The position numbers and the translations under genes were made by a program. Source: Phycisphaerae bacterium (GTDB taxonomy: Bacteria > Planctomycetota > Phycisphaerae > UBA1845 > Fen-1342). From it: a stretch of 64,000 bases of DNA. The notes beneath the pieces were generated by a model that was given only the letters and a program-made list of their open reading frames with translations, was not told the DNA's origin and searched no databases. Location of the stretch: positions 128,001-192,000 of the forward strand of contig CAXXWX010000015.1 in NCBI GenBank assembly GCA_963675745.2. The letters run 5' to 3'. This document shows, piece after piece, positions 1 to 64,000 of the stretch (positions are counted from its first letter, which is position 1; each line of letters begins with the position of its first letter).

Positions 1-2
1 AC

Positions 3-1097
3 GGATTCGGTGACCCCGTCATCCTCGGCGACGTTTTGACAACCACCATCTCGGGCGTCGCGGTCGGCGAGACGCGGTACTTCCGCGTGGCCGCCACGAA
101 TGACGGCGGTGAATCTATGCCCTCAGAAGTGCTCGCCGTGCGACGACCCACCGAAGGCACCGCCAACGTGCTGATCGTCAACGGGTTTGACCGGCTGAGG
201 CGTCAGATTAACCCGATCCAGACGTTCACGCAGCCGGTGGAGTATGCCGGCGACTGGATCGAGCGTCAGATGTGGCGCGAGGCAAACGCGTTCGACTATG
301 TCGTGGAGCACGCCGAAGCGCTTGCGGCCAACAACTTCGCCTTCGCGATGTGCTCGAATGATGCGGCGATCGCGTCAGCCGTGAACCTGGGCGACTATGA
401 CGTTGTCGTGTGGATTCTGGGCACCGAGAGCACGGAAGATGTGACCTTCACCGCGTTTGAACAGACGCTGGTGTCGGACTTTCTCAATGACGGCGGAGCA
501 CTGTTCGTCACGGGCTCGGAGATCGTGTGGGACCTGGTCGCCAACGGCGCCGGTTCCAGCTTCGCGCAGGATACGCTGCGCGTGGGTTACAGCGGCGACG
601 ATGCCGACAGCTATCTCGTCAGCGGCGCGGCGGGCAGCATTCTGAGCGATATGGGCTCCTTCGACTTCGACCCGGCCAACGGTGCGGCATACGACGCCAC
701 CAGCCCGGACCGGCTCGCGGTTGGCACCGACGCGGTGGCCTGCCTCAACTACCTGGGTGGTTCCGGCGGGGTGGCGGGCGTGCAGTACACCGGCCCGATT
801 TACAACACGGTGGTGTTCGGCTTCCCGTTTGAGACCATCAGTTCACCCACCGTGCGGGCGGATGTCATGCAGCGCGTCGTTGACTTCCTCGAAACCGCGA
901 TCGGCCCACTGCCTTTTGACAAGGACCGCGACAACGACGTCGACTTCACTGACTTTGCCTGGTTCGTTTTCTGCTTCCACGGGCCGGATGACACTTATAC
1001 GGCCGGGCACCTGTGCCACGACCTGGACGGCGATGGCGACGCCGACGTGGATGTCCAGGACTACGCGGCGATGCAGGAAGTGTTTACCGGGCCCTGA
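3..1097 (+). CDS. 5'-truncated secreted protein: Fn3-like segment, alpha/beta domain and C-terminal dockerin-like (EF-hand) repeats
   Basis: Frame is open from base 3 (GFGDPVILGDVLTT...). Fn3-like YFRVAATNDGGES; C-terminal DKDRDNDVDFTDF and DLDGDGDADVDVQDY. Confidence 0.75.
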   Translation, partial: GFGDPVILGDVLTTTISGVAVGETRYFRVAATNDGGESMPSEVLAVRRPTEGTANVLIVNGFDRLRRQINPIQTFTQPVEYAGDWIERQMWREANAFDYVVEHAEALAANNFAFAMCSNDAAIASAVNLGDYDVVVWILGTESTEDVTFTAFEQTLVSDFLNDGGALFVTGSEIVWDLVANGAGSSFAQDTLRVGYSGDDADSYLVSGAAGSILSDMGSFDFDPANGAAYDATSPDRLAVGTDAVACLNYLGGSGGVAGVQYTGPIYNTVVFGFPFETISSPTVRADVMQRVVDFLETAIGPLPFDKDRDNDVDFTDFAWFVFCFHGPDDTYTAGHLCHDLDGDGDADVDVQDYAAMQEVFTGP

Positions 1098-1143
1098 TCA
1101 GCGCCCGGCGTGGGAGCGGTGGTAACGCGCGTCGCCCTCGCGC

Positions 1144-1671
1144 CTATGGACGGATGACGCGCTCGAGTTTCAGCGCTCGCCGCAGGTCGATTATCTGCCC
1201 GGTGTGCACAGCGGCGTGTAGCAGCACGCGCATCACGAGCGCGCGCATCGGTAATTCCGTATTCGCCCACGTGACGGTTTTTTCCAGCGTGGCCGTGTCT
1301 GCCGCGCGCAGGGCGGCCACAATCCGATCGAATGCCGCCTCGAAAATCTCAACGCCGCGCTCCAGCGTGGGAAATACCGTCGGCTCGTCCGCCGGCCGCG
1401 TGTCGTAGGCCACGGACTCGGTGTCAAAGCGCAGGTCGGTGCCGCTGGCGCCATCAGCGGAGATGAAGTCACGTTCGGGCAGGGGCTGACCGTCGATCAT
1501 CTCGGCCGTCCGATTCAGATATAGCGCAATATGCCCCAGGCACCACATCAGGTGATTCGGCAGGTTCTCCGCTTGTCGCGTGCGCGTACTTTCATCGAAG
1601 CCGGCCAGAAACCGCGTCAGAGACTCCTTGGCCGCCAGGGCGGCGTCGGCGAGCAGATCCTGTGCAGTCAT
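1144..1671 (-). CDS. DinB/YfiT-like metal-dependent protein
   Basis: NHLMWCLGHI and LLHAAVHTGQI His motifs of the DinB superfamily; 175 aa. Confidence 0.85.
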   Translation of the reverse strand: MTAQDLLADAALAAKESLTRFLAGFDESTRTRQAENLPNHLMWCLGHIALYLNRTAEMIDGQPLPERDFISADGASGTDLRFDTESVAYDTRPADEPTVFPTLERGVEIFEAAFDRIVAALRAADTATLEKTVTWANTELPMRALVMRVLLHAAVHTGQIIDLRRALKLERVIRP

Positions 1672-1771
1672 GTCATCTCCGTTGGCATGTAGCTCAGTGC
1701 GGGCCGGTCAAACAACACTGGCGACCCCGACATTTCAAGCCCGTAACGCCGTGGCCGGCCATCATGAGGTG

Positions 1772-3262
1772 CTACAGCAGCCCCACGTGCCCGTTAAAGT
1801 CCTCGATCAATCGATCCCACTCGGACACCTGTCCCCAGGTTTCTTCCCAGAAATCCGGATCCCAGAGCCGCCGCAGTTCATCCACATCGCGCTGCTGCTG
1901 CTCCACCCAGGTGAAATACTTGAAGTTGTGCAGCATTTTACGATCGCGATAGTCCAGCTCGCGCATATTGTCGGTGCCGATGCCCTCGATATAACGCGCG
2001 AAATGGTGTGCGGCGTTTGTCTGATCGTAAACGCCATACTCCGCGTGCTGCTCGGCCAGTCGGGATTGGTAGAGCTCGGTGGAATCGGTCAGCGGCGTGA
2101 TGATCACGTCGCGCGCGTCAAACTCGTAGTATCTGGCCGCCTTGATCGCGGCGACCAGGTTGCAGATGCTGGAAATGCCCAGCAGCGGCAGTTGCTCGAC
2201 AACCGCGCGAGCGGCACCCGCGCGCTCGAGAAACTGCCAGCCGGCCTCTTCGTTGAAGAGCCTCAAGAGCTGCATGCATTGCTCGTCGTCCACGGCCACG
2301 ACCATGTCGGTGTTGCGCACGTTGTGAATCCAGGGCACGTGCTTGTCGCCGATCCCCTCGATCCGGTGGCCGCCAAAGCCGCACGACAGTAGTGTCGGGC
2401 ACTGAAGCGCCTCGGTGGCTATGACCCTGAGTTGTGGGTAGCGCGTGCGGAGGAAGTCGCCGGCGGCGATGGTTCCGGCGCTGCCGGTAGCCGAGACGTA
2501 TGCCGCCAGACGCGGCGCGGGCATCTGTTCGCGCTGTGCCGCGGCTACGGCGCGCTGGAAGATCTCGTCGACGATTTGGCCGGTCAGGTGATAGTGCCAG
2601 ATGGCGTTCCCGAATTCGTCGAACTGATTGAAAATCACGCAATCCGAACGTGTGCGGCGGATCTCCCAGCACTTGTCGTAGATTTCCTTGACGTTCGACT
2701 CGCAGCCGGGTGTGGCAATCACCTCCGCGCCGACCGACTTCAGCCACTCGAAGCGTTCGGTGGACATCTCCTCCGGCAGAATCGCCACGGCCGTGCAACC
2801 CAACAGCGCGCAGTCGTACGCCCCGCCGCGACAGTAGTTGCCGGTGCTGGGCCAGACCGCTTTCTGCGTTGTGGGGTCGAACTTGCCCGACACCAGGCGT
2901 GGCACCAGGCAGCCAAACGCCGCCCCGACCTTGTGAGCGCCCGTGGGGAAGTGCTTGCCGACCAGGCCGATGATGCGGGTGGAGGTGCCGGTTATCTCCG
3001 GGGGGAACTCGATCCAGTTGCCGTCGTTGAACCCACCGCCGCGCTCCACCGGCTCGTTCTTCCACGTGATCCGGAAGAGATTCAGCGGATCGACGTCCCA
3101 CAGGCCGACGTTCTTGAGCCGCTCCTTGATCTCGGGCGGTATGGTCGTCGGGTCCATCTGCTGCGCAAACGTGGGGATGATGATGTTCCGCTCGTGGCAG
3201 CGCCGGGCTGTCGCTTTAAGCACGTTCTCGTTGATCTGCATGTTTGTCACCAGGGTAGCCAC
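1772..3262 (-). CDS. PLP-dependent fold-type II enzyme (cysteine synthase/threonine dehydratase-like)
   Basis: PTGAHKVGA (PLP Lys), PSTGNY, SATGSAGT and HRIEGIGD motifs; GGAGA RBS before the GTG start. Confidence 0.85.
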   Translation of the reverse strand: MATLVTNMQINENVLKATARRCHERNIIIPTFAQQMDPTTIPPEIKERLKNVGLWDVDPLNLFRITWKNEPVERGGGFNDGNWIEFPPEITGTSTRIIGLVGKHFPTGAHKVGAAFGCLVPRLVSGKFDPTTQKAVWPSTGNYCRGGAYDCALLGCTAVAILPEEMSTERFEWLKSVGAEVIATPGCESNVKEIYDKCWEIRRTRSDCVIFNQFDEFGNAIWHYHLTGQIVDEIFQRAVAAAQREQMPAPRLAAYVSATGSAGTIAAGDFLRTRYPQLRVIATEALQCPTLLSCGFGGHRIEGIGDKHVPWIHNVRNTDMVVAVDDEQCMQLLRLFNEEAGWQFLERAGAARAVVEQLPLLGISSICNLVAAIKAARYYEFDARDVIITPLTDSTELYQSRLAEQHAEYGVYDQTNAAHHFARYIEGIGTDNMRELDYRDRKMLHNFKYFTWVEQQQRDVDELRRLWDPDFWEETWGQVSEWDRLIEDFNGHVGLL

Positions 3263-3652
3263 CTCTCCAGGATGTCAGCGCCGTTTGCAGCGGCGCGGTC
3301 TCGCGTTCAACGCAGCGCTTCGGCGAACAGTGTAGCGGCCTGCGCCTCGCCGGCCGTGGGATATCGGGAACTCCGTTGTGCGCCGACGGCCGCCGCGGTG
3401 CCTTGGGCACCTTCTGTGTGCCATCGCCGAATCGGCTATACTACCCGCTTGCGAGTTTGATTTGGAGCACCCGCGGCGTCATTTACCGCGAAGTTGACTC
3501 GCAAGCCGGTGCGGCACTTTATACGTAAAGGACGCTGTGCGCACGCACCACGCTTGCGGCCGGCGCCCCCGGGCGTGTTAGCATTGGGGCCGCTACCAAC
3601 GCAATTGCGCGGTCAACCCGCAAGTCATTGAGACTGTAGATGGAGAAGACTG

Positions 3653-4969
3653 ATGGCGATCGTACTCGAGAACGCGCTGCTCGCTGATTTGGACCCGATT
3701 CGTGTCGAACCGGGCGGCTTACGCATCGACGCCGGCAACATCACCGAGCGCGGAGCACGCGTCTCGCAGACGGCGGCCGACGAGGTGATTGACTGCGCCG
3801 GCGCCGTCGTGCATCCCGGGCTGGTTAATGGTCATACGCACCTGTACTCGGCGCTGGCGACCGGCATGCCGGCACCGCCGAAGAGCCCGACCAACTTCCG
3901 GGAAACGCTCCAGTATGTTTGGTGGCGCCTCGATCGGGCGCATGACGCGGACTCGATCGAGTACTCGGCGCGGATCGGTGCGCTCGACGCCCTGCGCTGC
4001 GGAACGACAACGCTGATCGACCATCACGCCTCGCCGAGCCACATCGCCAATTCGCTCGACCTGATTCGTGACGGGCTCGCCGACGCCGGTGTGCGCGGCG
4101 TGCTGTGCTATGAGACGACGGATCGAAACGGCCCGGATGGTGCCGCGGCCGGGCTCGAGGAGAACCGGCGATTCGCCAGTGCTTGTCAGCAACAGCCCGA
4201 CGGCCGTTTCGCCGGACTGATCGGGGCACACGCGTCGTTCACGGTCGGTGACAAGACGCTCGCCGATGTCGCGGGCCTCACGAAGCAGCTTGGCGTTGGC
4301 GTACACGTGCATGTTGCCGAAGATCCTTGCGATGAGGATGACTGCCGGTCGCGCCACCAGGTCGGCCTGAGCGAGCGCTTCGCAAGCAATGGGCTGCTCG
4401 AACCAAACGCCGTGCTCGGGCACGGGACACACCTTGACGATGAGGCTATCAAACGCGTCATCGACGCCGGCCTTTCCATCGCGCATTGCCCGCGCTCCAA
4501 CATGAACAACAGCGTCGGGTATGCGCCGGTCGCGCGCTTCGGCGACATTGTCATGCTCGGCACCGACGGGCACGGCAGCGATATGTTCACCGAGGCGCGC
4601 ATCGCCTGGTTCATCGGGCAGCACGAGAAGGCCGGCCTGACGCCGGACGATGTGCTGCGCATGCTGGCGGCATCTGCCCGGCGGGCGTCGGCATCGCTGG
4701 GCGTGACGCTTGGCAAGCTCGAGCCCGGCGCGGTCGCCGACGTGGTCGTCACGGACTACCGTCCCGCGACGCCGATGACGAGCGCGAATCTGGCGGGCCA
4801 TTTTCTTTGGGGAATGAGCGCGGCCAGCGTCGCGAGCGTGATCACCGGCGGCCGCTGGGCCGTGCGGGACAGGAATGTGCTGACGCGTGATGAAACGGCG
4901 GACCGACGCCGCGCCCTGGAGGTTACCAACGCCTTCTGGGATCGCCTGAGCGGATACGGCTGCGATTGA
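3653..4969 (+). CDS. ssnA: SsnA-like amidohydrolase (putative aminohydrolase)
   Basis: NGHTHLYSALA, WWRLDRA, TTLIDHHASP, GAHASFT, HVHVAE, RSNMNN, LGTDG; lies in an xdh cluster. Confidence 0.85.
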   Translation: MAIVLENALLADLDPIRVEPGGLRIDAGNITERGARVSQTAADEVIDCAGAVVHPGLVNGHTHLYSALATGMPAPPKSPTNFRETLQYVWWRLDRAHDADSIEYSARIGALDALRCGTTTLIDHHASPSHIANSLDLIRDGLADAGVRGVLCYETTDRNGPDGAAAGLEENRRFASACQQQPDGRFAGLIGAHASFTVGDKTLADVAGLTKQLGVGVHVHVAEDPCDEDDCRSRHQVGLSERFASNGLLEPNAVLGHGTHLDDEAIKRVIDAGLSIAHCPRSNMNNSVGYAPVARFGDIVMLGTDGHGSDMFTEARIAWFIGQHEKAGLTPDDVLRMLAASARRASASLGVTLGKLEPGAVADVVVTDYRPATPMTSANLAGHFLWGMSAASVASVITGGRWAVRDRNVLTRDETADRRRALEVTNAFWDRLSGYGCD

Positions 4970-4996
4970 GTCGCGCGTGGCGGCCGACGTCCCCGC

Positions 4997-5040
4997 CGGC
5001 TGGCGGCTGATGTAGCGGCTGGCGGCTAATGTAACGGCCG
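4997..5040. repeat. 19-bp tandem repeat (2 copies plus a partial)
   Basis: cggctggcggctgatgtag / cggctggcggctaatgtaa / cggccg. Confidence 0.75.
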
Positions 5041-5099
5041 GCGCCCCGCCGGCCGGCGCACACCGTAGACGCCACTTCGCGCCGACGGCCTGCGAGGCG

Positions 5100-5167
5100 C
5101 AGGCCGCTACTTGGCGCTGGCCACCACTTGTCGCAGGCCGCTACTTGGCGCGGGCCGCTACTTGTCG
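5100..5167. repeat. 17-bp tandem repeat (4 copies)
   Basis: caggccgctacttggcg / ctggccaccacttgtcg / caggccgctacttggcg / cgggccgctacttgtcg. Confidence 0.85.
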
Positions 5168-5181
5168 TATGACGCGGCTGG

Positions 5182-5790
5182 TCAGGTGAGGTCCGCCAGA
5201 TCCGTGGGGGTATCCACATCATGCGTCACGCCGTGCGCGCGGCGCTCCACCAACCGCACGCGGTCCGCGTGTGCGTGCGGCAGAGCGTTCAAACCACGAT
5301 CACAGGCGCTTGAGCTGACGTACGGCGTGAATCGCGCGGGAAAGATGATCGGATGCCCGCGCCGTCCGCTGCGACTGGCGATGATGATGTGGTCCGGCGC
5401 GAGGCGGAAGGCATCGATGCACGCGTCGAAATCCGCGGTCGCGATTCCCGGCTGATCGCCCGGGCAGATAAGGAAACCATCGTGGTCGCGAATCGCCGCG
5501 CGCTGGCACCACGTGTCCATGCCGAGACGAACCGAGTCGATCATCTCGCTTCCGGGATTGTCGTTGAGCACAGCAAACACTGTCGAGTGCGGCGGCAGCG
5601 CGAGTTGCTCGGCGATTACCGCACGCGTGACCAGCGCGACACCCTCGACGCGCGAAGCGGCGAGCGGCTCGACGACCGCCGCGGCCATCTGACGTCCGCC
5701 GACGTCGATAAGCTGTTTATCCGCGCCCATGCGGCGAGACCAGCCGGCAGCGGGGACAATAGCGAACACGCGCGGCGGGCTCTGGTCCAT
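5182..5790 (-). CDS. mocA: Molybdenum cofactor cytidylyltransferase (MocA-like nucleotidyltransferase)
   Basis: AIVPAAGWSRRMGADKQL, PGDQP, GHPIIF, DVDTPTD; start taken at MDQSPP. Confidence 0.8.
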   Translation of the reverse strand: MDQSPPRVFAIVPAAGWSRRMGADKQLIDVGGRQMAAAVVEPLAASRVEGVALVTRAVIAEQLALPPHSTVFAVLNDNPGSEMIDSVRLGMDTWCQRAAIRDHDGFLICPGDQPGIATADFDACIDAFRLAPDHIIIASRSGRRGHPIIFPARFTPYVSSSACDRGLNALPHAHADRVRLVERRAHGVTHDVDTPTDLADLT

Positions 5791-5824
5791 TGTGCAGTCG
5801 GCTTTCAGCGCGCGGTGGCCGCCG

Positions 5825-7036
5825 TCAATTCGGGATAAGGGTGAGCGCATCCGCCGGGCAGGCGGTTACGCACAGCCGGCAGCCGGGGCACTTCTCCTTG
5901 TCAATCACGGGATAACGCGTCGCCTCGTCGATCGTGATGGCCTGGTGGGCACCATCCCGGCACGCGACATGGCACAGATCGCACTTGACGCAGCGCTCCT
6001 CGATCAAAGATGAGACCATCTTCTGATCACGCGACAACTCGCCGTGGCTCACAATGGCGCCGAGTGCCAGGCCGACGATGTCACAAGGACGGTCGTGTCC
6101 CTTTTCCTCGAGGTAAAACGCCAGCCCGTCTTGCAGGTCATCGACGATGTCGTAGCCGTAGTGCATCACGGCCGTGCAGAACTGGACCGTCGTCGCGCCG
6201 ACCAGCATCATCTCGACGGCGTCGCGCCAGGTGACGGGGCCACCGGTGGCGGTGATGGGGATGTCGACATTCTTGCTGATCTCGGCGAGTGTGCGCAGCG
6301 TGATCGGCTTGGTCGCCGGGCCTGACAGGCCACTGTAGGTGCTGCGGCCCTGCACGTCGGGATAGGGCACGAGCGTGTTCACGTTGACGCCCATCAACGA
6401 TGGAATCGTATTCGCCGCGCAGATGGCATCCGCGCCGCCGCGCTTTACGGCCTGGGCCACGTGTACAATGTTCGTGACCTGGGGGGTAATCTTGATCACG
6501 ACGGGACATCGCTGTGCCGCCTGCTTTACCCATCCGGTGACGCGCTCGGTCGCATCAATGCTCTGTGACAACATCGCGCCGGGCTCCTCACCCATGCTGC
6601 CCTGCGGGCATGAGAAGCTGCACTCGATGATGTCCACGCCGGCGTTTTCGAGGCGTTTGACGAGCGTCTGCCACTCCTCTTTCTTTGAGCCCATGATGCT
6701 GGTCGCGACGACCCGGTCGGGGTATTCGTTTTTCAGCGTCGTCACGCGCTGCTCGACCGCGTCGATGTGGTGCTCGGAGATCAGGTCAATATTGCCAAGC
6801 CCGACAATCCGCCGCCCCTGATGGTGCAGGGCGCTCATCATGGGGTATACGAGGTCAACGCACTCACTCTCGACCGACGTGGTCTTGAGCACGGCGCCGG
6901 CCCAGCCGGCTTCGAATGCGGCCCGGACCATGTCGAGGTCATCCGTGGGCGGGGCGGCGGACAACAGGAACGGGTTGGCAAAGCGCACACCGCAGAAATC
7001 CAGCGACAGGTCGCGCGAATGGGTGATCATTATCAC
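5825..7036 (-). CDS. preA: PreA-like dihydropyrimidine dehydrogenase FMN subunit with C-terminal 2x[4Fe-4S] domain
   Basis: NPFLLSAAPPT, GWAGAVLKT, SCPQG catalytic loop, ANT, YSGLSGPA; CVKCDLCHVAC and CPGCRLCVTACP. Confidence 0.85.
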   Translation of the reverse strand: MIMITHSRDLSLDFCGVRFANPFLLSAAPPTDDLDMVRAAFEAGWAGAVLKTTSVESECVDLVYPMMSALHHQGRRIVGLGNIDLISEHHIDAVEQRVTTLKNEYPDRVVATSIMGSKKEEWQTLVKRLENAGVDIIECSFSCPQGSMGEEPGAMLSQSIDATERVTGWVKQAAQRCPVVIKITPQVTNIVHVAQAVKRGGADAICAANTIPSLMGVNVNTLVPYPDVQGRSTYSGLSGPATKPITLRTLAEISKNVDIPITATGGPVTWRDAVEMMLVGATTVQFCTAVMHYGYDIVDDLQDGLAFYLEEKGHDRPCDIVGLALGAIVSHGELSRDQKMVSSLIEERCVKCDLCHVACRDGAHQAITIDEATRYPVIDKEKCPGCRLCVTACPADALTLIPN

Positions 7037-8358
7037 AATCCTCTGATGTAGGCATCAATGGCCCGTGCGGCGCGCACACCCTCGGCGACCGACGCCACGA
7101 TGGTCGTGCCACCACCGGCGACCGCGTCGCCACCGGCGTATACGCCGGGACGGGATGTCGCGCCTGTTTCGGGATTCACCTGGATAAAGCCGGCCTTGTC
7201 GGTATCGACGCCGGGTAGTGCATCGGCCAAGTCCGGCGCCGGTCGGGCCCCGGTTGCGAAAACCACCATCTCGCCCGGCAGCCAGTATTCCGTGCCGGCG
7301 ATCGGTACCGCGTTTTCCGGAACGAAGCGGTCCGGCACCTGCCAGCGGATGCGCACGGCCCGCAGTCCGGTGACCTTGCCGCCTTCACCCGTTATCTCGA
7401 TCGGCAGCGAGCGCGTGTGGAAGCGGGCGCCCATATCTCGCACCTCGGCGAGCTCGTCTTCGTCCGCGGGCATCTCGTTGGGAGCTTCGAGACACACGAT
7501 ATCGACCTCGTTGGGCGTGCGGTGAAGCACGGTGGTGGCCACGTCCATCGCCACACCGCCGGCGCCCACGACGATCACGTGTGGCGGCAACTCGGGCTCG
7601 GCGCCTTCGCCCAGGTGGCTGGCGGAACAGGCGTTGAGCAGCGGTTTCCACGTGGTGACACCATCGAGGTCAGTGCCGGGGACCGGCGGCAGGTTGGACT
7701 GCTGCGCCCCTACCGCCAGGTAGCAGGCGCGGTATCCCGATGCCAGCAGATCGTCCAGCGTCACGTCGCGTCCGAAGCAGGTCGAGGTCTGTATTTCGGC
7801 GCCCAGCGCTTTGACGTGCTCGACTTCGGCGGCAACGAGCTCGTTCGGGATGCGCTGCGCGGGCACGCCATAGGTGCAAATCCCGCCGGCGCGCGGCGCC
7901 TGCTCAAAGACAACCGGCTTGTGCCCGCGTGATGCCAGCTCGGCCGCCGCGGCAAGTCCCGAAGGTCCGCCGCCGATCACGGCCACTTTCTCGCGGTCTT
8001 CGTCGCCGGCTGGGGCAGTGCTGCGGTCGGACTGGAAATCCGTCACCGCGGCATAGTGCTGTAGCCGGCCGATCGCGATCGGGGTCGTCAGATCGCTGGA
8101 ACGGCAGGCACCAACGCACAGACGCTCCACGGGGCAGGCCAGTCCGCAGATGCCCGCGAGCACGTTCCGCTCCCGGATCAGGTTGATGGCGCGGCGTGGA
8201 TTGTCGAAGCGGATGGCGCGGATGAAGTGCTTGACCGGAACGTGTGCCGGACAAGCGGCTTCGCAGGGTGGATCGTCGCACAACAGACAGCGGGAGGCTT
8301 CCAGCATGGCCTGTGTGTCGGTCAAGGTCGGACCAAATTCGTGGCTTACTTCGGTCAT
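7033..8358 (-). CDS. preT: PreT/GltD-like NAD(P)H-dependent FAD/Fe-S subunit
   Basis: CLLCDDPPCEAACP, CGLACPVERLCVGAC, GGGPSG, YAGGD; stop overlaps the preA GTG start. Confidence 0.85.
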   Translation of the reverse strand: MTEVSHEFGPTLTDTQAMLEASRCLLCDDPPCEAACPAHVPVKHFIRAIRFDNPRRAINLIRERNVLAGICGLACPVERLCVGACRSSDLTTPIAIGRLQHYAAVTDFQSDRSTAPAGDEDREKVAVIGGGPSGLAAAAELASRGHKPVVFEQAPRAGGICTYGVPAQRIPNELVAAEVEHVKALGAEIQTSTCFGRDVTLDDLLASGYRACYLAVGAQQSNLPPVPGTDLDGVTTWKPLLNACSASHLGEGAEPELPPHVIVVGAGGVAMDVATTVLHRTPNEVDIVCLEAPNEMPADEDELAEVRDMGARFHTRSLPIEITGEGGKVTGLRAVRIRWQVPDRFVPENAVPIAGTEYWLPGEMVVFATGARPAPDLADALPGVDTDKAGFIQVNPETGATSRPGVYAGGDAVAGGGTTIVASVAEGVRAARAIDAYIRGL

Positions 8359-8517
8359 ATTCGTCTCGCTGCCTGGATATGCCGCCTTGCGGCCAGAGCC
8401 GCCGATTTTGCGACCAGCATCATAGGCCTAGCGCCGCTACCAAGGCAAGTCCGCTGAGCGGCGCGGCTCCCGTTGCCGCGTCGCCGCGGCTCGGCTTAGA
8501 ATGGCCGCCGACGCCCC

Positions 8518-11166
8518 ATGACAAACGAAGCCAATGCAAAACCAATCTCCTTCGCACTCAACGGGAAGGACGTGACGGCAAGCGTCGATCCGGCGCGTTC
8601 GCTGCTTAGCGTGCTGCGCGAAGAGCTTGGCGTCACGTCACCGAAGAATGGCTGCGAACCGCAGGGAGCGTGCGGTTGTTGCACGGTTCTGGTCGACGGC
8701 CGGCCATGGCTGGCGTGCAAGACGTCTATGACCAAGGTGGCGGGTCACCACGTTACCACGTTGGAGGGGCTTTCTGAGCGAGAGCGCCGCCAACTGGCCG
8801 ATTGCTTCGTCCGCAGCGGTGGATTGCAGTGCGGATTCTGCATCCCCGGCATCGCGGTGCGCGCGACGGCTCTGCTGAATCGCAATCCGACACCATCGCG
8901 CGCGGAAATCGTCCGCGAGCTTCGCGCTCACCTTTGCCGCTGCACTGGATACACCAAGATCATCGACGCCGTCGAGTTGCTCGCGCGCGTGCGCCAGGGC
9001 GCCGAGCTTCCCAGCCTCGAACAGAGCGGCAAGGTGGGCACACGGCTCGATCGGCACGGCGCCCGCGACCAGGTGCTCGGCGACTTTCAGTACGTTGATG
9101 ACATCCGGCCGCAGGGCGTGCTCTACGCCGGCCTGCGATTTGCTGATCATCCCCGCGCGGTCGTCAAGGCCATCGACGCATCCGCGGCGCAGGCCTGTGC
9201 CGGGGTGCGTCGTGTGATCACCGCGGCCGACGTGCCCGGCGAGCGCTACGTCGGCCTGATCGAGCGGGACTGGCCGGTCCTGGTGGCGATCGGCGAAGAA
9301 ACGCGTTGTATGGGCGACGTAATCGCGATTGTCATCGCTGACAACCAGCGTTTGGCACGCGCAGCGGCGGCGAAGTTGGTCGTGGAATACGACGTCCGCG
9401 AACCGGTGACCACGCCGGAAGCCGCGCTGAAGCAGGATGCTCCGCGCATTCACCCGTGCGGCAATCTGCTCTCGCATTCCAAGGTAAGACGCGGCACGAC
9501 GGAGAGCGCGCTGGCCGATTGCGCGCACGTCGTCGAGGAAACCTATACCACGCAACGCGTCGAACACATGTTCCTCGAACCCGAGGCGTGCGTTGCCGTC
9601 CCGCAATCAGACGGCTCGCGGTTGCACGTGTTCAGCCAGGGGCAGGGTGTGTTTGACGACCGCCGGCAGATTGCCGCGGTTCTCGGCTGGGAGGCCGAGC
9701 GCGTACACGTCGAGCTGCGCTCGACCGGCGGCGCGTTTGGCGGCAAGGAGGACCTGAGTATTCAGGCGCAGACGGCGCTTGGGGCCGTGCTGTGTGCGGC
9801 GCCGGTGAAGTGTACGCTCACGCGCGCTGAGAGCTTCCGGCTGCACCCTAAGCGTCACCCGATCAGGATACACATCAAGGTCGGCTGTGATGCAGAGGGG
9901 CACATCACCGGCGTGTGGGCCCGGATGATCGGTGACAAGGGCGCCTATGCCTCGGTCGGGGCCAAGGTGATCGAACGCGCCGCGGGGCACGCCGTCGGCC
10001 CCTACAAGGTCCCCAACGTGGATGTTGAGGCTCTCGGGGTGTACACGAACAATCCTCCCGGCGGCGCGATGCGCGGTTTCGGTGTGAACCAGGCCGCGTT
10101 CGCGATGGAGCGCTCGCTTGATCGGCTCGCCGGCAAGGTCGGGATAAGCGGCTGGGAGATGCGCTGGCGCAACGTGCTCGACGTCGGCGACCGCTTCTGC
10201 ACGGGGGAGATACTCGACAAGCCGTTTGGACTCAAACGCACGCTCCTGGCCGTGAAGGACGCGTACAACGCCGCGAAATACGCGGGCATCGCCTGCGGGA
10301 TCAAGAACATCGGCATGGGCAACGGTCTGGTCGATGAGGGCAAGGCGGTGATGCGGGTCGAATCACCCCGGCGCATCACTATCCGTACCGGCTTCACTGA
10401 GATGGGGCAGGGATATTTCACCGTCTGCGTGCAGGCCGCCTGCGAGGAAACCGGCCTGCCGCCGGACGTTTTTGCACCGCTAACTGACACGTCGGCTGAC
10501 GTTAACTGTGGTCAGACAACCTCCAGCCGCGCCACGGTGCTGGGCGGAATGGCCGTCAAGCGCGCCGCGACCGCCTTGCGCGCACAACTGGACGCCGGCA
10601 ACTCGCTGGAGGACCTGGTCGGCCGTGAGTTTCGCGGCGAGTACACCTGCGCCCCCACCAGCCCGCCCGACGCGACGGACCCCGAACCGAGAGTTCACCT
10701 GACCTACGGCTATGCCACGCAAGTGGTGATCCTCAATGATGATGGCAGCATGCGAAAGGTGATTGCCGCCCACGACGTCGGTCGGGTCATAAATCCCACC
10801 TTGCTCGAAGGACAGATCGAAGGCGCGATTCACATGGGGCTCGGGTATGCGCTGACGGAAGAGCTGGTGGTCCAGCGTGGCGAACTCCAGAGCCGGACCG
10901 TCAGATCGCTCAACATTCTCCGGGCCCATCATATGCCCGAGGTTGAGTGCGTTTTCATCGAAGTGCAGGACCCTGAGACAGTCTATGGCGCCCGTGGTGC
11001 GGGTGAAATCGGTCTGGTGCCGACGGCTCCCGCCGTGGCCGCGGCCCTGGAGGCGTACGACGGTATTCACCGCACGAGCCTGCCGATGCGCGATTCCCCC
11101 GCCGCCCGGGCAATCCTGAAATCAAAGGGGCCTCGACGACTAAAATCAGAGTCTGAGTGTAAATGA
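8518..11166 (+). CDS. xdh: Xanthine dehydrogenase-family Mo-hydroxylase (2Fe-2S plus Mo-binding domains; resembles the selenium-dependent Xdh type)
   Basis: KNGCEPQGACGCCTV, QCGFCIPG, LCRCTGY, GGAFGGKE, AMRGFG, EMGQG, GAGEIG; no FAD domain. Confidence 0.88.
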   Translation: MTNEANAKPISFALNGKDVTASVDPARSLLSVLREELGVTSPKNGCEPQGACGCCTVLVDGRPWLACKTSMTKVAGHHVTTLEGLSERERRQLADCFVRSGGLQCGFCIPGIAVRATALLNRNPTPSRAEIVRELRAHLCRCTGYTKIIDAVELLARVRQGAELPSLEQSGKVGTRLDRHGARDQVLGDFQYVDDIRPQGVLYAGLRFADHPRAVVKAIDASAAQACAGVRRVITAADVPGERYVGLIERDWPVLVAIGEETRCMGDVIAIVIADNQRLARAAAAKLVVEYDVREPVTTPEAALKQDAPRIHPCGNLLSHSKVRRGTTESALADCAHVVEETYTTQRVEHMFLEPEACVAVPQSDGSRLHVFSQGQGVFDDRRQIAAVLGWEAERVHVELRSTGGAFGGKEDLSIQAQTALGAVLCAAPVKCTLTRAESFRLHPKRHPIRIHIKVGCDAEGHITGVWARMIGDKGAYASVGAKVIERAAGHAVGPYKVPNVDVEALGVYTNNPPGGAMRGFGVNQAAFAMERSLDRLAGKVGISGWEMRWRNVLDVGDRFCTGEILDKPFGLKRTLLAVKDAYNAAKYAGIACGIKNIGMGNGLVDEGKAVMRVESPRRITIRTGFTEMGQGYFTVCVQAACEETGLPPDVFAPLTDTSADVNCGQTTSSRATVLGGMAVKRAATALRAQLDAGNSLEDLVGREFRGEYTCAPTSPPDATDPEPRVHLTYGYATQVVILNDDGSMRKVIAAHDVGRVINPTLLEGQIEGAIHMGLGYALTEELVVQRGELQSRTVRSLNILRAHHMPEVECVFIEVQDPETVYGARGAGEIGLVPTAPAVAAALEAYDGIHRTSLPMRDSPAARAILKSKGPRRLKSESECK

Positions 11167-11271
11167 CGGGACAGATGCACAGAACTCGAATCGCTACCGA
11201 CAGGTGTCATGCACGGGTAGCATGGCAGGTCAGCAGCGTAAACGCCGTCATCAGCTCCGCGCGGTGCTGTA

Positions 11272-12204
11272 ATGAGTGAACTGATTCCACTACTTGAGAC
11301 ACTCGTCACCGATGCCGACGCGGGGCGCGACGTTGCCCTGTGCGTCGTGGCCGAGACCAGGGGATCCACGCCGCGCGCTCCCGGGGCGGCGATGCTGGTG
11401 CGCGCGGACCAGAGCACGCAGGGCACGCTGGGGGGCGGGTGTGTCGAAGCTGATACCGCCCGGCAGGCTTTCCAAATGCTGCGCAGCGGTCAGTCCGGCC
11501 TGCTGGAGTTCAAGCTCGATAGTGACGACGCCTGGGATGACGGGTTGATTTGTGGTGGAAACATGACGATCGCCGTCACGCCTGTCCGCGCTGGCACGGA
11601 TCTTACGTGCTATCGAGAGGCGCTCGCGCTGGCGGCCGAACGCGAGCCGGCCCAGTTCCCGGTTCACGTGGAGCACAGCGGTGCGGCGCGGGAGTATCGC
11701 ATACACGTCGAGGTGGCGCCGCAGCTGGTGATCGCCGGTGCCGGCCACGTCGGACAGGCTGTGGCCCAGCTTGCCGTCGGGCTCGATTTTGACGTAATCG
11801 TGATTGACGACCGCGCCGATTTCGCCACCTCGACGCGCTTTGATCAGCGGGTGCGGCTGATCGCCGACGATATTGCGCGGACGCTGCGCAACTACGCGCT
11901 GGACGCCGACAGCTATGTTGTGATTGTCACGCGCGGACATCGCCATGATCATCAGGCACTTGACGCGGTCATTCGGCGTGACGCGGCATATATCGGCCTG
12001 ATCGGCAGCCGGCGCAAATCGCGAATGATTCTCAAGGCCCTTGCCGAAGCCGGCGTTGCCCCCGCACGTATCGAAGCAGTCCACACGCCGATCGGTCTGC
12101 CGATTGGCGCGGTCACCGTGCCGGAGATCGCGGTCAGCATCGTAGCGGAGCTTGTCAAGGTGCGGCGCGCGCGGCTACCGACGCTGGTTGAAAGAGTGGT
12201 GTAG
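11272..12204 (+). CDS. xdhC: XdhC/CoxI family Moco chaperone
   Basis: GSTPRAPGA, GTLGGGCVE, ICGG, AGAGHVG, VTRGH, YIGLIGSRRK, PIGLPIGA. Confidence 0.9.
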   Translation: MSELIPLLETLVTDADAGRDVALCVVAETRGSTPRAPGAAMLVRADQSTQGTLGGGCVEADTARQAFQMLRSGQSGLLEFKLDSDDAWDDGLICGGNMTIAVTPVRAGTDLTCYREALALAAEREPAQFPVHVEHSGAAREYRIHVEVAPQLVIAGAGHVGQAVAQLAVGLDFDVIVIDDRADFATSTRFDQRVRLIADDIARTLRNYALDADSYVVIVTRGHRHDHQALDAVIRRDAAYIGLIGSRRKSRMILKALAEAGVAPARIEAVHTPIGLPIGAVTVPEIAVSIVAELVKVRRARLPTLVERVV

Positions 12205-12255
12205 GACCAGGCGACGCGTGCCGCGTCCGGCTGCCACACTATGAGGCAGGATGTT

Positions 12256-15105
12256 CTACGGTCGCAGCAGAATAAGATTGCCCAACGCCTGCGGGGCGTA
12301 GCAGTGCCCGCGCGCGGCAGACCAGGAGCTGTACTCGCCACGGCGCGCATCGAGCCTGGTTATGTTCAGACCCCAGATGCGGTTGCGTTGGGCCTGCGGG
12401 CCGAACGCATCGAGCGGCAAGGCTAGTTCGACCGTCCAGGCGTCGGTGCCGTGCGTGACCGAGACGCGCGCCCGCGCATTCCAGGGCTCGACCGGCCCCA
12501 CGGGGGGATCAGTGGGACAGCCGCGATATGTCCGCAGCAGCCCGCTGGGCTTGACCTGAATGAGGTTCAGATCGCCGGAAGTTCCGGTCAACGCGTTTTC
12601 CGGGCTGATGATGATCTCGACGGTGTCCTGCCCCCACGGCACGATGCCATCGAGCGGTACGGCACTATCGGTCAGCCACTGGGCGCGGTGCCCCGGTTCG
12701 AGCGTGCAGCGCACGGCGATATACAAGTGCTCGTCGTCGAGCGCGAAATAGGCGCGCGTGGGCATACTCGGCTCGTACGGATTGGCGACCTCGTCAACGG
12801 AGCGGCGACCGCGGCAGAGCTGGAAATCGCCGGCGGCATTGTTAACCCCGAGCGGCCAGTCGGAGAGGTCACCGTCAATCCGGGGCGGACGGTCCACCCG
12901 TGGAGCCGACGCGACGGCCAGCCGGGCCCGCGACACGAACTCGCCGGCTTCTCGCGTGTCAAACGCCACGTCGAACGGATACGCCCCGTCGGCATTGTAT
13001 GCCAGACCGACCAGGGCCAGCTCCATTGCCGTCTGACGGTGCGCGCCGGCCGGCACGTCGAGTGGCGGGGCTTCCACCAGTTCCCATCCGGGTGGCAACG
13101 TCGGCAACCCCCATTCGCCGTGTACTCCATGCCGCGTGGTGTTGCGCGCCCCGACAAAGACACGCGCCCGCAACCCTTCCGGATCATCCACCAGCCGCAC
13201 GCCGCCCGGAATGATGCGGATTCCCGCGGCCTGCGTCAGCAGAAGCTGCCAGCGGGCCAGGTTGGCCGTCTGTTGCGATTGTCCGGCGCTGGTGGGCTCA
13301 AAGAGATTGACCAGCTCCTGCAACATGACCTCGCGGGCCAGTTGGAATGTGGCCTCATCGTCGGACCAACCCGCCGGCAGGCAACTCAGCAGATGTTCGC
13401 GGCATGCATCCGTGCCGGCGTACTGCACCAACTGAGCGGCCAGTTGGTCCGCCAACGCGCTCTTGCCGTGTCGCCTCAACAGCGCCAGCAGCTCATAGTC
13501 CAACAGCGCGCGTCGCAGCAGCTTGAGTCGAACGGATGGCACGGGGCGATCGCGCAACCCATATGCGCTGCCGGGGTAGATGAGTGCCTCATGCGAAACC
13601 GGGTGGTTGAACTCGGCGGCGTGTTCGACCCACAGCGCATCACAGCCGTAGCGATATGCGAGCCAGGCCAGGGAGCGCACATCGTTGGCCGGCGCCTCGG
13701 GCGCCAGCGAACCGCTGTATGGTGGATACGCCGGCAACAGCCAGGCCTCGCGACCCAGATTCTGTTCGAGCGCCAGGGCCTTTGGCTCGAACCAGGTGGC
13801 CGGCGGGGCCCACACGTCCACCTCGCCCGCGTTGATCTCCGGCGCATTGACCCAGCCGAGTCCACGTAGTGACTTCGGCGGCAGGTGGGCTACGAGTCGG
13901 GCCTCGATGTCCTGGGCGCGCATCATGGCGCTCACGCGGCGCACCCTCTCGACGTAGGCCGTAGTGAGCGCGCCGGGAGGGCACGGGCGCACGAATGCTC
14001 GCTCGGCCCAGCCGCGCTCCGTGAAGTGCTCGTGGCAGGCACGCAGGTACGCGCCGAACAGGGCGGCATAGCCGGGGGACATTATGCCATCGTTGCGCGC
14101 CGCCGCGGGATAGTTGAGCGACAGCGGCAGAGGCCAGTGACTGGTGGCGACCCGGTCCGCGTAGGCGCTGCCATCCAGCCACCCGCCAACCAGCGCATCG
14201 TACATCGTCCAGTCGATTGAGACGGTGCGCGCATCGATGGGACGGTACTTTGGAAACGAGGCCCACAGAACTGGCGTCGCGCGGTGGCTGTGGAACAGCT
14301 CCATGGTCGCGCCGACCAGCTCGAGTGCATCAGCATGCGCGGGCTCATCGGGCAGCAACAAGGTCTCTTCAGCCGAGGTCGGCGGCCAATCGTGGTGCGC
14401 GCTGAGCAGGTCGCGCGGATCAATGCGGCATAGCAGCGGGAAGGCCCGCTGGTCCGGGATGGCGACCGGTAGCACCTGGAGCGTGATGTCGGCCTCGTAA
14501 AGTGCGTTCGACCCGCGCGAGACCACGCGCAGCTTGCCCGCAAACTCGCCCGGCTCCGTCGTCGCCGGCACGTGCAGGTCCACCCAGATGGTCTCGGCGG
14601 CGCTGTTGCTCAATCTGATCGGTCCGCCGCCGCGCGGAGCATCCCAAGGCACCAGGATGTCCGGGAAGCGTGTCGGAATGCTGGGACGCGAGGTGTGATC
14701 GGGATACCAACTGCGGAAATCACTGACCTGCACCGAGTGTACGCGGTAGAGCGTCAGGCTGTCGCGGGGGACGATGCTGTCGCCGGTCGCGCTCGCCAGC
14801 GGTGTTATTTCCAGATCCAGCGGCCCCAGCGGCGGCTGGTCGCACTGAAGCATGACTTGAAACGCGATGGTTTCGTTGATCGCCGCAGTCAGCGTGACTT
14901 CCCGGCGTTCATTGGAGAACGTGTTGCTCTCCAAGCGTGGCGGCGTGTCCGCGAGGATGTGCGTGTCACCGTCGGCGACCCAGACCGACAGCGACCGGGC
15001 CCCGATCTCGGCGCAACCAACGCCGGCCAGCAAAAGCATGCCCGCTGACAGCGACACAATCCGGCAGAGGCATCTACCCGTTGCGACCCGCGCTATTCGC
15101 GCCAT
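12256..15105 (-). CDS. Large lipoprotein with GH123/DUF4091-like core and C-terminal CBM9-like sugar-binding domain
   Basis: Lipobox LAGVGC; NETIAFQV, WVDLHVP, PSVRLKLLR; C-terminal PRIDGDLSDW and WTVELALP. Start chosen at MARIARV. Confidence 0.65.
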   Translation of the reverse strand: MARIARVATGRCLCRIVSLSAGMLLLAGVGCAEIGARSLSVWVADGDTHILADTPPRLESNTFSNERREVTLTAAINETIAFQVMLQCDQPPLGPLDLEITPLASATGDSIVPRDSLTLYRVHSVQVSDFRSWYPDHTSRPSIPTRFPDILVPWDAPRGGGPIRLSNSAAETIWVDLHVPATTEPGEFAGKLRVVSRGSNALYEADITLQVLPVAIPDQRAFPLLCRIDPRDLLSAHHDWPPTSAEETLLLPDEPAHADALELVGATMELFHSHRATPVLWASFPKYRPIDARTVSIDWTMYDALVGGWLDGSAYADRVATSHWPLPLSLNYPAAARNDGIMSPGYAALFGAYLRACHEHFTERGWAERAFVRPCPPGALTTAYVERVRRVSAMMRAQDIEARLVAHLPPKSLRGLGWVNAPEINAGEVDVWAPPATWFEPKALALEQNLGREAWLLPAYPPYSGSLAPEAPANDVRSLAWLAYRYGCDALWVEHAAEFNHPVSHEALIYPGSAYGLRDRPVPSVRLKLLRRALLDYELLALLRRHGKSALADQLAAQLVQYAGTDACREHLLSCLPAGWSDDEATFQLAREVMLQELVNLFEPTSAGQSQQTANLARWQLLLTQAAGIRIIPGGVRLVDDPEGLRARVFVGARNTTRHGVHGEWGLPTLPPGWELVEAPPLDVPAGAHRQTAMELALVGLAYNADGAYPFDVAFDTREAGEFVSRARLAVASAPRVDRPPRIDGDLSDWPLGVNNAAGDFQLCRGRRSVDEVANPYEPSMPTRAYFALDDEHLYIAVRCTLEPGHRAQWLTDSAVPLDGIVPWGQDTVEIIISPENALTGTSGDLNLIQVKPSGLLRTYRGCPTDPPVGPVEPWNARARVSVTHGTDAWTVELALPLDAFGPQAQRNRIWGLNITRLDARRGEYSSWSAARGHCYAPQALGNLILLRP

Positions 15106-16118
15106 CCCTGGACCTCGTAGAGTTTCCGCGGAACCTCCGGATGCCACGTACGCGCGGACAGGTAGATTGTCTCGAGCAGCGCGGCGACGGCCACGTGCCG
15201 GTGGAGTGTTTTCGTCGCCGCCTCGCGCGCCGGCCGTCCGGTCAGCGACCGCGCGAATTGTGCCAGGTCGGCGTCGAGCATATCCGTCGCGAACGGTCTC
15301 TCGACGAGCATCTCGCCGTCCAGATCGGTAATGCTGATGGCATGGGGCGTGATCTTGACGGTGTGGGCGGCGCCGTGGTGCAGCGTGTATTGCTCGTGCG
15401 GGTGTATGTCCCAACTGGCGCGAACGGATACCACGCCGCCGCCTTCGTAGCGGAAAACCGCCAGCGCGACATCCTCGGTTTCGCGGGCGGCCTCGCCGGG
15501 GTGCCGTCGAAACCTGCCGGTGGTCGCGGATACATTGTCAGGCAGGCCGCGCATGGCGATCAGGGCTTCGAGCATGGGATAGGCGTCGAGCGTCATCACG
15601 CCCCCGCCGGCATCGATGGTCCCGGCGCGCCAAGAGTGAATCGAGGGCCCCGACGCCGCCACCACGATATCCGTATAGCGCGGCTTGAAATCGTCGAGGG
15701 TCTGCAAGGCCTCACGAATAGGCGCGCGCACGTGGTCCCACCACGACATGACGCGATAGACCCGGGGGCGCTGTTCGACGGCCGTCACCAGTTGCGTCGC
15801 CTCGGCGAAGTTGCGCGCCAGCGGCGGCGTGCGCCAGACCGACAGGCCGTATGTGCCCGCGGTTTCGTCAAGGTCGATCGCGGCGCGCGTCGAGGTGGCC
15901 AACACCAACGCGTCAAGCTTGGATTGAGTGATCATCACGCGGCGGTCGTCAAACCACTCGACATCCGCCGGCACTTCCAGGGCCGCGCCCGACGTCGCGA
16001 CCAGGTGCCAGTTCGGCGACGAGCTCAGCAGGCGAACCAGCGTCGGCCCCTGCTCCTCATCAGCCACCAGGCCCACGCGCGGCGGGCCTTCATCCGAAGC
16101 GTTGTCGGCTGCGCTCAT
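15093..16118 (-). CDS. Gfo/Idh/MocA-family oxidoreductase-like protein (degenerate)
   Basis: KLDALVLAT, AGGGVMTLDAY, ETEDVALAVFRYEGG; canonical GxGxxG and EKP motifs are not intact. Confidence 0.7.
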   Translation of the reverse strand: MSAADNASDEGPPRVGLVADEEQGPTLVRLLSSSPNWHLVATSGAALEVPADVEWFDDRRVMITQSKLDALVLATSTRAAIDLDETAGTYGLSVWRTPPLARNFAEATQLVTAVEQRPRVYRVMSWWDHVRAPIREALQTLDDFKPRYTDIVVAASGPSIHSWRAGTIDAGGGVMTLDAYPMLEALIAMRGLPDNVSATTGRFRRHPGEAARETEDVALAVFRYEGGGVVSVRASWDIHPHEQYTLHHGAAHTVKITPHAISITDLDGEMLVERPFATDMLDADLAQFARSLTGRPAREAATKTLHRHVAVAALLETIYLSARTWHPEVPRKLYEVQGWRE

Positions 16119-16262
16119 GGTCGTATAATCGCTCCCGATCGTGGCGCGGAAGCGGGCTTGTCTCGCCGCGCCCGCTTGGCCCGTATCGTAGCCTACATTT
16201 TGCGCACACCGGAGCGATTGTGCCACCTCCGTGCGGACTTCAACTTCGGATCGGAGCCGGCG

Positions 16263-17147
16263 TTGAACGCGGACCAGCCAAGCTTGCTGACCACCGACCT
16301 GCCCAATCTGCTGCAGCGCGGCAAAGTCCGCGACATCTACGACCTCGGCCAGTCGCTGATGATCGTCGCCACCGATCGCATATCGGCGTTCGACGTCGTG
16401 ATGAACGAGGCCATACCGGGCAAGGGTGTCGTGCTGACGCGCATGTCGGAGTTCTGGCTGCGCCGACTGACGGCGTGCCGGCCACATCACCTGGACTATG
16501 TCGTCGATGATGATCACATGCCGGGTGGTTACGAGGAGCACCTGGATGTTCTGCGCGGCCGCGCGATGGTCTGCCGCAAGGCCCGCGCGTTGCCGATCGA
16601 GTGTGTCGTGCGCGGGTACATCATCGGCGGCGGTTGGCGCGAGTATGAGGAAACCGGGGCCGTGAGCGGCATTTCGCTGCCGCCGGGCCTGCGGCGCGCT
16701 CAGCAACTTGCCGAGCCGCTCTTCACGCCGAGCACCAAGGCCACCGACGGGCACGACGAGCCGGTGTCGTTCGAGCGCGCGTGCAATATTGTCGGTCGCG
16801 AGTTGATGACGCAGGCATGCGACCGTGCCCAGGCGATCTACGCCGAAGGGGCGCGCTACGCGGCGACACGCGGTATCATCATCGCCGATACCAAGTTCGA
16901 GTTCGGCATCTGCGACGGCGAGCTGATCCTCATCGACGAGGTGTTGACGCCGGATTCATCGCGCTTCTGGCCGGCCGACGGCTACAAGGTTGGCGCAGAC
17001 CCGCCGAGCTTCGACAAACAGTTCGTCCGCGACTATCTGAGCGGCCTGACGTGGAACAAAGAGCCGCCACCACCGCCGCTGCCGCCGAATATCATCGCGC
17101 AGACACAGGCCAAATACACCGAAGCGCTCGAACGGCTGACTGCATAG
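16263..17147 (+). CDS. purC: Phosphoribosylaminoimidazole-succinocarboxamide synthase
   Basis: RGKVRDIY, ATDRISAFD, IECVVRGY, FTPSTKA, DTKFEFG, DEVLTPDSSRFW, SFDKQFVRD; TTG start after GGAG. Confidence 0.95.
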   Translation: MNADQPSLLTTDLPNLLQRGKVRDIYDLGQSLMIVATDRISAFDVVMNEAIPGKGVVLTRMSEFWLRRLTACRPHHLDYVVDDDHMPGGYEEHLDVLRGRAMVCRKARALPIECVVRGYIIGGGWREYEETGAVSGISLPPGLRRAQQLAEPLFTPSTKATDGHDEPVSFERACNIVGRELMTQACDRAQAIYAEGARYAATRGIIIADTKFEFGICDGELILIDEVLTPDSSRFWPADGYKVGADPPSFDKQFVRDYLSGLTWNKEPPPPPLPPNIIAQTQAKYTEALERLTA

Positions 17148-17276
17148 CATAGCCGCAACCACACTTCGGCATCCGACGGACACAGTTCCGGCGCGACTTG
17201 GCCACCAGATACGCGATCCAAACCCGGGACTGCGGGCTGGGCTGAGTTTATCTCAACGCCCCGTGGGATTTGCCTG

Positions 17277-17816
17277 CTACGTTGTCTCGGTCTCGGAGGC
17301 TGCGGCTTCCTTGTCCGCATCGGCCTCACCGAGCGGGATGCAGGAACGGTGCTCGACCGGTTTCGCATCGTGATCGTAGCCGAGCAACTGCTCACTGAGT
17401 TCGCCGTCGCTCTCCATCACGGTGCAGGGCGGGGTCACAACGGCACTGACCGGGAGCATCAGGTAGTTCAGCGTGAAACGCGCGTAGCAGTATGGAACGG
17501 CTACCCAATCCTCCCAGCCCAGGCGGTAGCGATAGGTCGTGCCCTTGTCCTCAAACGGATCTTCCATGTAGAGCGGCCCGTGTGTAACCGCCGGGGCACT
17601 CGGCGCGATGGTGCGTTGATCCCAGCCGCGCGAGCGTGGCTCGGCGGCGGCATAACGCGCCTTGATGTCCGCCGAGGTGGGCGACTCGCCGGAGTGCTGC
17701 GCCGCCGGACTGTCGTCAACGTACATCTTCGGCATCTGCGAGCAGCCGACGCCAACACAAGCAATGAGGGCGATCAGTGGGATGACGGCGGGTGTGGCGA
17801 GTTTCGGTTTGAACAT
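17277..17816 (-). CDS. Hypothetical lipoprotein
   Basis: GGAG RBS, signal peptide ending VGVGC, HGPLYMEDPFED motif. Confidence 0.7.
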   Translation of the reverse strand: MFKPKLATPAVIPLIALIACVGVGCSQMPKMYVDDSPAAQHSGESPTSADIKARYAAAEPRSRGWDQRTIAPSAPAVTHGPLYMEDPFEDKGTTYRYRLGWEDWVAVPYCYARFTLNYLMLPVSAVVTPPCTVMESDGELSEQLLGYDHDAKPVEHRSCIPLGEADADKEAAASETETT

Positions 17817-17918
17817 CAACAAGTCTCCGCGCGATGCGCCAGTGTGTCGAGTTTGTTGCGTAGGTAGTGTGGCACGGCGGACGGTCGTGTGCAAGTGACG
17901 AGGGAGAAAGGCGGCAGA

Positions 17919-18077
17919 AGGCAACAGGAGGCAACAGGAGGCAACTAGGCATCAAGGCAACGAGGCAACGAGGCAAAAAGGGGAAACGGACAAAAAAAAG
18001 GCGCGCCGGCCGAACTCTGTTGCCTAGGTGCCTCGTTGCCTTGTTGCCTTGTTGCCTCTCTTCCTGCCTTGTTGCCT
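17919..18077. repeat. Inverted array of ~8-bp AGGCAAC(N) repeats (7 + 7 units)
   Basis: Left arm 17919-17978 (aggcaacagg x2, aggcaact, aggcatca, aggcaacg x2, aggcaaaa); right arm 18018-18077 (tgttgcct-type units). Confidence 0.9.
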
Positions 18078-19544
18078 TCATTCCTCCCCCCCAAGCTGAC
18101 GCACTGCATAATTCGTCGGCTCTTTCGTAATCATGATGTCGTGCGGGTGCGATTCGCGCGCGCCGGCGCCGGTGATCTGGACGAATCGGGCGTCGCGGCG
18201 CAGACTCGGGATGTCGCGGGTCCCGCAATAGCCCATCCCCTGGCGCAGCCCCCCCACCAACTGATGCACAAACTCGCCCAGCGTTCCGCGATACGGGACG
18301 CGGCCCTCCACACCTTCGGGCACCATCTTCTGAACCGGCTGACCGGCCTGCTCGTAACGGTCGGCGCTGCCGGCTTCCATCGCGCCCAGCGAGCCCATCC
18401 CGCGGTATTCCTTGAATCTCCGCCCTTTCCATATCACGAGCTGGCCCGGCGATTCGTCTAGCCCCGCGAGCAGCGAACCAAGCATGACACTATGTGCGCC
18501 GGCCGCCAGCGCCTTGACCACGTCCCCACTGAAGCGAATCCCACCGTCGGCGATCACCGGCACCTCACAGGCGCCCGCCACGTCCAGCACCGCCGTGATC
18601 TGTGGCATCCCCACACCCGTGACCACACGCGTCGTGCAAATCGACCCGGGACCGATGCCGACTTTGACCGCGTCGGCGCCGGCGTCGATCAGCGCGCGGG
18701 CACCGGCCGCCGTGCCGACATTGCCGGCGATGACCTCAACCGGCCAATTGCGTTTCAGCTCGCGTACCGTGTTGATGACGTTGTCACTATGACCGTGAGC
18801 TGAATCGATGGCGATCACGTCAACATCGGCGTCGATGAGCGCCGCGGCCCGCGCCAGGTCGAGCACACCGATAGCCGCTCCCACGCGCAGCCGACCGCGA
18901 TCATCCTTGCAACGCTGCGGGAATTCACGGTTGCGCTCGATGTCCCGCATCGTGATCAGGCCCGCCAGCCGCCCGTCAGCGTGAACCAGCAGCAGTTTCT
19001 CCACTTTGGCGCGCTGGAGGATTGTGCGGGCTTCATCCAGCGTCGTGCTCGGCGGCGCTGTGACCAGGTCGCCAGAGGTCATCACTTCGGAGATGGGCTT
19101 GTTGGCGCGCTCCAGGAACTTCAGATCACGGCGTGTGAGGATGCCGACCAGCTTGCCGTCTTCGTGCGTGATCGGAATCCCGCTTACATTCTGAAGCGCC
19201 ATGAGGCGCTCGGCGTCCTTGACGGAGTTACCCGGCCGCAGCGTGGCCGGGTCGAGAATGACCCCGCTTTCCGAGCGCTTGACCTTGTGGACTTCACGGG
19301 CCTGCTGTTCGATCGTGAGGTTGCGATGGATGATGCCGATGCCGCCTTCCTGAGCCAGCGCGATCGCCAGGCTGCTCTCGGTAACGGTATCCATCGGGGC
19401 GCTGACCAGCGGGATGTTGATGCGAATCCCCCGTGTAAGCTGCGTGCTGACGTCGGCGTCGCGCGGATGGAACGTCGCCCGCGCGGGCACGAGAAGCACG
19501 TCATCAAATGTAAGAGCGAGACCGATGATCTTGTCGTCTTTCAT
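18078..19544 (-). CDS. guaB: Inosine-5'-monophosphate dehydrogenase (with CBS domains)
   Basis: [48 protein letters not shown]. Confidence 0.97.
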
Positions 19545-19565
19545 GGGGCGAATATAGCCGAGGAG

Positions 19566-19656
19566 AGGCCACGAGGCCACAAGGCAAAAGAGGGTCCGGC
19601 GGTTGGTTGTCGCTGTTGTTGCCTAGTGGCCTTGTGGCCGCGTGGCCTCGTGGCCT
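19566..19656. repeat. Second inverted array of 8-bp AGGC(C/A)AC(N) repeats (3 + 5 units)
   Basis: aggccacg aggccaca aggcaaaa ... tgttgcct agtggcct tgtggccg cgtggcct cgtggcct. Confidence 0.85.
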
Positions 19657-19659
19657 TCT

Positions 19660-20469
19660 CTACCCCCCCGGCATCGACTCCTCGCCCGCCCAGTCAACCT
19701 CCGCAACCGCGTTCGGCTCGAACGGCATCCGCCGCTGCATGCAGTCGGGGTGGTCGCAAAGCTGGCAGGGGTACACATTGGGTCCGACCTTGTCGGCCGG
19801 CGCAATCCCGAGCAACCCCGAGAGCGATTTGATCGGCATCATCAGACAACTCGGCGTAAGCCGAACGCCGATGTCGCGGGTCGGCAGACTCGCGAACACC
19901 GATCGCTGTTGGCTGACGAGCATGCCACAATAGCCCGGCGAGTACCGCGGGGTGATCGCCAACCCGCGTTCAGCCGCCCACTCACGAATCTGCTCTTCGC
20001 ATAAGTTGGCGGCGGCCTCCGTCGTTTCCGAGGCGATCGCATCGATGATGACGCCGTGCATGGCGCGCGTGCCCCTGATCCAACGCCGCGCCAGACGCTC
20101 CATCGCAGATCCGATGGTCGCAACGAACACGGCCACGTATTCGGAGTGTCGTAAGAACTGCCCGACCGCGCCGCGATAGACGGCGCCGGAGTCGAGTTCA
20201 AGCCGCCGCTGTTCCAGTTTGCGCACCCGGTCAACGCGATACACCGCGCGCGGCCGCACCAGGCGCCGGGTGCTCTCGAGCTGTTCATCGACAACGGCTG
20301 ACCAGCGCTGGTGTGCCGGCCGATCAGGCTGAATGCCAACGGCACGGCGAATGTACTCGACGTTGGCTGCCACGTGGTCAAAGCTGACCTGCCGATACAA
20401 GACGGCTTGCGTAGGGGTCGGATATCTCTGGAAGCGATGGCTTCTTGGTTCATGCGGGGCTTTATCCAA
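19660..20469 (-). CDS. Stand-alone methionine synthase activation-domain-like protein
   Basis: FVATIG, DAIASE, PRYSPGYC, LTPSCLMMPIKSLSG, C-terminal CQLCDHPDC; start uncertain (TTG at 20469 or 20400). Confidence 0.8.
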   Translation of the reverse strand: MDKAPHEPRSHRFQRYPTPTQAVLYRQVSFDHVAANVEYIRRAVGIQPDRPAHQRWSAVVDEQLESTRRLVRPRAVYRVDRVRKLEQRRLELDSGAVYRGAVGQFLRHSEYVAVFVATIGSAMERLARRWIRGTRAMHGVIIDAIASETTEAAANLCEEQIREWAAERGLAITPRYSPGYCGMLVSQQRSVFASLPTRDIGVRLTPSCLMMPIKSLSGLLGIAPADKVGPNVYPCQLCDHPDCMQRRMPFEPNAVAEVDWAGEESMPGG

Positions 20470-20819
20470 TCCAGGCGCCGAGTTCAACCCGAGTGCACCC
20501 ACTATCCAATGATACACGCCCGCGGCGTGCAGGTCGATGATTGTGAGGCGCGCGCCGCCGATAAGTGCAAGTGATGGCAACGCGGCGTCGGGCGCCGAGA
20601 CTGTCGCGCAGGCATGTTGCTCGAGTTGTGAATTCTTACCTGGTACATTTCCGAACTACGCGCCGCCTTGTTAATCCCCTTATTCCGTTGCCAATGCCCA
20701 GCGGAAACGCTAACCTCGCGCGATCATCATTTGCCGGGACGTCGCCCGGTAGGGACGGAGATTAACGGCATGGGCGACCGAGTGCATGCCGCGCGCATTA
20801 ACTGCACGGAGAGACGGTA

Positions 20820-21464
20820 ATGTCGATTCTGGAGCGCATCGCCAAAGCGCTGATTGACTGCGATGAGGAGCAGACACCCAAGCTCGTTGAGCAGGCACTT
20901 GGTGAAGGGCTCGAGGCCGGGCAGATATTGAATGACGGGTTGCTGGTCGGCATGACCGAAGTCGGTCGCCTGTTCCGTGACGGCGAGTACTTCGTGCCGG
21001 AAGTTCTGATTGCCGCCGAGGCGATGAAGGCGGGCACCGCGATTCTCCAGCCGCATCTGACCGCCGCCGGCGTGAAGCCCGCGGCAACCGCCGTCATCGG
21101 AACCGTGAAGGGTGATCTTCACGACATCGGCAAGAACCTGGTTGTGACCATGTTCGAGGGAGCCGGATTTGAGGTGATCGATCTGGGCGTCGACGTTCCA
21201 CCGGAGAAGTTCGTCGAGGCTTGTCGCGAGCGCCGCGTCCACCTGGTCGGCCTCAGCGCGCTTCTGACAACCACAATGCCCATGATGGAAGAAACCACCA
21301 AGACGCTCAAGAATGCCGGCCTGGAAAACCCGCCGTTCATTCTGATAGGTGGTGCGCCCATCACCCCCGAATTCGCCACCAAGATCGGCGCGCACGGCTA
21401 TGGCCGCGACGCGTCCTCCGGCGCCGAACTGGCCAGGGAACTCTGTATCAAGAAGGCGTCGTAG
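20820..21464 (+). CDS. Corrinoid (cobalamin-binding) protein, MtbC/MttC-like
   Basis: Cap domain, then GTVKGDLHDIGKNLV (DxHxxG), DLGVDV, SALLTTT, GGAP. Confidence 0.93.
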   Translation: MSILERIAKALIDCDEEQTPKLVEQALGEGLEAGQILNDGLLVGMTEVGRLFRDGEYFVPEVLIAAEAMKAGTAILQPHLTAAGVKPAATAVIGTVKGDLHDIGKNLVVTMFEGAGFEVIDLGVDVPPEKFVEACRERRVHLVGLSALLTTTMPMMEETTKTLKNAGLENPPFILIGGAPITPEFATKIGAHGYGRDASSGAELARELCIKKAS

Positions 21465-21569
21465 GCCTGTGTGCCAACGGCGCGTTGGACACCCACGCGC
21501 GCAGGGCCTCCGCGGATCGTGCCCTCGGGCCTTGACGAGGCCAACGCCGCGCGGGCTTCGGACTTGACA

Positions 21570-22694
21570 ATGCTGACCTCCAAGACACGCATGGCCCGCG
21601 CACTGGCGCGGCAGCCGGTTGACCGAGTTCCCAGGTACGACTGGTTCTGGGATGAGACCCGAGCCGACTTCACCGGCGCGCTGGGCCAGCGTTTCACGGC
21701 CAAAGCCCAGGCCGCGTGCGCCGCCGACGGGCACGGCGCGCCCGACAGCTATACGCTCTGGGAATACTTCGACTTTGACTTGATGCAGGTCGCCTGGCCG
21801 GACTATCGGCTGACGCTTGATGAACCGACCGTTCTCGACGAGACAGACGAGTGGGTGCTGCTGCGCGATGCCAACCAGGCGGTGTTGCGCTGGTGGAAAC
21901 GCAAGATGGGCACGCCGGAGCACGTCGGCTTCGGCATCGACACTCCGGAGAAGTGGGCGGCGGTCAAGCACCTGCTGACGCCCTCCAAGGATCGAATCCG
22001 CTGGAACGAATTCTGGCCGTTCTACAACCGCGCGCGAGCCAGCGACCGTTTCGTCTGCTTCGGCAGCGTGGAGATCTTCGAAGCGGTCAAGGACGTTCTC
22101 GGTCATGAGCTCATGCTCAAGACCATGATCCGCAAACCCGAATGGCTGCACGACGTCTTCGACACATACACGACGCTGCAGATCCAGATGCTCGAGCTGG
22201 CCGAAGCCGAGGGCATGGTCTGCGACGGCGCTTTCATCTACGGCGATATGGCCTACAAAACGGGACCATTCATGAGCCCGCGCCATTACCGCGAATTCTC
22301 AATGCCCTACCACAAACGTCTGTTCGGCGAGTTTCACAAACGCGGCATGCCCGTGATCTTCCATTCGGACGGCGACATCCGCCCAGTGATTCCGGATCTC
22401 ATCAATGCCGGCGTGGACGCGATTAACCCCATGGAGACGCGCGCCGGAATGGACGTCCGCGAACTTGCTCCGCAATACGGCGACCGGCTCAGCTTTGTCG
22501 GCAACATCGACGTGACCGTGCTCGCAACCAATGACCGCGAGAAGATTCGTGACGAGGTCGGCTCAAAACTGGCTGCCGGCATGGCCGGGCAATGCTACGT
22601 GTATCACTCGGACCATTCGATACCACCCGGCGTCACTCTGGAAACATACGAATATGTGCTGGGCCTTATTGATGAACTCGGCCAATACGACTAG
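21570..22694 (+). CDS. Uroporphyrinogen decarboxylase/MT2-family protein (paralog 1)
   Basis: DRVP, YGDMAYKTGPFMSP, FHSDG, GNID, YHSDHSIPP. Confidence 0.85.
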   Translation: MLTSKTRMARALARQPVDRVPRYDWFWDETRADFTGALGQRFTAKAQAACAADGHGAPDSYTLWEYFDFDLMQVAWPDYRLTLDEPTVLDETDEWVLLRDANQAVLRWWKRKMGTPEHVGFGIDTPEKWAAVKHLLTPSKDRIRWNEFWPFYNRARASDRFVCFGSVEIFEAVKDVLGHELMLKTMIRKPEWLHDVFDTYTTLQIQMLELAEAEGMVCDGAFIYGDMAYKTGPFMSPRHYREFSMPYHKRLFGEFHKRGMPVIFHSDGDIRPVIPDLINAGVDAINPMETRAGMDVRELAPQYGDRLSFVGNIDVTVLATNDREKIRDEVGSKLAAGMAGQCYVYHSDHSIPPGVTLETYEYVLGLIDELGQYD

Positions 22695-22761
22695 CGCGCA
22701 ACACGCGCCTCCCTCGTAACGTAGACCCGCAATCGGTTCACCCTTTCCCGCGAGGCATCCC

Positions 22762-23820
22762 GTGGAACGCAGAGAAATCGTCAAACGCGCCATCACCTTC
22801 AACAACCCCCCCCGCCTTCCACTCAAGTTCGACGTCGTGGGCGTAAACGACTGCTACGACGTCTGGTGCCCGGACCCGACCGGCTGGGTCTGGGACTTTG
22901 GCAAGCGCGCCGCTGACGAGTGGGGCTGCGTCTGGGAGACCTCCGAGATTTCCAACACCGGCCAGGTCACCGTTCACCCGCTCGGCGACCTGTCGAAGCT
23001 GACGACGTTCCAATGGCCCGACCCCGATGATGAACGCCGCTACCGGGGATTCAAGGAGCAGATCGCCGGCGCCGAGGATCGCTTCGTGATGTTCTGCTTC
23101 GGGCACGGCCTCTGGGAACGGCTGTGGATGTTGACGGGAATGAGCCAGGCCATGATGGCGCTCACGCGACACAAGGACGAGGTGTGTGAGATCATCGACC
23201 GCATCCTCACGTTCCACATGCGCGTGATCAAAAACTGCCAGGAGATCGCCGGCGGGCGAATCGACGGCGCCGCGATGGGCGATGACTGGGGCGTGCAGGA
23301 TCGCACGATGATAAGCCCGCGGCAGTTTCGCGAGTTCTTCAAGCCGCGCTATAAGCGCTGGTTCGATCATATCAAGTCGCTCGGCGTCCATACGTGGATG
23401 CACTCCTGTGGCAAGATCAACGCGGTGGTCGACGACCTGATCGACGCCGGGCTCGAGGTGATCAACAACCAGCAACCCAACACCGTCGGGCTTGAGGACT
23501 TCGGCGGCGCGTTCCAGGGCCGCATCTGTTTTGAGGCGATCGTCGATACGCAGTCAACGCTGCCGCGCGGCACATATGAAGAGATCATTGACCAGGCCCA
23601 CGCGATCTGCGAGAAATACGGCACGGCGGCCGGGGGCCTGATTGCCAGCGACTACAACGACGCCGAATCGATCGGAGTGACGCTCGATCGCAGGCTGGTG
23701 ATGTTCGAGGCGTTCGCCGAGCGTGGCAATTACCCCGACTATCGCGCTATTGTCGAGCGGGCCCGGGCGGAGGGTGGACTTGTCGGCCACTCGTGGGGCC
23801 GTGCGACGCAGGCGCGTTGA
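22762..23820 (+). CDS. Uroporphyrinogen decarboxylase/MT2-family protein (paralog 2)
   Basis: DEWGCVW, WPDP, GDDWG, ISPRQFREFFKPRY, MHSCG, DTQSTLP. Confidence 0.85.
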   Translation: MERREIVKRAITFNNPPRLPLKFDVVGVNDCYDVWCPDPTGWVWDFGKRAADEWGCVWETSEISNTGQVTVHPLGDLSKLTTFQWPDPDDERRYRGFKEQIAGAEDRFVMFCFGHGLWERLWMLTGMSQAMMALTRHKDEVCEIIDRILTFHMRVIKNCQEIAGGRIDGAAMGDDWGVQDRTMISPRQFREFFKPRYKRWFDHIKSLGVHTWMHSCGKINAVVDDLIDAGLEVINNQQPNTVGLEDFGGAFQGRICFEAIVDTQSTLPRGTYEEIIDQAHAICEKYGTAAGGLIASDYNDAESIGVTLDRRLVMFEAFAERGNYPDYRAIVERARAEGGLVGHSWGRATQAR

Positions 23821-24092
23821 TACGCTTGCAGGGCGCGGGAGGCGGCATCGAGGGGCGACAATCTCGCCGAGCCGGCCATTGATGCCAGGCTCGCGAAAGC
23901 GCTCCCGGCAATTCTGCAAACAGCCCCCTTGAAAAGCCTTGCTACGCTCTGGTGCGAGGTGTAGGATTCGCCGGGTTGGATTTGTTATAGACGATCCGGT
24001 CCGAGACAGTCGCGCGCAGATGCACCGCATGTCAGACGGCGCGCATGGTATAAAACGGTTAGGCTGAACTCATTCGGTATTAGGAGCCCATC

Positions 24093-25679
24093 ATGTCCCG
24101 TGGTGTTCGATCGAAATCTTCAGTATTTACGACCGCGCTGCTCGGAGTTTCACTGTGCCTACTGCTGGGGGGAATACTGGGGTGTCCCGTCACCACGACG
24201 CCGCCGGATCCGAACAATGTCGATCCCAACACCGTTGATCCAAACAACATCGATCCCAACGACGTTGACCCCAATGATGTCGATCCCAACGACGTCGATC
24301 CCAACGACGTCGATCCCAACGATGTCGATCCCAACGACGCTGAACCCAATGACATTATACCCGGCGACTCGGGTGTGACCGGCAAGTACTTCGGCTCGGA
24401 GTCCTGCGGCCTTTGCCACGTCAATCTGCACGCCGACTGGGCCGACACGCTCCACGCCGGCGCACTGGAGACACTCGCGGCGATCGGACAGGCTGAGAAT
24501 GCGGACTGTCTCCCGTGCCACACTGTCGGCTTCGGCGAGGAAGGCGGTTACGTCGATCGCGAGACGACGAACGCGCTCAAGGGCGTTGGATGTGAATCCT
24601 GCCACGGCCCCGCGCGCGACCATGCCCAGAACCTCAGCGACGCCAGCTTGCGCCCGCCGGTGGACATCGGCTCGGACGTTTGCGGCGTTTGCCACACGGG
24701 CGCACACCACCCGACGATCGATGAATGGAACGAGTCGGGACACGCCGGCATCGATGATCACGTGGCCGAGCGGATCGTCGAAGGAAGCCTGAGTTCCTGT
24801 GCCGAATGCCACTCGGGTGACGTGTTCTACCTCTCCGTGGTTCAGGGCGAAACAGTCGAGGAAGACGCCTTCCTTGGCATGGACCCGGCCGATCTGAATC
24901 CGATCACGTGCGCGGTCTGCCACGACCCGCACATGCGCACCGGGAACGCCACCGCGCCGGACGAGGGACGCGACTATCAGTTGAGGTATCCGGAAGACGC
25001 GAATCCTGAGCCCACCAACACCATTGCCGCAACTACCGACGCTGACCGCTTCAATCTCTGCGGGCAGTGCCATCGCAGCCGTGGCCGCGAGTGGACGGCA
25101 ACGTCGCGCGGACCGCACCACAGCGTTCAGTCGAACGTGTACGTCGGCGAAATGCCCACCCCGGAGGCTGAAACGGAACCGCTGGTTCCCAGCATCGCGT
25201 CCGTACACCTGCGTGCGGCCGAACAGTGCTCGACGTGCCACCTGCACCGCGAGGACTTCGAGAGTGAAACGGCACCGGCCATCGCCGGGCACACTTTCAT
25301 GGTCAACTACGACGGCTGCGCCGCGGTCGGTTGCCACAGTTCAGCCGAAGAAGCCGAAACGCGCGGCATGACGTACCAGGGCATGGTCGAGTTCCGGCTG
25401 GAGGATATCAAGGCCCGACTCGATGCGCTGGTGGACTTCGATGGCAACCCGGCCACTATCGACTGGGAATACAGTGCTGAAGGTGGTGTGGCCGGCTCTG
25501 AGGATCCCAACGATCCCAATGCTCCCTGGCAGGGCGATCTTTCAGATGAGATCCTCCAGGTACGATTCCTGCTCAAGTACGCCGAGTACGACGGCAGCTA
25601 CGGCATCCACAACCCCGACTACGTCGAGTCGATTCTCGATGAGGCCGAGTGGCTGTTGTTCCTGGCGGAAACCGAGTAG
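24093..25679 (+). CDS. Lipoprotein multiheme cytochrome c (8 CxxCH plus 1 CX4CH)
   Basis: AGGAG RBS; lipobox ILGC; CGLCH, CLPCH, CESCH, CGVCH, CAECH, CAVCH, CGQCH, CSTCH, CAAVGCH; C-terminal DGSYGIHNP. Confidence 0.92.
   Translation: MSRGVRSKSSVFTTALLGVSLCLLLGGILGCPVTTTPPDPNNVDPNTVDPNNIDPNDVDPNDVDPNDVDPNDVDPNDVDPNDAEPNDIIPGDSGVTGKYFGSESCGLCHVNLHADWADTLHAGALETLAAIGQAENADCLPCHTVGFGEEGGYVDRETTNALKGVGCESCHGPARDHAQNLSDASLRPPVDIGSDVCGVCHTGAHHPTIDEWNESGHAGIDDHVAERIVEGSLSSCAECHSGDVFYLSVVQGETVEEDAFLGMDPADLNPITCAVCHDPHMRTGNATAPDEGRDYQLRYPEDANPEPTNTIAATTDADRFNLCGQCHRSRGREWTATSRGPHHSVQSNVYVGEMPTPEAETEPLVPSIASVHLRAAEQCSTCHLHREDFESETAPAIAGHTFMVNYDGCAAVGCHSSAEEAETRGMTYQGMVEFRLEDIKARLDALVDFDGNPATIDWEYSAEGGVAGSEDPNDPNAPWQGDLSDEILQVRFLLKYAEYDGSYGIHNPDYVESILDEAEWLLFLAETE
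24207..24356 (+). repeat. Coding 15-bp tandem repeat, (DPNxx)10
   Basis: gatcccaacgacgtc-type units encoding DPNNV DPNTV DPNNI DPNDV x5 DPNDA EPNDI. Confidence 0.95.
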
Positions 25680-25720
25680 GAGCTGATTAAACCACGGAGG
25701 CTCCGTTGAGCTTCAGCCTC

Positions 25721-25758
25721 GGGCCCGGTGAGTGCCGCATGCGGCACCCGCCGGGCCC
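25721..25758. terminator. GC-rich hairpin downstream of the cytochrome gene (possible terminator or REP-like)
   Basis: gggcccggtgagtgccgc-at-gcggcacccgccgggccc; no U-tract; followed by TATAAT at 25763-25768. Confidence 0.45.
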
Positions 25759-25843
25759 AAGTTATAATGAGAACGTGCCGGACCGACGCTCAAGTGTGGC
25801 GAGATGCGGCGCGGCGAAAGCGGCATTCAACTGCGAGGGCTAC

Positions 25844-26506
25844 ATGTCCCTGGGCGTGATTTTCGACATGGACGGCGTGCTGGTCGCCTCGGGGCCGGCG
25901 CATGCCGCCAGTTGGCGCGTCGTTGCTGACCAGCACGGCATCGAGATTACCGACGAGACGTTCAGCCGTCTGTTTGGACGCCCCAGTCGCGATATTGTGC
26001 GTATCATCTGGGGTGATGGTGTCTCCGATGAGACCATCGCCAAACTGGATGACGAGAAAGAGGCGGCGTATCGCGCGATCATCGCCGGTGCTGTGCCGCT
26101 CATGGAAGGCTGCCGCGAGCTGCTGTCAACTCTCGAGCGCGCCGGGTTTACCATGGCCGTCGGTACATCCGGACCACCGGAGAACGTGGCGCTGGTCCTC
26201 AATGAGACCGGCATCGGCAGGTTCTTCAGCGCGACTGTGCATGGTTTTGACATTCAGCGCGGCAAACCGGCGCCCGACTGCTTTCTGCTGGCCGCACAGC
26301 GTTGCGGCCTCGCCTCCGGCGCCTGCGTGGTTGTCGAAGACGCCCCGGTCGGCATCCAATCCGCCGTGGCGGCCGGCATGCGCTCGATCGGTCTGGTCGG
26401 CACGCATCCGGCCGGTCCATTGACAGACGCCGGCGCCAGTCGCATCGTCGAAGACCTGGCTGAAATCACGCCGTCCATGATCACCGATCTGTTGCAGACG
26501 CCATGA
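25844..26506 (+). CDS. HAD-family phosphatase (beta-phosphoglucomutase-like)
   Basis: FDMDGVL, GTS, GKPAPD, VEDAPVG. Confidence 0.9.
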   Translation: MSLGVIFDMDGVLVASGPAHAASWRVVADQHGIEITDETFSRLFGRPSRDIVRIIWGDGVSDETIAKLDDEKEAAYRAIIAGAVPLMEGCRELLSTLERAGFTMAVGTSGPPENVALVLNETGIGRFFSATVHGFDIQRGKPAPDCFLLAAQRCGLASGACVVVEDAPVGIQSAVAAGMRSIGLVGTHPAGPLTDAGASRIVEDLAEITPSMITDLLQTP

Positions 26507-26523
26507 TATGGGGTGGAGTCACG

Positions 26524-26880
26524 ATGGGTGAGTTCATCAGCGAGCCGATCACGCCGCTGAAAGGCGCTTTCGATACGCAAGCGATGGCGCGAGGTGAGCC
26601 GGGTTTGCCGCGCGGCTTTGTCTGGCACGGCGAACGCCACGAGATCGTCGAACGGCTTGAACAGTGGAAGCAGTCCGCACCTGAAGGCGGTCGTCCGGGC
26701 AACGAGGTGTACCTGCGCCGCCACTGCTATCGGCTGCGCATGGCCAGCGGGCAGGTCTGGACCGTGTATTTCACGCGTCAGCCGGCGCGCGGCAGCAGGT
26801 CTCGGCAACGGTGGTTCGTGTACACGATCGATGAGGGCCGGCAATCAGGCGGTACGCCAAAGCTCCCGTTGCCGGATTAG
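26524..26880 (+). CDS. DUF6504-like small protein
   Basis: PRGFVWHGERHEIVERLEQW, RRHCYRLR, WFVYTI; GGAG RBS. Alternative start 26503 overlaps the HAD stop. Confidence 0.65.
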   Translation: MGEFISEPITPLKGAFDTQAMARGEPGLPRGFVWHGERHEIVERLEQWKQSAPEGGRPGNEVYLRRHCYRLRMASGQVWTVYFTRQPARGSRSRQRWFVYTIDEGRQSGGTPKLPLPD

Positions 26881-27214
26881 CCCGCGACGTCCTCATCGCC
26901 CGTGCAGTCGCCAGAGCTAGGGTGGCGGCGCGCGCCTCGCAGAAAGTCGGCGCGAAATAGCGGCTGCGGCGTTCGAACCAATCGCTCCGCGCGGCGTATA
27001 CTATCTGTCAGTCGGTGCGCGCGCTGCCGACCGGGTGTCCGCGTAGAATCGGCAACCCGGCCGCTGACATCGCCGCCCGCTGGACATTCACGAGATACGG
27101 GCTACCATGTCCGGTGATTGTGGACATCTGGCATGACGTCGGTAAGCCCCTTTATCGCAGTCACTTAACGCGGCATCTATCCGGTAGGCCGTCGAACCAC
27201 CACGGAGCTTGTGC

Positions 27215-29200
27215 ATGGCGCACGACAACATCTTCAAGCACGCCGAAGAGCACGCACATCACCACGATGACACTGGAGGCGTGAACCTGCGCATACTGGC
27301 CACGTTTGTCGGCGGCATGCTCGTAATCGTCGCCGTCGTGGCCCAATACCTTTACCAGGATACGCCCGAGCGCGCCGAGCTGGTGGCTTTTGTGGCGGCC
27401 GTGATCCTCGGTGCCCCATTGGTGTGGGAGGCGCTGCGCGACCTGATCCGCGGTCACGCCGAAATGAACGAGCTCGTCGCATTGGCTGTTCTCGCGGCGA
27501 TCGCCTACGGGGAGTATCTCGAGGCCGGCGTCATTGCCTTCTTCATGATTCTCGCCTCGCTGATCGAACACCGAACTGCACTGGGGGCGCGCAAGAGTAT
27601 CGAGTCACTTGTGCGCATCACGCCGACACGCGCCCAGCGCGTCGTGGACAATCAGGAAGAAGAGGTCGAAGCCAAGGATCTGCGCCCCGGCGACGTGGTG
27701 CGCGTGCGGCCCGGAGACAACATCCCCGGTGATGGTGTCGTGTTGACCGGCGCCAGCAGCGTCAACCAGGCCACTGTCACGGGCGAGTCGCTGCCCCAGG
27801 ACAAAAGCACCGGCGACGATGTGTTTGGCGGCACGATCAACCTGACCGGTGCCATGGATATCCAGATCACAAAGGCCGGCCGGGATACCACACTCGGGCA
27901 GGTGCGTGACCTGATCCTCCAGGCCGAGCAAACCAAGACCCCCGTGATGCGCTTGGCCGACCAGTACGCCCGCTGGTACACGCCGACGGTGCTGATGCTG
28001 GCCGGCGTGGTCTATTTCTTCAACAGTGATTCAAACGGGATTGACCGCGCCATCGCGATGTTGATCGTCGCGTGTCCGTGCGCAATCATCCTCTCGACGC
28101 CGACGGCGATGGTCGCGGCGCTGAGCGCGGCCGCGCGCCTGGGGCTGTTGATCAAGAAGGTCACAGACCTCGAGATCGCCCGCAACCTCTCCGCGATTGT
28201 CTTCGACAAAACCGGAACGCTGACCACCGGCAAGTTGAACGTCAGCCGCATGCGACCCGCCGAGGGTGTGGATGCGGCGGAGTTGCTGCGCAGCGCGCTG
28301 TGCGCCGAGCAGAATTCGCGGCACCCAGTCGCGCGGGCGATTGTCGAGGTCGCCGAACAGGCCCGCCTGACCGCGCCCAAGCCGACCGAGTTCGAGGAAA
28401 TCTCCGGCCGGGGTGTGATCGCCAAGCTGGGCGGTTCTGAAATCCGCGTCGGCCGCGGCAACTGGTTGGAAGACCAAGGTATTCAGATCGAGGGGGTTGA
28501 CACCTCGGGCACTGACGGGCTCAGCCTGCTGTACGTTGCCAAGGACAACCAGATCCTGGGCTGGGTCGGGCTTGAAGACAAAACACGAGTGGATGCCGCA
28601 CGCTCCATTGACGCGCTGGCCAACCTGGGCGTGCGCGAGCGGATCATGCTGACCGGCGATCGCTGGTCGGTGGCCCGCAAGGTTGCCGCGGAGATGCACT
28701 GCTCCGGTGTCAAGGCCGAGGTGCTGCCCGGCGAGAAGCTCACCGCCGTCGATCAACTGCGCGAGAAGGGCCATACGGTGGCGGTTGTCGGCGACGGAGT
28801 GAACGACGCCCCCGCACTGGCGGCCGGTGACATCTCAATCGCCATGGGCGCCGCCGGCAGCGACGTTGCCATTCACTCGGCATCAATCGCGCTGATGAAC
28901 AACAACCTCAACCGCATTCCGTTCCTGATCGATCTGTCGCGACGCTGCTTCGAGGTTATTCGCCAAAACATGGTCTTCGCGGCCGTATACGTGGTGCTCA
29001 CGCTGACGTTCTCCGCCGCCGGCTTTATCTCGCCGATTATGGCCGCGTTCCTGCACGTGGCCTCATCGATAGTGGTCGTGTTCAACTCGACACGCCTGGT
29101 GCGCGAGGGTGAAGACCTCGACCAGCAAACGTATGATGAGGAGCAGCAGCAGCGTCGCACGACGGTGCGCGTCGAGGCGGTACCGGCACCGGCTGTGTAG
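27215..29200 (+). CDS. Heavy-metal-translocating P1B-type ATPase
   Basis: His-rich N-terminus, TGES, ACPCA, DKTGT, HP, TGD, GDGVNDAP. Confidence 0.95.
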   Translation: MAHDNIFKHAEEHAHHHDDTGGVNLRILATFVGGMLVIVAVVAQYLYQDTPERAELVAFVAAVILGAPLVWEALRDLIRGHAEMNELVALAVLAAIAYGEYLEAGVIAFFMILASLIEHRTALGARKSIESLVRITPTRAQRVVDNQEEEVEAKDLRPGDVVRVRPGDNIPGDGVVLTGASSVNQATVTGESLPQDKSTGDDVFGGTINLTGAMDIQITKAGRDTTLGQVRDLILQAEQTKTPVMRLADQYARWYTPTVLMLAGVVYFFNSDSNGIDRAIAMLIVACPCAIILSTPTAMVAALSAAARLGLLIKKVTDLEIARNLSAIVFDKTGTLTTGKLNVSRMRPAEGVDAAELLRSALCAEQNSRHPVARAIVEVAEQARLTAPKPTEFEEISGRGVIAKLGGSEIRVGRGNWLEDQGIQIEGVDTSGTDGLSLLYVAKDNQILGWVGLEDKTRVDAARSIDALANLGVRERIMLTGDRWSVARKVAAEMHCSGVKAEVLPGEKLTAVDQLREKGHTVAVVGDGVNDAPALAAGDISIAMGAAGSDVAIHSASIALMNNNLNRIPFLIDLSRRCFEVIRQNMVFAAVYVVLTLTFSAAGFISPIMAAFLHVASSIVVVFNSTRLVREGEDLDQQTYDEEQQQRRTTVRVEAVPAPAV

Positions 29201-29346
29201 CCGTCGGCGACCCAACAATGCACTCCACTTAATCGCCGCGCTCCCCCGGCCATCCGGCATCAGCTTGAAACATGCGCCTGCTGACGGCACAATCTGCCCA
29301 TTGCCGCGGGTCAGGACTGACCGGGTTCACTGGGAAGGAGCCGTGC

Positions 29347-30564
29347 ATGCGCAGATTCATCATCGTCACAGTCATCACCCTGGGGGTAACTGTCGTCCCG
29401 GCGTGCAAGCAGCCACCGCCGATGGAACCCTTCCGCGCAACGGAAACAGCCAAGGACTACTCGCGTCCGCTGCCACCCGGCGCGCTCGCGCTGCGCAAGA
29501 TCGATCCGGAGGACTACCCGGATTTCTCACGCGGGTTTTATGAACGAGCCGGCATGTCCGAGGCCATCGCGCACAGCCTCGACTATCTCGGCAAACAGAG
29601 CAGCCGGCGTTATTTCCCTTACGGCGCGATATCACACAGCCGCGCGGTCGCCACGCTCGAGGCCTTTAGTGAGTTGCTTGACGCCGCCCGGTCGCCGGCC
29701 GATTTTGATGCGCAGATCCGCGCGCGGTTCGACGTCTATCAATCCGTCGGCTGCGATGATTGCGGCACGGTGTATTTCACCGGGTACTACACGCCGATCT
29801 TTGATGGTCGAGCGCAGCGCGACAGCGTTTACCGCTATCCGCTTTACCGGTTGCCGCCGGACCTGGTGAAAGACGCCGACGGCCAGATCCTCGGTCGTCG
29901 CACACCTGACAACCGGCTCACGCCCTACCCCACCCGCCGTGAGATCGAGGAACATCAGCTACTCCAGGGCCACGAAATCGCCTGGCTGAAAGACGCGTTT
30001 GAGGCTTACATCGTGTCGGTGCAGGGCTCAGCGCGGCTGCGGATGGCGGACGGGACACTTTGGGAACTGGGCTACGCGGGCAGCAACGGACGTGAATACA
30101 CATCGGTCGGCAACAAAATGGTCGAGGATGGGCTTATCGGACGTGACCAGCTCTCGCTCAACGCCATGATCGACTACTTCAGGGCACACCCAGACCAAGT
30201 CCAGCCGGCCTGCTGGGCCAACGATCGCTACATCTTCTTCCAGGAGACCAGCGGCGGGCCGTTTGGGAGCATCGGGACTCCGGTCACCGAATATCGGACG
30301 ATTGCCACCGACAAGGAGGTCTTCCCGCGCGCGTGCCTGGCGTTTGTAGATACCCGCCTCTCAAGGCTTTATGAAGGCACGCCCCAGGATCTCCCCTTTG
30401 CTTCGTTTGTACTCGATCAGGACACGGGTGGCGCCATCCGGGCGGCCGGACGCTGTGATGTGTACATGGGCGTGGGCGACCAGGCCGGCATCGTCGCCGG
30501 ACGGACCGGTGCCGAGGGCCAACTGTACTACATCTTCGTAAAGGGCCCCGACGACGTCCCATAA
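29347..30564 (+). CDS. mltA: Membrane-bound lytic murein transglycosylase A (lipoprotein)
   Basis: Lipobox VPAC, FTGYYTP, VQGSARL, YAGSNG, DQDTGGAI, DVYMG. Confidence 0.88.
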   Translation: MRRFIIVTVITLGVTVVPACKQPPPMEPFRATETAKDYSRPLPPGALALRKIDPEDYPDFSRGFYERAGMSEAIAHSLDYLGKQSSRRYFPYGAISHSRAVATLEAFSELLDAARSPADFDAQIRARFDVYQSVGCDDCGTVYFTGYYTPIFDGRAQRDSVYRYPLYRLPPDLVKDADGQILGRRTPDNRLTPYPTRREIEEHQLLQGHEIAWLKDAFEAYIVSVQGSARLRMADGTLWELGYAGSNGREYTSVGNKMVEDGLIGRDQLSLNAMIDYFRAHPDQVQPACWANDRYIFFQETSGGPFGSIGTPVTEYRTIATDKEVFPRACLAFVDTRLSRLYEGTPQDLPFASFVLDQDTGGAIRAAGRCDVYMGVGDQAGIVAGRTGAEGQLYYIFVKGPDDVP

Positions 30565-30805
30565 CACAGACCCGGCGCCGTAATCCATGGACCCCAGCGC
30601 CTGACAGCAGCGTTTTGGGACCAGCGGGCGGCGAATGAGCGTATAATAAGCGTAGTAGACAACCAGACGTAGCGTGACGGCAACCAACAGGCCCACGGAT
30701 CGCTCCGCAATCATACGTGTGGTCATACGTTCATCCCCCTGTTTGTAGAGGCTGAGCGGCCTCGTGGTGGCTGGGCAGTATGCGTGTGTGCCTCGAAAGG
30801 TGTGC

Positions 30806-32500
30806 ATGTACACGTACGAATCACGTGACTTCGACGATTTGGCCGAGCAGTTGAGGCGCGGTCCTCGGCGGCTGAGGTTGCGCCAACTCGCCGCTATCGA
30901 CTTTCTGCTGTCCGTCGCCGAGAGCGATAAGTCGTATCCGTTTGACTTTGTGCGCCACGCACTGACGGGTTATCGCCGTCCGGCGATTGAGAAATCCGAT
31001 GAAGATCTGATCTCGTCCGACGGCGCCGCTCTGCGGCGCGATCTGGTGACGCTCGCCGAGGATCTGAGCGAGAACGCCGCCGTCCCGCTCGCCACCTGGC
31101 CAGACCGGTTGTACTCCGTTGCCCAGCTTGCCGAGCGTTTCGGCGTCAGCACCAAGACGATTTTCCGCTGGCGGCGGCGCGGCCTGGTCGGCTGGAAGTT
31201 TCGTTGTGAAGACCGCCGCATTCGGCTGGCCTTTCCCGAACACTGCATCAGGCGCTTCGTCGCCGAGAACGTTGATCTAGTCAATCGCGGCAGCAGCTTC
31301 TCGCAACTCACCAAGACCGAGCGCGCCGAGATCGTCAACCGCGCTCAAGCGTTGGTCGAGGACGACGAGCGAACGATCAATGCCGTGTCCAAGGTTCTGG
31401 CGGCGGAGACGGGCCGCGCCGTCGAGACGATTCGGCTGATCCTCAAGCACTTCGACGAATCACACCCCAAGGAAGGGCTGTTTAACCGCTCGGCGCTGGC
31501 ACTGGCGGTCGATGACCACCGGTTGGCGCTGTGGGAGGCCTACGTCGATGGCGCGAGTGTGGAGACGCTCGCCAAGCGGTTCGACAAGCCGGTGCGCAGC
31601 GTCTACGAAGTCATCACCGAGATGCGGGCGCGCGACCTCAAGACGCACAAGATCGAGTTCGTACCGAGTGAGGAATTCGAGCTGGAGGGCATTGAGGACG
31701 AGATCAACGAGGACGCCGCTGTCGTGGCGCCTTACGACGAGAGTTCGCGAACAAGCCGGCGCATCCCGGCGAATCTGCCACCCTACCTGCAACATCTCTT
31801 CCGCCTGCCGCTGTTGAACAAGGCTGGTGAGCAGGCCCTGTTCCGCAAGATGAACTTCCTGAAGTTCAAGGCCGACAAGCTGCGGCACGAGCTGGAGCCC
31901 GAGACATGTACCGCCGCGGAGCTGGATGCGACCGAGGCATTGCTGGAGCAGGCTAATCGGATCAAGAACCAGATCGTGCGCGCGAATCTGCGTCTGGTGG
32001 TCAGCATCGCCAAGCGCCACGCCTCGCCGCAACTCGAGTTCTTTGAGATAGTCAGCGACGGGAACATCTCGCTGATGCGCGCGGTGGAGAAGTTCGACTA
32101 TTCACGCGGGTTCAAGTTCAGCACGTACGCGTCGTGGGCGATCATGAAGAACTACGCCCGCACCATGCCGAACCACCGCAAGCACTCCGATCGCTACCAG
32201 ACGGGGCGCGAGGAGCTGCTGGAGATCGTCGCCAGTCCGGATCTGGACGATGTCGAGGATGACCGCATTCCCGCACTGCGCGCCACGGTGGAAGACATGC
32301 TCAGCACGCTCGACGAGCGCGAGCGGAAGATCCTGCGGCAACGTTTCGGCCTGGATGGCGACGAGGGGCCGCAAACCCTCGAGCAGATCGGCAAGCGCTT
32401 CGGCGTATCAAAGGAACGCATCAGGCAGTTGGAAGCACGGGCAATGAGCAAGCTGCGCGGCGATTTCCAACAAGCCATCAGCAAGCTGCTGGCGGGGTAA
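30806..32500 (+). CDS. Sigma-70-family factor with a long N-terminal HTH-containing extension
   Basis: Region 1.2-like YLQHLFRLPLL; region 2 NLRLVVSIAK and FDYSRGFKFSTYASWAI; region 4 TLEQIGKRFGVSKERIRQLE; N-terminal LAERFGVSTKTIFRW. Confidence 0.9.
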   Translation: MYTYESRDFDDLAEQLRRGPRRLRLRQLAAIDFLLSVAESDKSYPFDFVRHALTGYRRPAIEKSDEDLISSDGAALRRDLVTLAEDLSENAAVPLATWPDRLYSVAQLAERFGVSTKTIFRWRRRGLVGWKFRCEDRRIRLAFPEHCIRRFVAENVDLVNRGSSFSQLTKTERAEIVNRAQALVEDDERTINAVSKVLAAETGRAVETIRLILKHFDESHPKEGLFNRSALALAVDDHRLALWEAYVDGASVETLAKRFDKPVRSVYEVITEMRARDLKTHKIEFVPSEEFELEGIEDEINEDAAVVAPYDESSRTSRRIPANLPPYLQHLFRLPLLNKAGEQALFRKMNFLKFKADKLRHELEPETCTAAELDATEALLEQANRIKNQIVRANLRLVVSIAKRHASPQLEFFEIVSDGNISLMRAVEKFDYSRGFKFSTYASWAIMKNYARTMPNHRKHSDRYQTGREELLEIVASPDLDDVEDDRIPALRATVEDMLSTLDERERKILRQRFGLDGDEGPQTLEQIGKRFGVSKERIRQLEARAMSKLRGDFQQAISKLLAG

Positions 32501-32919
32501 CATCGCAAGCCACTGATGAGGGGGTGGCGGCTCGGCACGTGAGCCAAGGCGCGCCCGCGCCGTTCAGCCCATTGAATCCCCTTATGCCGTTGCACCCTTG
32601 GAGAAGCCCGAACGTGGGCGAGAGTGAGCGCAAGCATCGCACGCACCGTTGATGGTCCGAATGGGGAATGCCCGCTGAGTTTTCTTGTGCTACGAGTCTT
32701 TCACGCGCGAACGGGCTCAAAGGGGTTAGAATGCGGGTGTGCCTTGGCGATCACGTACGCGCCGAGCATCTAAACGCGTTGTTCGCGCCCTGGCCACTGC
32801 CAGTTACGTGGCTACAACCGAACTGGAAGCGTCCGTGCGACGTTCCCAGTATGTGACAGGCCTGGTAAGGCCGCATCCGGCGTAGAAAAACGCACTCGCA
32901 CGGGACGGACTAGCCAGCA

Positions 32920-34179
32920 ATGACTGGTGAGCAAGAAACACAGCCCGTCGGAAAACAGAGTACGTCAGGTCACGTCTACCTCTCGACAACCGGATTCTAT
33001 CTGCTTGCCGCGGCCATTCACTTCGTTCTCATCGCAGTCTCGCAAATGCCGGGAGTCCACGTCGCGTTTCTCCGGTTGGGGTGGAGACTCGGGCCGTGGC
33101 GTTCATTTCCGTTCCCGTATGACTTTTCCAACGACGTCTCACAACCGTTCTTCCCAGAGTCAATGGCGGTTGCTGCACTTGTCGTGACGATGGTGTTGGG
33201 CCTGGCCTGTGTCGTGGCTGCTTTGCATAGCCTGACGTTCGCCGTCGTCGTTGGCACCCACGCCTGGTTCGGCTGGCCGGAGTACTGGAAGGATGTGCGG
33301 TCTCGGATCAGTCTTGGGGCAATCTGGGCCACGAGTGCACGACGCGGGTGGTGGGCGTGGCCAGTCGGCCAGTTCGTGTGGCTGTTGCTGGACCAAATCG
33401 GCTGGGGCTATCGTTACGCTTGTTACCCCATCATCAACAATGGCCCGCCGCAGCATGCTGCGAACATTGTCGCCGTCGGTCTTGTGTTCGGCGCGGTGGC
33501 CGCGCGTGTACTTAGAAGTTCTGTCCGGAAGGCGGTTGGGCCTGACGACCTCCGATGCGGCCGATGCGGTTATCTCCTGCGGGGCCTTGAGACTCCGCGT
33601 TGCCCAGAATGCGGATACGAGAGCAACTGTGCCGGCAAGCCAGAATACAGACTCCGCTGGCAGCCGCTCGGCAGATCGCGAGCGATTCGCAATCTCGTTT
33701 CGGCCGTGTTCGTTGCGGCGTTGCTGCTTGCTCCCGTCTGGCTGCCCCTTGGGCTCATGCGGCTGCCGCGAAATTGGCTGCGATATGTTCCCGCGGCGAT
33801 TTGTCCGCCCTGGCAGGTCCTCAACCACAACCCGAACATGTACCCCATTTCCTTGGATGCTGTTTGCTTTATTCGGCACAATGGATCAATCGCACTGATC
33901 AGGTTTGAACGGGAGACACACTTCCGCGCGGCATATACGGTGTCCTATTGGTCCAGCGATGGTGGTTTTCGGCGGCATGACCCACCCGACTCCACGCGCA
34001 TGGGGTACGTAGATGACCTTTGTGGCCCCAGAATGAGGGTCGGACCGTGGACCTTCGGTTGTGGCGCGGGAGGGAGAACGATGTTCTGGTTAATGCTGCC
34101 TGACGAGACATTCCAGGTCGAGGTCTTCACACTCGATGGTTTGCCAAGTGAACTGCGATGGGCCGTCGAAGTGCCATGA
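32920..34179 (+). CDS. Hypothetical membrane protein with a cytoplasmic zinc ribbon
   Basis: Several hydrophobic segments; CGRCGYLLRGLETPRCPECG. Confidence 0.7.
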   Translation: MTGEQETQPVGKQSTSGHVYLSTTGFYLLAAAIHFVLIAVSQMPGVHVAFLRLGWRLGPWRSFPFPYDFSNDVSQPFFPESMAVAALVVTMVLGLACVVAALHSLTFAVVVGTHAWFGWPEYWKDVRSRISLGAIWATSARRGWWAWPVGQFVWLLLDQIGWGYRYACYPIINNGPPQHAANIVAVGLVFGAVAARVLRSSVRKAVGPDDLRCGRCGYLLRGLETPRCPECGYESNCAGKPEYRLRWQPLGRSRAIRNLVSAVFVAALLLAPVWLPLGLMRLPRNWLRYVPAAICPPWQVLNHNPNMYPISLDAVCFIRHNGSIALIRFERETHFRAAYTVSYWSSDGGFRRHDPPDSTRMGYVDDLCGPRMRVGPWTFGCGAGGRTMFWLMLPDETFQVEVFTLDGLPSELRWAVEVP

Positions 34180-34439
34180 CACCGGGCCAGCGTCGGACCG
34201 TACGACTGACCCTCCATTGACGCCAAGCCCAGCACCAACGCACTTTCTCGCCCAGGACCTAACCCGCGGCGAGAGTCTCGGGAGCGCGGCGGCCACTGGG
34301 GCGTGACGCCTCTTGCGGGTGGACGATATGTGAGTTGACGCGTCGGGCCAACTGTTCGATTTTAGGGGGCTTCCAACGGCGTGGCGCGAAGCCGGCTGAC
34401 GCCCGGCTCTGAAAGACGGTGTGGGGGCTGCAAACGGCA

Positions 34440-34485
34440 CCACCAGTTGAAACTGGTGGCAAGGACCGGTCGGCTGAAGCCGACC
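34440..34485. repeat. Tandem pair of short palindromes (REP-like)
   Basis: ccaccagtt-ga-aactggtgg and ggtcggct-ga-agccgacc, separated by 8 bp. Confidence 0.65.
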
Positions 34486-34685
34486 AACGCCGGCTCCCAT
34501 CGACACACTCGGCGCTGTTCGAGTATGGAATGCACTCCAAGGGGCTCGGCCTCAATGTTTCCCGCCGGCGGTGTCACGCACCCACCGCCGCGCGTCGACG
34601 CCGATTTGCGTTGACAACTTCGGGGTCGCGGGATATCAGTGGCCGCGTGGGGTTGGTGGATATGGGCTTTAGCGGAGGACTCGCG

Positions 34686-35777
34686 ATGAAACGGATGCTG
34701 CTGGCGGCTGTCGTTCTGTCTTTCCTGGTGCCTGTCACGGCCAGCGCTCAGCTCGGCAGGCTCCAACACGAAGCCAAGAAGGCCTTGAAGGAGTCGATCA
34801 AGGGCGACAATGACAAAGACAGCGGCGATCAGGCGACGACCGAAGATGCCGGCAAGAAGCCAGGTGAACCCGGAGCAACAAGCTCCCGGCCACCCGCACG
34901 CAAAGACAAAGACCGCAAATACGCCCCCGGGCTTTCGTACTCGTCGGTTCTGAATGGTGTGATTGTCTTCCCCAAGGACGGCCGGTTCCGGCTGCATCAG
35001 ATCCAGGCGACGTTTATTCCGGAAGGATGCAAAGGTGGATTTGCGGTCCTGCGCACCGCCGACGGCAAAGAGCTGTACCAGATGGACTGGACGCCGGACC
35101 ATCTCCAGAAGCCCTACACGTTGTTGAATTTCACCAAACAGACCGATCTGCGCAACGGCGAGACCGTACCCAGCGGGTGGTTTGACCACACCGACCCGGG
35201 GGACTACGTGGTGGACTTCTACCTCCCGGACGAGCACGTCTACTCGTTCCCCTTCAGCGTGGCCGTAATCGGCGGCGATGACCCGTTTGCCGAAGGCAAG
35301 TGCTACGTATCCAGCGGCGACTGGCGCGACTGGGGCTATCTCTACTATCGCGAGGCCGACGCCGATCAGAATCTCCAGTGGAAGGCCTGGCTGCGAAACG
35401 ACGCCTGCAAAGAGCAGGACATCAAGGTGCGTGTCGAGATCAAGCGTGACGAGGACGGCGAGCTGGTCTGCACGAATCGCGTGAACACGACGTACTCGGT
35501 TCAGCCCAAGTGGACGCGGTTGGAATTCGACATGGTCTTCCCCGAGGGCAAGGAGGTACCCCACGGCACCTATTTCAAGGCCAAACATCTGCTGGCCAAG
35601 GACGGTGCCCACACGCTGACCATGACGATTGACGACAAGCCGTACGGCACGTGGAAGTTCACCATCAAGGACGGGAAGCTCCAATACGCCGGCCGCACGC
35701 TGCGAGCCGAGGCCGACCCGCTGACCTTCATCGAGGGTGGCCGCGACGCCTGGTGGTACGAACGCGTGAAGGAATAG
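34686..35777 (+). CDS. Hypothetical secreted protein with two beta-sandwich-like repeats
   Basis: GGAGG RBS, signal peptide ending TASA-Q; GDYVVDFY...YSFPFSV and GAHTLTMT...GTWKFTI. Confidence 0.75.
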   Translation: MKRMLLAAVVLSFLVPVTASAQLGRLQHEAKKALKESIKGDNDKDSGDQATTEDAGKKPGEPGATSSRPPARKDKDRKYAPGLSYSSVLNGVIVFPKDGRFRLHQIQATFIPEGCKGGFAVLRTADGKELYQMDWTPDHLQKPYTLLNFTKQTDLRNGETVPSGWFDHTDPGDYVVDFYLPDEHVYSFPFSVAVIGGDDPFAEGKCYVSSGDWRDWGYLYYREADADQNLQWKAWLRNDACKEQDIKVRVEIKRDEDGELVCTNRVNTTYSVQPKWTRLEFDMVFPEGKEVPHGTYFKAKHLLAKDGAHTLTMTIDDKPYGTWKFTIKDGKLQYAGRTLRAEADPLTFIEGGRDAWWYERVKE

Positions 35778-35877
35778 GTTCGCCGGGTGGAGGCTGTTCT
35801 CGGGCGGCCTGCTCGCGATCCCGTAGGAGCGATGCGATCCCCGCCGCTCGTAGTCAAAGCGGTGGGCTACGGCCAGG

Positions 35878-38298
35878 CTACTCGGGTTGATCTTCCCCCA
35901 CAGTCACAGTCTTGGTGATCGTGGCGGCGAGGTAGGCATCCACCTCAGCCGCCGCCTTGGCCACCGTGCGTGATGATCGAAACGTGATCGTCACCGGATC
36001 GGTGAACAGGGGCCGGCCATCGGTCCCGAGTTTCACTCCTTCGGTCAACGGGAGCCTGAACGTATGTGTCTGGCGTCCGGACGGCGTGCGGCGTTGCACG
36101 TGGTAGCCACCACTGAATGTAGCCGGTTCTCCCTGCGGCGTAGCCACCAATCGGCCGTCCGCCAAAAGCTGGCCATCTGAGTCGTGGAGTTCGAGAGCGA
36201 ACGCCAGGTAACTGAACTGCCGGTCTAACTGCATTTCCAGCCACCAGGCGCGTCCTGCATCCGTGTCGGCACGTTCTCCATCCAACGCACCCCAGCGCAG
36301 GCCAAGAACGTGGATCCGGTCGACGGTCGCGGCAGCCAACTCCTCATCTTCGATTTCGATCGGGATCTCAGTGACTGCGTCGGAGACCGTAAACTCAAGC
36401 GCCGGGATCGGCAGCGTACACTCCGCAAACGTCGGCAACCCCCGCAACCACTCTCTGAACGTCTGATCAGAAGCCCGGGCATCGGCGTACTCCTCGCGCG
36501 CAGGTGCGTCTGCAAAACGGATCTGCACGTTCCCCGTCAAGCGGTGCAGGCCCTTCTCGTTGAGCGCGTTGTCACTTTGGATGCTCCAGCTATACGCCGA
36601 GTTTCTGTCAGACGGCAGGAATACCGATTGGCGATCGAGCACCATATCGTCATCCAGTGTCGCACTGACAGCGACGACCATGGCAACTCCAGGTAACGTA
36701 AGGCCACGTCGCGGCAGAATGCTCACGCCCAGCGCAGGGTCCACACCCTGTTTGGTTAGACGGCGCCCGGCTACTCCGACTGTAATCAAGAGACGCGCGA
36801 TGTCGTTGACCTCGTCGGCGCTCAGACGCCCCTTGCGCATGCGCTCCGCCAGACTCTCGAGCAGGCGTTCCGCGGCCTCATGCTCGGGGCCACTGAGCCC
36901 CCGCTCGCCCCCCAGAGCAACAAGGGTCCGCGTGAGTTGTTCCCGGTCCTCCAGATGGGCCGCGCGCTCGTCAAGAAGCTGCTGCTGCGCCGCCAGCCGC
37001 GCCTCGCGCTCGGCCCCAACGCGATACGAGTAGGCACTCGCGGCCACAAGCACAACGAGGATGAAGGCTGCGACCGTCCCGAGCTTAAACCGCTGTCGGT
37101 GTATCGCCTTCTTCAGGACATACCAGCCGCTGTCGCGCTTGGCCTGGATTGGTTCGCCGGCCAGGTAGTGCCGGATGTCGCCGGCCAGTTCGCTGGCGCT
37201 TTGATAGCGGCGTGAACGCTCCTTCGACAGCAGTCGCAGGATAATCGTCTGGACTTCGTCATCGATCGGGCATCTGCCGGCACGTACTCGACGCGTGCCG
37301 CGGGCGGCAACGCCCCCGCCGACGGTCCAACTTCGCGTCGGTGGCGTTGGCGGCGTGTCCGTTATGTGATGCAGCACCTCGGCCAGTTGCCCGGTGACCG
37401 GATAGGGGAAACAGCCCGTCAGCAACTCGTACAGCACCACACCCAGCGAGTACAGATCCGTGCGCGTGTCAAGCTCGTCCGGATTGCCCCGCGCCTGTTC
37501 CGGCGACATGTACGCCGGCGTACCCATCACCTGACCGGTGATCGACATCAACGATGCATCGCCGCCCGCCAACGTCTTCGCCAAACCGAAGTCCAGCACG
37601 CGCGGCTGGCCTTCCGTATCCACCAGGATGTTCGACGGTTTCAGATCGCGATGGATCACGCCACGCTGATGGGCATAGTTAACCGCTTCGCAGATCGTGG
37701 CGAACAAGCGCAGTACCTGCTCCAGCGTGAGCTTCTGATCGCGCACGTACTCGTTGAGCGGCCGGTTGCGCACGTAGTCCATTACAAAGTACGGCCGACC
37801 GTCATGCGTCTCGCCGGAATGAAAGATCGCGATGATGTTCGGGTGTCGCAAGTTGGCGGCGAGCCCGATCTCACGCTCGAACCGCTTGCGATCTGACGCC
37901 GAGGCGTATTGACCGTGCAGCAGGAGCTTGATCGCGACTTTGCGTTTCGTGGCGGTCTCGATGGCCTGGTAGACCACGCCCTGTCCGCCGCGATGAAGCT
38001 CGCGCACCACCTTGTACCCGTCGATTTCGGGAATGTGCGCGTGGCTGTCCTCATGCGTGGGGCGCGCCGCTGCCGGCGACTTGACCGTGTCCGCGGAATC
38101 ATCGAGCCGCACGACCGGTCTTAGCTCGCGGACTCGTTTGGCCAAGTCGCCGTACTCGCCCAGCAGCTCCGCATCACGTTTGGCACATTCGTCGCATGAG
38201 GCCAGGTGCCCGCGCACCTCCAGGGCGCGTGCCTGGTCCAATTCGCCCGCGTGATAGCGTTCGAGCTCAGATTCATCCGGACAGGTGGTCATTTCCAC
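35878..38298 (-). CDS. Hanks-type Ser/Thr kinase with an N-terminal zf-HC2 domain, one TM helix and an extracytoplasmic domain
   Basis: HLASCDEC; RGGQGVVY, VAIK, HRDLKPSN, DFG, GTPAYMSPE, DLYSLG; TM GTVAAFILVVLVAA. Confidence 0.93.
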   Translation of the reverse strand: MEMTTCPDESELERYHAGELDQARALEVRGHLASCDECAKRDAELLGEYGDLAKRVRELRPVVRLDDSADTVKSPAAARPTHEDSHAHIPEIDGYKVVRELHRGGQGVVYQAIETATKRKVAIKLLLHGQYASASDRKRFEREIGLAANLRHPNIIAIFHSGETHDGRPYFVMDYVRNRPLNEYVRDQKLTLEQVLRLFATICEAVNYAHQRGVIHRDLKPSNILVDTEGQPRVLDFGLAKTLAGGDASLMSITGQVMGTPAYMSPEQARGNPDELDTRTDLYSLGVVLYELLTGCFPYPVTGQLAEVLHHITDTPPTPPTRSWTVGGGVAARGTRRVRAGRCPIDDEVQTIILRLLSKERSRRYQSASELAGDIRHYLAGEPIQAKRDSGWYVLKKAIHRQRFKLGTVAAFILVVLVAASAYSYRVGAEREARLAAQQQLLDERAAHLEDREQLTRTLVALGGERGLSGPEHEAAERLLESLAERMRKGRLSADEVNDIARLLITVGVAGRRLTKQGVDPALGVSILPRRGLTLPGVAMVVAVSATLDDDMVLDRQSVFLPSDRNSAYSWSIQSDNALNEKGLHRLTGNVQIRFADAPAREEYADARASDQTFREWLRGLPTFAECTLPIPALEFTVSDAVTEIPIEIEDEELAAATVDRIHVLGLRWGALDGERADTDAGRAWWLEMQLDRQFSYLAFALELHDSDGQLLADGRLVATPQGEPATFSGGYHVQRRTPSGRQTHTFRLPLTEGVKLGTDGRPLFTDPVTITFRSSRTVAKAAAEVDAYLAATITKTVTVGEDQPE

Positions 38299-38556
38299 GG
38301 CCCGCTACCACCGAGATGCGTTGGCATCCGCCCGCCGGCGCCATGTGCAATGTGCCATGCAAGACCATGAACATACCGGAAGCGGCATCAAGTGCGTATA
38401 GCGTACATCGCGATGGCCTGCGCGATCAACAACCCGTCGCCATGGCGACCGCCTCGCCAGCGGCATGCGTTACCGCTACAATGCCGCTCACGAACGTTCC
38501 TGATCAGTCGCACCGCAGCTTGAGCGGTGCCGGCCCCTGACATACGGAGACCATCC

Positions 38557-38742
38557 ATGAAACCGTCGTTCTGGCAGCGTCATATCGTCAAGCTGTGGCT
38601 TGTGAGCGGCACTCTGATCGCATTTCAGGGCTGCGGGTTGAGTGATCGCGAACTGGCCGGCATCTGGCAATCAGCGCTCACGACCGGCCTCAGCTCTCTG
38701 ATGCAGGCACTGGTCAGCGCTGCCGTCCCAGCCACGGCATGA
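38557..38742 (+). CDS. Small putative lipoprotein (61 aa)
   Basis: GGAG RBS; lipobox-like AFQGC followed by an amphipathic helix. Confidence 0.6.
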   Translation: MKPSFWQRHIVKLWLVSGTLIAFQGCGLSDRELAGIWQSALTTGLSSLMQALVSAAVPATA

Positions 38743-38767
38743 GAGAATCTCGCGTCGGTCTGTTTGA

Positions 38768-39856
38768 GTGGTCCGTCGCAGCCATGGAGGGCCAACGGTG
38801 GTAGTGTGCGCACGCCTGCTGTGTTTGATCCCGCTTGCGGCCATCCTGGTCGGCTGTGGTGGTCGGGGGGCGCTCATCGAGCGCAAGCCGGAGTGGAACT
38901 ACGAACCATACGAGCGTCTGGCCGTGCTTCCGGTCAAGCTCCCGAGCGGCGCGCCCGCATCGGCAGCGCGACACGCCGACCAGATGACGACGCTGTTGTC
39001 CGACCTGCTCACGCAAAACGGAGCCTTCACGATCATCAGCCGCCAGGAGCTCGCGGACGTCATGCGCGAGCAGGATCTGGCGAGCCTGGATCTGGCCGAT
39101 GCGTCGACTTCGGTGCCTTCGGGGATGATCCAGGTGGCCCAGGCACTGGTGATCGCGTCGATTCAGGATTACGACCTGGCCCGCTTGCGCGAGCAACGTG
39201 CGGTGCCAGTGTACCGACGCGACCGCCGGGGACGACTCGTGCTGCGCAACGGCATGCCGGTGAAGATCGGCGAGCGCCGCGTCAATGTCTTCAGACACGT
39301 CGCGCGCGTCGGCGGTAATGTGCGCGTGGTCGATACGGCGACCGGCGAGGTGCTCTTTGCGCACGCCACCGAGCCGATCCAGTTCGAGAAGACCCAGGAG
39401 AAAGTACCGCCCAGCCTCACGCCGGAAGATCTGGCGGGTGAAGCCGCCGCTGAATTGGCGGCGGATTTTTACACACACCTGGCCCCAATGCGCGTCAAGG
39501 TTGAATTCGACGATAAGAACATCGCGCTGGCCACGGGCTACTACGACGGCGAGTATGACACGATCAAGAAGTTGCCGGCTTCTGCTGATGAGCTGCTGGT
39601 AGTCGTCCGTAACCTCCCGCGCCAGTGCGACCGCAACCGGTTTAACGTCGCCATCAGCGAAAAGGACGGGCGTCGCGATCTCTTTCGCGACGAGTTTGTG
39701 TGGAGCGCCGGGATGGGGGCGCGCGGCCACGCGTTTGCGGTCCCGACCGAGTTGCTGGTCGACAGCGGCGCCAGGGAATTCACGGCCAAGCTCTACGCCC
39801 CGGGCAACGATGCACCGGTGGCCGAGCGTGATTTCGAACTCGCCGATCCGGACTGA
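38768..39856 (+). CDS. CsgG/HfaB-like lipoprotein with an extra C-terminal domain
   Basis: Lipobox LVGC; RLAVLP, FTIISRQELADVMREQDL, VRVVDTATGEV. Exact start uncertain. Confidence 0.7.
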   Translation: MVRRSHGGPTVVVCARLLCLIPLAAILVGCGGRGALIERKPEWNYEPYERLAVLPVKLPSGAPASAARHADQMTTLLSDLLTQNGAFTIISRQELADVMREQDLASLDLADASTSVPSGMIQVAQALVIASIQDYDLARLREQRAVPVYRRDRRGRLVLRNGMPVKIGERRVNVFRHVARVGGNVRVVDTATGEVLFAHATEPIQFEKTQEKVPPSLTPEDLAGEAAAELAADFYTHLAPMRVKVEFDDKNIALATGYYDGEYDTIKKLPASADELLVVVRNLPRQCDRNRFNVAISEKDGRRDLFRDEFVWSAGMGARGHAFAVPTELLVDSGAREFTAKLYAPGNDAPVAERDFELADPD

Positions 39857-39912
39857 CTGAACCGCGCTCCCGCCGGGGGATAGTCCGCCTGCGGAAATGC
39901 CGGCGCTGTCCG

Positions 39913-40710
39913 CTACTTGGCTGACGACCCGGCGACCGATGTGCCGTCGGCCTGCTGGAGGCGTTGGAGCGTCCGCCGTCGCAGCATGGTCAGCGGCCGC
40001 GCCAGTAAGCGATGCAAGCGGATCCACACGCCAATCCTGCCAACCTGCTTCCATTCGTCCTCAGTCATCCGGTCAGGTCGCAGCCGGCGTTTGTGCTTTA
40101 GTACGTGGTACCGATCCGCCCGCTGAAACCGTCGCAACAGCCATTGAACTGGCGCCAGTCGTCGCCAGCCAATTGGGGGCAGCAGCAGTGAAATCTGGAA
40201 GTCAATGAGGTAGGGACGGCCATCGTCGCCCATCAGGACATTCTGGCGTTTGTTCAGATCGACGTAGGCAATATGTCGGGAGTGTAGCGTGAGCAGCAGG
40301 TCAGCAAGCTCGTCAAAGAAGGCGTCGGAGACTTGCTCGCGCCGGCCAAGCGCGTGTCCGGGAACAAACTCGTGCAGGAAGCCGGTCTCGCCTACTCGGC
40401 CAATGAGTCGTGGGACGCCGGATAATCCCTGAACCTCCGTATAGAGGCGCACCTCGCGGTTTGTCAGGAAGCGCCCGATCCAGGTCGTGGGTAAGGTCAA
40501 ACACTCGTTGTAGCGTCCGATCTTCAGCACGGCGAGTCCCTCGGGACCGCGATAGAGCCCCGTGGCCGCGAAGAAATCGTGCTTAAAGGTCTCCACGTGC
40601 TCGAAGCGCATGCCAGCGCATTGCACGTTGGCGGGCATCTCCAGCTCCGGGAGCGCGTATAGCCAGCGATGGCACACAGATGGTCGCTTGGCGCGTGAGT
40701 GGCGAGACAT
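39913..40710 (-). CDS. RIO1/Kdo-kinase-like atypical protein kinase
   Basis: AVLK, REVRLY, VPRL, IAYVDLNKRQNVL, LIDFQ. Confidence 0.75.
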   Translation of the reverse strand: MSRHSRAKRPSVCHRWLYALPELEMPANVQCAGMRFEHVETFKHDFFAATGLYRGPEGLAVLKIGRYNECLTLPTTWIGRFLTNREVRLYTEVQGLSGVPRLIGRVGETGFLHEFVPGHALGRREQVSDAFFDELADLLLTLHSRHIAYVDLNKRQNVLMGDDGRPYLIDFQISLLLPPIGWRRLAPVQWLLRRFQRADRYHVLKHKRRLRPDRMTEDEWKQVGRIGVWIRLHRLLARPLTMLRRRTLQRLQQADGTSVAGSSAK

Positions 40711-40747
40711 AGGAAAAATTATACCTATCCAACGGCAACGTAAACAT

Positions 40748-40775
40748 TTGCGGGTGGCACAATCGGACATATACT
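40748..40775 (+). promoter_or_regulatory. Putative sigma-70 promoter of the Rrf2 gene
   Basis: TTGCGG-N16-TATACT in the AT-richer divergent intergenic region. Confidence 0.45.
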
Positions 40776-40874
40776 AGCGGAAGCTGGACTGGGGGTTTTT
40801 GACGTGTCCGTGTCGCACACGTCCACTTCGCGGCCCCATGGCGATGAACTGCTGTTACTGAAAAGGGGTGTGCC

Positions 40875-41330
40875 ATGATCTTGGGAAGCAAGGCATCAAC
40901 GTACGCGATTCTGGCCGTAACTGAAATCGCGCGCCACCAGCATGAAGATGACGGTGGCTTTTGCATGCGCGCCGCAGAGATTGCCAAGCACTTTGGGTTG
41001 CCGGCCGCTTACGCCGCCAAAGTGATGACACAGCTTGTGCGGGCCGATGTGCTGCACTCGGACCGCGGACCGCGCGGGGGCTTCCGGCTCACGCGCCCGC
41101 CAGAGGAGATTTCGATTCTCGACATCGTCGAAGCTGTCGATGGTCACTTCGAGGCGGAGCACGGAGTGTTGAGCTCACCGGCAGCACGCACGGCGCTCAC
41201 CGGTGTCAACGAGGTTTTTGAAGGCGTGGTTTCTGAAGTGCGCGACCTGTTGAGCAAGAAGTCGATTGCCGATCTTGGCGGATTCACGGCCGAGCCGGCC
41301 GTCGCTGAACTCCCACAGCTATCGCACTGA
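40875..41330 (+). CDS. Rrf2-family transcriptional regulator (no Fe-S Cys triad)
   Basis: STYAILA, AEIA, SDRGPRGGFRL, ISILDIVEAVDG; only one Cys. Confidence 0.9.
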   Translation: MILGSKASTYAILAVTEIARHQHEDDGGFCMRAAEIAKHFGLPAAYAAKVMTQLVRADVLHSDRGPRGGFRLTRPPEEISILDIVEAVDGHFEAEHGVLSSPAARTALTGVNEVFEGVVSEVRDLLSKKSIADLGGFTAEPAVAELPQLSH

Positions 41331-41423
41331 TCGGCGGTCCACGACCAGACCCACTGTCCACACTTTACCCACCAACCGCAACCGCTCACGATACGCGCGA
41401 TACGGCGCACGCGGCGTACGCGC

Positions 41424-41476
41424 AAAAAAAGGCGTGCGGCACCCTGTGGGTATTGGCGCGGTCTGAGGGTGCCGCA
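41424..41476 (-). terminator. Intrinsic terminator-like hairpin (minus strand)
   Basis: Perfect 11-bp stem (41435-41445 / 41466-41476) followed on the minus strand by cgcc and T7. Confidence 0.65.
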
Positions 41477-41648
41477 GCGAGTGGAAGCAAGTCTTTATTA
41501 TACAGGTACTTACGAGAAGCAGAGCTGGGTTTGCCCACTAACTCATATTACCCACCTCGTAGTATAACAGCGGCCGTGGAAGATTCAACCACGATATCCA
41601 GCATTAGTCGCTTTCACATCAAAATCCCGACGGGGTGATAACTCGGGA

Positions 41649-44165
41649 TCATGGCGCCGGCGTCGACTGGGCGTCCAACTCGCGGCGTAGTTCGGCGACC
41701 AACGCCTCCCCTTCGGCATCGCCGGGAGTCGCCAGGTAGCGTGCCAGCAGACGCTCCGCCCTGGCGGGAACGCCCGCATCGAGCCAGATCGCCGCACTCA
41801 GGACGAGCGCCTCGGCGGGCAATTGCCCCTGGTCGGTGAGTCGCTCGAGAGTGCCGGCGGCGCGGCGCGCCGCATCTTCTTGCGGGATCGGCCGGCCATC
41901 CCGCGCTTTGCGGGCCGTAACAAACGCCTCGCGCAGCTTGCCGTCGCGCAGCAACAACAGGCCCTGCGCGTAGCACGCCAACGGGTTGTCAGGTTCCTCG
42001 GCCAGCAACGTGGTCACGGAATATGCGGCGCCCGAATCTCCGGCGCACGCCGCCGACCACACCAGAAACGACCAGAAGACGCGATCTTCACCCGAGGCGC
42101 GGTATGCATCGGCCCAAACACGCGTCGCCTCGTCATAACGCCCCTGATGGGCCAGCGCTTCGTGCAGGCCGCGCAGCGCGCGGTAGTTGACCGGGTCAGT
42201 GACGATGATCGCCGCGTAGACCTGTTCGGCCTCGGGCCACTTGTGGCTGCGCAGGTGATACTCACCGAGGACGAATGCGGCTTCGACGCCACCGTCGCCG
42301 CGCGCGAGCACCTCGTGAATAATGCGCTCTCCCTCTCCGCCCGAGCCGCCGCGGATTTCGGCGAGCGCGAGGTCAATCAAGAGCGTGCGCCGCGCGGCAC
42401 CGGTGATCCGCGGGTCGTCGCGTGCCTCACGAAGCCGGGGGATGGCGTCGGCGGCGCGTCCGAGTTGCCGCAGGAGGAGGTTGCCGTGCTCCGCGAGGCG
42501 CGCCCCCCGATATGCGGCGTCCGGCGCCGTGTTCCTTTCCAGCCACTCATATGCAATCAGCGCCTCTGACCACTGTCCCACACCACGCCGCGCATGCGCG
42601 AGGCTGGTCCAGGAGGCGGGATTGTCCTGGTCGATCGCCACCGCCTGCTCGGCGCAGGCCAATGCGCGTTGTGGCCGGCCATACAGGCCATAGCGGAACG
42701 CCGCCCGCCGGTAGAACGCCGCCCGCGCGCCACTGTCGCCGAAGGCGTCCGGATTGGCGGCCACGATATCGACGGTCCGATCCTGGGCGTTGCAGGCACG
42801 CTCCAGGAGTGTCTTTGTGTCCAGCCGGCGTGACTCGAACGTGTCGCTGACGGCGGCCCGCTGGTAGGCCAACGTCAACATCTCCCAGGCCGCGGCGTCA
42901 TGCGGGCGCACTTCAACCAGTCGATTCGCGCGGTTGACGGCCGTCCGCGATGCTTCACAGAGTCCGCGGTTGCCCGGTACCAGGCCCAGGGCGAGCGCAA
43001 GCGCAACCATGCCTGGGATAATCCACCGGCGCCGCGGGCCATGGGTCAGCCAGAGATCGGCAAGACCGGCGACGGCGATGAAAAGGCCGATCAACGGAAG
43101 ATACGAATCACGGTTCGTCAGCAGTGTGTCGTCCGGCGTGTCTATCCAAAGCACCGGCAGCAACAGAAGCCAGAACCAGGTTATGCCGATGCCAATCAGG
43201 CGCGTCGCTGAATGGCGGAGTGTCAGCACCGCGATCATGACACTGACGCCAAGCGCTGCCAGCGTCGTGCCGATCTGCCACAAAGGTACAGGGGCTGTGA
43301 TGGGATAAGCGGGCGCGACGCGCAGCGGCATGAGCGCGCATCGAACAGCAAGCCAGGTCGCTTCCCAGGGCACGTTACTGCGCAGATTGCCCCAGAGATC
43401 GTCCAGCAGAACGAGCGCGCCCGCCATACACACGATGGCCACGAGATAAATGTGCGCGGAGCGCAGCACACGCCGCATCCCGCGCGCCCGCCAATCAATC
43501 AGCGCAACCGGCACAACCCAAAGCATGAGCGGGGCACAAAGCGTGGCGAGCGCCAGTACCAGCAGAGCGAGCACCACATGACGCTGCCGGCCACCGGCCG
43601 CCGCTGACATGCAGGCTAGCAGGGAGAGGAGCGCCAGCAGTGTCGCGAGGAGCGGCGCACGGTTGGCATCCGCCGTATAGATCGGGACCAGTGCGGGATG
43701 CATCGCCCAGAGCAATGCCAGCGCGTAGGCGATCATCATACGCCCGGTGCCCCGGCGCGTCGGCTCGGATGGGGGCCGCAGCAGCACGTACAGCATCGCC
43801 CACACCAGCAGGGCGTTCAGTACGTGCAGGCACACATCCGTGTAACGGACCCAGGCGAGGCCCCCGCAGCCAAGCCCGGCCTGGAGCCCGTACGTGAGCA
43901 ACGGGATGGGGGCGCGACCGCTGGCTCCCAGTGCCGCGAGGCAATGGGCCAGGCGACCACCGGGTGAAGCGTCGGTGGCGGCGAGAAGCGGGTTGTCGGT
44001 AATCGAGGCTTGCTCGTTACCGGGCATTCCAGGGGCGTCGGCCAGAGGTTGTCCGCAGATGAAGACCAACGCGGCCAGCAGCATCGCCAGCCCCGCGACA
44101 GACAAACGCGTACGCCCACTTGTGCGGGACGGCGCGCGTGATAATGGCGGTGGAGTCGCAGGCAT
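41649..44165 (-). CDS. Multi-pass membrane protein with C-terminal TPR repeats (TMTC/GT-C-like)
   Basis: ITDNP, LHVLNALL, ALLWAMHP, NRDSYLP, then TPR-like helices. Confidence 0.75.
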   Translation of the reverse strand: MPATPPPLSRAPSRTSGRTRLSVAGLAMLLAALVFICGQPLADAPGMPGNEQASITDNPLLAATDASPGGRLAHCLAALGASGRAPIPLLTYGLQAGLGCGGLAWVRYTDVCLHVLNALLVWAMLYVLLRPPSEPTRRGTGRMMIAYALALLWAMHPALVPIYTADANRAPLLATLLALLSLLACMSAAAGGRQRHVVLALLVLALATLCAPLMLWVVPVALIDWRARGMRRVLRSAHIYLVAIVCMAGALVLLDDLWGNLRSNVPWEATWLAVRCALMPLRVAPAYPITAPVPLWQIGTTLAALGVSVMIAVLTLRHSATRLIGIGITWFWLLLLPVLWIDTPDDTLLTNRDSYLPLIGLFIAVAGLADLWLTHGPRRRWIIPGMVALALALGLVPGNRGLCEASRTAVNRANRLVEVRPHDAAAWEMLTLAYQRAAVSDTFESRRLDTKTLLERACNAQDRTVDIVAANPDAFGDSGARAAFYRRAAFRYGLYGRPQRALACAEQAVAIDQDNPASWTSLAHARRGVGQWSEALIAYEWLERNTAPDAAYRGARLAEHGNLLLRQLGRAADAIPRLREARDDPRITGAARRTLLIDLALAEIRGGSGGEGERIIHEVLARGDGGVEAAFVLGEYHLRSHKWPEAEQVYAAIIVTDPVNYRALRGLHEALAHQGRYDEATRVWADAYRASGEDRVFWSFLVWSAACAGDSGAAYSVTTLLAEEPDNPLACYAQGLLLLRDGKLREAFVTARKARDGRPIPQEDAARRAAGTLERLTDQGQLPAEALVLSAAIWLDAGVPARAERLLARYLATPGDAEGEALVAELRRELDAQSTPAP

Positions 44166-44390
44166 GTCGGTTTGTTTCCCGCGCAGGCAATGTCGAGGGC
44201 GGCCACCGGGCCGCGCCCTTGGAGCAAGTTTAACACGGCGCGCGATACGAAGCGCCTGTGTGAACACGCGTTATCGCACGCGGGCGACCCGCGCCGGGCA
44301 GCCACGCGGGCGCGACGCTTGCTTGGAAACGCTTGAACACCTAGAATTGGTGAGAGGTTTGTTTGTAGTCTTCACACGCAGGTGGTTGGC

Positions 44391-45020
44391 ATGCACGCAG
44401 AATCGCCGGCCTTGTCAGCAAGCGTACTCGTCCTGAACCGCATGTACATGGCGGTGCGGGTCGTGTCCGCCCGCCGGGCGATGTCATTTCTGTTTCGCGA
44501 AATGGCGGAAGTTATCTCCGTCGAGAACGACCAGTACCTGTCCTACGATTTCAATGACTGGGTCGAGGTCAGCGAAGCCAAGCGGGCATTTGAGCCGGAG
44601 CGCCACGATTGGATCCGCACGATTCGCTTTCAGGTGGCCGTACCCAAGATTGTGCGGCTGTTGGGCTATGACAAGCTGCCCAAGTCGAACGTCAAGTTGA
44701 ACCGGCGCAACATCTTCGCACGCGACGAGGGACGCTGCCAGTATTGCGGCAAGCGCTACGCCACCAGTGAATTGAGCCTCGATCACGTGTTGCCACGCTC
44801 ACAGGGCGGGGGAACGTCGTGGGAGAACATCGTCTGCGCCTGCGTGTACTGCAACGTGCGCAAGGGCGGCCGCACGCCACAGCAAGCCCGCATGCGGCTG
44901 ATCCGCCCGGCACGGCGCCCGCGGCGTTCACCGATCCTGGCGATCAAGCTGTCAGACCAGAAATACGCGAGCTGGAAGCAGTTCCTCGACTATGCGTACT
45001 GGAACGTCGAACTGAAGTGA
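44391..45020 (+). CDS. HNH endonuclease
   Basis: VLVLN, RRNIFARD, CQYCG, LDHVLPRSQGG, WENIVCACVYCNVRKG. Confidence 0.93.
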   Translation: MHAESPALSASVLVLNRMYMAVRVVSARRAMSFLFREMAEVISVENDQYLSYDFNDWVEVSEAKRAFEPERHDWIRTIRFQVAVPKIVRLLGYDKLPKSNVKLNRRNIFARDEGRCQYCGKRYATSELSLDHVLPRSQGGGTSWENIVCACVYCNVRKGGRTPQQARMRLIRPARRPRRSPILAIKLSDQKYASWKQFLDYAYWNVELK

Positions 45021-45137
45021 CGCAGTTGACAGCGCCGGGGCTCGCGGCATACCCTGCTCGCACGTTTGATGGTCCGTTTGGTACTGTATGACAGCGTCGG
45101 GTTCGCGCTGGTGATCCGGTCGCGGGTGGAGTTGGAC

Positions 45138-45476
45138 ATGCCTGTCGAGCAATGGTCCGAGACAATCATTCTGGGCGAGTTGCAGGACGATCCGCAGTTT
45201 ACGGATGACATCACCCAGGTCACCGAGCAATGCACGGCGAACCCCGGCATGGACGTGCTGCTGAGCTTTGGCGCGGTGGCTCATCTCAACTCATCAAGCC
45301 TGGCCAAGCTGCTCAAGCTGCGCAAGCTGGTGACAATCACGAACCAGCGCCAGTTGAAACTCTGCAACGTCAACGCGCACGTCTGGGGCGTCTTTCTGGT
45401 CACGGGCCTCGATCGCATCTTTGATGTTTCCGAAGATGTGCCCACCGGGTTGGCCGCTCTCCAGATGCAGGCCTGA
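45138..45476 (+). CDS. STAS-domain anti-sigma-factor antagonist
   Basis: VAHLNSSSLAKLL, LKLCNV, VTGLDRIF; GGAG RBS. Confidence 0.88.
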   Translation: MPVEQWSETIILGELQDDPQFTDDITQVTEQCTANPGMDVLLSFGAVAHLNSSSLAKLLKLRKLVTITNQRQLKLCNVNAHVWGVFLVTGLDRIFDVSEDVPTGLAALQMQA

Positions 45477-45593
45477 GACACTTCTCCCATCGCCACCCAA
45501 CACGCGCACGCGCTGCGCTATCCGCGTTGCGCGCATGGGCGGTCCGCACCGGCCGCAATGTGGGAACCGAGAACGCTCCGGGCCAACGCCGTA

Positions 45594-46481
45594 TCACGCG
45601 CCGGGTGTGTCCTCGGCGTCCGTCTCGACTGCTGGTGCGATGGGTGACGTCGTCCCGGGCGCCGGAGCGGGGGCGCTGTGCCGGCGCAGCAGCGGCGTGA
45701 TAATCCTGGCGACGAAGCGGGTGGCAACGCTGTCCGTGTGCCACCCGCGGTATCCCAAGCGGCCATACGCCCGGCGCCACGGCATGTTGCGCAAACGAGC
45801 GGCGTAGAGCGCATGGCTCTCCTTGTAGACGCCGGTCGGCACCACCAGTCCGTATAGCCCGGCCACGCCTCCGCCGTCGAATTCGCGATCGACTGAGCCG
45901 GTGAGCGGCACGAACGAGCGCAAAATCGGGTCGCTGGTCGAGTAGAAATTCCAGAGCTGGCCGTCAAGGCGTTCGAGCACGCCGGACAGGTCGTAGTCGC
46001 GTGAGAGACTGCTACCCAGGAACACGACGTGGTTGATGCGGTAGTTGTCCGGCAGACTGTCGACGGCCCAGGCGATGATCCCGGTTCCGGCGGACAGACC
46101 GATCAGACACACTGGCCGATCAGGGTACTCGTCGAGGTATGCGCGTATCTTGTTGGCAAGCCGTGCCGCTTCCTTCTTGTTGCGCGCGACGTCCACCTGG
46201 TCGCGCAGCGTGCCTCCCAGGACGCTCTGCCAGCCGAAGACCTCGATGGCGCCATCGTAGCCCCCCTTGCGCAGCCCGCGGGGAACGGAGGTCGTGCCCA
46301 CCGGACCGAACGGCCCGGCGCCGCCGACGTAAAAGGTCTTGCCGCATTCGGCTCCGCGCGGATCGCTGCCGGCCCGCGCGACCAGCCGGCAGCCGGACGT
46401 TGTGCCGCAGAGCACGACAATGAGCAGAGCGATGGTCAGGGCGAGCCGAATGCGTGTCCGGCCGGCGACCTGCGCTGGCAT
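45594..46481 (-). CDS. Alpha/beta-hydrolase-like lipoprotein
   Basis: Lipobox TSGC; GLSAG (GxSxG), YSTSDPIL, GWH. Confidence 0.72.
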   Translation of the reverse strand: MPAQVAGRTRIRLALTIALLIVVLCGTTSGCRLVARAGSDPRGAECGKTFYVGGAGPFGPVGTTSVPRGLRKGGYDGAIEVFGWQSVLGGTLRDQVDVARNKKEAARLANKIRAYLDEYPDRPVCLIGLSAGTGIIAWAVDSLPDNYRINHVVFLGSSLSRDYDLSGVLERLDGQLWNFYSTSDPILRSFVPLTGSVDREFDGGGVAGLYGLVVPTGVYKESHALYAARLRNMPWRRAYGRLGYRGWHTDSVATRFVARIITPLLRRHSAPAPAPGTTSPIAPAVETDAEDTPGA

Positions 46482-46555
46482 GAAACCCTCCTGTCGAACC
46501 GGCGGCCCCACCGACAAGGCACGAGCGGCGCTGCGTGGGGAGCAACGCGCCGGGC

Positions 46556-46957
46556 CTATTGCGCGACGTCGTTCAGCACATGATCTTCGACATAAATGGG
46601 CACGCCGCCCTCGCCGGCGACGCCGAGGGCGATCGCGTCCGACGGTCGACTGTCCACCTCGACGATGCCGCCTTGATGTCGAATGACCAGTTTTGCGTAG
46701 AAGGTGCTGTCGTGCAGATCGTTGATTACGATTTTCTCGAGATCGGCGCCCAACTGCCCGATGGTGTTGGCCAACAGGTCGTGCGTCATTGGGCGCGAGA
46801 GGCGCATGCCTTTGACGCGCCGATCGATGGCGAGAGCCTCGGTCAGGCCAATGACGATTGGCAGGGTGCGCGAACCGGTCCGCTCACGCAGGATGATCAG
46901 TTGGTGATCGCGCGTTTCCGAGATCACGATCGTTGCTAAGTCCATTCGGACTTCCAT
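46556..46957 (-). CDS. Bifunctional nuclease family protein (DUF151)
   Basis: LPIVIGLTEALAI, RPMTHDL, DSRPSDAIAL. Confidence 0.92.
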   Translation of the reverse strand: MEVRMDLATIVISETRDHQLIILRERTGSRTLPIVIGLTEALAIDRRVKGMRLSRPMTHDLLANTIGQLGADLEKIVINDLHDSTFYAKLVIRHQGGIVEVDSRPSDAIALGVAGEGGVPIYVEDHVLNDVAQ

Positions 46958-47139
46958 GGTTACCTCGCATTGTAATCACATGAGGCTATCCGGTGGCTGC
47001 CGCTCGTGCAAGGCTCGTGAAGGCACACGAAGCCGCCGGGCGTGACCGTTTCGAGTCACGGATGCCCACAAGACACAATCCGCATCGGCGTAAATCGAAG
47101 TTCGCGGCCTGTGGGTGCCGCTAACTCGCGCCCGGCGGC

Positions 47140-48924
47140 CTAGTTGTTGAGGAAGAGTCCGGGACCAAGCTCGGCGGCGCTGGCCAGGGCTGCGAGGGCC
47201 GGAGGCACCAGTTGGTCAGAACGGTTCGCGGCCGAGGGTGACGGGTCGCGCGCCGGCGGAACAGCCGCTGTCCCCAACCACCAGGGCAACTCAAAGCGGA
47301 GTCCGCTCATCAATCTGCCGCGGGGCTGGCTGTCAGATGTGTCACGCAGCTCTTCAGCGCACTGGGCGAAGCGATCCTGCTGTGCGAGGAACGCGTCGAC
47401 GATTCGCGAGTCAAACTGCCGATCACGCCCCGCCACGATGATATCCACGGCGGCGGCGTGCTCGAGGGAGTCTTTGTAGGGTCGCGCCGATCGGAGCGCA
47501 TCATACACGTCGGCGAGCGCAACAATGCGCGCCGCCAACGGGATCTGGTCGCCGCGCAGCCTCTCAGGATAACCCGTGCCATCGACGCGTTCGTGATGAT
47601 AGCGTGCGATGTCTTCCGCCATCTGGAGCATGTCAGATTCAGGCAAATCCGCCTGTGCGGCGCGCAGCGTGTCAGCGCCGATGATGGTATGGGTCTGCAT
47701 GACGCTCCGCTCGACAGCTTCGAGCGGTCCGGGCTTGAAAAGGATGGTATCGGGGATGCCGACCTTGCCGATGTCGTGCAACGCCGTGGTCCGCAGCAGA
47801 TTCTGGATGAAGTTGTCATTGATTACCGCGCCCAGGTCGCGGCGTTCGCGCAGCTTTTCGGCAAGCAGGCGCGCATAGGTTGTCACGCGGTCGATGTGGC
47901 GCCCGGTGTCGTCGTCACGCCGTTCCGTGAGCATGACCAGTGCCCTGACGAGAGTGTCGCGCGTCTGGTCGGCCCATGAGCGGGACATGACATGCTGGAT
48001 GGCCGACGCGGTCCGCATGCTCAACAACTCGAGGAATCGCAGGTCGCGCTCGCTGAAACGCGGTGTCGACGATGATGCGCGAGCGTACAACACTCCCAGG
48101 CAGTCCGGCTGCCCACCGCTGGCCGCGACGACCAGTGGAACATAGGCGGCCTGGGCATCGGCGGTGCCACCGGCATGCGCTTGGTCCCGCTCGTCGGCCA
48201 GCATCAGCACCCCGGTGCGGGCCACCTGAAAGGCGGTTTGATTGCACGCCGCAATGTGCGCCCCCCGCTGTCCGAACCGTTCACCGATGGTGGCGGCGAC
48301 CACCAGCTCCTCAACCGCACGGGGCTTGAGCAGGATCGCGGCCTGCACGCTGGCTGTCAGCCCGGTAGTGGCGCTGACGGCGTGTTCAAAGACGGTGTCG
48401 AGACCGGCGGCGGAATCCACCGCCGCGCATGTATCAACGAAGACCAGCAAGGCCTGGGCGAGTTCGGCCCGATGGTCGCTGGTCTGCTGCGCTGTCCGCC
48501 GGGCGCGCAACACACCGCGCAGCGATTGGACGCGCGTGCGCAGCTCGTACGGCGTCAGCGGATATGCCGCCACCTGGTCGGCCCCCGCACTGAGGGCCAC
48601 TTCGGCCCGGCCCCAGTCTTCCGCACGCTGTACCAGCAGGATCGCGACCTCCGCCGCGTAGAGATTCAGACGCAGCCGATGCATCAGCGCCTCGGCGTCC
48701 GCGTCAGGCAGCTCGGCGTCGGCCACAATGATGTCGGGCGTGTCATGCGACAGCAGCCGCATTGCCTCGGCGGCGCTCGCTGCCGCCAGCGTGCGATAGC
48801 CATCACGGTCGAGCGTGGCGCGCGCGAGCGCGCGCTGGTCGGCGTCGTTGCAGATCAACAACACCGTACACCACTCGACGTCCGTCGACGCGGCGATGAG
48901 CCCGGTTGGCCATGGCGTCTGCAT
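47140..48924 (-). CDS. Receiver-GAF-HD-GYP cyclic-di-nucleotide phosphodiesterase
   Basis: PDIIVAD receiver-like domain, GAF-like middle, LHDIGK, HHERVDGTGYP, ADVYDAL, RPYK. Confidence 0.88.
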   Translation of the reverse strand: MQTPWPTGLIAASTDVEWCTVLLICNDADQRALARATLDRDGYRTLAAASAAEAMRLLSHDTPDIIVADAELPDADAEALMHRLRLNLYAAEVAILLVQRAEDWGRAEVALSAGADQVAAYPLTPYELRTRVQSLRGVLRARRTAQQTSDHRAELAQALLVFVDTCAAVDSAAGLDTVFEHAVSATTGLTASVQAAILLKPRAVEELVVAATIGERFGQRGAHIAACNQTAFQVARTGVLMLADERDQAHAGGTADAQAAYVPLVVAASGGQPDCLGVLYARASSSTPRFSERDLRFLELLSMRTASAIQHVMSRSWADQTRDTLVRALVMLTERRDDDTGRHIDRVTTYARLLAEKLRERRDLGAVINDNFIQNLLRTTALHDIGKVGIPDTILFKPGPLEAVERSVMQTHTIIGADTLRAAQADLPESDMLQMAEDIARYHHERVDGTGYPERLRGDQIPLAARIVALADVYDALRSARPYKDSLEHAAAVDIIVAGRDRQFDSRIVDAFLAQQDRFAQCAEELRDTSDSQPRGRLMSGLRFELPWWLGTAAVPPARDPSPSAANRSDQLVPPALAALASAAELGPGLFLNN

Positions 48925-49486
48925 TCTGCGACCCTGGTTCGAGACGGTCGGCGGATTACCGATCCGCGCGGTCGCACCCACCGCCCCCCGGTATCTGGCT
49001 CTGCTGGGCGCTGGGATTAGCCGCGCCATACCGCGGCGCGGCACTCGCTGAATCGACAGAATCGCGGGGCGGCTCTAACTGTGTGGTCATGGGCAACGGC
49101 CGGCGTGCGCCACCTCGCCTGATAACGCCGGCGCGCGACAAAACAGGGGCTGCCCCCGCTGTGCAGCCGCCGGGTCGCATCACGTTCTCAGTGAAGTCGG
49201 ACACACGAAACATCGCAGGCGGGCACGCCCGCTAAGAGCGTGTGCTTCGACCGCCCATCGCCCAATCGTGTGGTCGCGCGAGGCTTGTCGGCCAGGGCAG
49301 GGTTTGATCGCCACGAGCCTGGCAGCGGGAGCCGGGACGGTTGCCCGGGCAGTGTTCGTCAGGCACCCGCCCCATGCGCGGGGCGCCGGTGCCCGGTAAT
49401 CCGCGCGTCAGGTGTTTCGGGGCGGGTCCGCGCCAGGTCCGGATTCAGCGGCCAGGCTCCCGATAAGCACAGACGCAGATAGACGA

Positions 49487-49519
49487 TCGCGGGGCCGACC
49501 GTAAAGGTCCGCCCCGCGA
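49487..49519. terminator. Hairpin downstream of sppA
   Basis: tcgcggggc-cgacc-gtaaa-ggtcc-gccccgcga, about 30 bp after the sppA stop. Confidence 0.5.
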
Positions 49520-49549
49520 GCGAAAATGTGCGTTGCCTGCAACCGACGG

Positions 49550-51382
49550 TTAGCGCACCTTGCCTGAGAATGGCAGGAAGCAGCCGACGTGTTCGCGCTG
49601 GATGATCATCATGTTCCGCCAGCCGTGCAGGAGTGAATCCACCCGGTCGCCCGCCAACTCCTTCAGCACCGGGAGCATCGCCCGCAGCATGGGGTCAGTT
49701 GTGGCCAGCGGGCGCATGCTGATCTCGAACTCGTCTTCGGTGTCCTCGTCAAAGAGCGTCATGAGCACGTCCATGAAGTCCTTCTCGCGTGGGAGCACAT
49801 GGATCGCGGGGTCGGCCAGCCCCGATCTCTCGGTCGCATAGGCGATAGCGTCGCTGAGCCCGCCGATCTTGTCGATCAGCCCGATCTCGAGTGCCTGTGT
49901 GCCGGTGTACACGCGGCCGCCGGCGAGCTTTTCGAGATCCCCCTTGATGCGCTCGCCACGGGACTCCATGACACGGCCCTTGAACGCCGCGTATATGTCG
50001 TCCAGCCACTGCTGCATGCGCACGCGTTCTTCGTCAGAGAACTTGTGGTTCATGCTGAACAGGGCGGCATTTTTGCCGCGCGTGAACTCGGTCGTCGTAA
50101 TGCCGATCTTCTCTTCCCAAAGCTGATTCCAGACCAGCTTTCCGCCGAATACGCCGATGGATCCCGTTATCGTCGTAGGCTGGGCGAAGATGACCTCTCC
50201 AGGGATGGCCACGTAGTATCCGCCGCTGGCGGCGACATTTCCCATGCTGACAATCAGCGGCTTCGATTCGCCGATCCGGGTGGCGGCGTCCCACATGATG
50301 TCACTGGCCAGGACCGACCCGCCCGGCGAGTTCACACGGATTACCACCGCCTTGATGTTGTCATCCTCGAGTGCCTCGGTGAGGGCGGCGCGAAGACTCG
50401 TGCTGCCGGCGGTCTGGCCGGACATGAACCCGCCCTGGCTCTTGCCCACCATAATGGCGCCTTCGATGTAGATCAGACCGATGCCCGGCTCAGGTTCCTC
50501 CTGGGCTTTCTCCATCAGATCCTGGAAAAGCTGGAAGATGGCAAACGGGTTCTCAAAGTCGACATCCAGGCCATCACTCTCGTCGAAGCTCTTGATGACC
50601 TTGACGTCGCTGCCGTACTCCTTCTTGATCAGGCGGCGAAACGCGGGGAAGCCGGAAACCTCGTCGACGAGCTTCAACTCGAGTGCCTTTTCGGATGTCA
50701 GCGGCGCGGCATCGATTGCCGCTGTGATTTCATCGGCCGTCAGACCGCGACCCTCGGCAAACATACGCACAAGCTGCTCGAACAGGCCGTCGAGGAGCCG
50801 GTTCATCTGTTCGGCGGCGTACTTGGTGGGTTCGGTGCGCGTATAGGGCTCGACCGCACTCTTGTAGTCGCCACAGTGCAGGATGTCCGCCTCAACGCCG
50901 ATCTTGTCAAACATGCCCTTGTAGTAGCTGATTTCGGCGCCGATGCCGGTGATGTCCAGCGCGCTTTTCGGCGCGAGCGTGATGTGATCGGCAGCCGTGG
51001 CAAGTGCATAGGCGCCGTTGCCCGCGTGATCGAGATACGCGTGTACGGGTTTGCCGGCCTTGCGGAAGTCCAGAACCGCCTGGCGCAGGTCTTCGACCTG
51101 GGCGAGGCCGAACTGGGGGGAATCGATGATCAGCACCAGGCCGGCCACCTCATCGCTCTCCGCCGCCTCGTGGATCATGTCCACCCACTGATACAGCGTG
51201 CGCGCCTTCTCGCCGCCAAACAGCACGGCCAGCTCGGCGTCCTCGCTGGGGGCCTCATTCACCGATCCTGTGACCCAGAGGCGCAGCACTGTCTTTTCGG
51301 CGACAGCCGGCGCGCCGGCGTATATGCCGCACAGAATGACTGCCACCGACCAGGCGAGCTGTTTGCTGATACTGGCTTTCAT
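49550..51382 (-). CDS. sppA: Signal peptide peptidase SppA (67K type)
   Basis: GDYKSAVEP, RVNSPGGS, SMGNVAASGGYY, TGSIGV, GGRVYTG. Confidence 0.93.
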   Translation of the reverse strand: MKASISKQLAWSVAVILCGIYAGAPAVAEKTVLRLWVTGSVNEAPSEDAELAVLFGGEKARTLYQWVDMIHEAAESDEVAGLVLIIDSPQFGLAQVEDLRQAVLDFRKAGKPVHAYLDHAGNGAYALATAADHITLAPKSALDITGIGAEISYYKGMFDKIGVEADILHCGDYKSAVEPYTRTEPTKYAAEQMNRLLDGLFEQLVRMFAEGRGLTADEITAAIDAAPLTSEKALELKLVDEVSGFPAFRRLIKKEYGSDVKVIKSFDESDGLDVDFENPFAIFQLFQDLMEKAQEEPEPGIGLIYIEGAIMVGKSQGGFMSGQTAGSTSLRAALTEALEDDNIKAVVIRVNSPGGSVLASDIMWDAATRIGESKPLIVSMGNVAASGGYYVAIPGEVIFAQPTTITGSIGVFGGKLVWNQLWEEKIGITTTEFTRGKNAALFSMNHKFSDEERVRMQQWLDDIYAAFKGRVMESRGERIKGDLEKLAGGRVYTGTQALEIGLIDKIGGLSDAIAYATERSGLADPAIHVLPREKDFMDVLMTLFDEDTEDEFEISMRPLATTDPMLRAMLPVLKELAGDRVDSLLHGWRNMMIIQREHVGCFLPFSGKVR

Positions 51383-51811
51383 GTCGTATCGCTCCTGTAT
51401 GTACACGTGCCCGAGGATGGGAAACTCTCAAGTGAATCTGCTGCGCACGGCCCGATGCTCGGGTCCCAACGTAACAACCGTGCGTATCGGGCGCAAGGCC
51501 GCCCCGCGCTGATGTATTCGCGGGAAGCACTGGAAAATGATGCTAACGCGACCTGAACGCATGTGAATTATAAACCCGTGCTTGTATCTATACTCGGCTG
51601 CGCGGCGACGGAAGCTGTCGCAAGTTGTATGGCGACATTCGCGGATGTATGGCACGCCGTTGCCGGCCGCGTCGCGCGTTCGGTCAATGGTCTTTCCCCG
51701 CGGTGGTGGTGCGCTCACTCCGTTGGCGGTAGATTGTGTGGAATTGTCGGCGATGCGACTGTCGCGGGGTGCGGTATTCGCAAGCCGGGTGACATTTCAA
51801 GGGAAGCTGCG

Positions 51812-53158
51812 ATGCAAATCGGAGTCGTGGGAAGCGGTTATGTCGGGCTGGTGACGGCCGCCTGTCTGGCGGACAGCGGGAATACCGTTGTGGCGGTGGA
51901 CACGGATGCCGAGAAAGTCGCGGCGCTGTCAGAAGCGCACTGCCCGATTTTCGAGCCCGGGCTCGAGGAGCTGATCCGCGCAAACATCCGCAGCGGACGC
52001 CTGCGCTTCACCACTGACTATCCAACCGCAGTCGCCGGCGCGGAAGTTGTGTTCCTGGCGGTGGGCACCCCACCACGGCCCGATGGTTCGGCTGATCTCT
52101 CGGCGATCGAGGCGGCCGCCACTTCGGTGGGCGAGTCGCTGACCGGCCCGGCGATCATCGTAAACAAGAGCACGGTCCCGGTGGGTACGGCGCGCCGTGT
52201 CGCCGACATCCTGGGCCGTCACACGACGCACCCGTTCAGCATCGTGAGTAATCCCGAGTTTCTTAAGGAAGGCAGCGCGCTCGACGACTTCCTGCGCCCC
52301 GACCGCGTCGTCATCGGTGCCGATGATCCCGAGGCCGGCGCCATCGTCGCCGAGCTGCACAAACCGTTCGTGCGCAACAACAAGCCGATTGTAGCCATGA
52401 GCGTGGCGGCGGCGGAGATGTCCAAATACGCGGCGAACGCATTCCTCTCGACGCGCATCAGCTTCATAAACGAGATCGCCGAAATCTGCGAGCGGCTGCA
52501 AATCGATGTCAACGAGGTCCGCCGCGGCATGGGCTCCGACGCGCGCATCGGGCACCACTTTCTTTACCCCGGCGTCGGGTATGGCGGCAGTTGTTTTCCG
52601 AAGGACGTGCAGGCCCTCGTCGCGATTGGTGACCAGGCCGACATCCCCTGTGACCTGCTGCGCGCGGTTCACACGCGCAACGTCCGCCAGCGTGAGCTGA
52701 TGATCGCGCGCGTACACGAGCGTTTGGGCAGCGATCTCAGCGGCCGGCGGCTCGCCGTCTGGGGAGTGTCATTCAAGCCCAAGACCGACGATATCCGCGA
52801 AGCGCCGGCCGTGTACGTGATGGATGCCCTGCTCGAATCCGGCGCTGAGGTCGTCGTGTACGACCCGGAAGCGCTGGATAATCTGCGCGCCGCGTACGGC
52901 GCGCGGCTCACCTATGCCGACGACGCCTATGCCGCGCTGCAAGGGGCTGATGCACTGCTGGTGATGACCGAGTGGAACGAATTCCGCAGCCCGGATTTTC
53001 GCCGTATGCGCCGCGACATGAAACAGCCGCTCATCCTCGACGGCCGCAATCTGTACGAGCTGGAGACGATGCGGCGTTACGAGTTTGAATACGTCAGTGT
53101 CGGCCGGCCGCCCGTGCGCCTGGCCGGAGTGGCTTCGGCGAACGTCGGCGGGAGTTGA
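51812..53158 (+). CDS. ugd: UDP-glucose 6-dehydrogenase
   Basis: GSGYVG, KSTVPVGT, NPEFLKEG, KYAANAF, GYGGSCFPKD, FKPKTDD. Confidence 0.95.
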   Translation: MQIGVVGSGYVGLVTAACLADSGNTVVAVDTDAEKVAALSEAHCPIFEPGLEELIRANIRSGRLRFTTDYPTAVAGAEVVFLAVGTPPRPDGSADLSAIEAAATSVGESLTGPAIIVNKSTVPVGTARRVADILGRHTTHPFSIVSNPEFLKEGSALDDFLRPDRVVIGADDPEAGAIVAELHKPFVRNNKPIVAMSVAAAEMSKYAANAFLSTRISFINEIAEICERLQIDVNEVRRGMGSDARIGHHFLYPGVGYGGSCFPKDVQALVAIGDQADIPCDLLRAVHTRNVRQRELMIARVHERLGSDLSGRRLAVWGVSFKPKTDDIREAPAVYVMDALLESGAEVVVYDPEALDNLRAAYGARLTYADDAYAALQGADALLVMTEWNEFRSPDFRRMRRDMKQPLILDGRNLYELETMRRYEFEYVSVGRPPVRLAGVASANVGGS

Positions 53159-53165
53159 TGCGGCT

Positions 53166-53972
53166 TTACGACTCGCGGTAGTCGGCCCAGGTCTTCGGTG
53201 TTTCGTAGACGCGGACGTTGTACAGCTTTGCGGGGGCAAACGCTCCGACGAGCAGATCCCACACGACGCGCGCGATGTTCTCAACCGTCGGATTCACTTG
53301 GCGAAACTCGGCGGCGTCCGTGTTCAGGTGCTTGTGATCCAAGCGGTCAATCACACGATCGCGGACCAGCTCCTCGAAACGCGGTAGCGCCACGACGGCG
53401 CCGCTTGCCGAATCGAGTGTGCCCGTGACGCTTACCTCGACTACATAGTTGTGCCCGTGGCCGTGGGGATTATTGCACTTGCCGAAGAACCCGCGGTTCT
53501 CAGCGTCGCTCATTGACGCGCAGTGCAGCCGATGTGATGCCGAAAACTCGAATTGCTGAGTAACGCGGACCATCTCCGGTTCCTCCTGCCTGATCGTGTA
53601 GCACAGAAACGGCGTTGCCAGCAACTCGACCTGTTCGAGCCCGACATGTGCGGGCGCGTGAGCAGCTACCAGCGCCCAAATCTCCTGCAGCAGACGCTCG
53701 GCGGACATACGCCAGCCGTGGCGCCGCAGTTGGCCGGCGGTCAGCGGAATCGCGTGTGCCCGCACAACGTCATCAAGCGCGCTGATGTTGCAGAGCATAC
53801 CCGTCCGTGCGTCCGGATTCCCGGAGATGGTCACGCGCAGACGCAGATAGGGGACAAGCCCCACCGCGCTGGGCCAGCCACCCCAGGAGTTGGTGATCGG
53901 CCGAGCCGGATCCACGTGTCCGGCCCAGTCGCGATCCACGGAAAACCGCACTTCGCGTGTGAGTCGAATCAT
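53166..53972 (-). CDS. queD: Two-domain 6-carboxytetrahydropterin synthase (QueD/PTPS family)
   Basis: C-terminal domain FSASHRLH, CNNPHGHGHNY, LDHKHLN, PTVENIA, VYETP; N-terminal T-fold-like domain lacks these His residues. Confidence 0.85.
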   Translation of the reverse strand: MIRLTREVRFSVDRDWAGHVDPARPITNSWGGWPSAVGLVPYLRLRVTISGNPDARTGMLCNISALDDVVRAHAIPLTAGQLRRHGWRMSAERLLQEIWALVAAHAPAHVGLEQVELLATPFLCYTIRQEEPEMVRVTQQFEFSASHRLHCASMSDAENRGFFGKCNNPHGHGHNYVVEVSVTGTLDSASGAVVALPRFEELVRDRVIDRLDHKHLNTDAAEFRQVNPTVENIARVVWDLLVGAFAPAKLYNVRVYETPKTWADYRES

Positions 53973-54139
53973 ATGCGGATTGTAGCGGCCCGGTTGCTCC
54001 ACCGCCCGGTCGGCTTGTTGCCCTGCTGCCTGGCGGCCTTGGGCCCCTACCGGCCCGGCCTTCCTTGTCGCCGTGGTTGCAGCAGCTAGAATCACTTTGT
54101 CGCGGCCCAGCGAATCGTCGATCCACACGAGCCCGGAAT

Positions 54140-54976
54140 ATGACGCTGCCCTACGATTATGTCGATGCGAAGCTGCACGAGCGGCGTGAGCGGGTCTTCC
54201 TGATCCTCGCCGGGCTGTTCCTGGGCACGTTGGCGATGCTGAATATTCTGGGCATCAGCCGGTTTATCAAGCTGTACGACGCGGGGATCGAGGTCGCCGG
54301 CGTGCCGTTGGTGTTTGCCGTTGCGATCGGCGTGCTGCCCTATCCGATCACGTTTCTCTGCACGGACTTCATCTCGGAGTTCTTTGGGCGCCGCCGGGCC
54401 GCACAGGTCGTCTGGGTGGGCTTGTTGCTGAATCTGTGGGTTATTCTGGTGCTGTGGATCGGCGGTCAGATGCCCGGTTTTGTGGCCAACGACCCGGTGA
54501 CCGGTATGCCGCCGTTGCCGCAATTCGATACCACAAAGGGAGCGTACATCGAGACAGGCTGGACCTTTTACCAGGTGCGCAACCTGGCATTCGGTGCCGT
54601 GACGGCTTCGATGATCGCCTATTTGGCCGCCCAGTTTGTGGATGTGTATGTCTTTCATTTCTGGAAACGTGTCACACGCGGTCGGCACCTGTGGCTGCGA
54701 AACAACGGCTCAACACTGGTATCGCAGATGGTCGACACAACGGCCGTCATTCTCATCACGCACTTCTACGCCCACGCGCTGCCAATCCGGCCCGACAAGC
54801 CGCTTTGGCCGCAGCTTGCCCTTTTCATTGCCTCGGGGTACGCGTTCAAGCTGGTGGTGGCGCTTTTGGACACGATTCCTTTCTATGTCGGCTCTTACTA
54901 TCTCCGCAAATACCTTAAGATCGACCCGCTACGCGAACATCGCGTCGACGGCGAGAGCACCTGTGGACCAGGCTGA
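54140..54976 (+). CDS. yhhQ: Queuosine precursor transporter (YhhQ/VUT family)
   Basis: YPITFLCTDFISEFFG, ASMIAYLAAQFVDV, LWLRNNGSTLVSQMVDT, ALLDT. Confidence 0.9.
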   Translation: MTLPYDYVDAKLHERRERVFLILAGLFLGTLAMLNILGISRFIKLYDAGIEVAGVPLVFAVAIGVLPYPITFLCTDFISEFFGRRRAAQVVWVGLLLNLWVILVLWIGGQMPGFVANDPVTGMPPLPQFDTTKGAYIETGWTFYQVRNLAFGAVTASMIAYLAAQFVDVYVFHFWKRVTRGRHLWLRNNGSTLVSQMVDTTAVILITHFYAHALPIRPDKPLWPQLALFIASGYAFKLVVALLDTIPFYVGSYYLRKYLKIDPLREHRVDGESTCGPG

Positions 54977-54988
54977 CGGGAGCAACAC

Positions 54989-55687
54989 ATGGATAGCAGA
55001 ACGGCGCTCATCACCGGCGGTAGCCGCGGCATCGGCCTGGCCATCGCACTGCGTTTCGCCAAGACCGGTCAGAACATCGTCATCGCCGCGCGAAATGCCA
55101 GCGCGCTGCAGGAGGCGGCGGCACAGATTCGGGAAGCGGGCGCGGCGTGTGAGGCCACCGCGGCGGATGTGGGCAGCCCGATGGACGCCGCGCGCATCCT
55201 CGACACGGCCATCAAGCGTTTCGGACGCATCGACATTCTGGTGAACAACGCCGGCTACGCGCCGGACGTGCCGGTCACGGAGATGACCGACGATAGCTTC
55301 CGCAGCACGATCGCGGCCAACATCGACGCCCCGTTTTACCTGACGCGCGGCGTGTGGCCGATCATGCAACAGCAAGGTGGCGGCGTGATTGTGAATATCT
55401 CGTCGATGGCGTCGGTGGATCCATTCCCGGGTTTCGCCGTCTACGGCGCCAGCAAGGCCTGGGTGAACGTGTTTACGAAAGCCACGGCGGAGGCGGGCAA
55501 GAAGGTCGGCATCCGGGTCTACGCCATCGCTCCGGGCGCGACGGAAACGGAGATGCTCCGCGGCGCGTTCCCCGATTTCCCGCCGGAGAAATGTCTGCGC
55601 CCTGACGACATCGCGGCCGCGGTCGAAGCCGTCTGCGACGATCGCCTGGCCCACAGTGTCGGCCAGACGATATTCGTGCAGAAGTAA
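54989..55687 (+). CDS. SDR-family oxidoreductase
   Basis: TGGSRGIG, NNAG, NISS, YGASK. Confidence 0.95.
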   Translation: MDSRTALITGGSRGIGLAIALRFAKTGQNIVIAARNASALQEAAAQIREAGAACEATAADVGSPMDAARILDTAIKRFGRIDILVNNAGYAPDVPVTEMTDDSFRSTIAANIDAPFYLTRGVWPIMQQQGGGVIVNISSMASVDPFPGFAVYGASKAWVNVFTKATAEAGKKVGIRVYAIAPGATETEMLRGAFPDFPPEKCLRPDDIAAAVEAVCDDRLAHSVGQTIFVQK

Positions 55688-55745
55688 GCGACTTGACTTC
55701 GCCCAGCAGGACCGTCACGCCATCGAGCAGAATCGGGGTCCGTAT

Positions 55746-56408
55746 ATGCAGGCGACCGTACATGCCGTCTTTCTAATCGCATTCGCAGCCTCTACACCAC
55801 TGGCGCTGCTCGTGCTCAAGCGGCGGGCGCCGACCAGTCGGCAGTTCGTGATTGCGCTCGCGGTGGCGGCTGTCGGCACGGTCGTTGCCTCACCAGCGTT
55901 CATCCGGCATATGTGTCGCGAAGGCCAGCCGCTTGCCCCGTGGTTGATCCTCGGCCCGTGCCTCTTTCTGATCCTCCTCTTCGTCAACTCCGCCGCCTGG
56001 CGCCGCATCCTCGGCGTCGTCGTGTTTGTCGGCATGGTGAAGCTCTCGTGTCACTTCACCGACATAGTCCACATGCCGGGCTGGACCGGGAACCCCGACT
56101 TGGACTACGGCCCGGTCGTGCTTCGCAGCATGCGCGGTCAGGTCACTCTTGCGGCCGGTGATTCAGAAGATCCCCAGGACACCTACGCAGCAGGATGGCT
56201 GCGCGATCTCCCCGTTTGGCAAGACATCGTTAGCGAGCACGGGCGCGACAGGCGGCCACGAGCCAGGCGCCAGGTCGAACGGGCCTGGCACACGTGGCTC
56301 ACCGGCCTGTATCATTACACGTTGGTCCCGCGGGATTACTGGTATCCCGGCGGCCCCGTCGCGGAGGCCGGGCCAAAGCTGGAGCTGCGCGATCGTCCAG
56401 TGCCGTAA
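55746..56408 (+). CDS. Hypothetical membrane protein
   Basis: Four hydrophobic segments in the N-terminal half. Confidence 0.6.
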   Translation: MQATVHAVFLIAFAASTPLALLVLKRRAPTSRQFVIALAVAAVGTVVASPAFIRHMCREGQPLAPWLILGPCLFLILLFVNSAAWRRILGVVVFVGMVKLSCHFTDIVHMPGWTGNPDLDYGPVVLRSMRGQVTLAAGDSEDPQDTYAAGWLRDLPVWQDIVSEHGRDRRPRARRQVERAWHTWLTGLYHYTLVPRDYWYPGGPVAEAGPKLELRDRPVP

Positions 56409-56425
56409 CTCGCCGCCGCCCCTTG

Positions 56426-57529
56426 CTATTGCAGATATTCCTTTATTCGCGCTATGACCACGCGGTCGCAGTCGGCGCGCGATCGTGGTTTGATGCGTTT
56501 GTATTCGGGTTGATACTCGTTCTGAAAGTCGACGAGCACCCAGTCGCCGGCGCGGTCACACACGACGAAATGCACGCCGCGCACATAGTTGTTGCGCGGG
56601 CTGATCAGGTAGTCGGCCAGCAGCACGTAGTCCGCATCGGGTTTTTCCCTGGCGACAAACGTCTTGGCCGCGCGGGCCAGGTTCCACAATACGCGCTGCT
56701 CGTTGGACGAGCCGGCCACCTCGAGCAACGGCCCGTCTTTCAACGCCGTCGCCTTGCACAGACCGTCCGCGTTGAGTCCTTCGGCGAGGCGCGTCGCACA
56801 CTCGCTATCAACGGCCTGTCCGACGCGCGCGGGATACACGAGCACGCTGGCATCGGCCCCCTTCCGCTTCATCACCTGCACACGCTGCTCGATGGCTTCC
56901 CGTTCCGCCTTGTCCGGAAGCCCCGACTTGCGCTCCCAACGCTTCTCCATCTTTCCGCCATGCGCGGGCTGCTTGCCGGTGGTGTCGATGGAGAGCGCGT
57001 CGCGCAGACGCTCGTGCAGCAGCACGCAACACGTCATCGGATTACGCGGCTTCACGCGGTCGAACGCCACACACCCGGGCGATTGGACGTCTTTCCAGGC
57101 TACACCCCCCTTCTTGTCGGCGATCACAGCACGCACCGCCGAAACGCCGCTGCCAGGCGTGCCGACGTATTCGGCGTACAGGCCGTACTCGGTCTTGAGC
57201 TCTTGACTTTGGACGAACCCGGCAAAGGCGCTTGCCAGCGCGTCGATGTCGGCGTCGGTCGGCGCCTTGAACGCTGTGTCGGTCATTTCAAAAGCGCTGA
57301 AACCGTCGCGTTCCAACATCAGCCCCACGACATCGGCCACGTCGCGCGATGTGTCCCCGCCGAGACTGATGGGAAAGATTGTCAGCGAGCTCCCCGGGCC
57401 GAGTGACTTGACAGCCGGCGCATCGTCCGCGTTGGCCGCCGGCTCCGCCGCAGCGGTTGGGCCGGCGCTGGTCAATCCGGCGCTGCACAGCGCAACGAGC
57501 ATCCCCAGTCTCGCGCATCGTTCGAACAT
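56426..57529 (-). CDS. Hypothetical secreted protein with an internal duplication
   Basis: AGGAG RBS, signal peptide; SLTIFPISLG and SVLVYPARVG start two similar alpha/beta halves. Confidence 0.75.
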   Translation of the reverse strand: MFERCARLGMLVALCSAGLTSAGPTAAAEPAANADDAPAVKSLGPGSSLTIFPISLGGDTSRDVADVVGLMLERDGFSAFEMTDTAFKAPTDADIDALASAFAGFVQSQELKTEYGLYAEYVGTPGSGVSAVRAVIADKKGGVAWKDVQSPGCVAFDRVKPRNPMTCCVLLHERLRDALSIDTTGKQPAHGGKMEKRWERKSGLPDKAEREAIEQRVQVMKRKGADASVLVYPARVGQAVDSECATRLAEGLNADGLCKATALKDGPLLEVAGSSNEQRVLWNLARAAKTFVAREKPDADYVLLADYLISPRNNYVRGVHFVVCDRAGDWVLVDFQNEYQPEYKRIKPRSRADCDRVVIARIKEYLQ

Positions 57530-57556
57530 AAGCGGTCTCCTTGTCGGACGAGGGTT

Positions 57557-57578
57557 ATACTGTAAGCACATACTTACA
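57557..57578. promoter_or_regulatory. Putative TetR operator, copy 2 (TGTAAG-N6-CTTACA)
   Basis: atacTGTAAGcacataCTTACA, about 30 bp upstream of the 56426-57529 gene. Confidence 0.7.
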
Positions 57579-57601
57579 TTACGCGCAAATCAAAATGCGG
57601 C

Positions 57602-58204
57602 TTATCTGGCCTGCCCTTGCAGCAGCATGTGCCCGATCTGGCCAAACAGCCGCTGCCGTTGTTTCGTACCCAACAGGCCAAGTTCGCGGGTAATGCTGGC
57701 GACCGTTCCCAGGCCCACCAGCGCCCAGCCGACCAGGGCGGCATCGGGCTCGCGCCGCGCCGCATCGTCGCCGCGGTGCGCGCTGATCTGGTCGCGCACA
57801 AAGCGGTGGTAACGCCGGTACATCGCCGCCAGCGCCCGGCGCACGTCGGGATCATCTGTCTCGCTCAGGCCGGCGAAGACAATGCGGTAGTGGCCAAGCT
57901 GACCGTGGTGCCGCGTCTCGTGGTCCAGAAGTCGTTCGGCGGTCGATGCCGTCGCTGCCTCGTCATCCTCGACCGCCAGCAGCGCACGCCACGACTGAAC
58001 CGACTGGTCATACACATGCTCGATCGCGGCGATGAACATGGCTTTCTTGTCAGCCCAGATGCGGTAGAGAATGTTCTCCTGCACGCCGCACCGCCGCGCC
58101 AGCTCGGCGGTGGTGGTGCGGCGATACCCCAAGTCAGCGAACGCCAGCGCAATAACCGGGAGCAACTCCCGGCGTTTTGCTTGCATCTGACTCTCTCTGG
58201 GCAT
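57602..58204 (-). CDS. TetR/AcrR-family transcriptional regulator
   Basis: FADLGYRRTTTAELARRCGVQENILYRIWADKKAMF HTH; start 58204 or 58186. Confidence 0.9.
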   Translation of the reverse strand: MPRESQMQAKRRELLPVIALAFADLGYRRTTTAELARRCGVQENILYRIWADKKAMFIAAIEHVYDQSVQSWRALLAVEDDEAATASTAERLLDHETRHHGQLGHYRIVFAGLSETDDPDVRRALAAMYRRYHRFVRDQISAHRGDDAARREPDAALVGWALVGLGTVASITRELGLLGTKQRQRLFGQIGHMLLQGQAR

Positions 58205-58338
58205 CGCGTCAATCCAGATCATCAAACCGCAGCGGCCGCCCCCCAAGTCGGCCGTCACCGAACGGTCGTAGCCACCCCAGTACGCGGCAGCGGCAGGTCT
58301 CACGGAACTCGAACCGCCCTGCCGCCCTCCAGGCCTGC

Positions 58339-58370
58339 GCCATACTGTAAGTAACCACTTACAGTATGGC
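58339..58370. promoter_or_regulatory. Putative TetR operator, copy 1 (perfect palindrome, 14-bp arms)
   Basis: gccatactgtaagt-aacc-acttacagtatggc upstream of tetR. Confidence 0.75.
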
Positions 58371-58448
58371 ACATGCGCGGCCGGTTGTCAAATCATGCCG
58401 GCCGGAATCTGCCGGTGCGACTGCTGCGGTGTATTAACAGCGCGGGAG

Positions 58449-60254
58449 CTATCCGCCGGACACGCGCTGCGGCGGGTGTGGCGTGGGGTTCTCGCCGGGA
58501 TTGTCTGGCGTGCGGTAGCGGAGTGGTTCGGAATAATCAGGATAGGCGTGGCGCAGCGCGGCGTGTACCAGGCCGACGAAGAACGGCTGCGGGCGCAAGG
58601 GGCGGCTGGTCAGCTCCGGGTGCCCCTGCGTTCCCACGTAGTACGGGTGAACCGACTCGGGAAGCTCGTAAACGTTGCGCAGCTCGGACTTGGGCGCCTG
58701 GCCGGAGAAGATCATCCCATGCTTCTCAAGCGATTCGACGTAGCGCGGGTCCACTTCGTACCGATGACGGAAACGCAGACGCGTGCGCTCGCCGAACATG
58801 CGGTGCGCCAACGTGTCGGCACGGATCTCAACGTCGAACCCACCCAGCCGCATTGTGCCGCCGAGCCCTTCGATCTTGCGCTGATCCGGAAGGATGCTGA
58901 TGACCGGGTGGCGGCACTCCTGGTCAAACTCGGTCGAATTGGCGTCGTTCAGGCCACAGACGTTGCGGGCGAATTCGATCACCGCCGTCTGGAAACCCAG
59001 GCAGATTCCGAGGCAGGGCAGCCCGCTCAGCCGCGCTTGCTTCATACAGGCGATCTTGCCCTCGGCTCCGCGCGCGCCGAATGCCCCGGGGACAATAATC
59101 CCGTCAAGATCGGCCAGCTCCTCGGCCACGTTGGCGTCAGTGATGTCCGTCGTGTCGATCCATGACAGGTTAACCCGACACGAGAAACGCGTGCCGGCAT
59201 GCTCGAGGGCCTTGATGATGCTGGCGTAGGCGTCACGCACCGCCGTGTACTTGCCGGTTACGCCGATTGTGATCTGCCGGGACGCCCCGCGCAGGCGATC
59301 CAAATATGCATCCCAGGCGCGGCGCGCCTGCTGCTCGTGCCGCTCATCAAACTTGCTCTCGACTTGCAGCCACGTGCAGACCGCCTTGTCATAGCCCGCG
59401 CCGCGCAGCAGGTCGGGAATCAGGTACACGCTTTCGCAATCGTGCATGCTGAACACGCGCTCGAACGGCACGTTTGAAAACAGGGCGATCTTTTCGCGCA
59501 CCTTGCGGCTGACCGGGTTTTGCGCGCGGCAGGCGATAATGTGCGGCTGAATCCCGCACTCCATCAGGCGCTTCACGCCAAGCTGGGCCGCCTTGCTCTT
59601 CTGCTCGCCGAGTATCTGCGGCTCCATGACGTAGGTAAGCGCGACAAAGCAGACGCTGTGCTGGCCCTCCTCGAAGGCCAGTTGGCGCGTGGCCTCGATC
59701 ATGTACGCGTTTTCAACGTCGCCAACCGTGCCGCCGATCTCGACGAACACCACGTCGGCCTGCGTGGCCACGGCCAGCTCGCGCAGGTGGTTTTTTACCT
59801 CGCCGGTGACGTGCGGGATCATCTGCACGTCCCGGCCGAGGTAGCCGCCGGTGCGCTCGCGCTCCAGCACACGCCGATAAATCTGCCCGCTGGTGCAGAA
59901 GTTCAGACGGGCCAGATCCTGATCCAGCACGCGCTCGTAGGTTCCCAGATCCATGTCGCACTCGGTGCCGTCGTCGAGCACGAACACTTCGCCGTGGCGA
60001 TAGGGGTTTAGCGTGCCGGCGTCGATGTTGAGGTAACCTTCGAGCTTGATCGGCGCGACAGTGAGCCCCTTGTCTTGAAGGCAGCGGGCCAGCGACGAGC
60101 TGAAGATCCCCTTGCCCAGCCCGCTCATGACCGTGCCGAGCACGACCACGTACTTGGTCTGCCCCGGCTCATAGCCGGCCGGGAGTGGCGTATAGAACTC
60201 CGTATCGCCGGACCGATCGCGGATCGAATTGAGCAGCTCTTCAGCGTCCATCAC
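58449..60254 (-). CDS. pyrG: CTP synthase
   Basis: SGLGKG, NPYRHGEVFV, IPHVTGE, EIGGTVGD, GICLGFQ, RHRYE, GHPEL. Confidence 0.96.
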   Translation of the reverse strand: MMDAEELLNSIRDRSGDTEFYTPLPAGYEPGQTKYVVVLGTVMSGLGKGIFSSSLARCLQDKGLTVAPIKLEGYLNIDAGTLNPYRHGEVFVLDDGTECDMDLGTYERVLDQDLARLNFCTSGQIYRRVLERERTGGYLGRDVQMIPHVTGEVKNHLRELAVATQADVVFVEIGGTVGDVENAYMIEATRQLAFEEGQHSVCFVALTYVMEPQILGEQKSKAAQLGVKRLMECGIQPHIIACRAQNPVSRKVREKIALFSNVPFERVFSMHDCESVYLIPDLLRGAGYDKAVCTWLQVESKFDERHEQQARRAWDAYLDRLRGASRQITIGVTGKYTAVRDAYASIIKALEHAGTRFSCRVNLSWIDTTDITDANVAEELADLDGIIVPGAFGARGAEGKIACMKQARLSGLPCLGICLGFQTAVIEFARNVCGLNDANSTEFDQECRHPVISILPDQRKIEGLGGTMRLGGFDVEIRADTLAHRMFGERTRLRFRHRYEVDPRYVESLEKHGMIFSGQAPKSELRNVYELPESVHPYYVGTQGHPELTSRPLRPQPFFVGLVHAALRHAYPDYSEPLRYRTPDNPGENPTPHPPQRVSGG

Positions 60255-60312
60255 TTACCGCCTCGCCTCCCGATCGGGTCAGAACCATCCATGGCACACA
60301 CGGCCCATCGGG

Positions 60313-61083
60313 TTACCGCGCGCCGTCGCGATCAACATCGCCGTACCGTAGCACAAACCGCCGATAGTCCTCGGGCGTGTCAATTCCAACCGCAGACCGG
60401 TTGACACGCTCGACGGCGATTGGAAAGCCATGCTCCAGGATGCGTAGTTGTTCAAGCTTCTCGCTGGTTTCCAACGGGCTTGGTTCCCAACTCGCGAACT
60501 CCAGCAGGAAGTCCCGTCGATAAGCGTAGACCCCCAGGTGCAGCAGCCACATGGCACAAGTCGCCGCGCTCTCGGCCTGGCGGTCACGTGGATATGGTAT
60601 CAATGAACGCGAAAAGAACAGCGCCCGGCCCGCAAGATCGGTGACGACCTTGACCGCGTTGGCATCCGCGGGGTCACCGTCGGCCGGAAACGGACACGCC
60701 AGCGTCGCCGCCGGACAGTCAGGTTCACGCTCCAGACGGGCCACCAGGGCGTCGAGGTCATCCGGGGCCATCTCGGGTTCATCGCCCTGGACATTGACGA
60801 TGATGTCTTCCGGCCCGCTACCGAGACCGCGCGCGGCCTCCGCGATACGGTCGGTGCCGCTGGGGTGCGCGTCGCTGGTCATGACGGCCTCGCCGTCAAA
60901 CTCGCGCACCGCGTCCAGGATGCGCCGGTCATCGGTGGCAACGATACAGCGCTGGATGCGCCGCGCGGCACATACGCGCTCGTATACATGCTGAATCAGG
61001 TACTTGCCGGTTTCTCTGGCGAGAGGCTTTCCGGGGAAACGCGTCGAAGCGTAACGGGCGGGGATAATTGCAACGACACTCAT
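60313..61083 (-). CDS. kdsB: 3-deoxy-manno-octulosonate cytidylyltransferase
   Basis: IPARYASTRFPGKPL, SGTDR, NVQGDEP, FSRSLIP, HLGVYAY, LEQLR. Confidence 0.96.
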   Translation of the reverse strand: MSVVAIIPARYASTRFPGKPLARETGKYLIQHVYERVCAARRIQRCIVATDDRRILDAVREFDGEAVMTSDAHPSGTDRIAEAARGLGSGPEDIIVNVQGDEPEMAPDDLDALVARLEREPDCPAATLACPFPADGDPADANAVKVVTDLAGRALFFSRSLIPYPRDRQAESAATCAMWLLHLGVYAYRRDFLLEFASWEPSPLETSEKLEQLRILEHGFPIAVERVNRSAVGIDTPEDYRRFVLRYGDVDRDGAR

Positions 61084-61360
61084 GCAGCACACCCGGATTC
61101 GAGGCATCCTCAACCCGGGGCCGCATAATAACGGCTGGGCGGGCGAATGCAACAACGAACACTTCGAGCCGTCGCTCGGGGGGCACGACCGCCAAGAGCG
61201 GTCACGCCCGACCAGCCACGGCTTCTAGATTCTGCTTGCATTCGGCTGGGCGTCTGCGTATAAGCGCGCTTGAGAGCATCTGGGGTTTGCCGCGTCGGTG
61301 AGACGTGTGGGGCGAAGTAACCATGCCATCGGCGGGGCCACGGTCAAGGGAGGACGAATC

Positions 61361-63019
61361 ATGAAGACGCTCTGTATCGCCGCTGCGCTGGTTGGTATCT
61401 GTGCTTCTTCGCTCGCCGGTGAACCGCACAAGCTGATGCCGCCTGGCGTCGCGCCGGCCGGCCCGGCTCGCGTTCACACGCCATCAGACGCTTCCAAACC
61501 CCTAGCGTTCGATCCGCCGGCGGTCGCCTATTCAAACTCGATCAACAATATCTGGGGCTGCGATACCAGCGTGCCCGGCTGGTTTGCCGACGACCTTGAG
61601 CTGGTCGGCGGCGGCCTGCTCACCGAACTGAGCACGAGTTTCTGGAGCTGGCACCCTGAAAACCCCGAAGACCCGAACGTCGCAGCCGGCATTGTCAGTG
61701 CGGAGGTCACGATCGAGCTGCGCCGCGCGGACGACGACCTGTTGCTGGGCAGCTTCTCACGCACGCTCGACTATGGCCCCAACGACCCATTACTCCATAA
61801 CCAGTCGAGTATCTGGACGTTCACCGGTCTGGAGACCGAGAACATCCAATTGGCCAACCGCAATGTGCTGGCCCGCATGATCGTCAACAGCATCGTCTAC
61901 GACAATCCGGATCCCAACACTCACGGCGGCTGGGGGCAGATTGTCTATGTCGATCCAAACCACGCCTATTGCCAGGGCACGGTCTACACGGCGGTTGAAA
62001 ACCCGGTCGGAACCAGCAGCCAGTACTTCGACAACAACGAAGGACACTGGTGGTACGGCCCGTGCGTCGACGGCGGCACCTATCCGGGACAGGGCACACC
62101 CGGCAATTTCTACTGGGAGCTGAAGGTCGTCGAGCTCGAGCCGTTAGAGGTGATCATCGACCGCCGACCAGAGTTCCCGTCGCCGCTTGCGCGTTATTGG
62201 TTCGATCCGGCGATTCCTGATTTCGGCGGCGGAAGCGGGAACTGGCGGAGCGACCTGCCGGATTACGTCCCATTCGACGTGGGCTCGGAATACACACTCG
62301 CCGCCGACCCGAACTCGATGTCCGGCGAGCTGGCGTGTTTGGGCTGGGTTTTCCGCAAGGTGGGCGGCACGGTCGATCGCCAGCCGCTGTCCGAAACGCC
62401 CTACCCCGGCATCATCGCGACCGACTACGCCGAGCTGCACATGTTGTTCGAGACGCAGACGACCATAACGGTTGTGGATGGCGACAACACGCCGCTGAGT
62501 CGTCTTGTGACAATCGGCAACCGCGACCCGAACGACCCGAACAACCCGTTGATTCCGCTGCTCGATCGGCGGGGTCAGGGCAGCGCGATCGCGCCGTTCA
62601 CCCGATACTACAACCCGGTGATCGAGGTCCCGCCGTACAACAACCAGGTGGTCGTGTTCGAGGTGGATGCCGATCCGGACACCGAGGTGGTTGCGTCGGC
62701 GTGGACGCGCTGGGATGACAGCGTGCTGCTGCTCGACGGCGTCCGCAGCGGCAACATGGTGATTCACCGCTTCAAGGCCGCCGAGTTCACGGTCGCCGAC
62801 GCCGGGCCGCCGTGCCTGGAGCGGGGTGATACTAATTGTGACGGGCTTGTGAATCATGAGTTTGATGCTTTCGTTATTGCATTGACGATGGGGCAAGACG
62901 CCTGGGAGGCGCTGCCATCATCGACGTGCGACTTCTTTTGCGCCAACGACATCAATGGTGATGGATCAGTGAATAACGGCGATATCGACCCGTTCATTGC
63001 ACTGCTCACCGGGAAGTAA
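61361..63019 (+). CDS. Secreted protein with C-terminal dockerin-like repeats
   Basis: GGAGG RBS, signal peptide; GDTNCDGLVN and DINGDGSVNNGDIDPF. Confidence 0.8.
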   Translation: MKTLCIAAALVGICASSLAGEPHKLMPPGVAPAGPARVHTPSDASKPLAFDPPAVAYSNSINNIWGCDTSVPGWFADDLELVGGGLLTELSTSFWSWHPENPEDPNVAAGIVSAEVTIELRRADDDLLLGSFSRTLDYGPNDPLLHNQSSIWTFTGLETENIQLANRNVLARMIVNSIVYDNPDPNTHGGWGQIVYVDPNHAYCQGTVYTAVENPVGTSSQYFDNNEGHWWYGPCVDGGTYPGQGTPGNFYWELKVVELEPLEVIIDRRPEFPSPLARYWFDPAIPDFGGGSGNWRSDLPDYVPFDVGSEYTLAADPNSMSGELACLGWVFRKVGGTVDRQPLSETPYPGIIATDYAELHMLFETQTTITVVDGDNTPLSRLVTIGNRDPNDPNNPLIPLLDRRGQGSAIAPFTRYYNPVIEVPPYNNQVVVFEVDADPDTEVVASAWTRWDDSVLLLDGVRSGNMVIHRFKAAEFTVADAGPPCLERGDTNCDGLVNHEFDAFVIALTMGQDAWEALPSSTCDFFCANDINGDGSVNNGDIDPFIALLTGK

Positions 63020-63108
63020 CGCGACCACGGGGGCAACACCCACCGCCGGTCCCGTGGCCCGGTCCTTTTGGCGCCGGCCCGGCGAACCGACGGCGCTGAT
63101 GACCGAGA

Positions 63109-63137
63109 TTGACTGAGCGCGTCGGTGTGGCTAGCAT
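63109..63137 (+). promoter_or_regulatory. Putative sigma-70 promoter of tRNA-Val
   Basis: TTGACT-N17-TAGCAT ending 21 bp before the tRNA. Confidence 0.65.
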
Positions 63138-63158
63138 AGCATAACCTGCCATGTAGCC

Positions 63159-63232
63159 GGGCGTTTAGCTCAGTCGGCTAGAGCGCATCCTTCACACGGA
63201 TGAGGTCACTGGTTCGAGTCCAGTAACGCCCA
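63159..63232 (+). tRNA. tRNA-Val(CAC)
   Basis: Acceptor stem gggcgtt/aacgccc, D-arm gctc/gagc, anticodon arm catcc-ttCACac-ggatg, T-arm actgg-ttcgagt-ccagt; CCA not encoded. Confidence 0.96.
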
Positions 63233-63450
63233 CTTTTGTAGGTCACGCCGAACGTTTCGTTTAGCAAACCTGCCTGCGTCTGGTGGTGCGGCTCAGGGAT
63301 CCGCGAAAAACGGTACATACCGTTTTTGCGGCTCGGGCCGGCGCAGTCGTTCATGGCGCAAGGGGGAGGATGCGCGCTTCAGCCGCATCAACTGCCCCGC
63401 CGCGTTCCACGCATACTCCAGCACGTCGCCGGACGTCTTCGTCTGCTTCG

Positions 63451-64000
63451 TCAGCCGGCCGCTTGCAGCACGGCGAAGTCCTCCATGTCGCAGTCACCGT
63501 CGCCATCCAGATCGGCGGGGCGGCACCCGCCGCTCACCGGGGCAAACGGACCCGCGAGACACGGTGTCAGCATCGCCATGTCTTCCTCATCCACGTCGCC
63601 ATCGCCATCCACGTCGCCCAGAATGCGGTACTCGTAGGCGCCCATGTCTACGATTGGCGGCGTCCCGCCGCCGCTATCCGTCGTATTGGGGTCCTCGGCG
63701 AAGCGCGGGCTTCCTAAGAGGTCAAATGGCAGCGCTTCGGCCGTGTTGCCGTCGTCATCAAGGTCGGGCATGTCCGGAGGCACAGCCGAGTTGTCGCCCG
63801 CGTCGATGCAAGGCGAGCCGGCTGCCAGGCGGTGGTCGTTGTCCTCCCACGTATTCTGTTCGTCGTCGGGCCCATCGGGATCGACGAACACCGGATCGGC
63901 ATCAATGCAGCCAGCGCCGAACCAAGGCTGCCCAGTGCCGCCCGCAACGTCCGAGTACGTCACGGCTGGGCTGCAACCGTAGATCTCATCCGGCGAGTCC
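63451..64000 (-). CDS. C-terminal part of a secreted protein (beta-helix-type tail plus dockerin-like repeats), truncated by the window end
   Basis: IDADPVF, SPCIDAGDN, VDMGAYE, GDVDGDGDVD, DLDGDGDCDMEDF. Confidence 0.8.
   Translation of the reverse strand, partial: DSPDEIYGCSPAVTYSDVAGGTGQPWFGAGCIDADPVFVDPDGPDDEQNTWEDNDHRLAAGSPCIDAGDNSAVPPDMPDLDDDGNTAEALPFDLLGSPRFAEDPNTTDSGGGTPPIVDMGAYEYRILGDVDGDGDVDEEDMAMLTPCLAGPFAPVSGGCRPADLDGDGDCDMEDFAVLQAAG

What the first reader, a model, noticed from the sequence alone, without database searches (positions are those of the whole stretch)
1144..12204. Variant reductive purine-catabolism cluster in which a split PreT/PreA pair may replace YgfK
Seen: ssnA, mocA, preA-like, preT-like, an FAD-less Mo-hydroxylase, xdhC, a PLP fold-II enzyme and DinB within 11 kb. 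Established: the enterobacterial/clostridial anaerobic urate pathway uses Xdh, YgfK (a DPD-related flavo/Fe-S enzyme), SsnA, HyuA, YgeY, YgeW and the PLP enzyme YgeX. Inference: here the two-subunit DPD-like enzyme performs the YgfK ring-reduction step and/or supplies electrons to the FAD-less Xdh, and a non-YgeX PLP enzyme performs the final elimination. That would be a re-wired pathway in a planctomycete. hyuA/ygeY/ygeW are not in this window.
Basis: partly seen in the sequence, partly recalled or inferred. Interest (0 to 1): 0.72.

Follow-up and report, generated by a model that had tools for sequence, protein, structure and literature searches.

The report
Swapped reductase in anaerobic urate breakdown
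A planctomycete carries a variant of the recently solved oxygen-free uric-acid breakdown pathway in which a modified pyrimidine-reducing enzyme pair very probably does the ring-reduction step; such a swap is already proven in Clostridioides difficile, but this appears to be a separate, untested enzyme lineage that also occurs in archaea.

Summary
All eight genes are real. The genome has no detectable ygfK, ygeX or ygeY; ygeW, carbamate kinase, xdhD-ygfM, selD, yqeB/C and a separate ordinary fused PreT-PreA lie elsewhere.

The window's PreA belongs to a distinct clade (100/99 support) with changed substrate-site residues. Of 44 other genomes with this clade, 40 have ssnA and none has YgfK, full or short. 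All 19 ssnA-bearing relatives without the clade have a short YgfK, in four cases in the same gene slot. PreT/PreA therefore very probably replaces YgfK.

The idea is published: C. difficile UacX does this in vitro (PMC12507026). The probable UacX family is a different clade (28% identity, p-AU 0.003), but UacX itself could not be fetched. Electron supply to the Mo enzyme is unsupported. The PLP enzyme tracks the pathway, but a ThrC-like enzyme competes for the last step.

This scan noted a split-pair cluster (e1-4641838) and the PLP swap before, on other DNA. Verdict: new variant of a known pathway.

The parts
1144..1671 (-). DinB_2 protein; probably accessory or incidental
   Evidence: Pfam PF12867 E 1e-12. 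A homolog appears in only 1 (L028) of the 75 loci.
1772..3250 (-). 492-aa CysK-like PLP fold-II enzyme; candidate substitute for YgeX
   Evidence: PALP. AlphaFold model pLDDT 88.7; best fold matches are O-acetylserine sulfhydrylases at 20-27% identity. K107, S135-T-G-N138 and Q209 are invariant in 114 homologs. Found in 39 of 44 clade genomes and 0 of 15 ssnA-negative relatives.
3653..4969 (+). SsnA-like amidohydrolase (opens the six-membered ring after reduction)
   Evidence: Best NCBIfam hits are PRK07203/TIGR03314, below cut-off. 36% to E. coli SsnA. Metal-site motifs HxH, HxxE and GTDG are shared with E. coli SsnA.
5182..5790 (-). MocA-like Mo-cofactor cytidylyltransferase (start at 5790 inferred; longest ORF starts at 5850)
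   Evidence: NTP_transf_3; TIGR03310 below cut-off; conserved in the same slot in relatives.
5825..7030 (-). PreA-family FMN / 2x[4Fe-4S] subunit of a distinct clade; proposed 2,8-dioxopurine reductase
   Evidence: NF006183 over cut-off. Clade support 100/99. Catalytic S-C-P loop kept; pig-DPD positions N668, E611 and R589 read S, D and M. The 401-aa form is an exact database entry.
7033..8358 (-). PreT/GltD-like FAD / 2x[4Fe-4S] subunit; proposed NAD(P)H electron input, NADH inferred
   Evidence: Fer4_20 + Pyr_redox_2. Eight Cys in the N-terminal domain; acidic C-L-E where YgfK has Y-R-R. Ends 2 bases before the preA start.
8518..11166 (+). Selenium-dependent Mo hydroxylase, TIGR03311, no FAD domain (DOPDH/XdhAC type)
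   Evidence: 961 bits, cut-off 830. 43% to the Enterococcus faecalis enzyme in a full urate cluster. Purine-site Glu and Arg and the catalytic Glu are present, A1078 is T, F1009 is N rather than V.
11272..12204 (+). XdhC/CoxI Mo-cofactor insertion chaperone
   Evidence: XdhC_CoxI + XdhC_C.

Best explanation
The cluster is the upper part of a reductive urate (2,8-dioxopurine) pathway that is scattered over several contigs. (1) A Mo enzyme reduces urate to 2,8-dioxopurine: either the window's TIGR03311 enzyme or the XdhD-YgfM on contig C21. (2) PreT takes electrons from NAD(P)H, probably NADH, and passes them via FAD and four [4Fe-4S] clusters to the FMN of PreA, which reduces the pyrimidine ring of 2,8-dioxopurine in place of YgfK. 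A smaller residue at the N668 position probably makes room for the second ring. (3) SsnA opens the ring. (4) The genome's single D-hydantoinase (C26) probably acts as HyuA. (5) YgeW and, in place of YgeY, a second ATCase-like carbamoyltransferase (both C2) remove the ureido groups as carbamoyl phosphate, which carbamate kinase turns into ATP. (6) The window's CysK-like enzyme and/or the ThrC-like enzyme on C2 eliminate ammonia from 2,3-diaminopropionate to give pyruvate. Shown here: gene identities, absences, co-occurrence, slot swap, clade and residues. Known from papers: the chemistry of the E. coli and Clostridium enzymes. Inferred: every activity assigned to this organism's proteins.
For: No YgfK in G000: TIGR03315 best 299.5 bits against cut-off 835, GltD-like part only; no short YgfK; no 360-aa UacX-type beyond PreA itself. 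An ordinary fused DPD with hydantoinase and aminotransferase sits on C26, so the window's pair is not needed for uracil. ssnA lies in 28 of 47 fetched core-clade loci and in 40 of 44 of their genomes. Full YgfK is in 0 of 44; short YgfK is in 0 of 45 including G000, against 19 of 19 ssnA-bearing class relatives without the clade. In L175, L178, L181 and L184 the short YgfK fills the slot between xdh and mocA that preT-preA fills here and in L015, L019, L028 and L029. Precedent: C. difficile UacX plus SsnA converts yanthine (PMC12507026, Fig. 2d-f legend and methods). selD, yqeB and yqeC are present. ygeX is in 1 of 44; the CysK-like enzyme is in 39 of 44 and the ThrC-like in 35 of 44, one or the other in all 44. 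ygeY is in 22 of 44 and the second transferase in 18 of 44, both in only 3.
Against: No assay and no expression data. G000 is 91% complete with 6% contamination, so an absence could be an assembly gap. Most comparison genomes are fragmented MAGs, relatives are not independent, and only the 12 best candidates per genome were scored. The window's SsnA is below the family cut-off. 19 of 47 loci show no ssnA, 10 of them despite 4-10 kb of downstream flank. A sister subclade in six Clostridia genomes coexists with full YgfK, 6 of 6, so close relatives can have another job. The Mo enzyme lacks the F1009V mark of DOPDH. Seven of 44 genomes show neither ygeY nor the second transferase. PLP homologs at 42-43% identity occur in non-purine contexts. 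No NCS2 purine transporter was found in G000.
Confidence: 0.75

Rival explanations
1. PreT/PreA is a second pyrimidine dehydrogenase, or reduces another heterocycle, and only sits in a nucleobase-catabolism region.
For: PreA passes the PreA family cut-off and is 39-43% identical to ordinary PreA/DPD. The sister Clostridia subclade coexists with YgfK. Two of eight relatives with the clade show no second DPD.
Against: Mutual exclusion with YgfK and the same-slot swap. An ordinary DPD is present in G000 and in six of eight clade-bearing relatives. Substrate-site residues are changed across the clade.
Confidence: 0.12
2. The clade is simply UacX with a PreT partner, so this is a new member of a published enzyme family and not a separate recruitment.
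For: Li et al. scored any PF01180 gene near ssnA as UacX, which would include this clade. They call UacX a PydA homolog resembling PydAc, and the clade is closer to PydAc than the 360-aa family is. C. difficile Q181U4 was not retrieved.
Against: The two annotated clusters with the C. difficile gene set (dpaL, ygeY, D-aminoacylase, no ygfK listed) carry a 362-366-aa family with no FAD partner. That family is 28% identical to the window's PreA, and one clade with it is rejected, p-AU 0.003.
Confidence: 0.2
3. PreT (or PreT/PreA) also feeds electrons to the FAD-less Mo enzyme encoded divergently beside it.
For: The genes are adjacent in 10 of 47 loci, all Planctomycetota. The electron donor of DOPDH is stated to be unknown (10.1101/2025.04.24.650524; PMC12990295).
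Against: The same Mo enzyme lies beside an FAD-less short YgfK in L175, L178, L181, L184 and L188 and beside full YgfK in Enterococcus and Collinsella. 37 of 47 clade loci show no such Mo enzyme.
Confidence: 0.15
4. The ThrC-like enzyme on C2 is the diaminopropionate lyase. The window's CysK-like enzyme does a different step, such as handling the other enantiomer, eliminating from a ureido-alanine, or a beta-replacement.
For: ThrC-like is closer to YgeX (27%, E 2e-13) than the CysK-like enzyme is (E 1.5e-5). It is often the gene right beside ssnA. It is present in all five clade genomes where the CysK-like enzyme was not found. The CysK fold is typically L-specific (recalled), while the pathway's intermediates are proposed to be R/D.
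Against: Four archaeal genomes (G090, G092, G093, G096) have the CysK-like enzyme, no ygeX and no ThrC-like match at E 1e-75. That threshold missed one known case (G064, locus L015).
Confidence: 0.45

Closest known systems
C. difficile-type reductive urate cluster with UacX (Li et al. 2025, PMC12507026)
   Same: A DPD/PydA-family FMN enzyme replaces YgfK near ssnA. The Mo enzyme has no FAD subunit and about 25% identity to E. coli XdhD (24% here).
   Different: UacX lacks an FAD module and was assayed with viologen; here a PreT partner is encoded. The probable UacX family is a separate clade (identity of Q181U4 inferred). C. difficile keeps ygeX and ygeY and uses UacY; G000 has ygeW, a second transferase and two other PLP enzymes.
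E. coli / C. sporogenes 2,8-dioxopurine pathway (XdhD-YgfM or DOPDH, YgfK, SsnA, HyuA, YgeW, YgeY, YgeX, carbamate kinase)
   Same: SsnA-like, YgeW (64%), carbamate kinase (51%), XdhD (55%, Glu606 kept), TIGR03311 enzyme, selD/yqeB/yqeC.
   Different: No YgfK, YgeX or YgeY found; genes spread over contigs C15, C2, C21 and C26.
E. coli PreT-PreA NAD-dependent dihydropyrimidine dehydrogenase
   Same: Two-gene FAD/Fe-S plus FMN/Fe-S layout; 33% and 39% identity; catalytic Ser-Cys-Pro loop.
   Different: Separate clade; N668S, E611D and R589M relative to pig DPD; purine-pathway neighbours; an ordinary DPD coexists in the genome.
Dehydrogenase family X1 and pseudo-ATCase group 2 (Barba et al. 2013, PMC4016543)
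   Same: An uncharacterised DHODH/DPD-superfamily gene linked to ssnA, ygeW, ygeY and xdh; a pseudo-ATCase next to ygeW.
   Different: X1 is described as branching before the PydA/PreA group, which fits the 360-aa family; the window's PreA is nested inside that group. Their alignment files could not be read.
Cysteine synthase CysK / OASS
   Same: Fold, PLP lysine and substrate loop.
   Different: At most 98 bits against cut-offs of 344-351; about 180 extra residues at the two ends; purine-pathway context.

Membership tests
YgfK / DOPOR (TIGR03315) | Single ~1000-aa chain over the TIGR03315 cut-off, with the YgfK-type FMN domain | tested here: not met
   PreT scores 182.5 against 835; PreA against the YgfK N-terminal part gives E 0.012.
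YgfK / DOPOR (TIGR03315) | NAD(P)H-dependent reduction of 2,8-dioxopurine | not testable with these tools
   Inferred from context only.
UacX (C. difficile type) | PF01180 gene near ssnA where ygfK is missing | tested here: met
UacX (C. difficile type) | No FAD-binding module | tested here: not met
   A PreT-like gene lies in 40 of 47 core loci, fused to preA in at least 2; four loci with 4.6-10 kb of upstream flank (L041, L048, L049, L064 at 10 kb; also L036 at 4.6 kb) show none.
UacX (C. difficile type) | Orthology to Q181U4 | tested here: inconclusive
   Q181U4 not retrieved. The proxy family from C. butyricum and Cetobacterium is a separate clade.
PreT-PreA dihydropyrimidine dehydrogenase | NF006183 cut-off, adjacent PreT, Fe-S cysteine motifs, catalytic Cys | tested here: met
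PreT-PreA dihydropyrimidine dehydrogenase | Pyrimidine-binding set N609, N668, N736, T737 (roles recalled; numbering from the pig alignment) | tested here: not met
   N609, N736 and T737 are kept; N668 is Ser throughout the clade loci.
PreT-PreA dihydropyrimidine dehydrogenase | Uracil/thymine reduction | not testable with these tools
   No assay.
Se-dependent XDH / DOPDH type (TIGR03311) | Family cut-off, no FAD domain, selD + yqeB + yqeC in the genome | tested here: met
Se-dependent XDH / DOPDH type (TIGR03311) | DOPDH site marks F1009V and A1078T/S | tested here: inconclusive
   A1078T is present; position 1009 is Asn, against Val in Enterococcus and Collinsella.
SsnA (TIGR03314) | Curated cut-off 455.5 | tested here: not met
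   369 bits; still the best family, far above other amidohydrolases (at most 175).
YgeX diaminopropionate ammonia-lyase (TIGR01747) | Family cut-off 274 | tested here: not met
   Best match in the genome is 28 bits, on C2; the window's enzyme is not among the matches.
Cysteine synthase CysK (TIGR01139/01136) | Curated cut-off | tested here: not met
   98 and 95 bits against 351 and 344; fold shared.

The most novel reading that the evidence does not exclude
A lineage inside the dihydropyrimidine dehydrogenase family was recruited, independently of YgfK and UacX, as an NAD(P)H-linked 2,8-dioxopurine reductase through a few active-site changes. It is spread over uncultured bacteria and archaea. 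In this planctomycete it heads a version of the pathway with three swapped steps, yielding two carbamoyl phosphates per urate and ending with a CysK-fold or ThrC-fold lyase.
Probability: 0.55. Interest if true: 0.65.

Novelty: new variant of a known kind. Interest (0 to 1): 0.5.

Why it matters
If true, gene screens built on ygfK, ygeX and ygeY miss many environmental purine degraders, and these PreA-labelled genes are misread as uracil catabolism. The clade has a simple signature (NIDLI / ECSFSCPQ), so the annotation can be fixed. It gives a direct test of how a pyrimidine reductase becomes a purine reductase, by comparing it with the ordinary DPD in the same genome. It also suggests the pathway reaches archaea, whereas the commentary I read describes it as bacterial. 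It is not a new pathway, and the replacement principle is already proven for UacX, which limits the surprise.

Tried and rejected
Single-sequence AlphaFold of the PLP enzyme failed (pLDDT 36); the model from a 114-sequence alignment was used instead.

Two homolog searches aimed at a named C. difficile UacX did not list one among the best 120 rows each, so its placement rests on a proxy. Supplements of Li et al. and Barba et al., which hold the structural models, networks and alignments that could settle this, could not be read.

The 'ygfK' hits of about 31% over 400 residues beside preA in many loci were rejected as YgfK: they cover only the GltD-like part.

D-aminoacylase-like genes in G000 (C12, 32%; C26, 30% to the Cetobacterium enzyme) were considered as UacY and set aside, since their neighbours are unrelated. 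The weak ygeY match on C19 lies in what looks like an arginine-synthesis operon.

DinB was dropped as a core part (1 of 75 loci).

The promoter scan found 5 sites against 1.7 expected, two of them divergent between preT and xdh; this is only suggestive.

No complex prediction was run.

A paper search for the DPD residue roles found nothing useful; those roles are recalled.
Full report
Observation. preT-preA-mocA run on the minus strand towards ssnA; xdh-xdhC run divergently from preT; the PLP gene and dinB run divergently from ssnA. The Mo enzyme is a full member of TIGR03311 (961 bits, cut-off 830) with no FAD domain. PreA passes NF006183. SsnA and MocA are best hits to their families but below cut-off. 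Close PreA relatives are Phycisphaerae/Planctomycetota MAGs.

Rest of the genome (91% complete, 6% contamination). No YgfK, no YgeY and no YgeX reach their cut-offs. Contig C2 holds ygeW, an ATCase-like second carbamoyltransferase, a ThrC-like PLP enzyme and carbamate kinase. C21 holds ygfM, xdhD (55% to E. coli, Glu606 kept), mocA, yqeB, yqeC and a third Xdh. C26 holds the only D-hydantoinase over cut-off, next to an ordinary fused PreT-PreA and near an aminotransferase. selD is on C4. So the pathway's other parts exist, and uracil reduction already has its own enzyme.

What the PreA is. In a 32-sequence tree the window's PreA falls in an 11-row clade (100/99) inside the PreA/DPD family, apart from E. 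coli PreA, C. butyricum PydAc-type and the genome's own DPD (a 102-row FastTree agrees). The clade keeps the catalytic Ser-Cys-Pro loop, N609, N736 and mostly T737, but reads Ser at pig N668, Asp at E611 and Met at R589 (residue roles recalled). It is not a split YgfK. Members occur split, fused (830-860-aa representatives) or with no PreT nearby. Named carriers include Planctomycetota, Gemmatimonadota, WOR-3, Nitrospirales, Myxococcales, Zixibacteria, Ignavibacteria, Gammaproteobacteria, Thermoplasmatota and Bathyarchaeia MAGs. The planctomycete PreT has an acidic C-L-E at the dinucleotide site where YgfK and many other members have Y-R-R, so NADH use is inferred.

Does it replace YgfK? Of 54 genome loci with at least 46% identity, 47 belong to the core clade and 7 to a Clostridia sister group. 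ssnA lies in 28 of the 47 core loci and a PreT-like gene in 40. I searched the genomes of 50 of the 54 (44 core, 6 sister; L018, L024, L027 and L065 left out for the size limit). ssnA-like: 40 of 44 core; two of the four misses show a partial ssnA at the contig end. Full YgfK: 0 of 44 core, 6 of 6 sister. In an even sample of 221 genomes of the window's class, 21 had ssnA, 2 had the clade and none had full YgfK. The other 19 all had a 700-aa YgfK lacking the FAD/NAD(P)H module, which none of the 45 clade genomes had. In four of the 19 this short YgfK sits exactly between the same xdh and mocA-ssnA genes. This same-slot swap is the strongest evidence. Limits: fragmented MAGs, related genomes, at least one genome that appears under two handles, and no assay.

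Electron supply to the Mo enzyme. Not supported. The Mo enzyme pairs equally with the FAD-less short YgfK and with full YgfK, and only 10 of 47 clade loci show it. An FAD-less, selenium-dependent DOPDH with unknown donor is published. The window's enzyme has A1078T but Asn, not Val, at F1009, and XdhD-YgfM on C21 could do the first step instead, so its product is open.

The PLP enzyme. It has a CysK fold with long extensions and over 8000 homologs. It was found in 39 of 44 core genomes and 6 of 6 sister genomes, and in 0 of 15 ssnA-negative relatives. ygeX was found in 1 of 44. A ThrC-like enzyme was found in 35 of 44, against 1 weak hit in 20 ssnA-negative relatives; every one of the 44 has one or the other. 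The last step therefore belongs to one or both, and I cannot separate them. Distant homologs lie in unrelated operons. ygeY (22 of 44) and the second transferase (18 of 44) overlap in only 3 genomes, and 7 have neither, which suggests the transferase replaces YgeY in G000.

Comparison with print. Li et al. (bioRxiv 10.1101/2025.05.19.654654, parts 1-3 of 5 read; Life Metab PMC12507026, part 2 of 7 and passages; supplement not readable) name UacX as the PydA homolog replacing YgfK in C. difficile, show a coupled assay per the figure legend and methods, and list three reductase variants. The words PreT, PreA, Planctomycet-, cysteine synthase and threonine synthase do not occur in their main text, but their PF01180 neighbourhood count would absorb this clade. 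Liu et al. (10.1101/2025.04.24.650524, parts 1-2 of 9 and passages) define the pathway and DOPDH. Percudani (PMC12990295, part 1 of 2) lists the open questions. Barba et al. (PMC4016543, part 2 of 7 and passages) described family X1 and a pseudo-ATCase beside ygeW. Johnstone and Self (PMC11448449) and the PydAc paper (PMC7332683) were seen as passages only. Paper searches listed no paper on a PreT-partnered reductase or a CysK-like lyase in this pathway; the library lacks most subscription papers. Clusters with the C. difficile gene set in C. butyricum and Cetobacterium carry a 362-366-aa enzyme, 28% identical to the window's PreA, and joining the two in one clade is rejected (p-AU 0.003). Whether Q181U4 belongs to that family is inferred, not shown.

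Earlier notes of this scan (unchecked AI notes) report a split DPD pair in an Ignavibacteriales cluster, the PLP swap, the short YgfK and the two-transferase form on other genomes. I tested these points here independently; they were not counted as support.

Verdict. A real, conserved variant of a known pathway. The reductase swap is likely (about 0.75 for the whole reading). The principle is published; the specific lineage seems undescribed and is easy to test. Interest 0.5.

Noticed in passing
G000 C2:46971-51450 (L003:8972-13451): ygeW facing an operon of carbamate kinase, ThrC-like PLP enzyme and an ATCase-like transferase; the transferase is nearly mutually exclusive with ygeY (both in 3 of 44 genomes).
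   Followed up: partly
L175:6021-8405, L181:11474-13588: 700-aa YgfK without the FAD/NAD(P)H module, found in 19 of 19 ssnA-bearing class relatives that lack the PreA clade.
   Followed up: partly
L044, L046, L047, L050, L059: Archaeal MAGs carry the PreA clade with a PreT partner. Four also have ssnA over cut-off, the CysK-like enzyme and the second transferase; L059 has ssnA, two carbamoyltransferases, a hydantoinase and carbamate kinase in one locus.
   Followed up: partly
L057, L058, L060-L063, L065: Clostridia sister subclade (Asp at N736) with its own ssnA, hyuA, ygeY-like and xdh paralogs, in L057 beside what look like sugar-acid aldolase/kinase genes, in genomes that also have full ygfK; perhaps a parallel pathway for another substrate.
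   Followed up: partly
L004:9275-10753 (G000 C21): 492-aa amidohydrolase-like gene directly after xdhD; a similar gene follows the Mo enzyme in L032. Possibly a purine deaminase.
   Followed up: no
L005:13720-15999 (G000 C26): PorC fused to a GltD-like flavoprotein, upstream of porA/porB and the hydantoinase-DPD genes.
   Followed up: no
L006:8318-9751 (G000 C15): 8-oxoguanine deaminase over cut-off, which would feed urate into the pathway.
   Followed up: no
G000 C4:75978-76904: selD with an in-frame TGA, consistent with selenocysteine.
   Followed up: no
window 16200-19580: purC (SAICAR synthetase) and guaB (IMP dehydrogenase) lie 4-7 kb downstream of the cluster; not seen as conserved neighbours, not tested.
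   Followed up: no
window 12256-15414: Large protein with weak GH123-N and CBM9-like matches, function unclear.
   Followed up: no
L003:7180-8535: Kinase matching the MADS anti-phage MAD6 model below cut-off, just upstream of ygeW.
   Followed up: no
L085 excluded; G085:C1:145348-146550: ThrC-like gene with one in-frame TGA beside ssnA in a Nitrospirales MAG.
   Followed up: no
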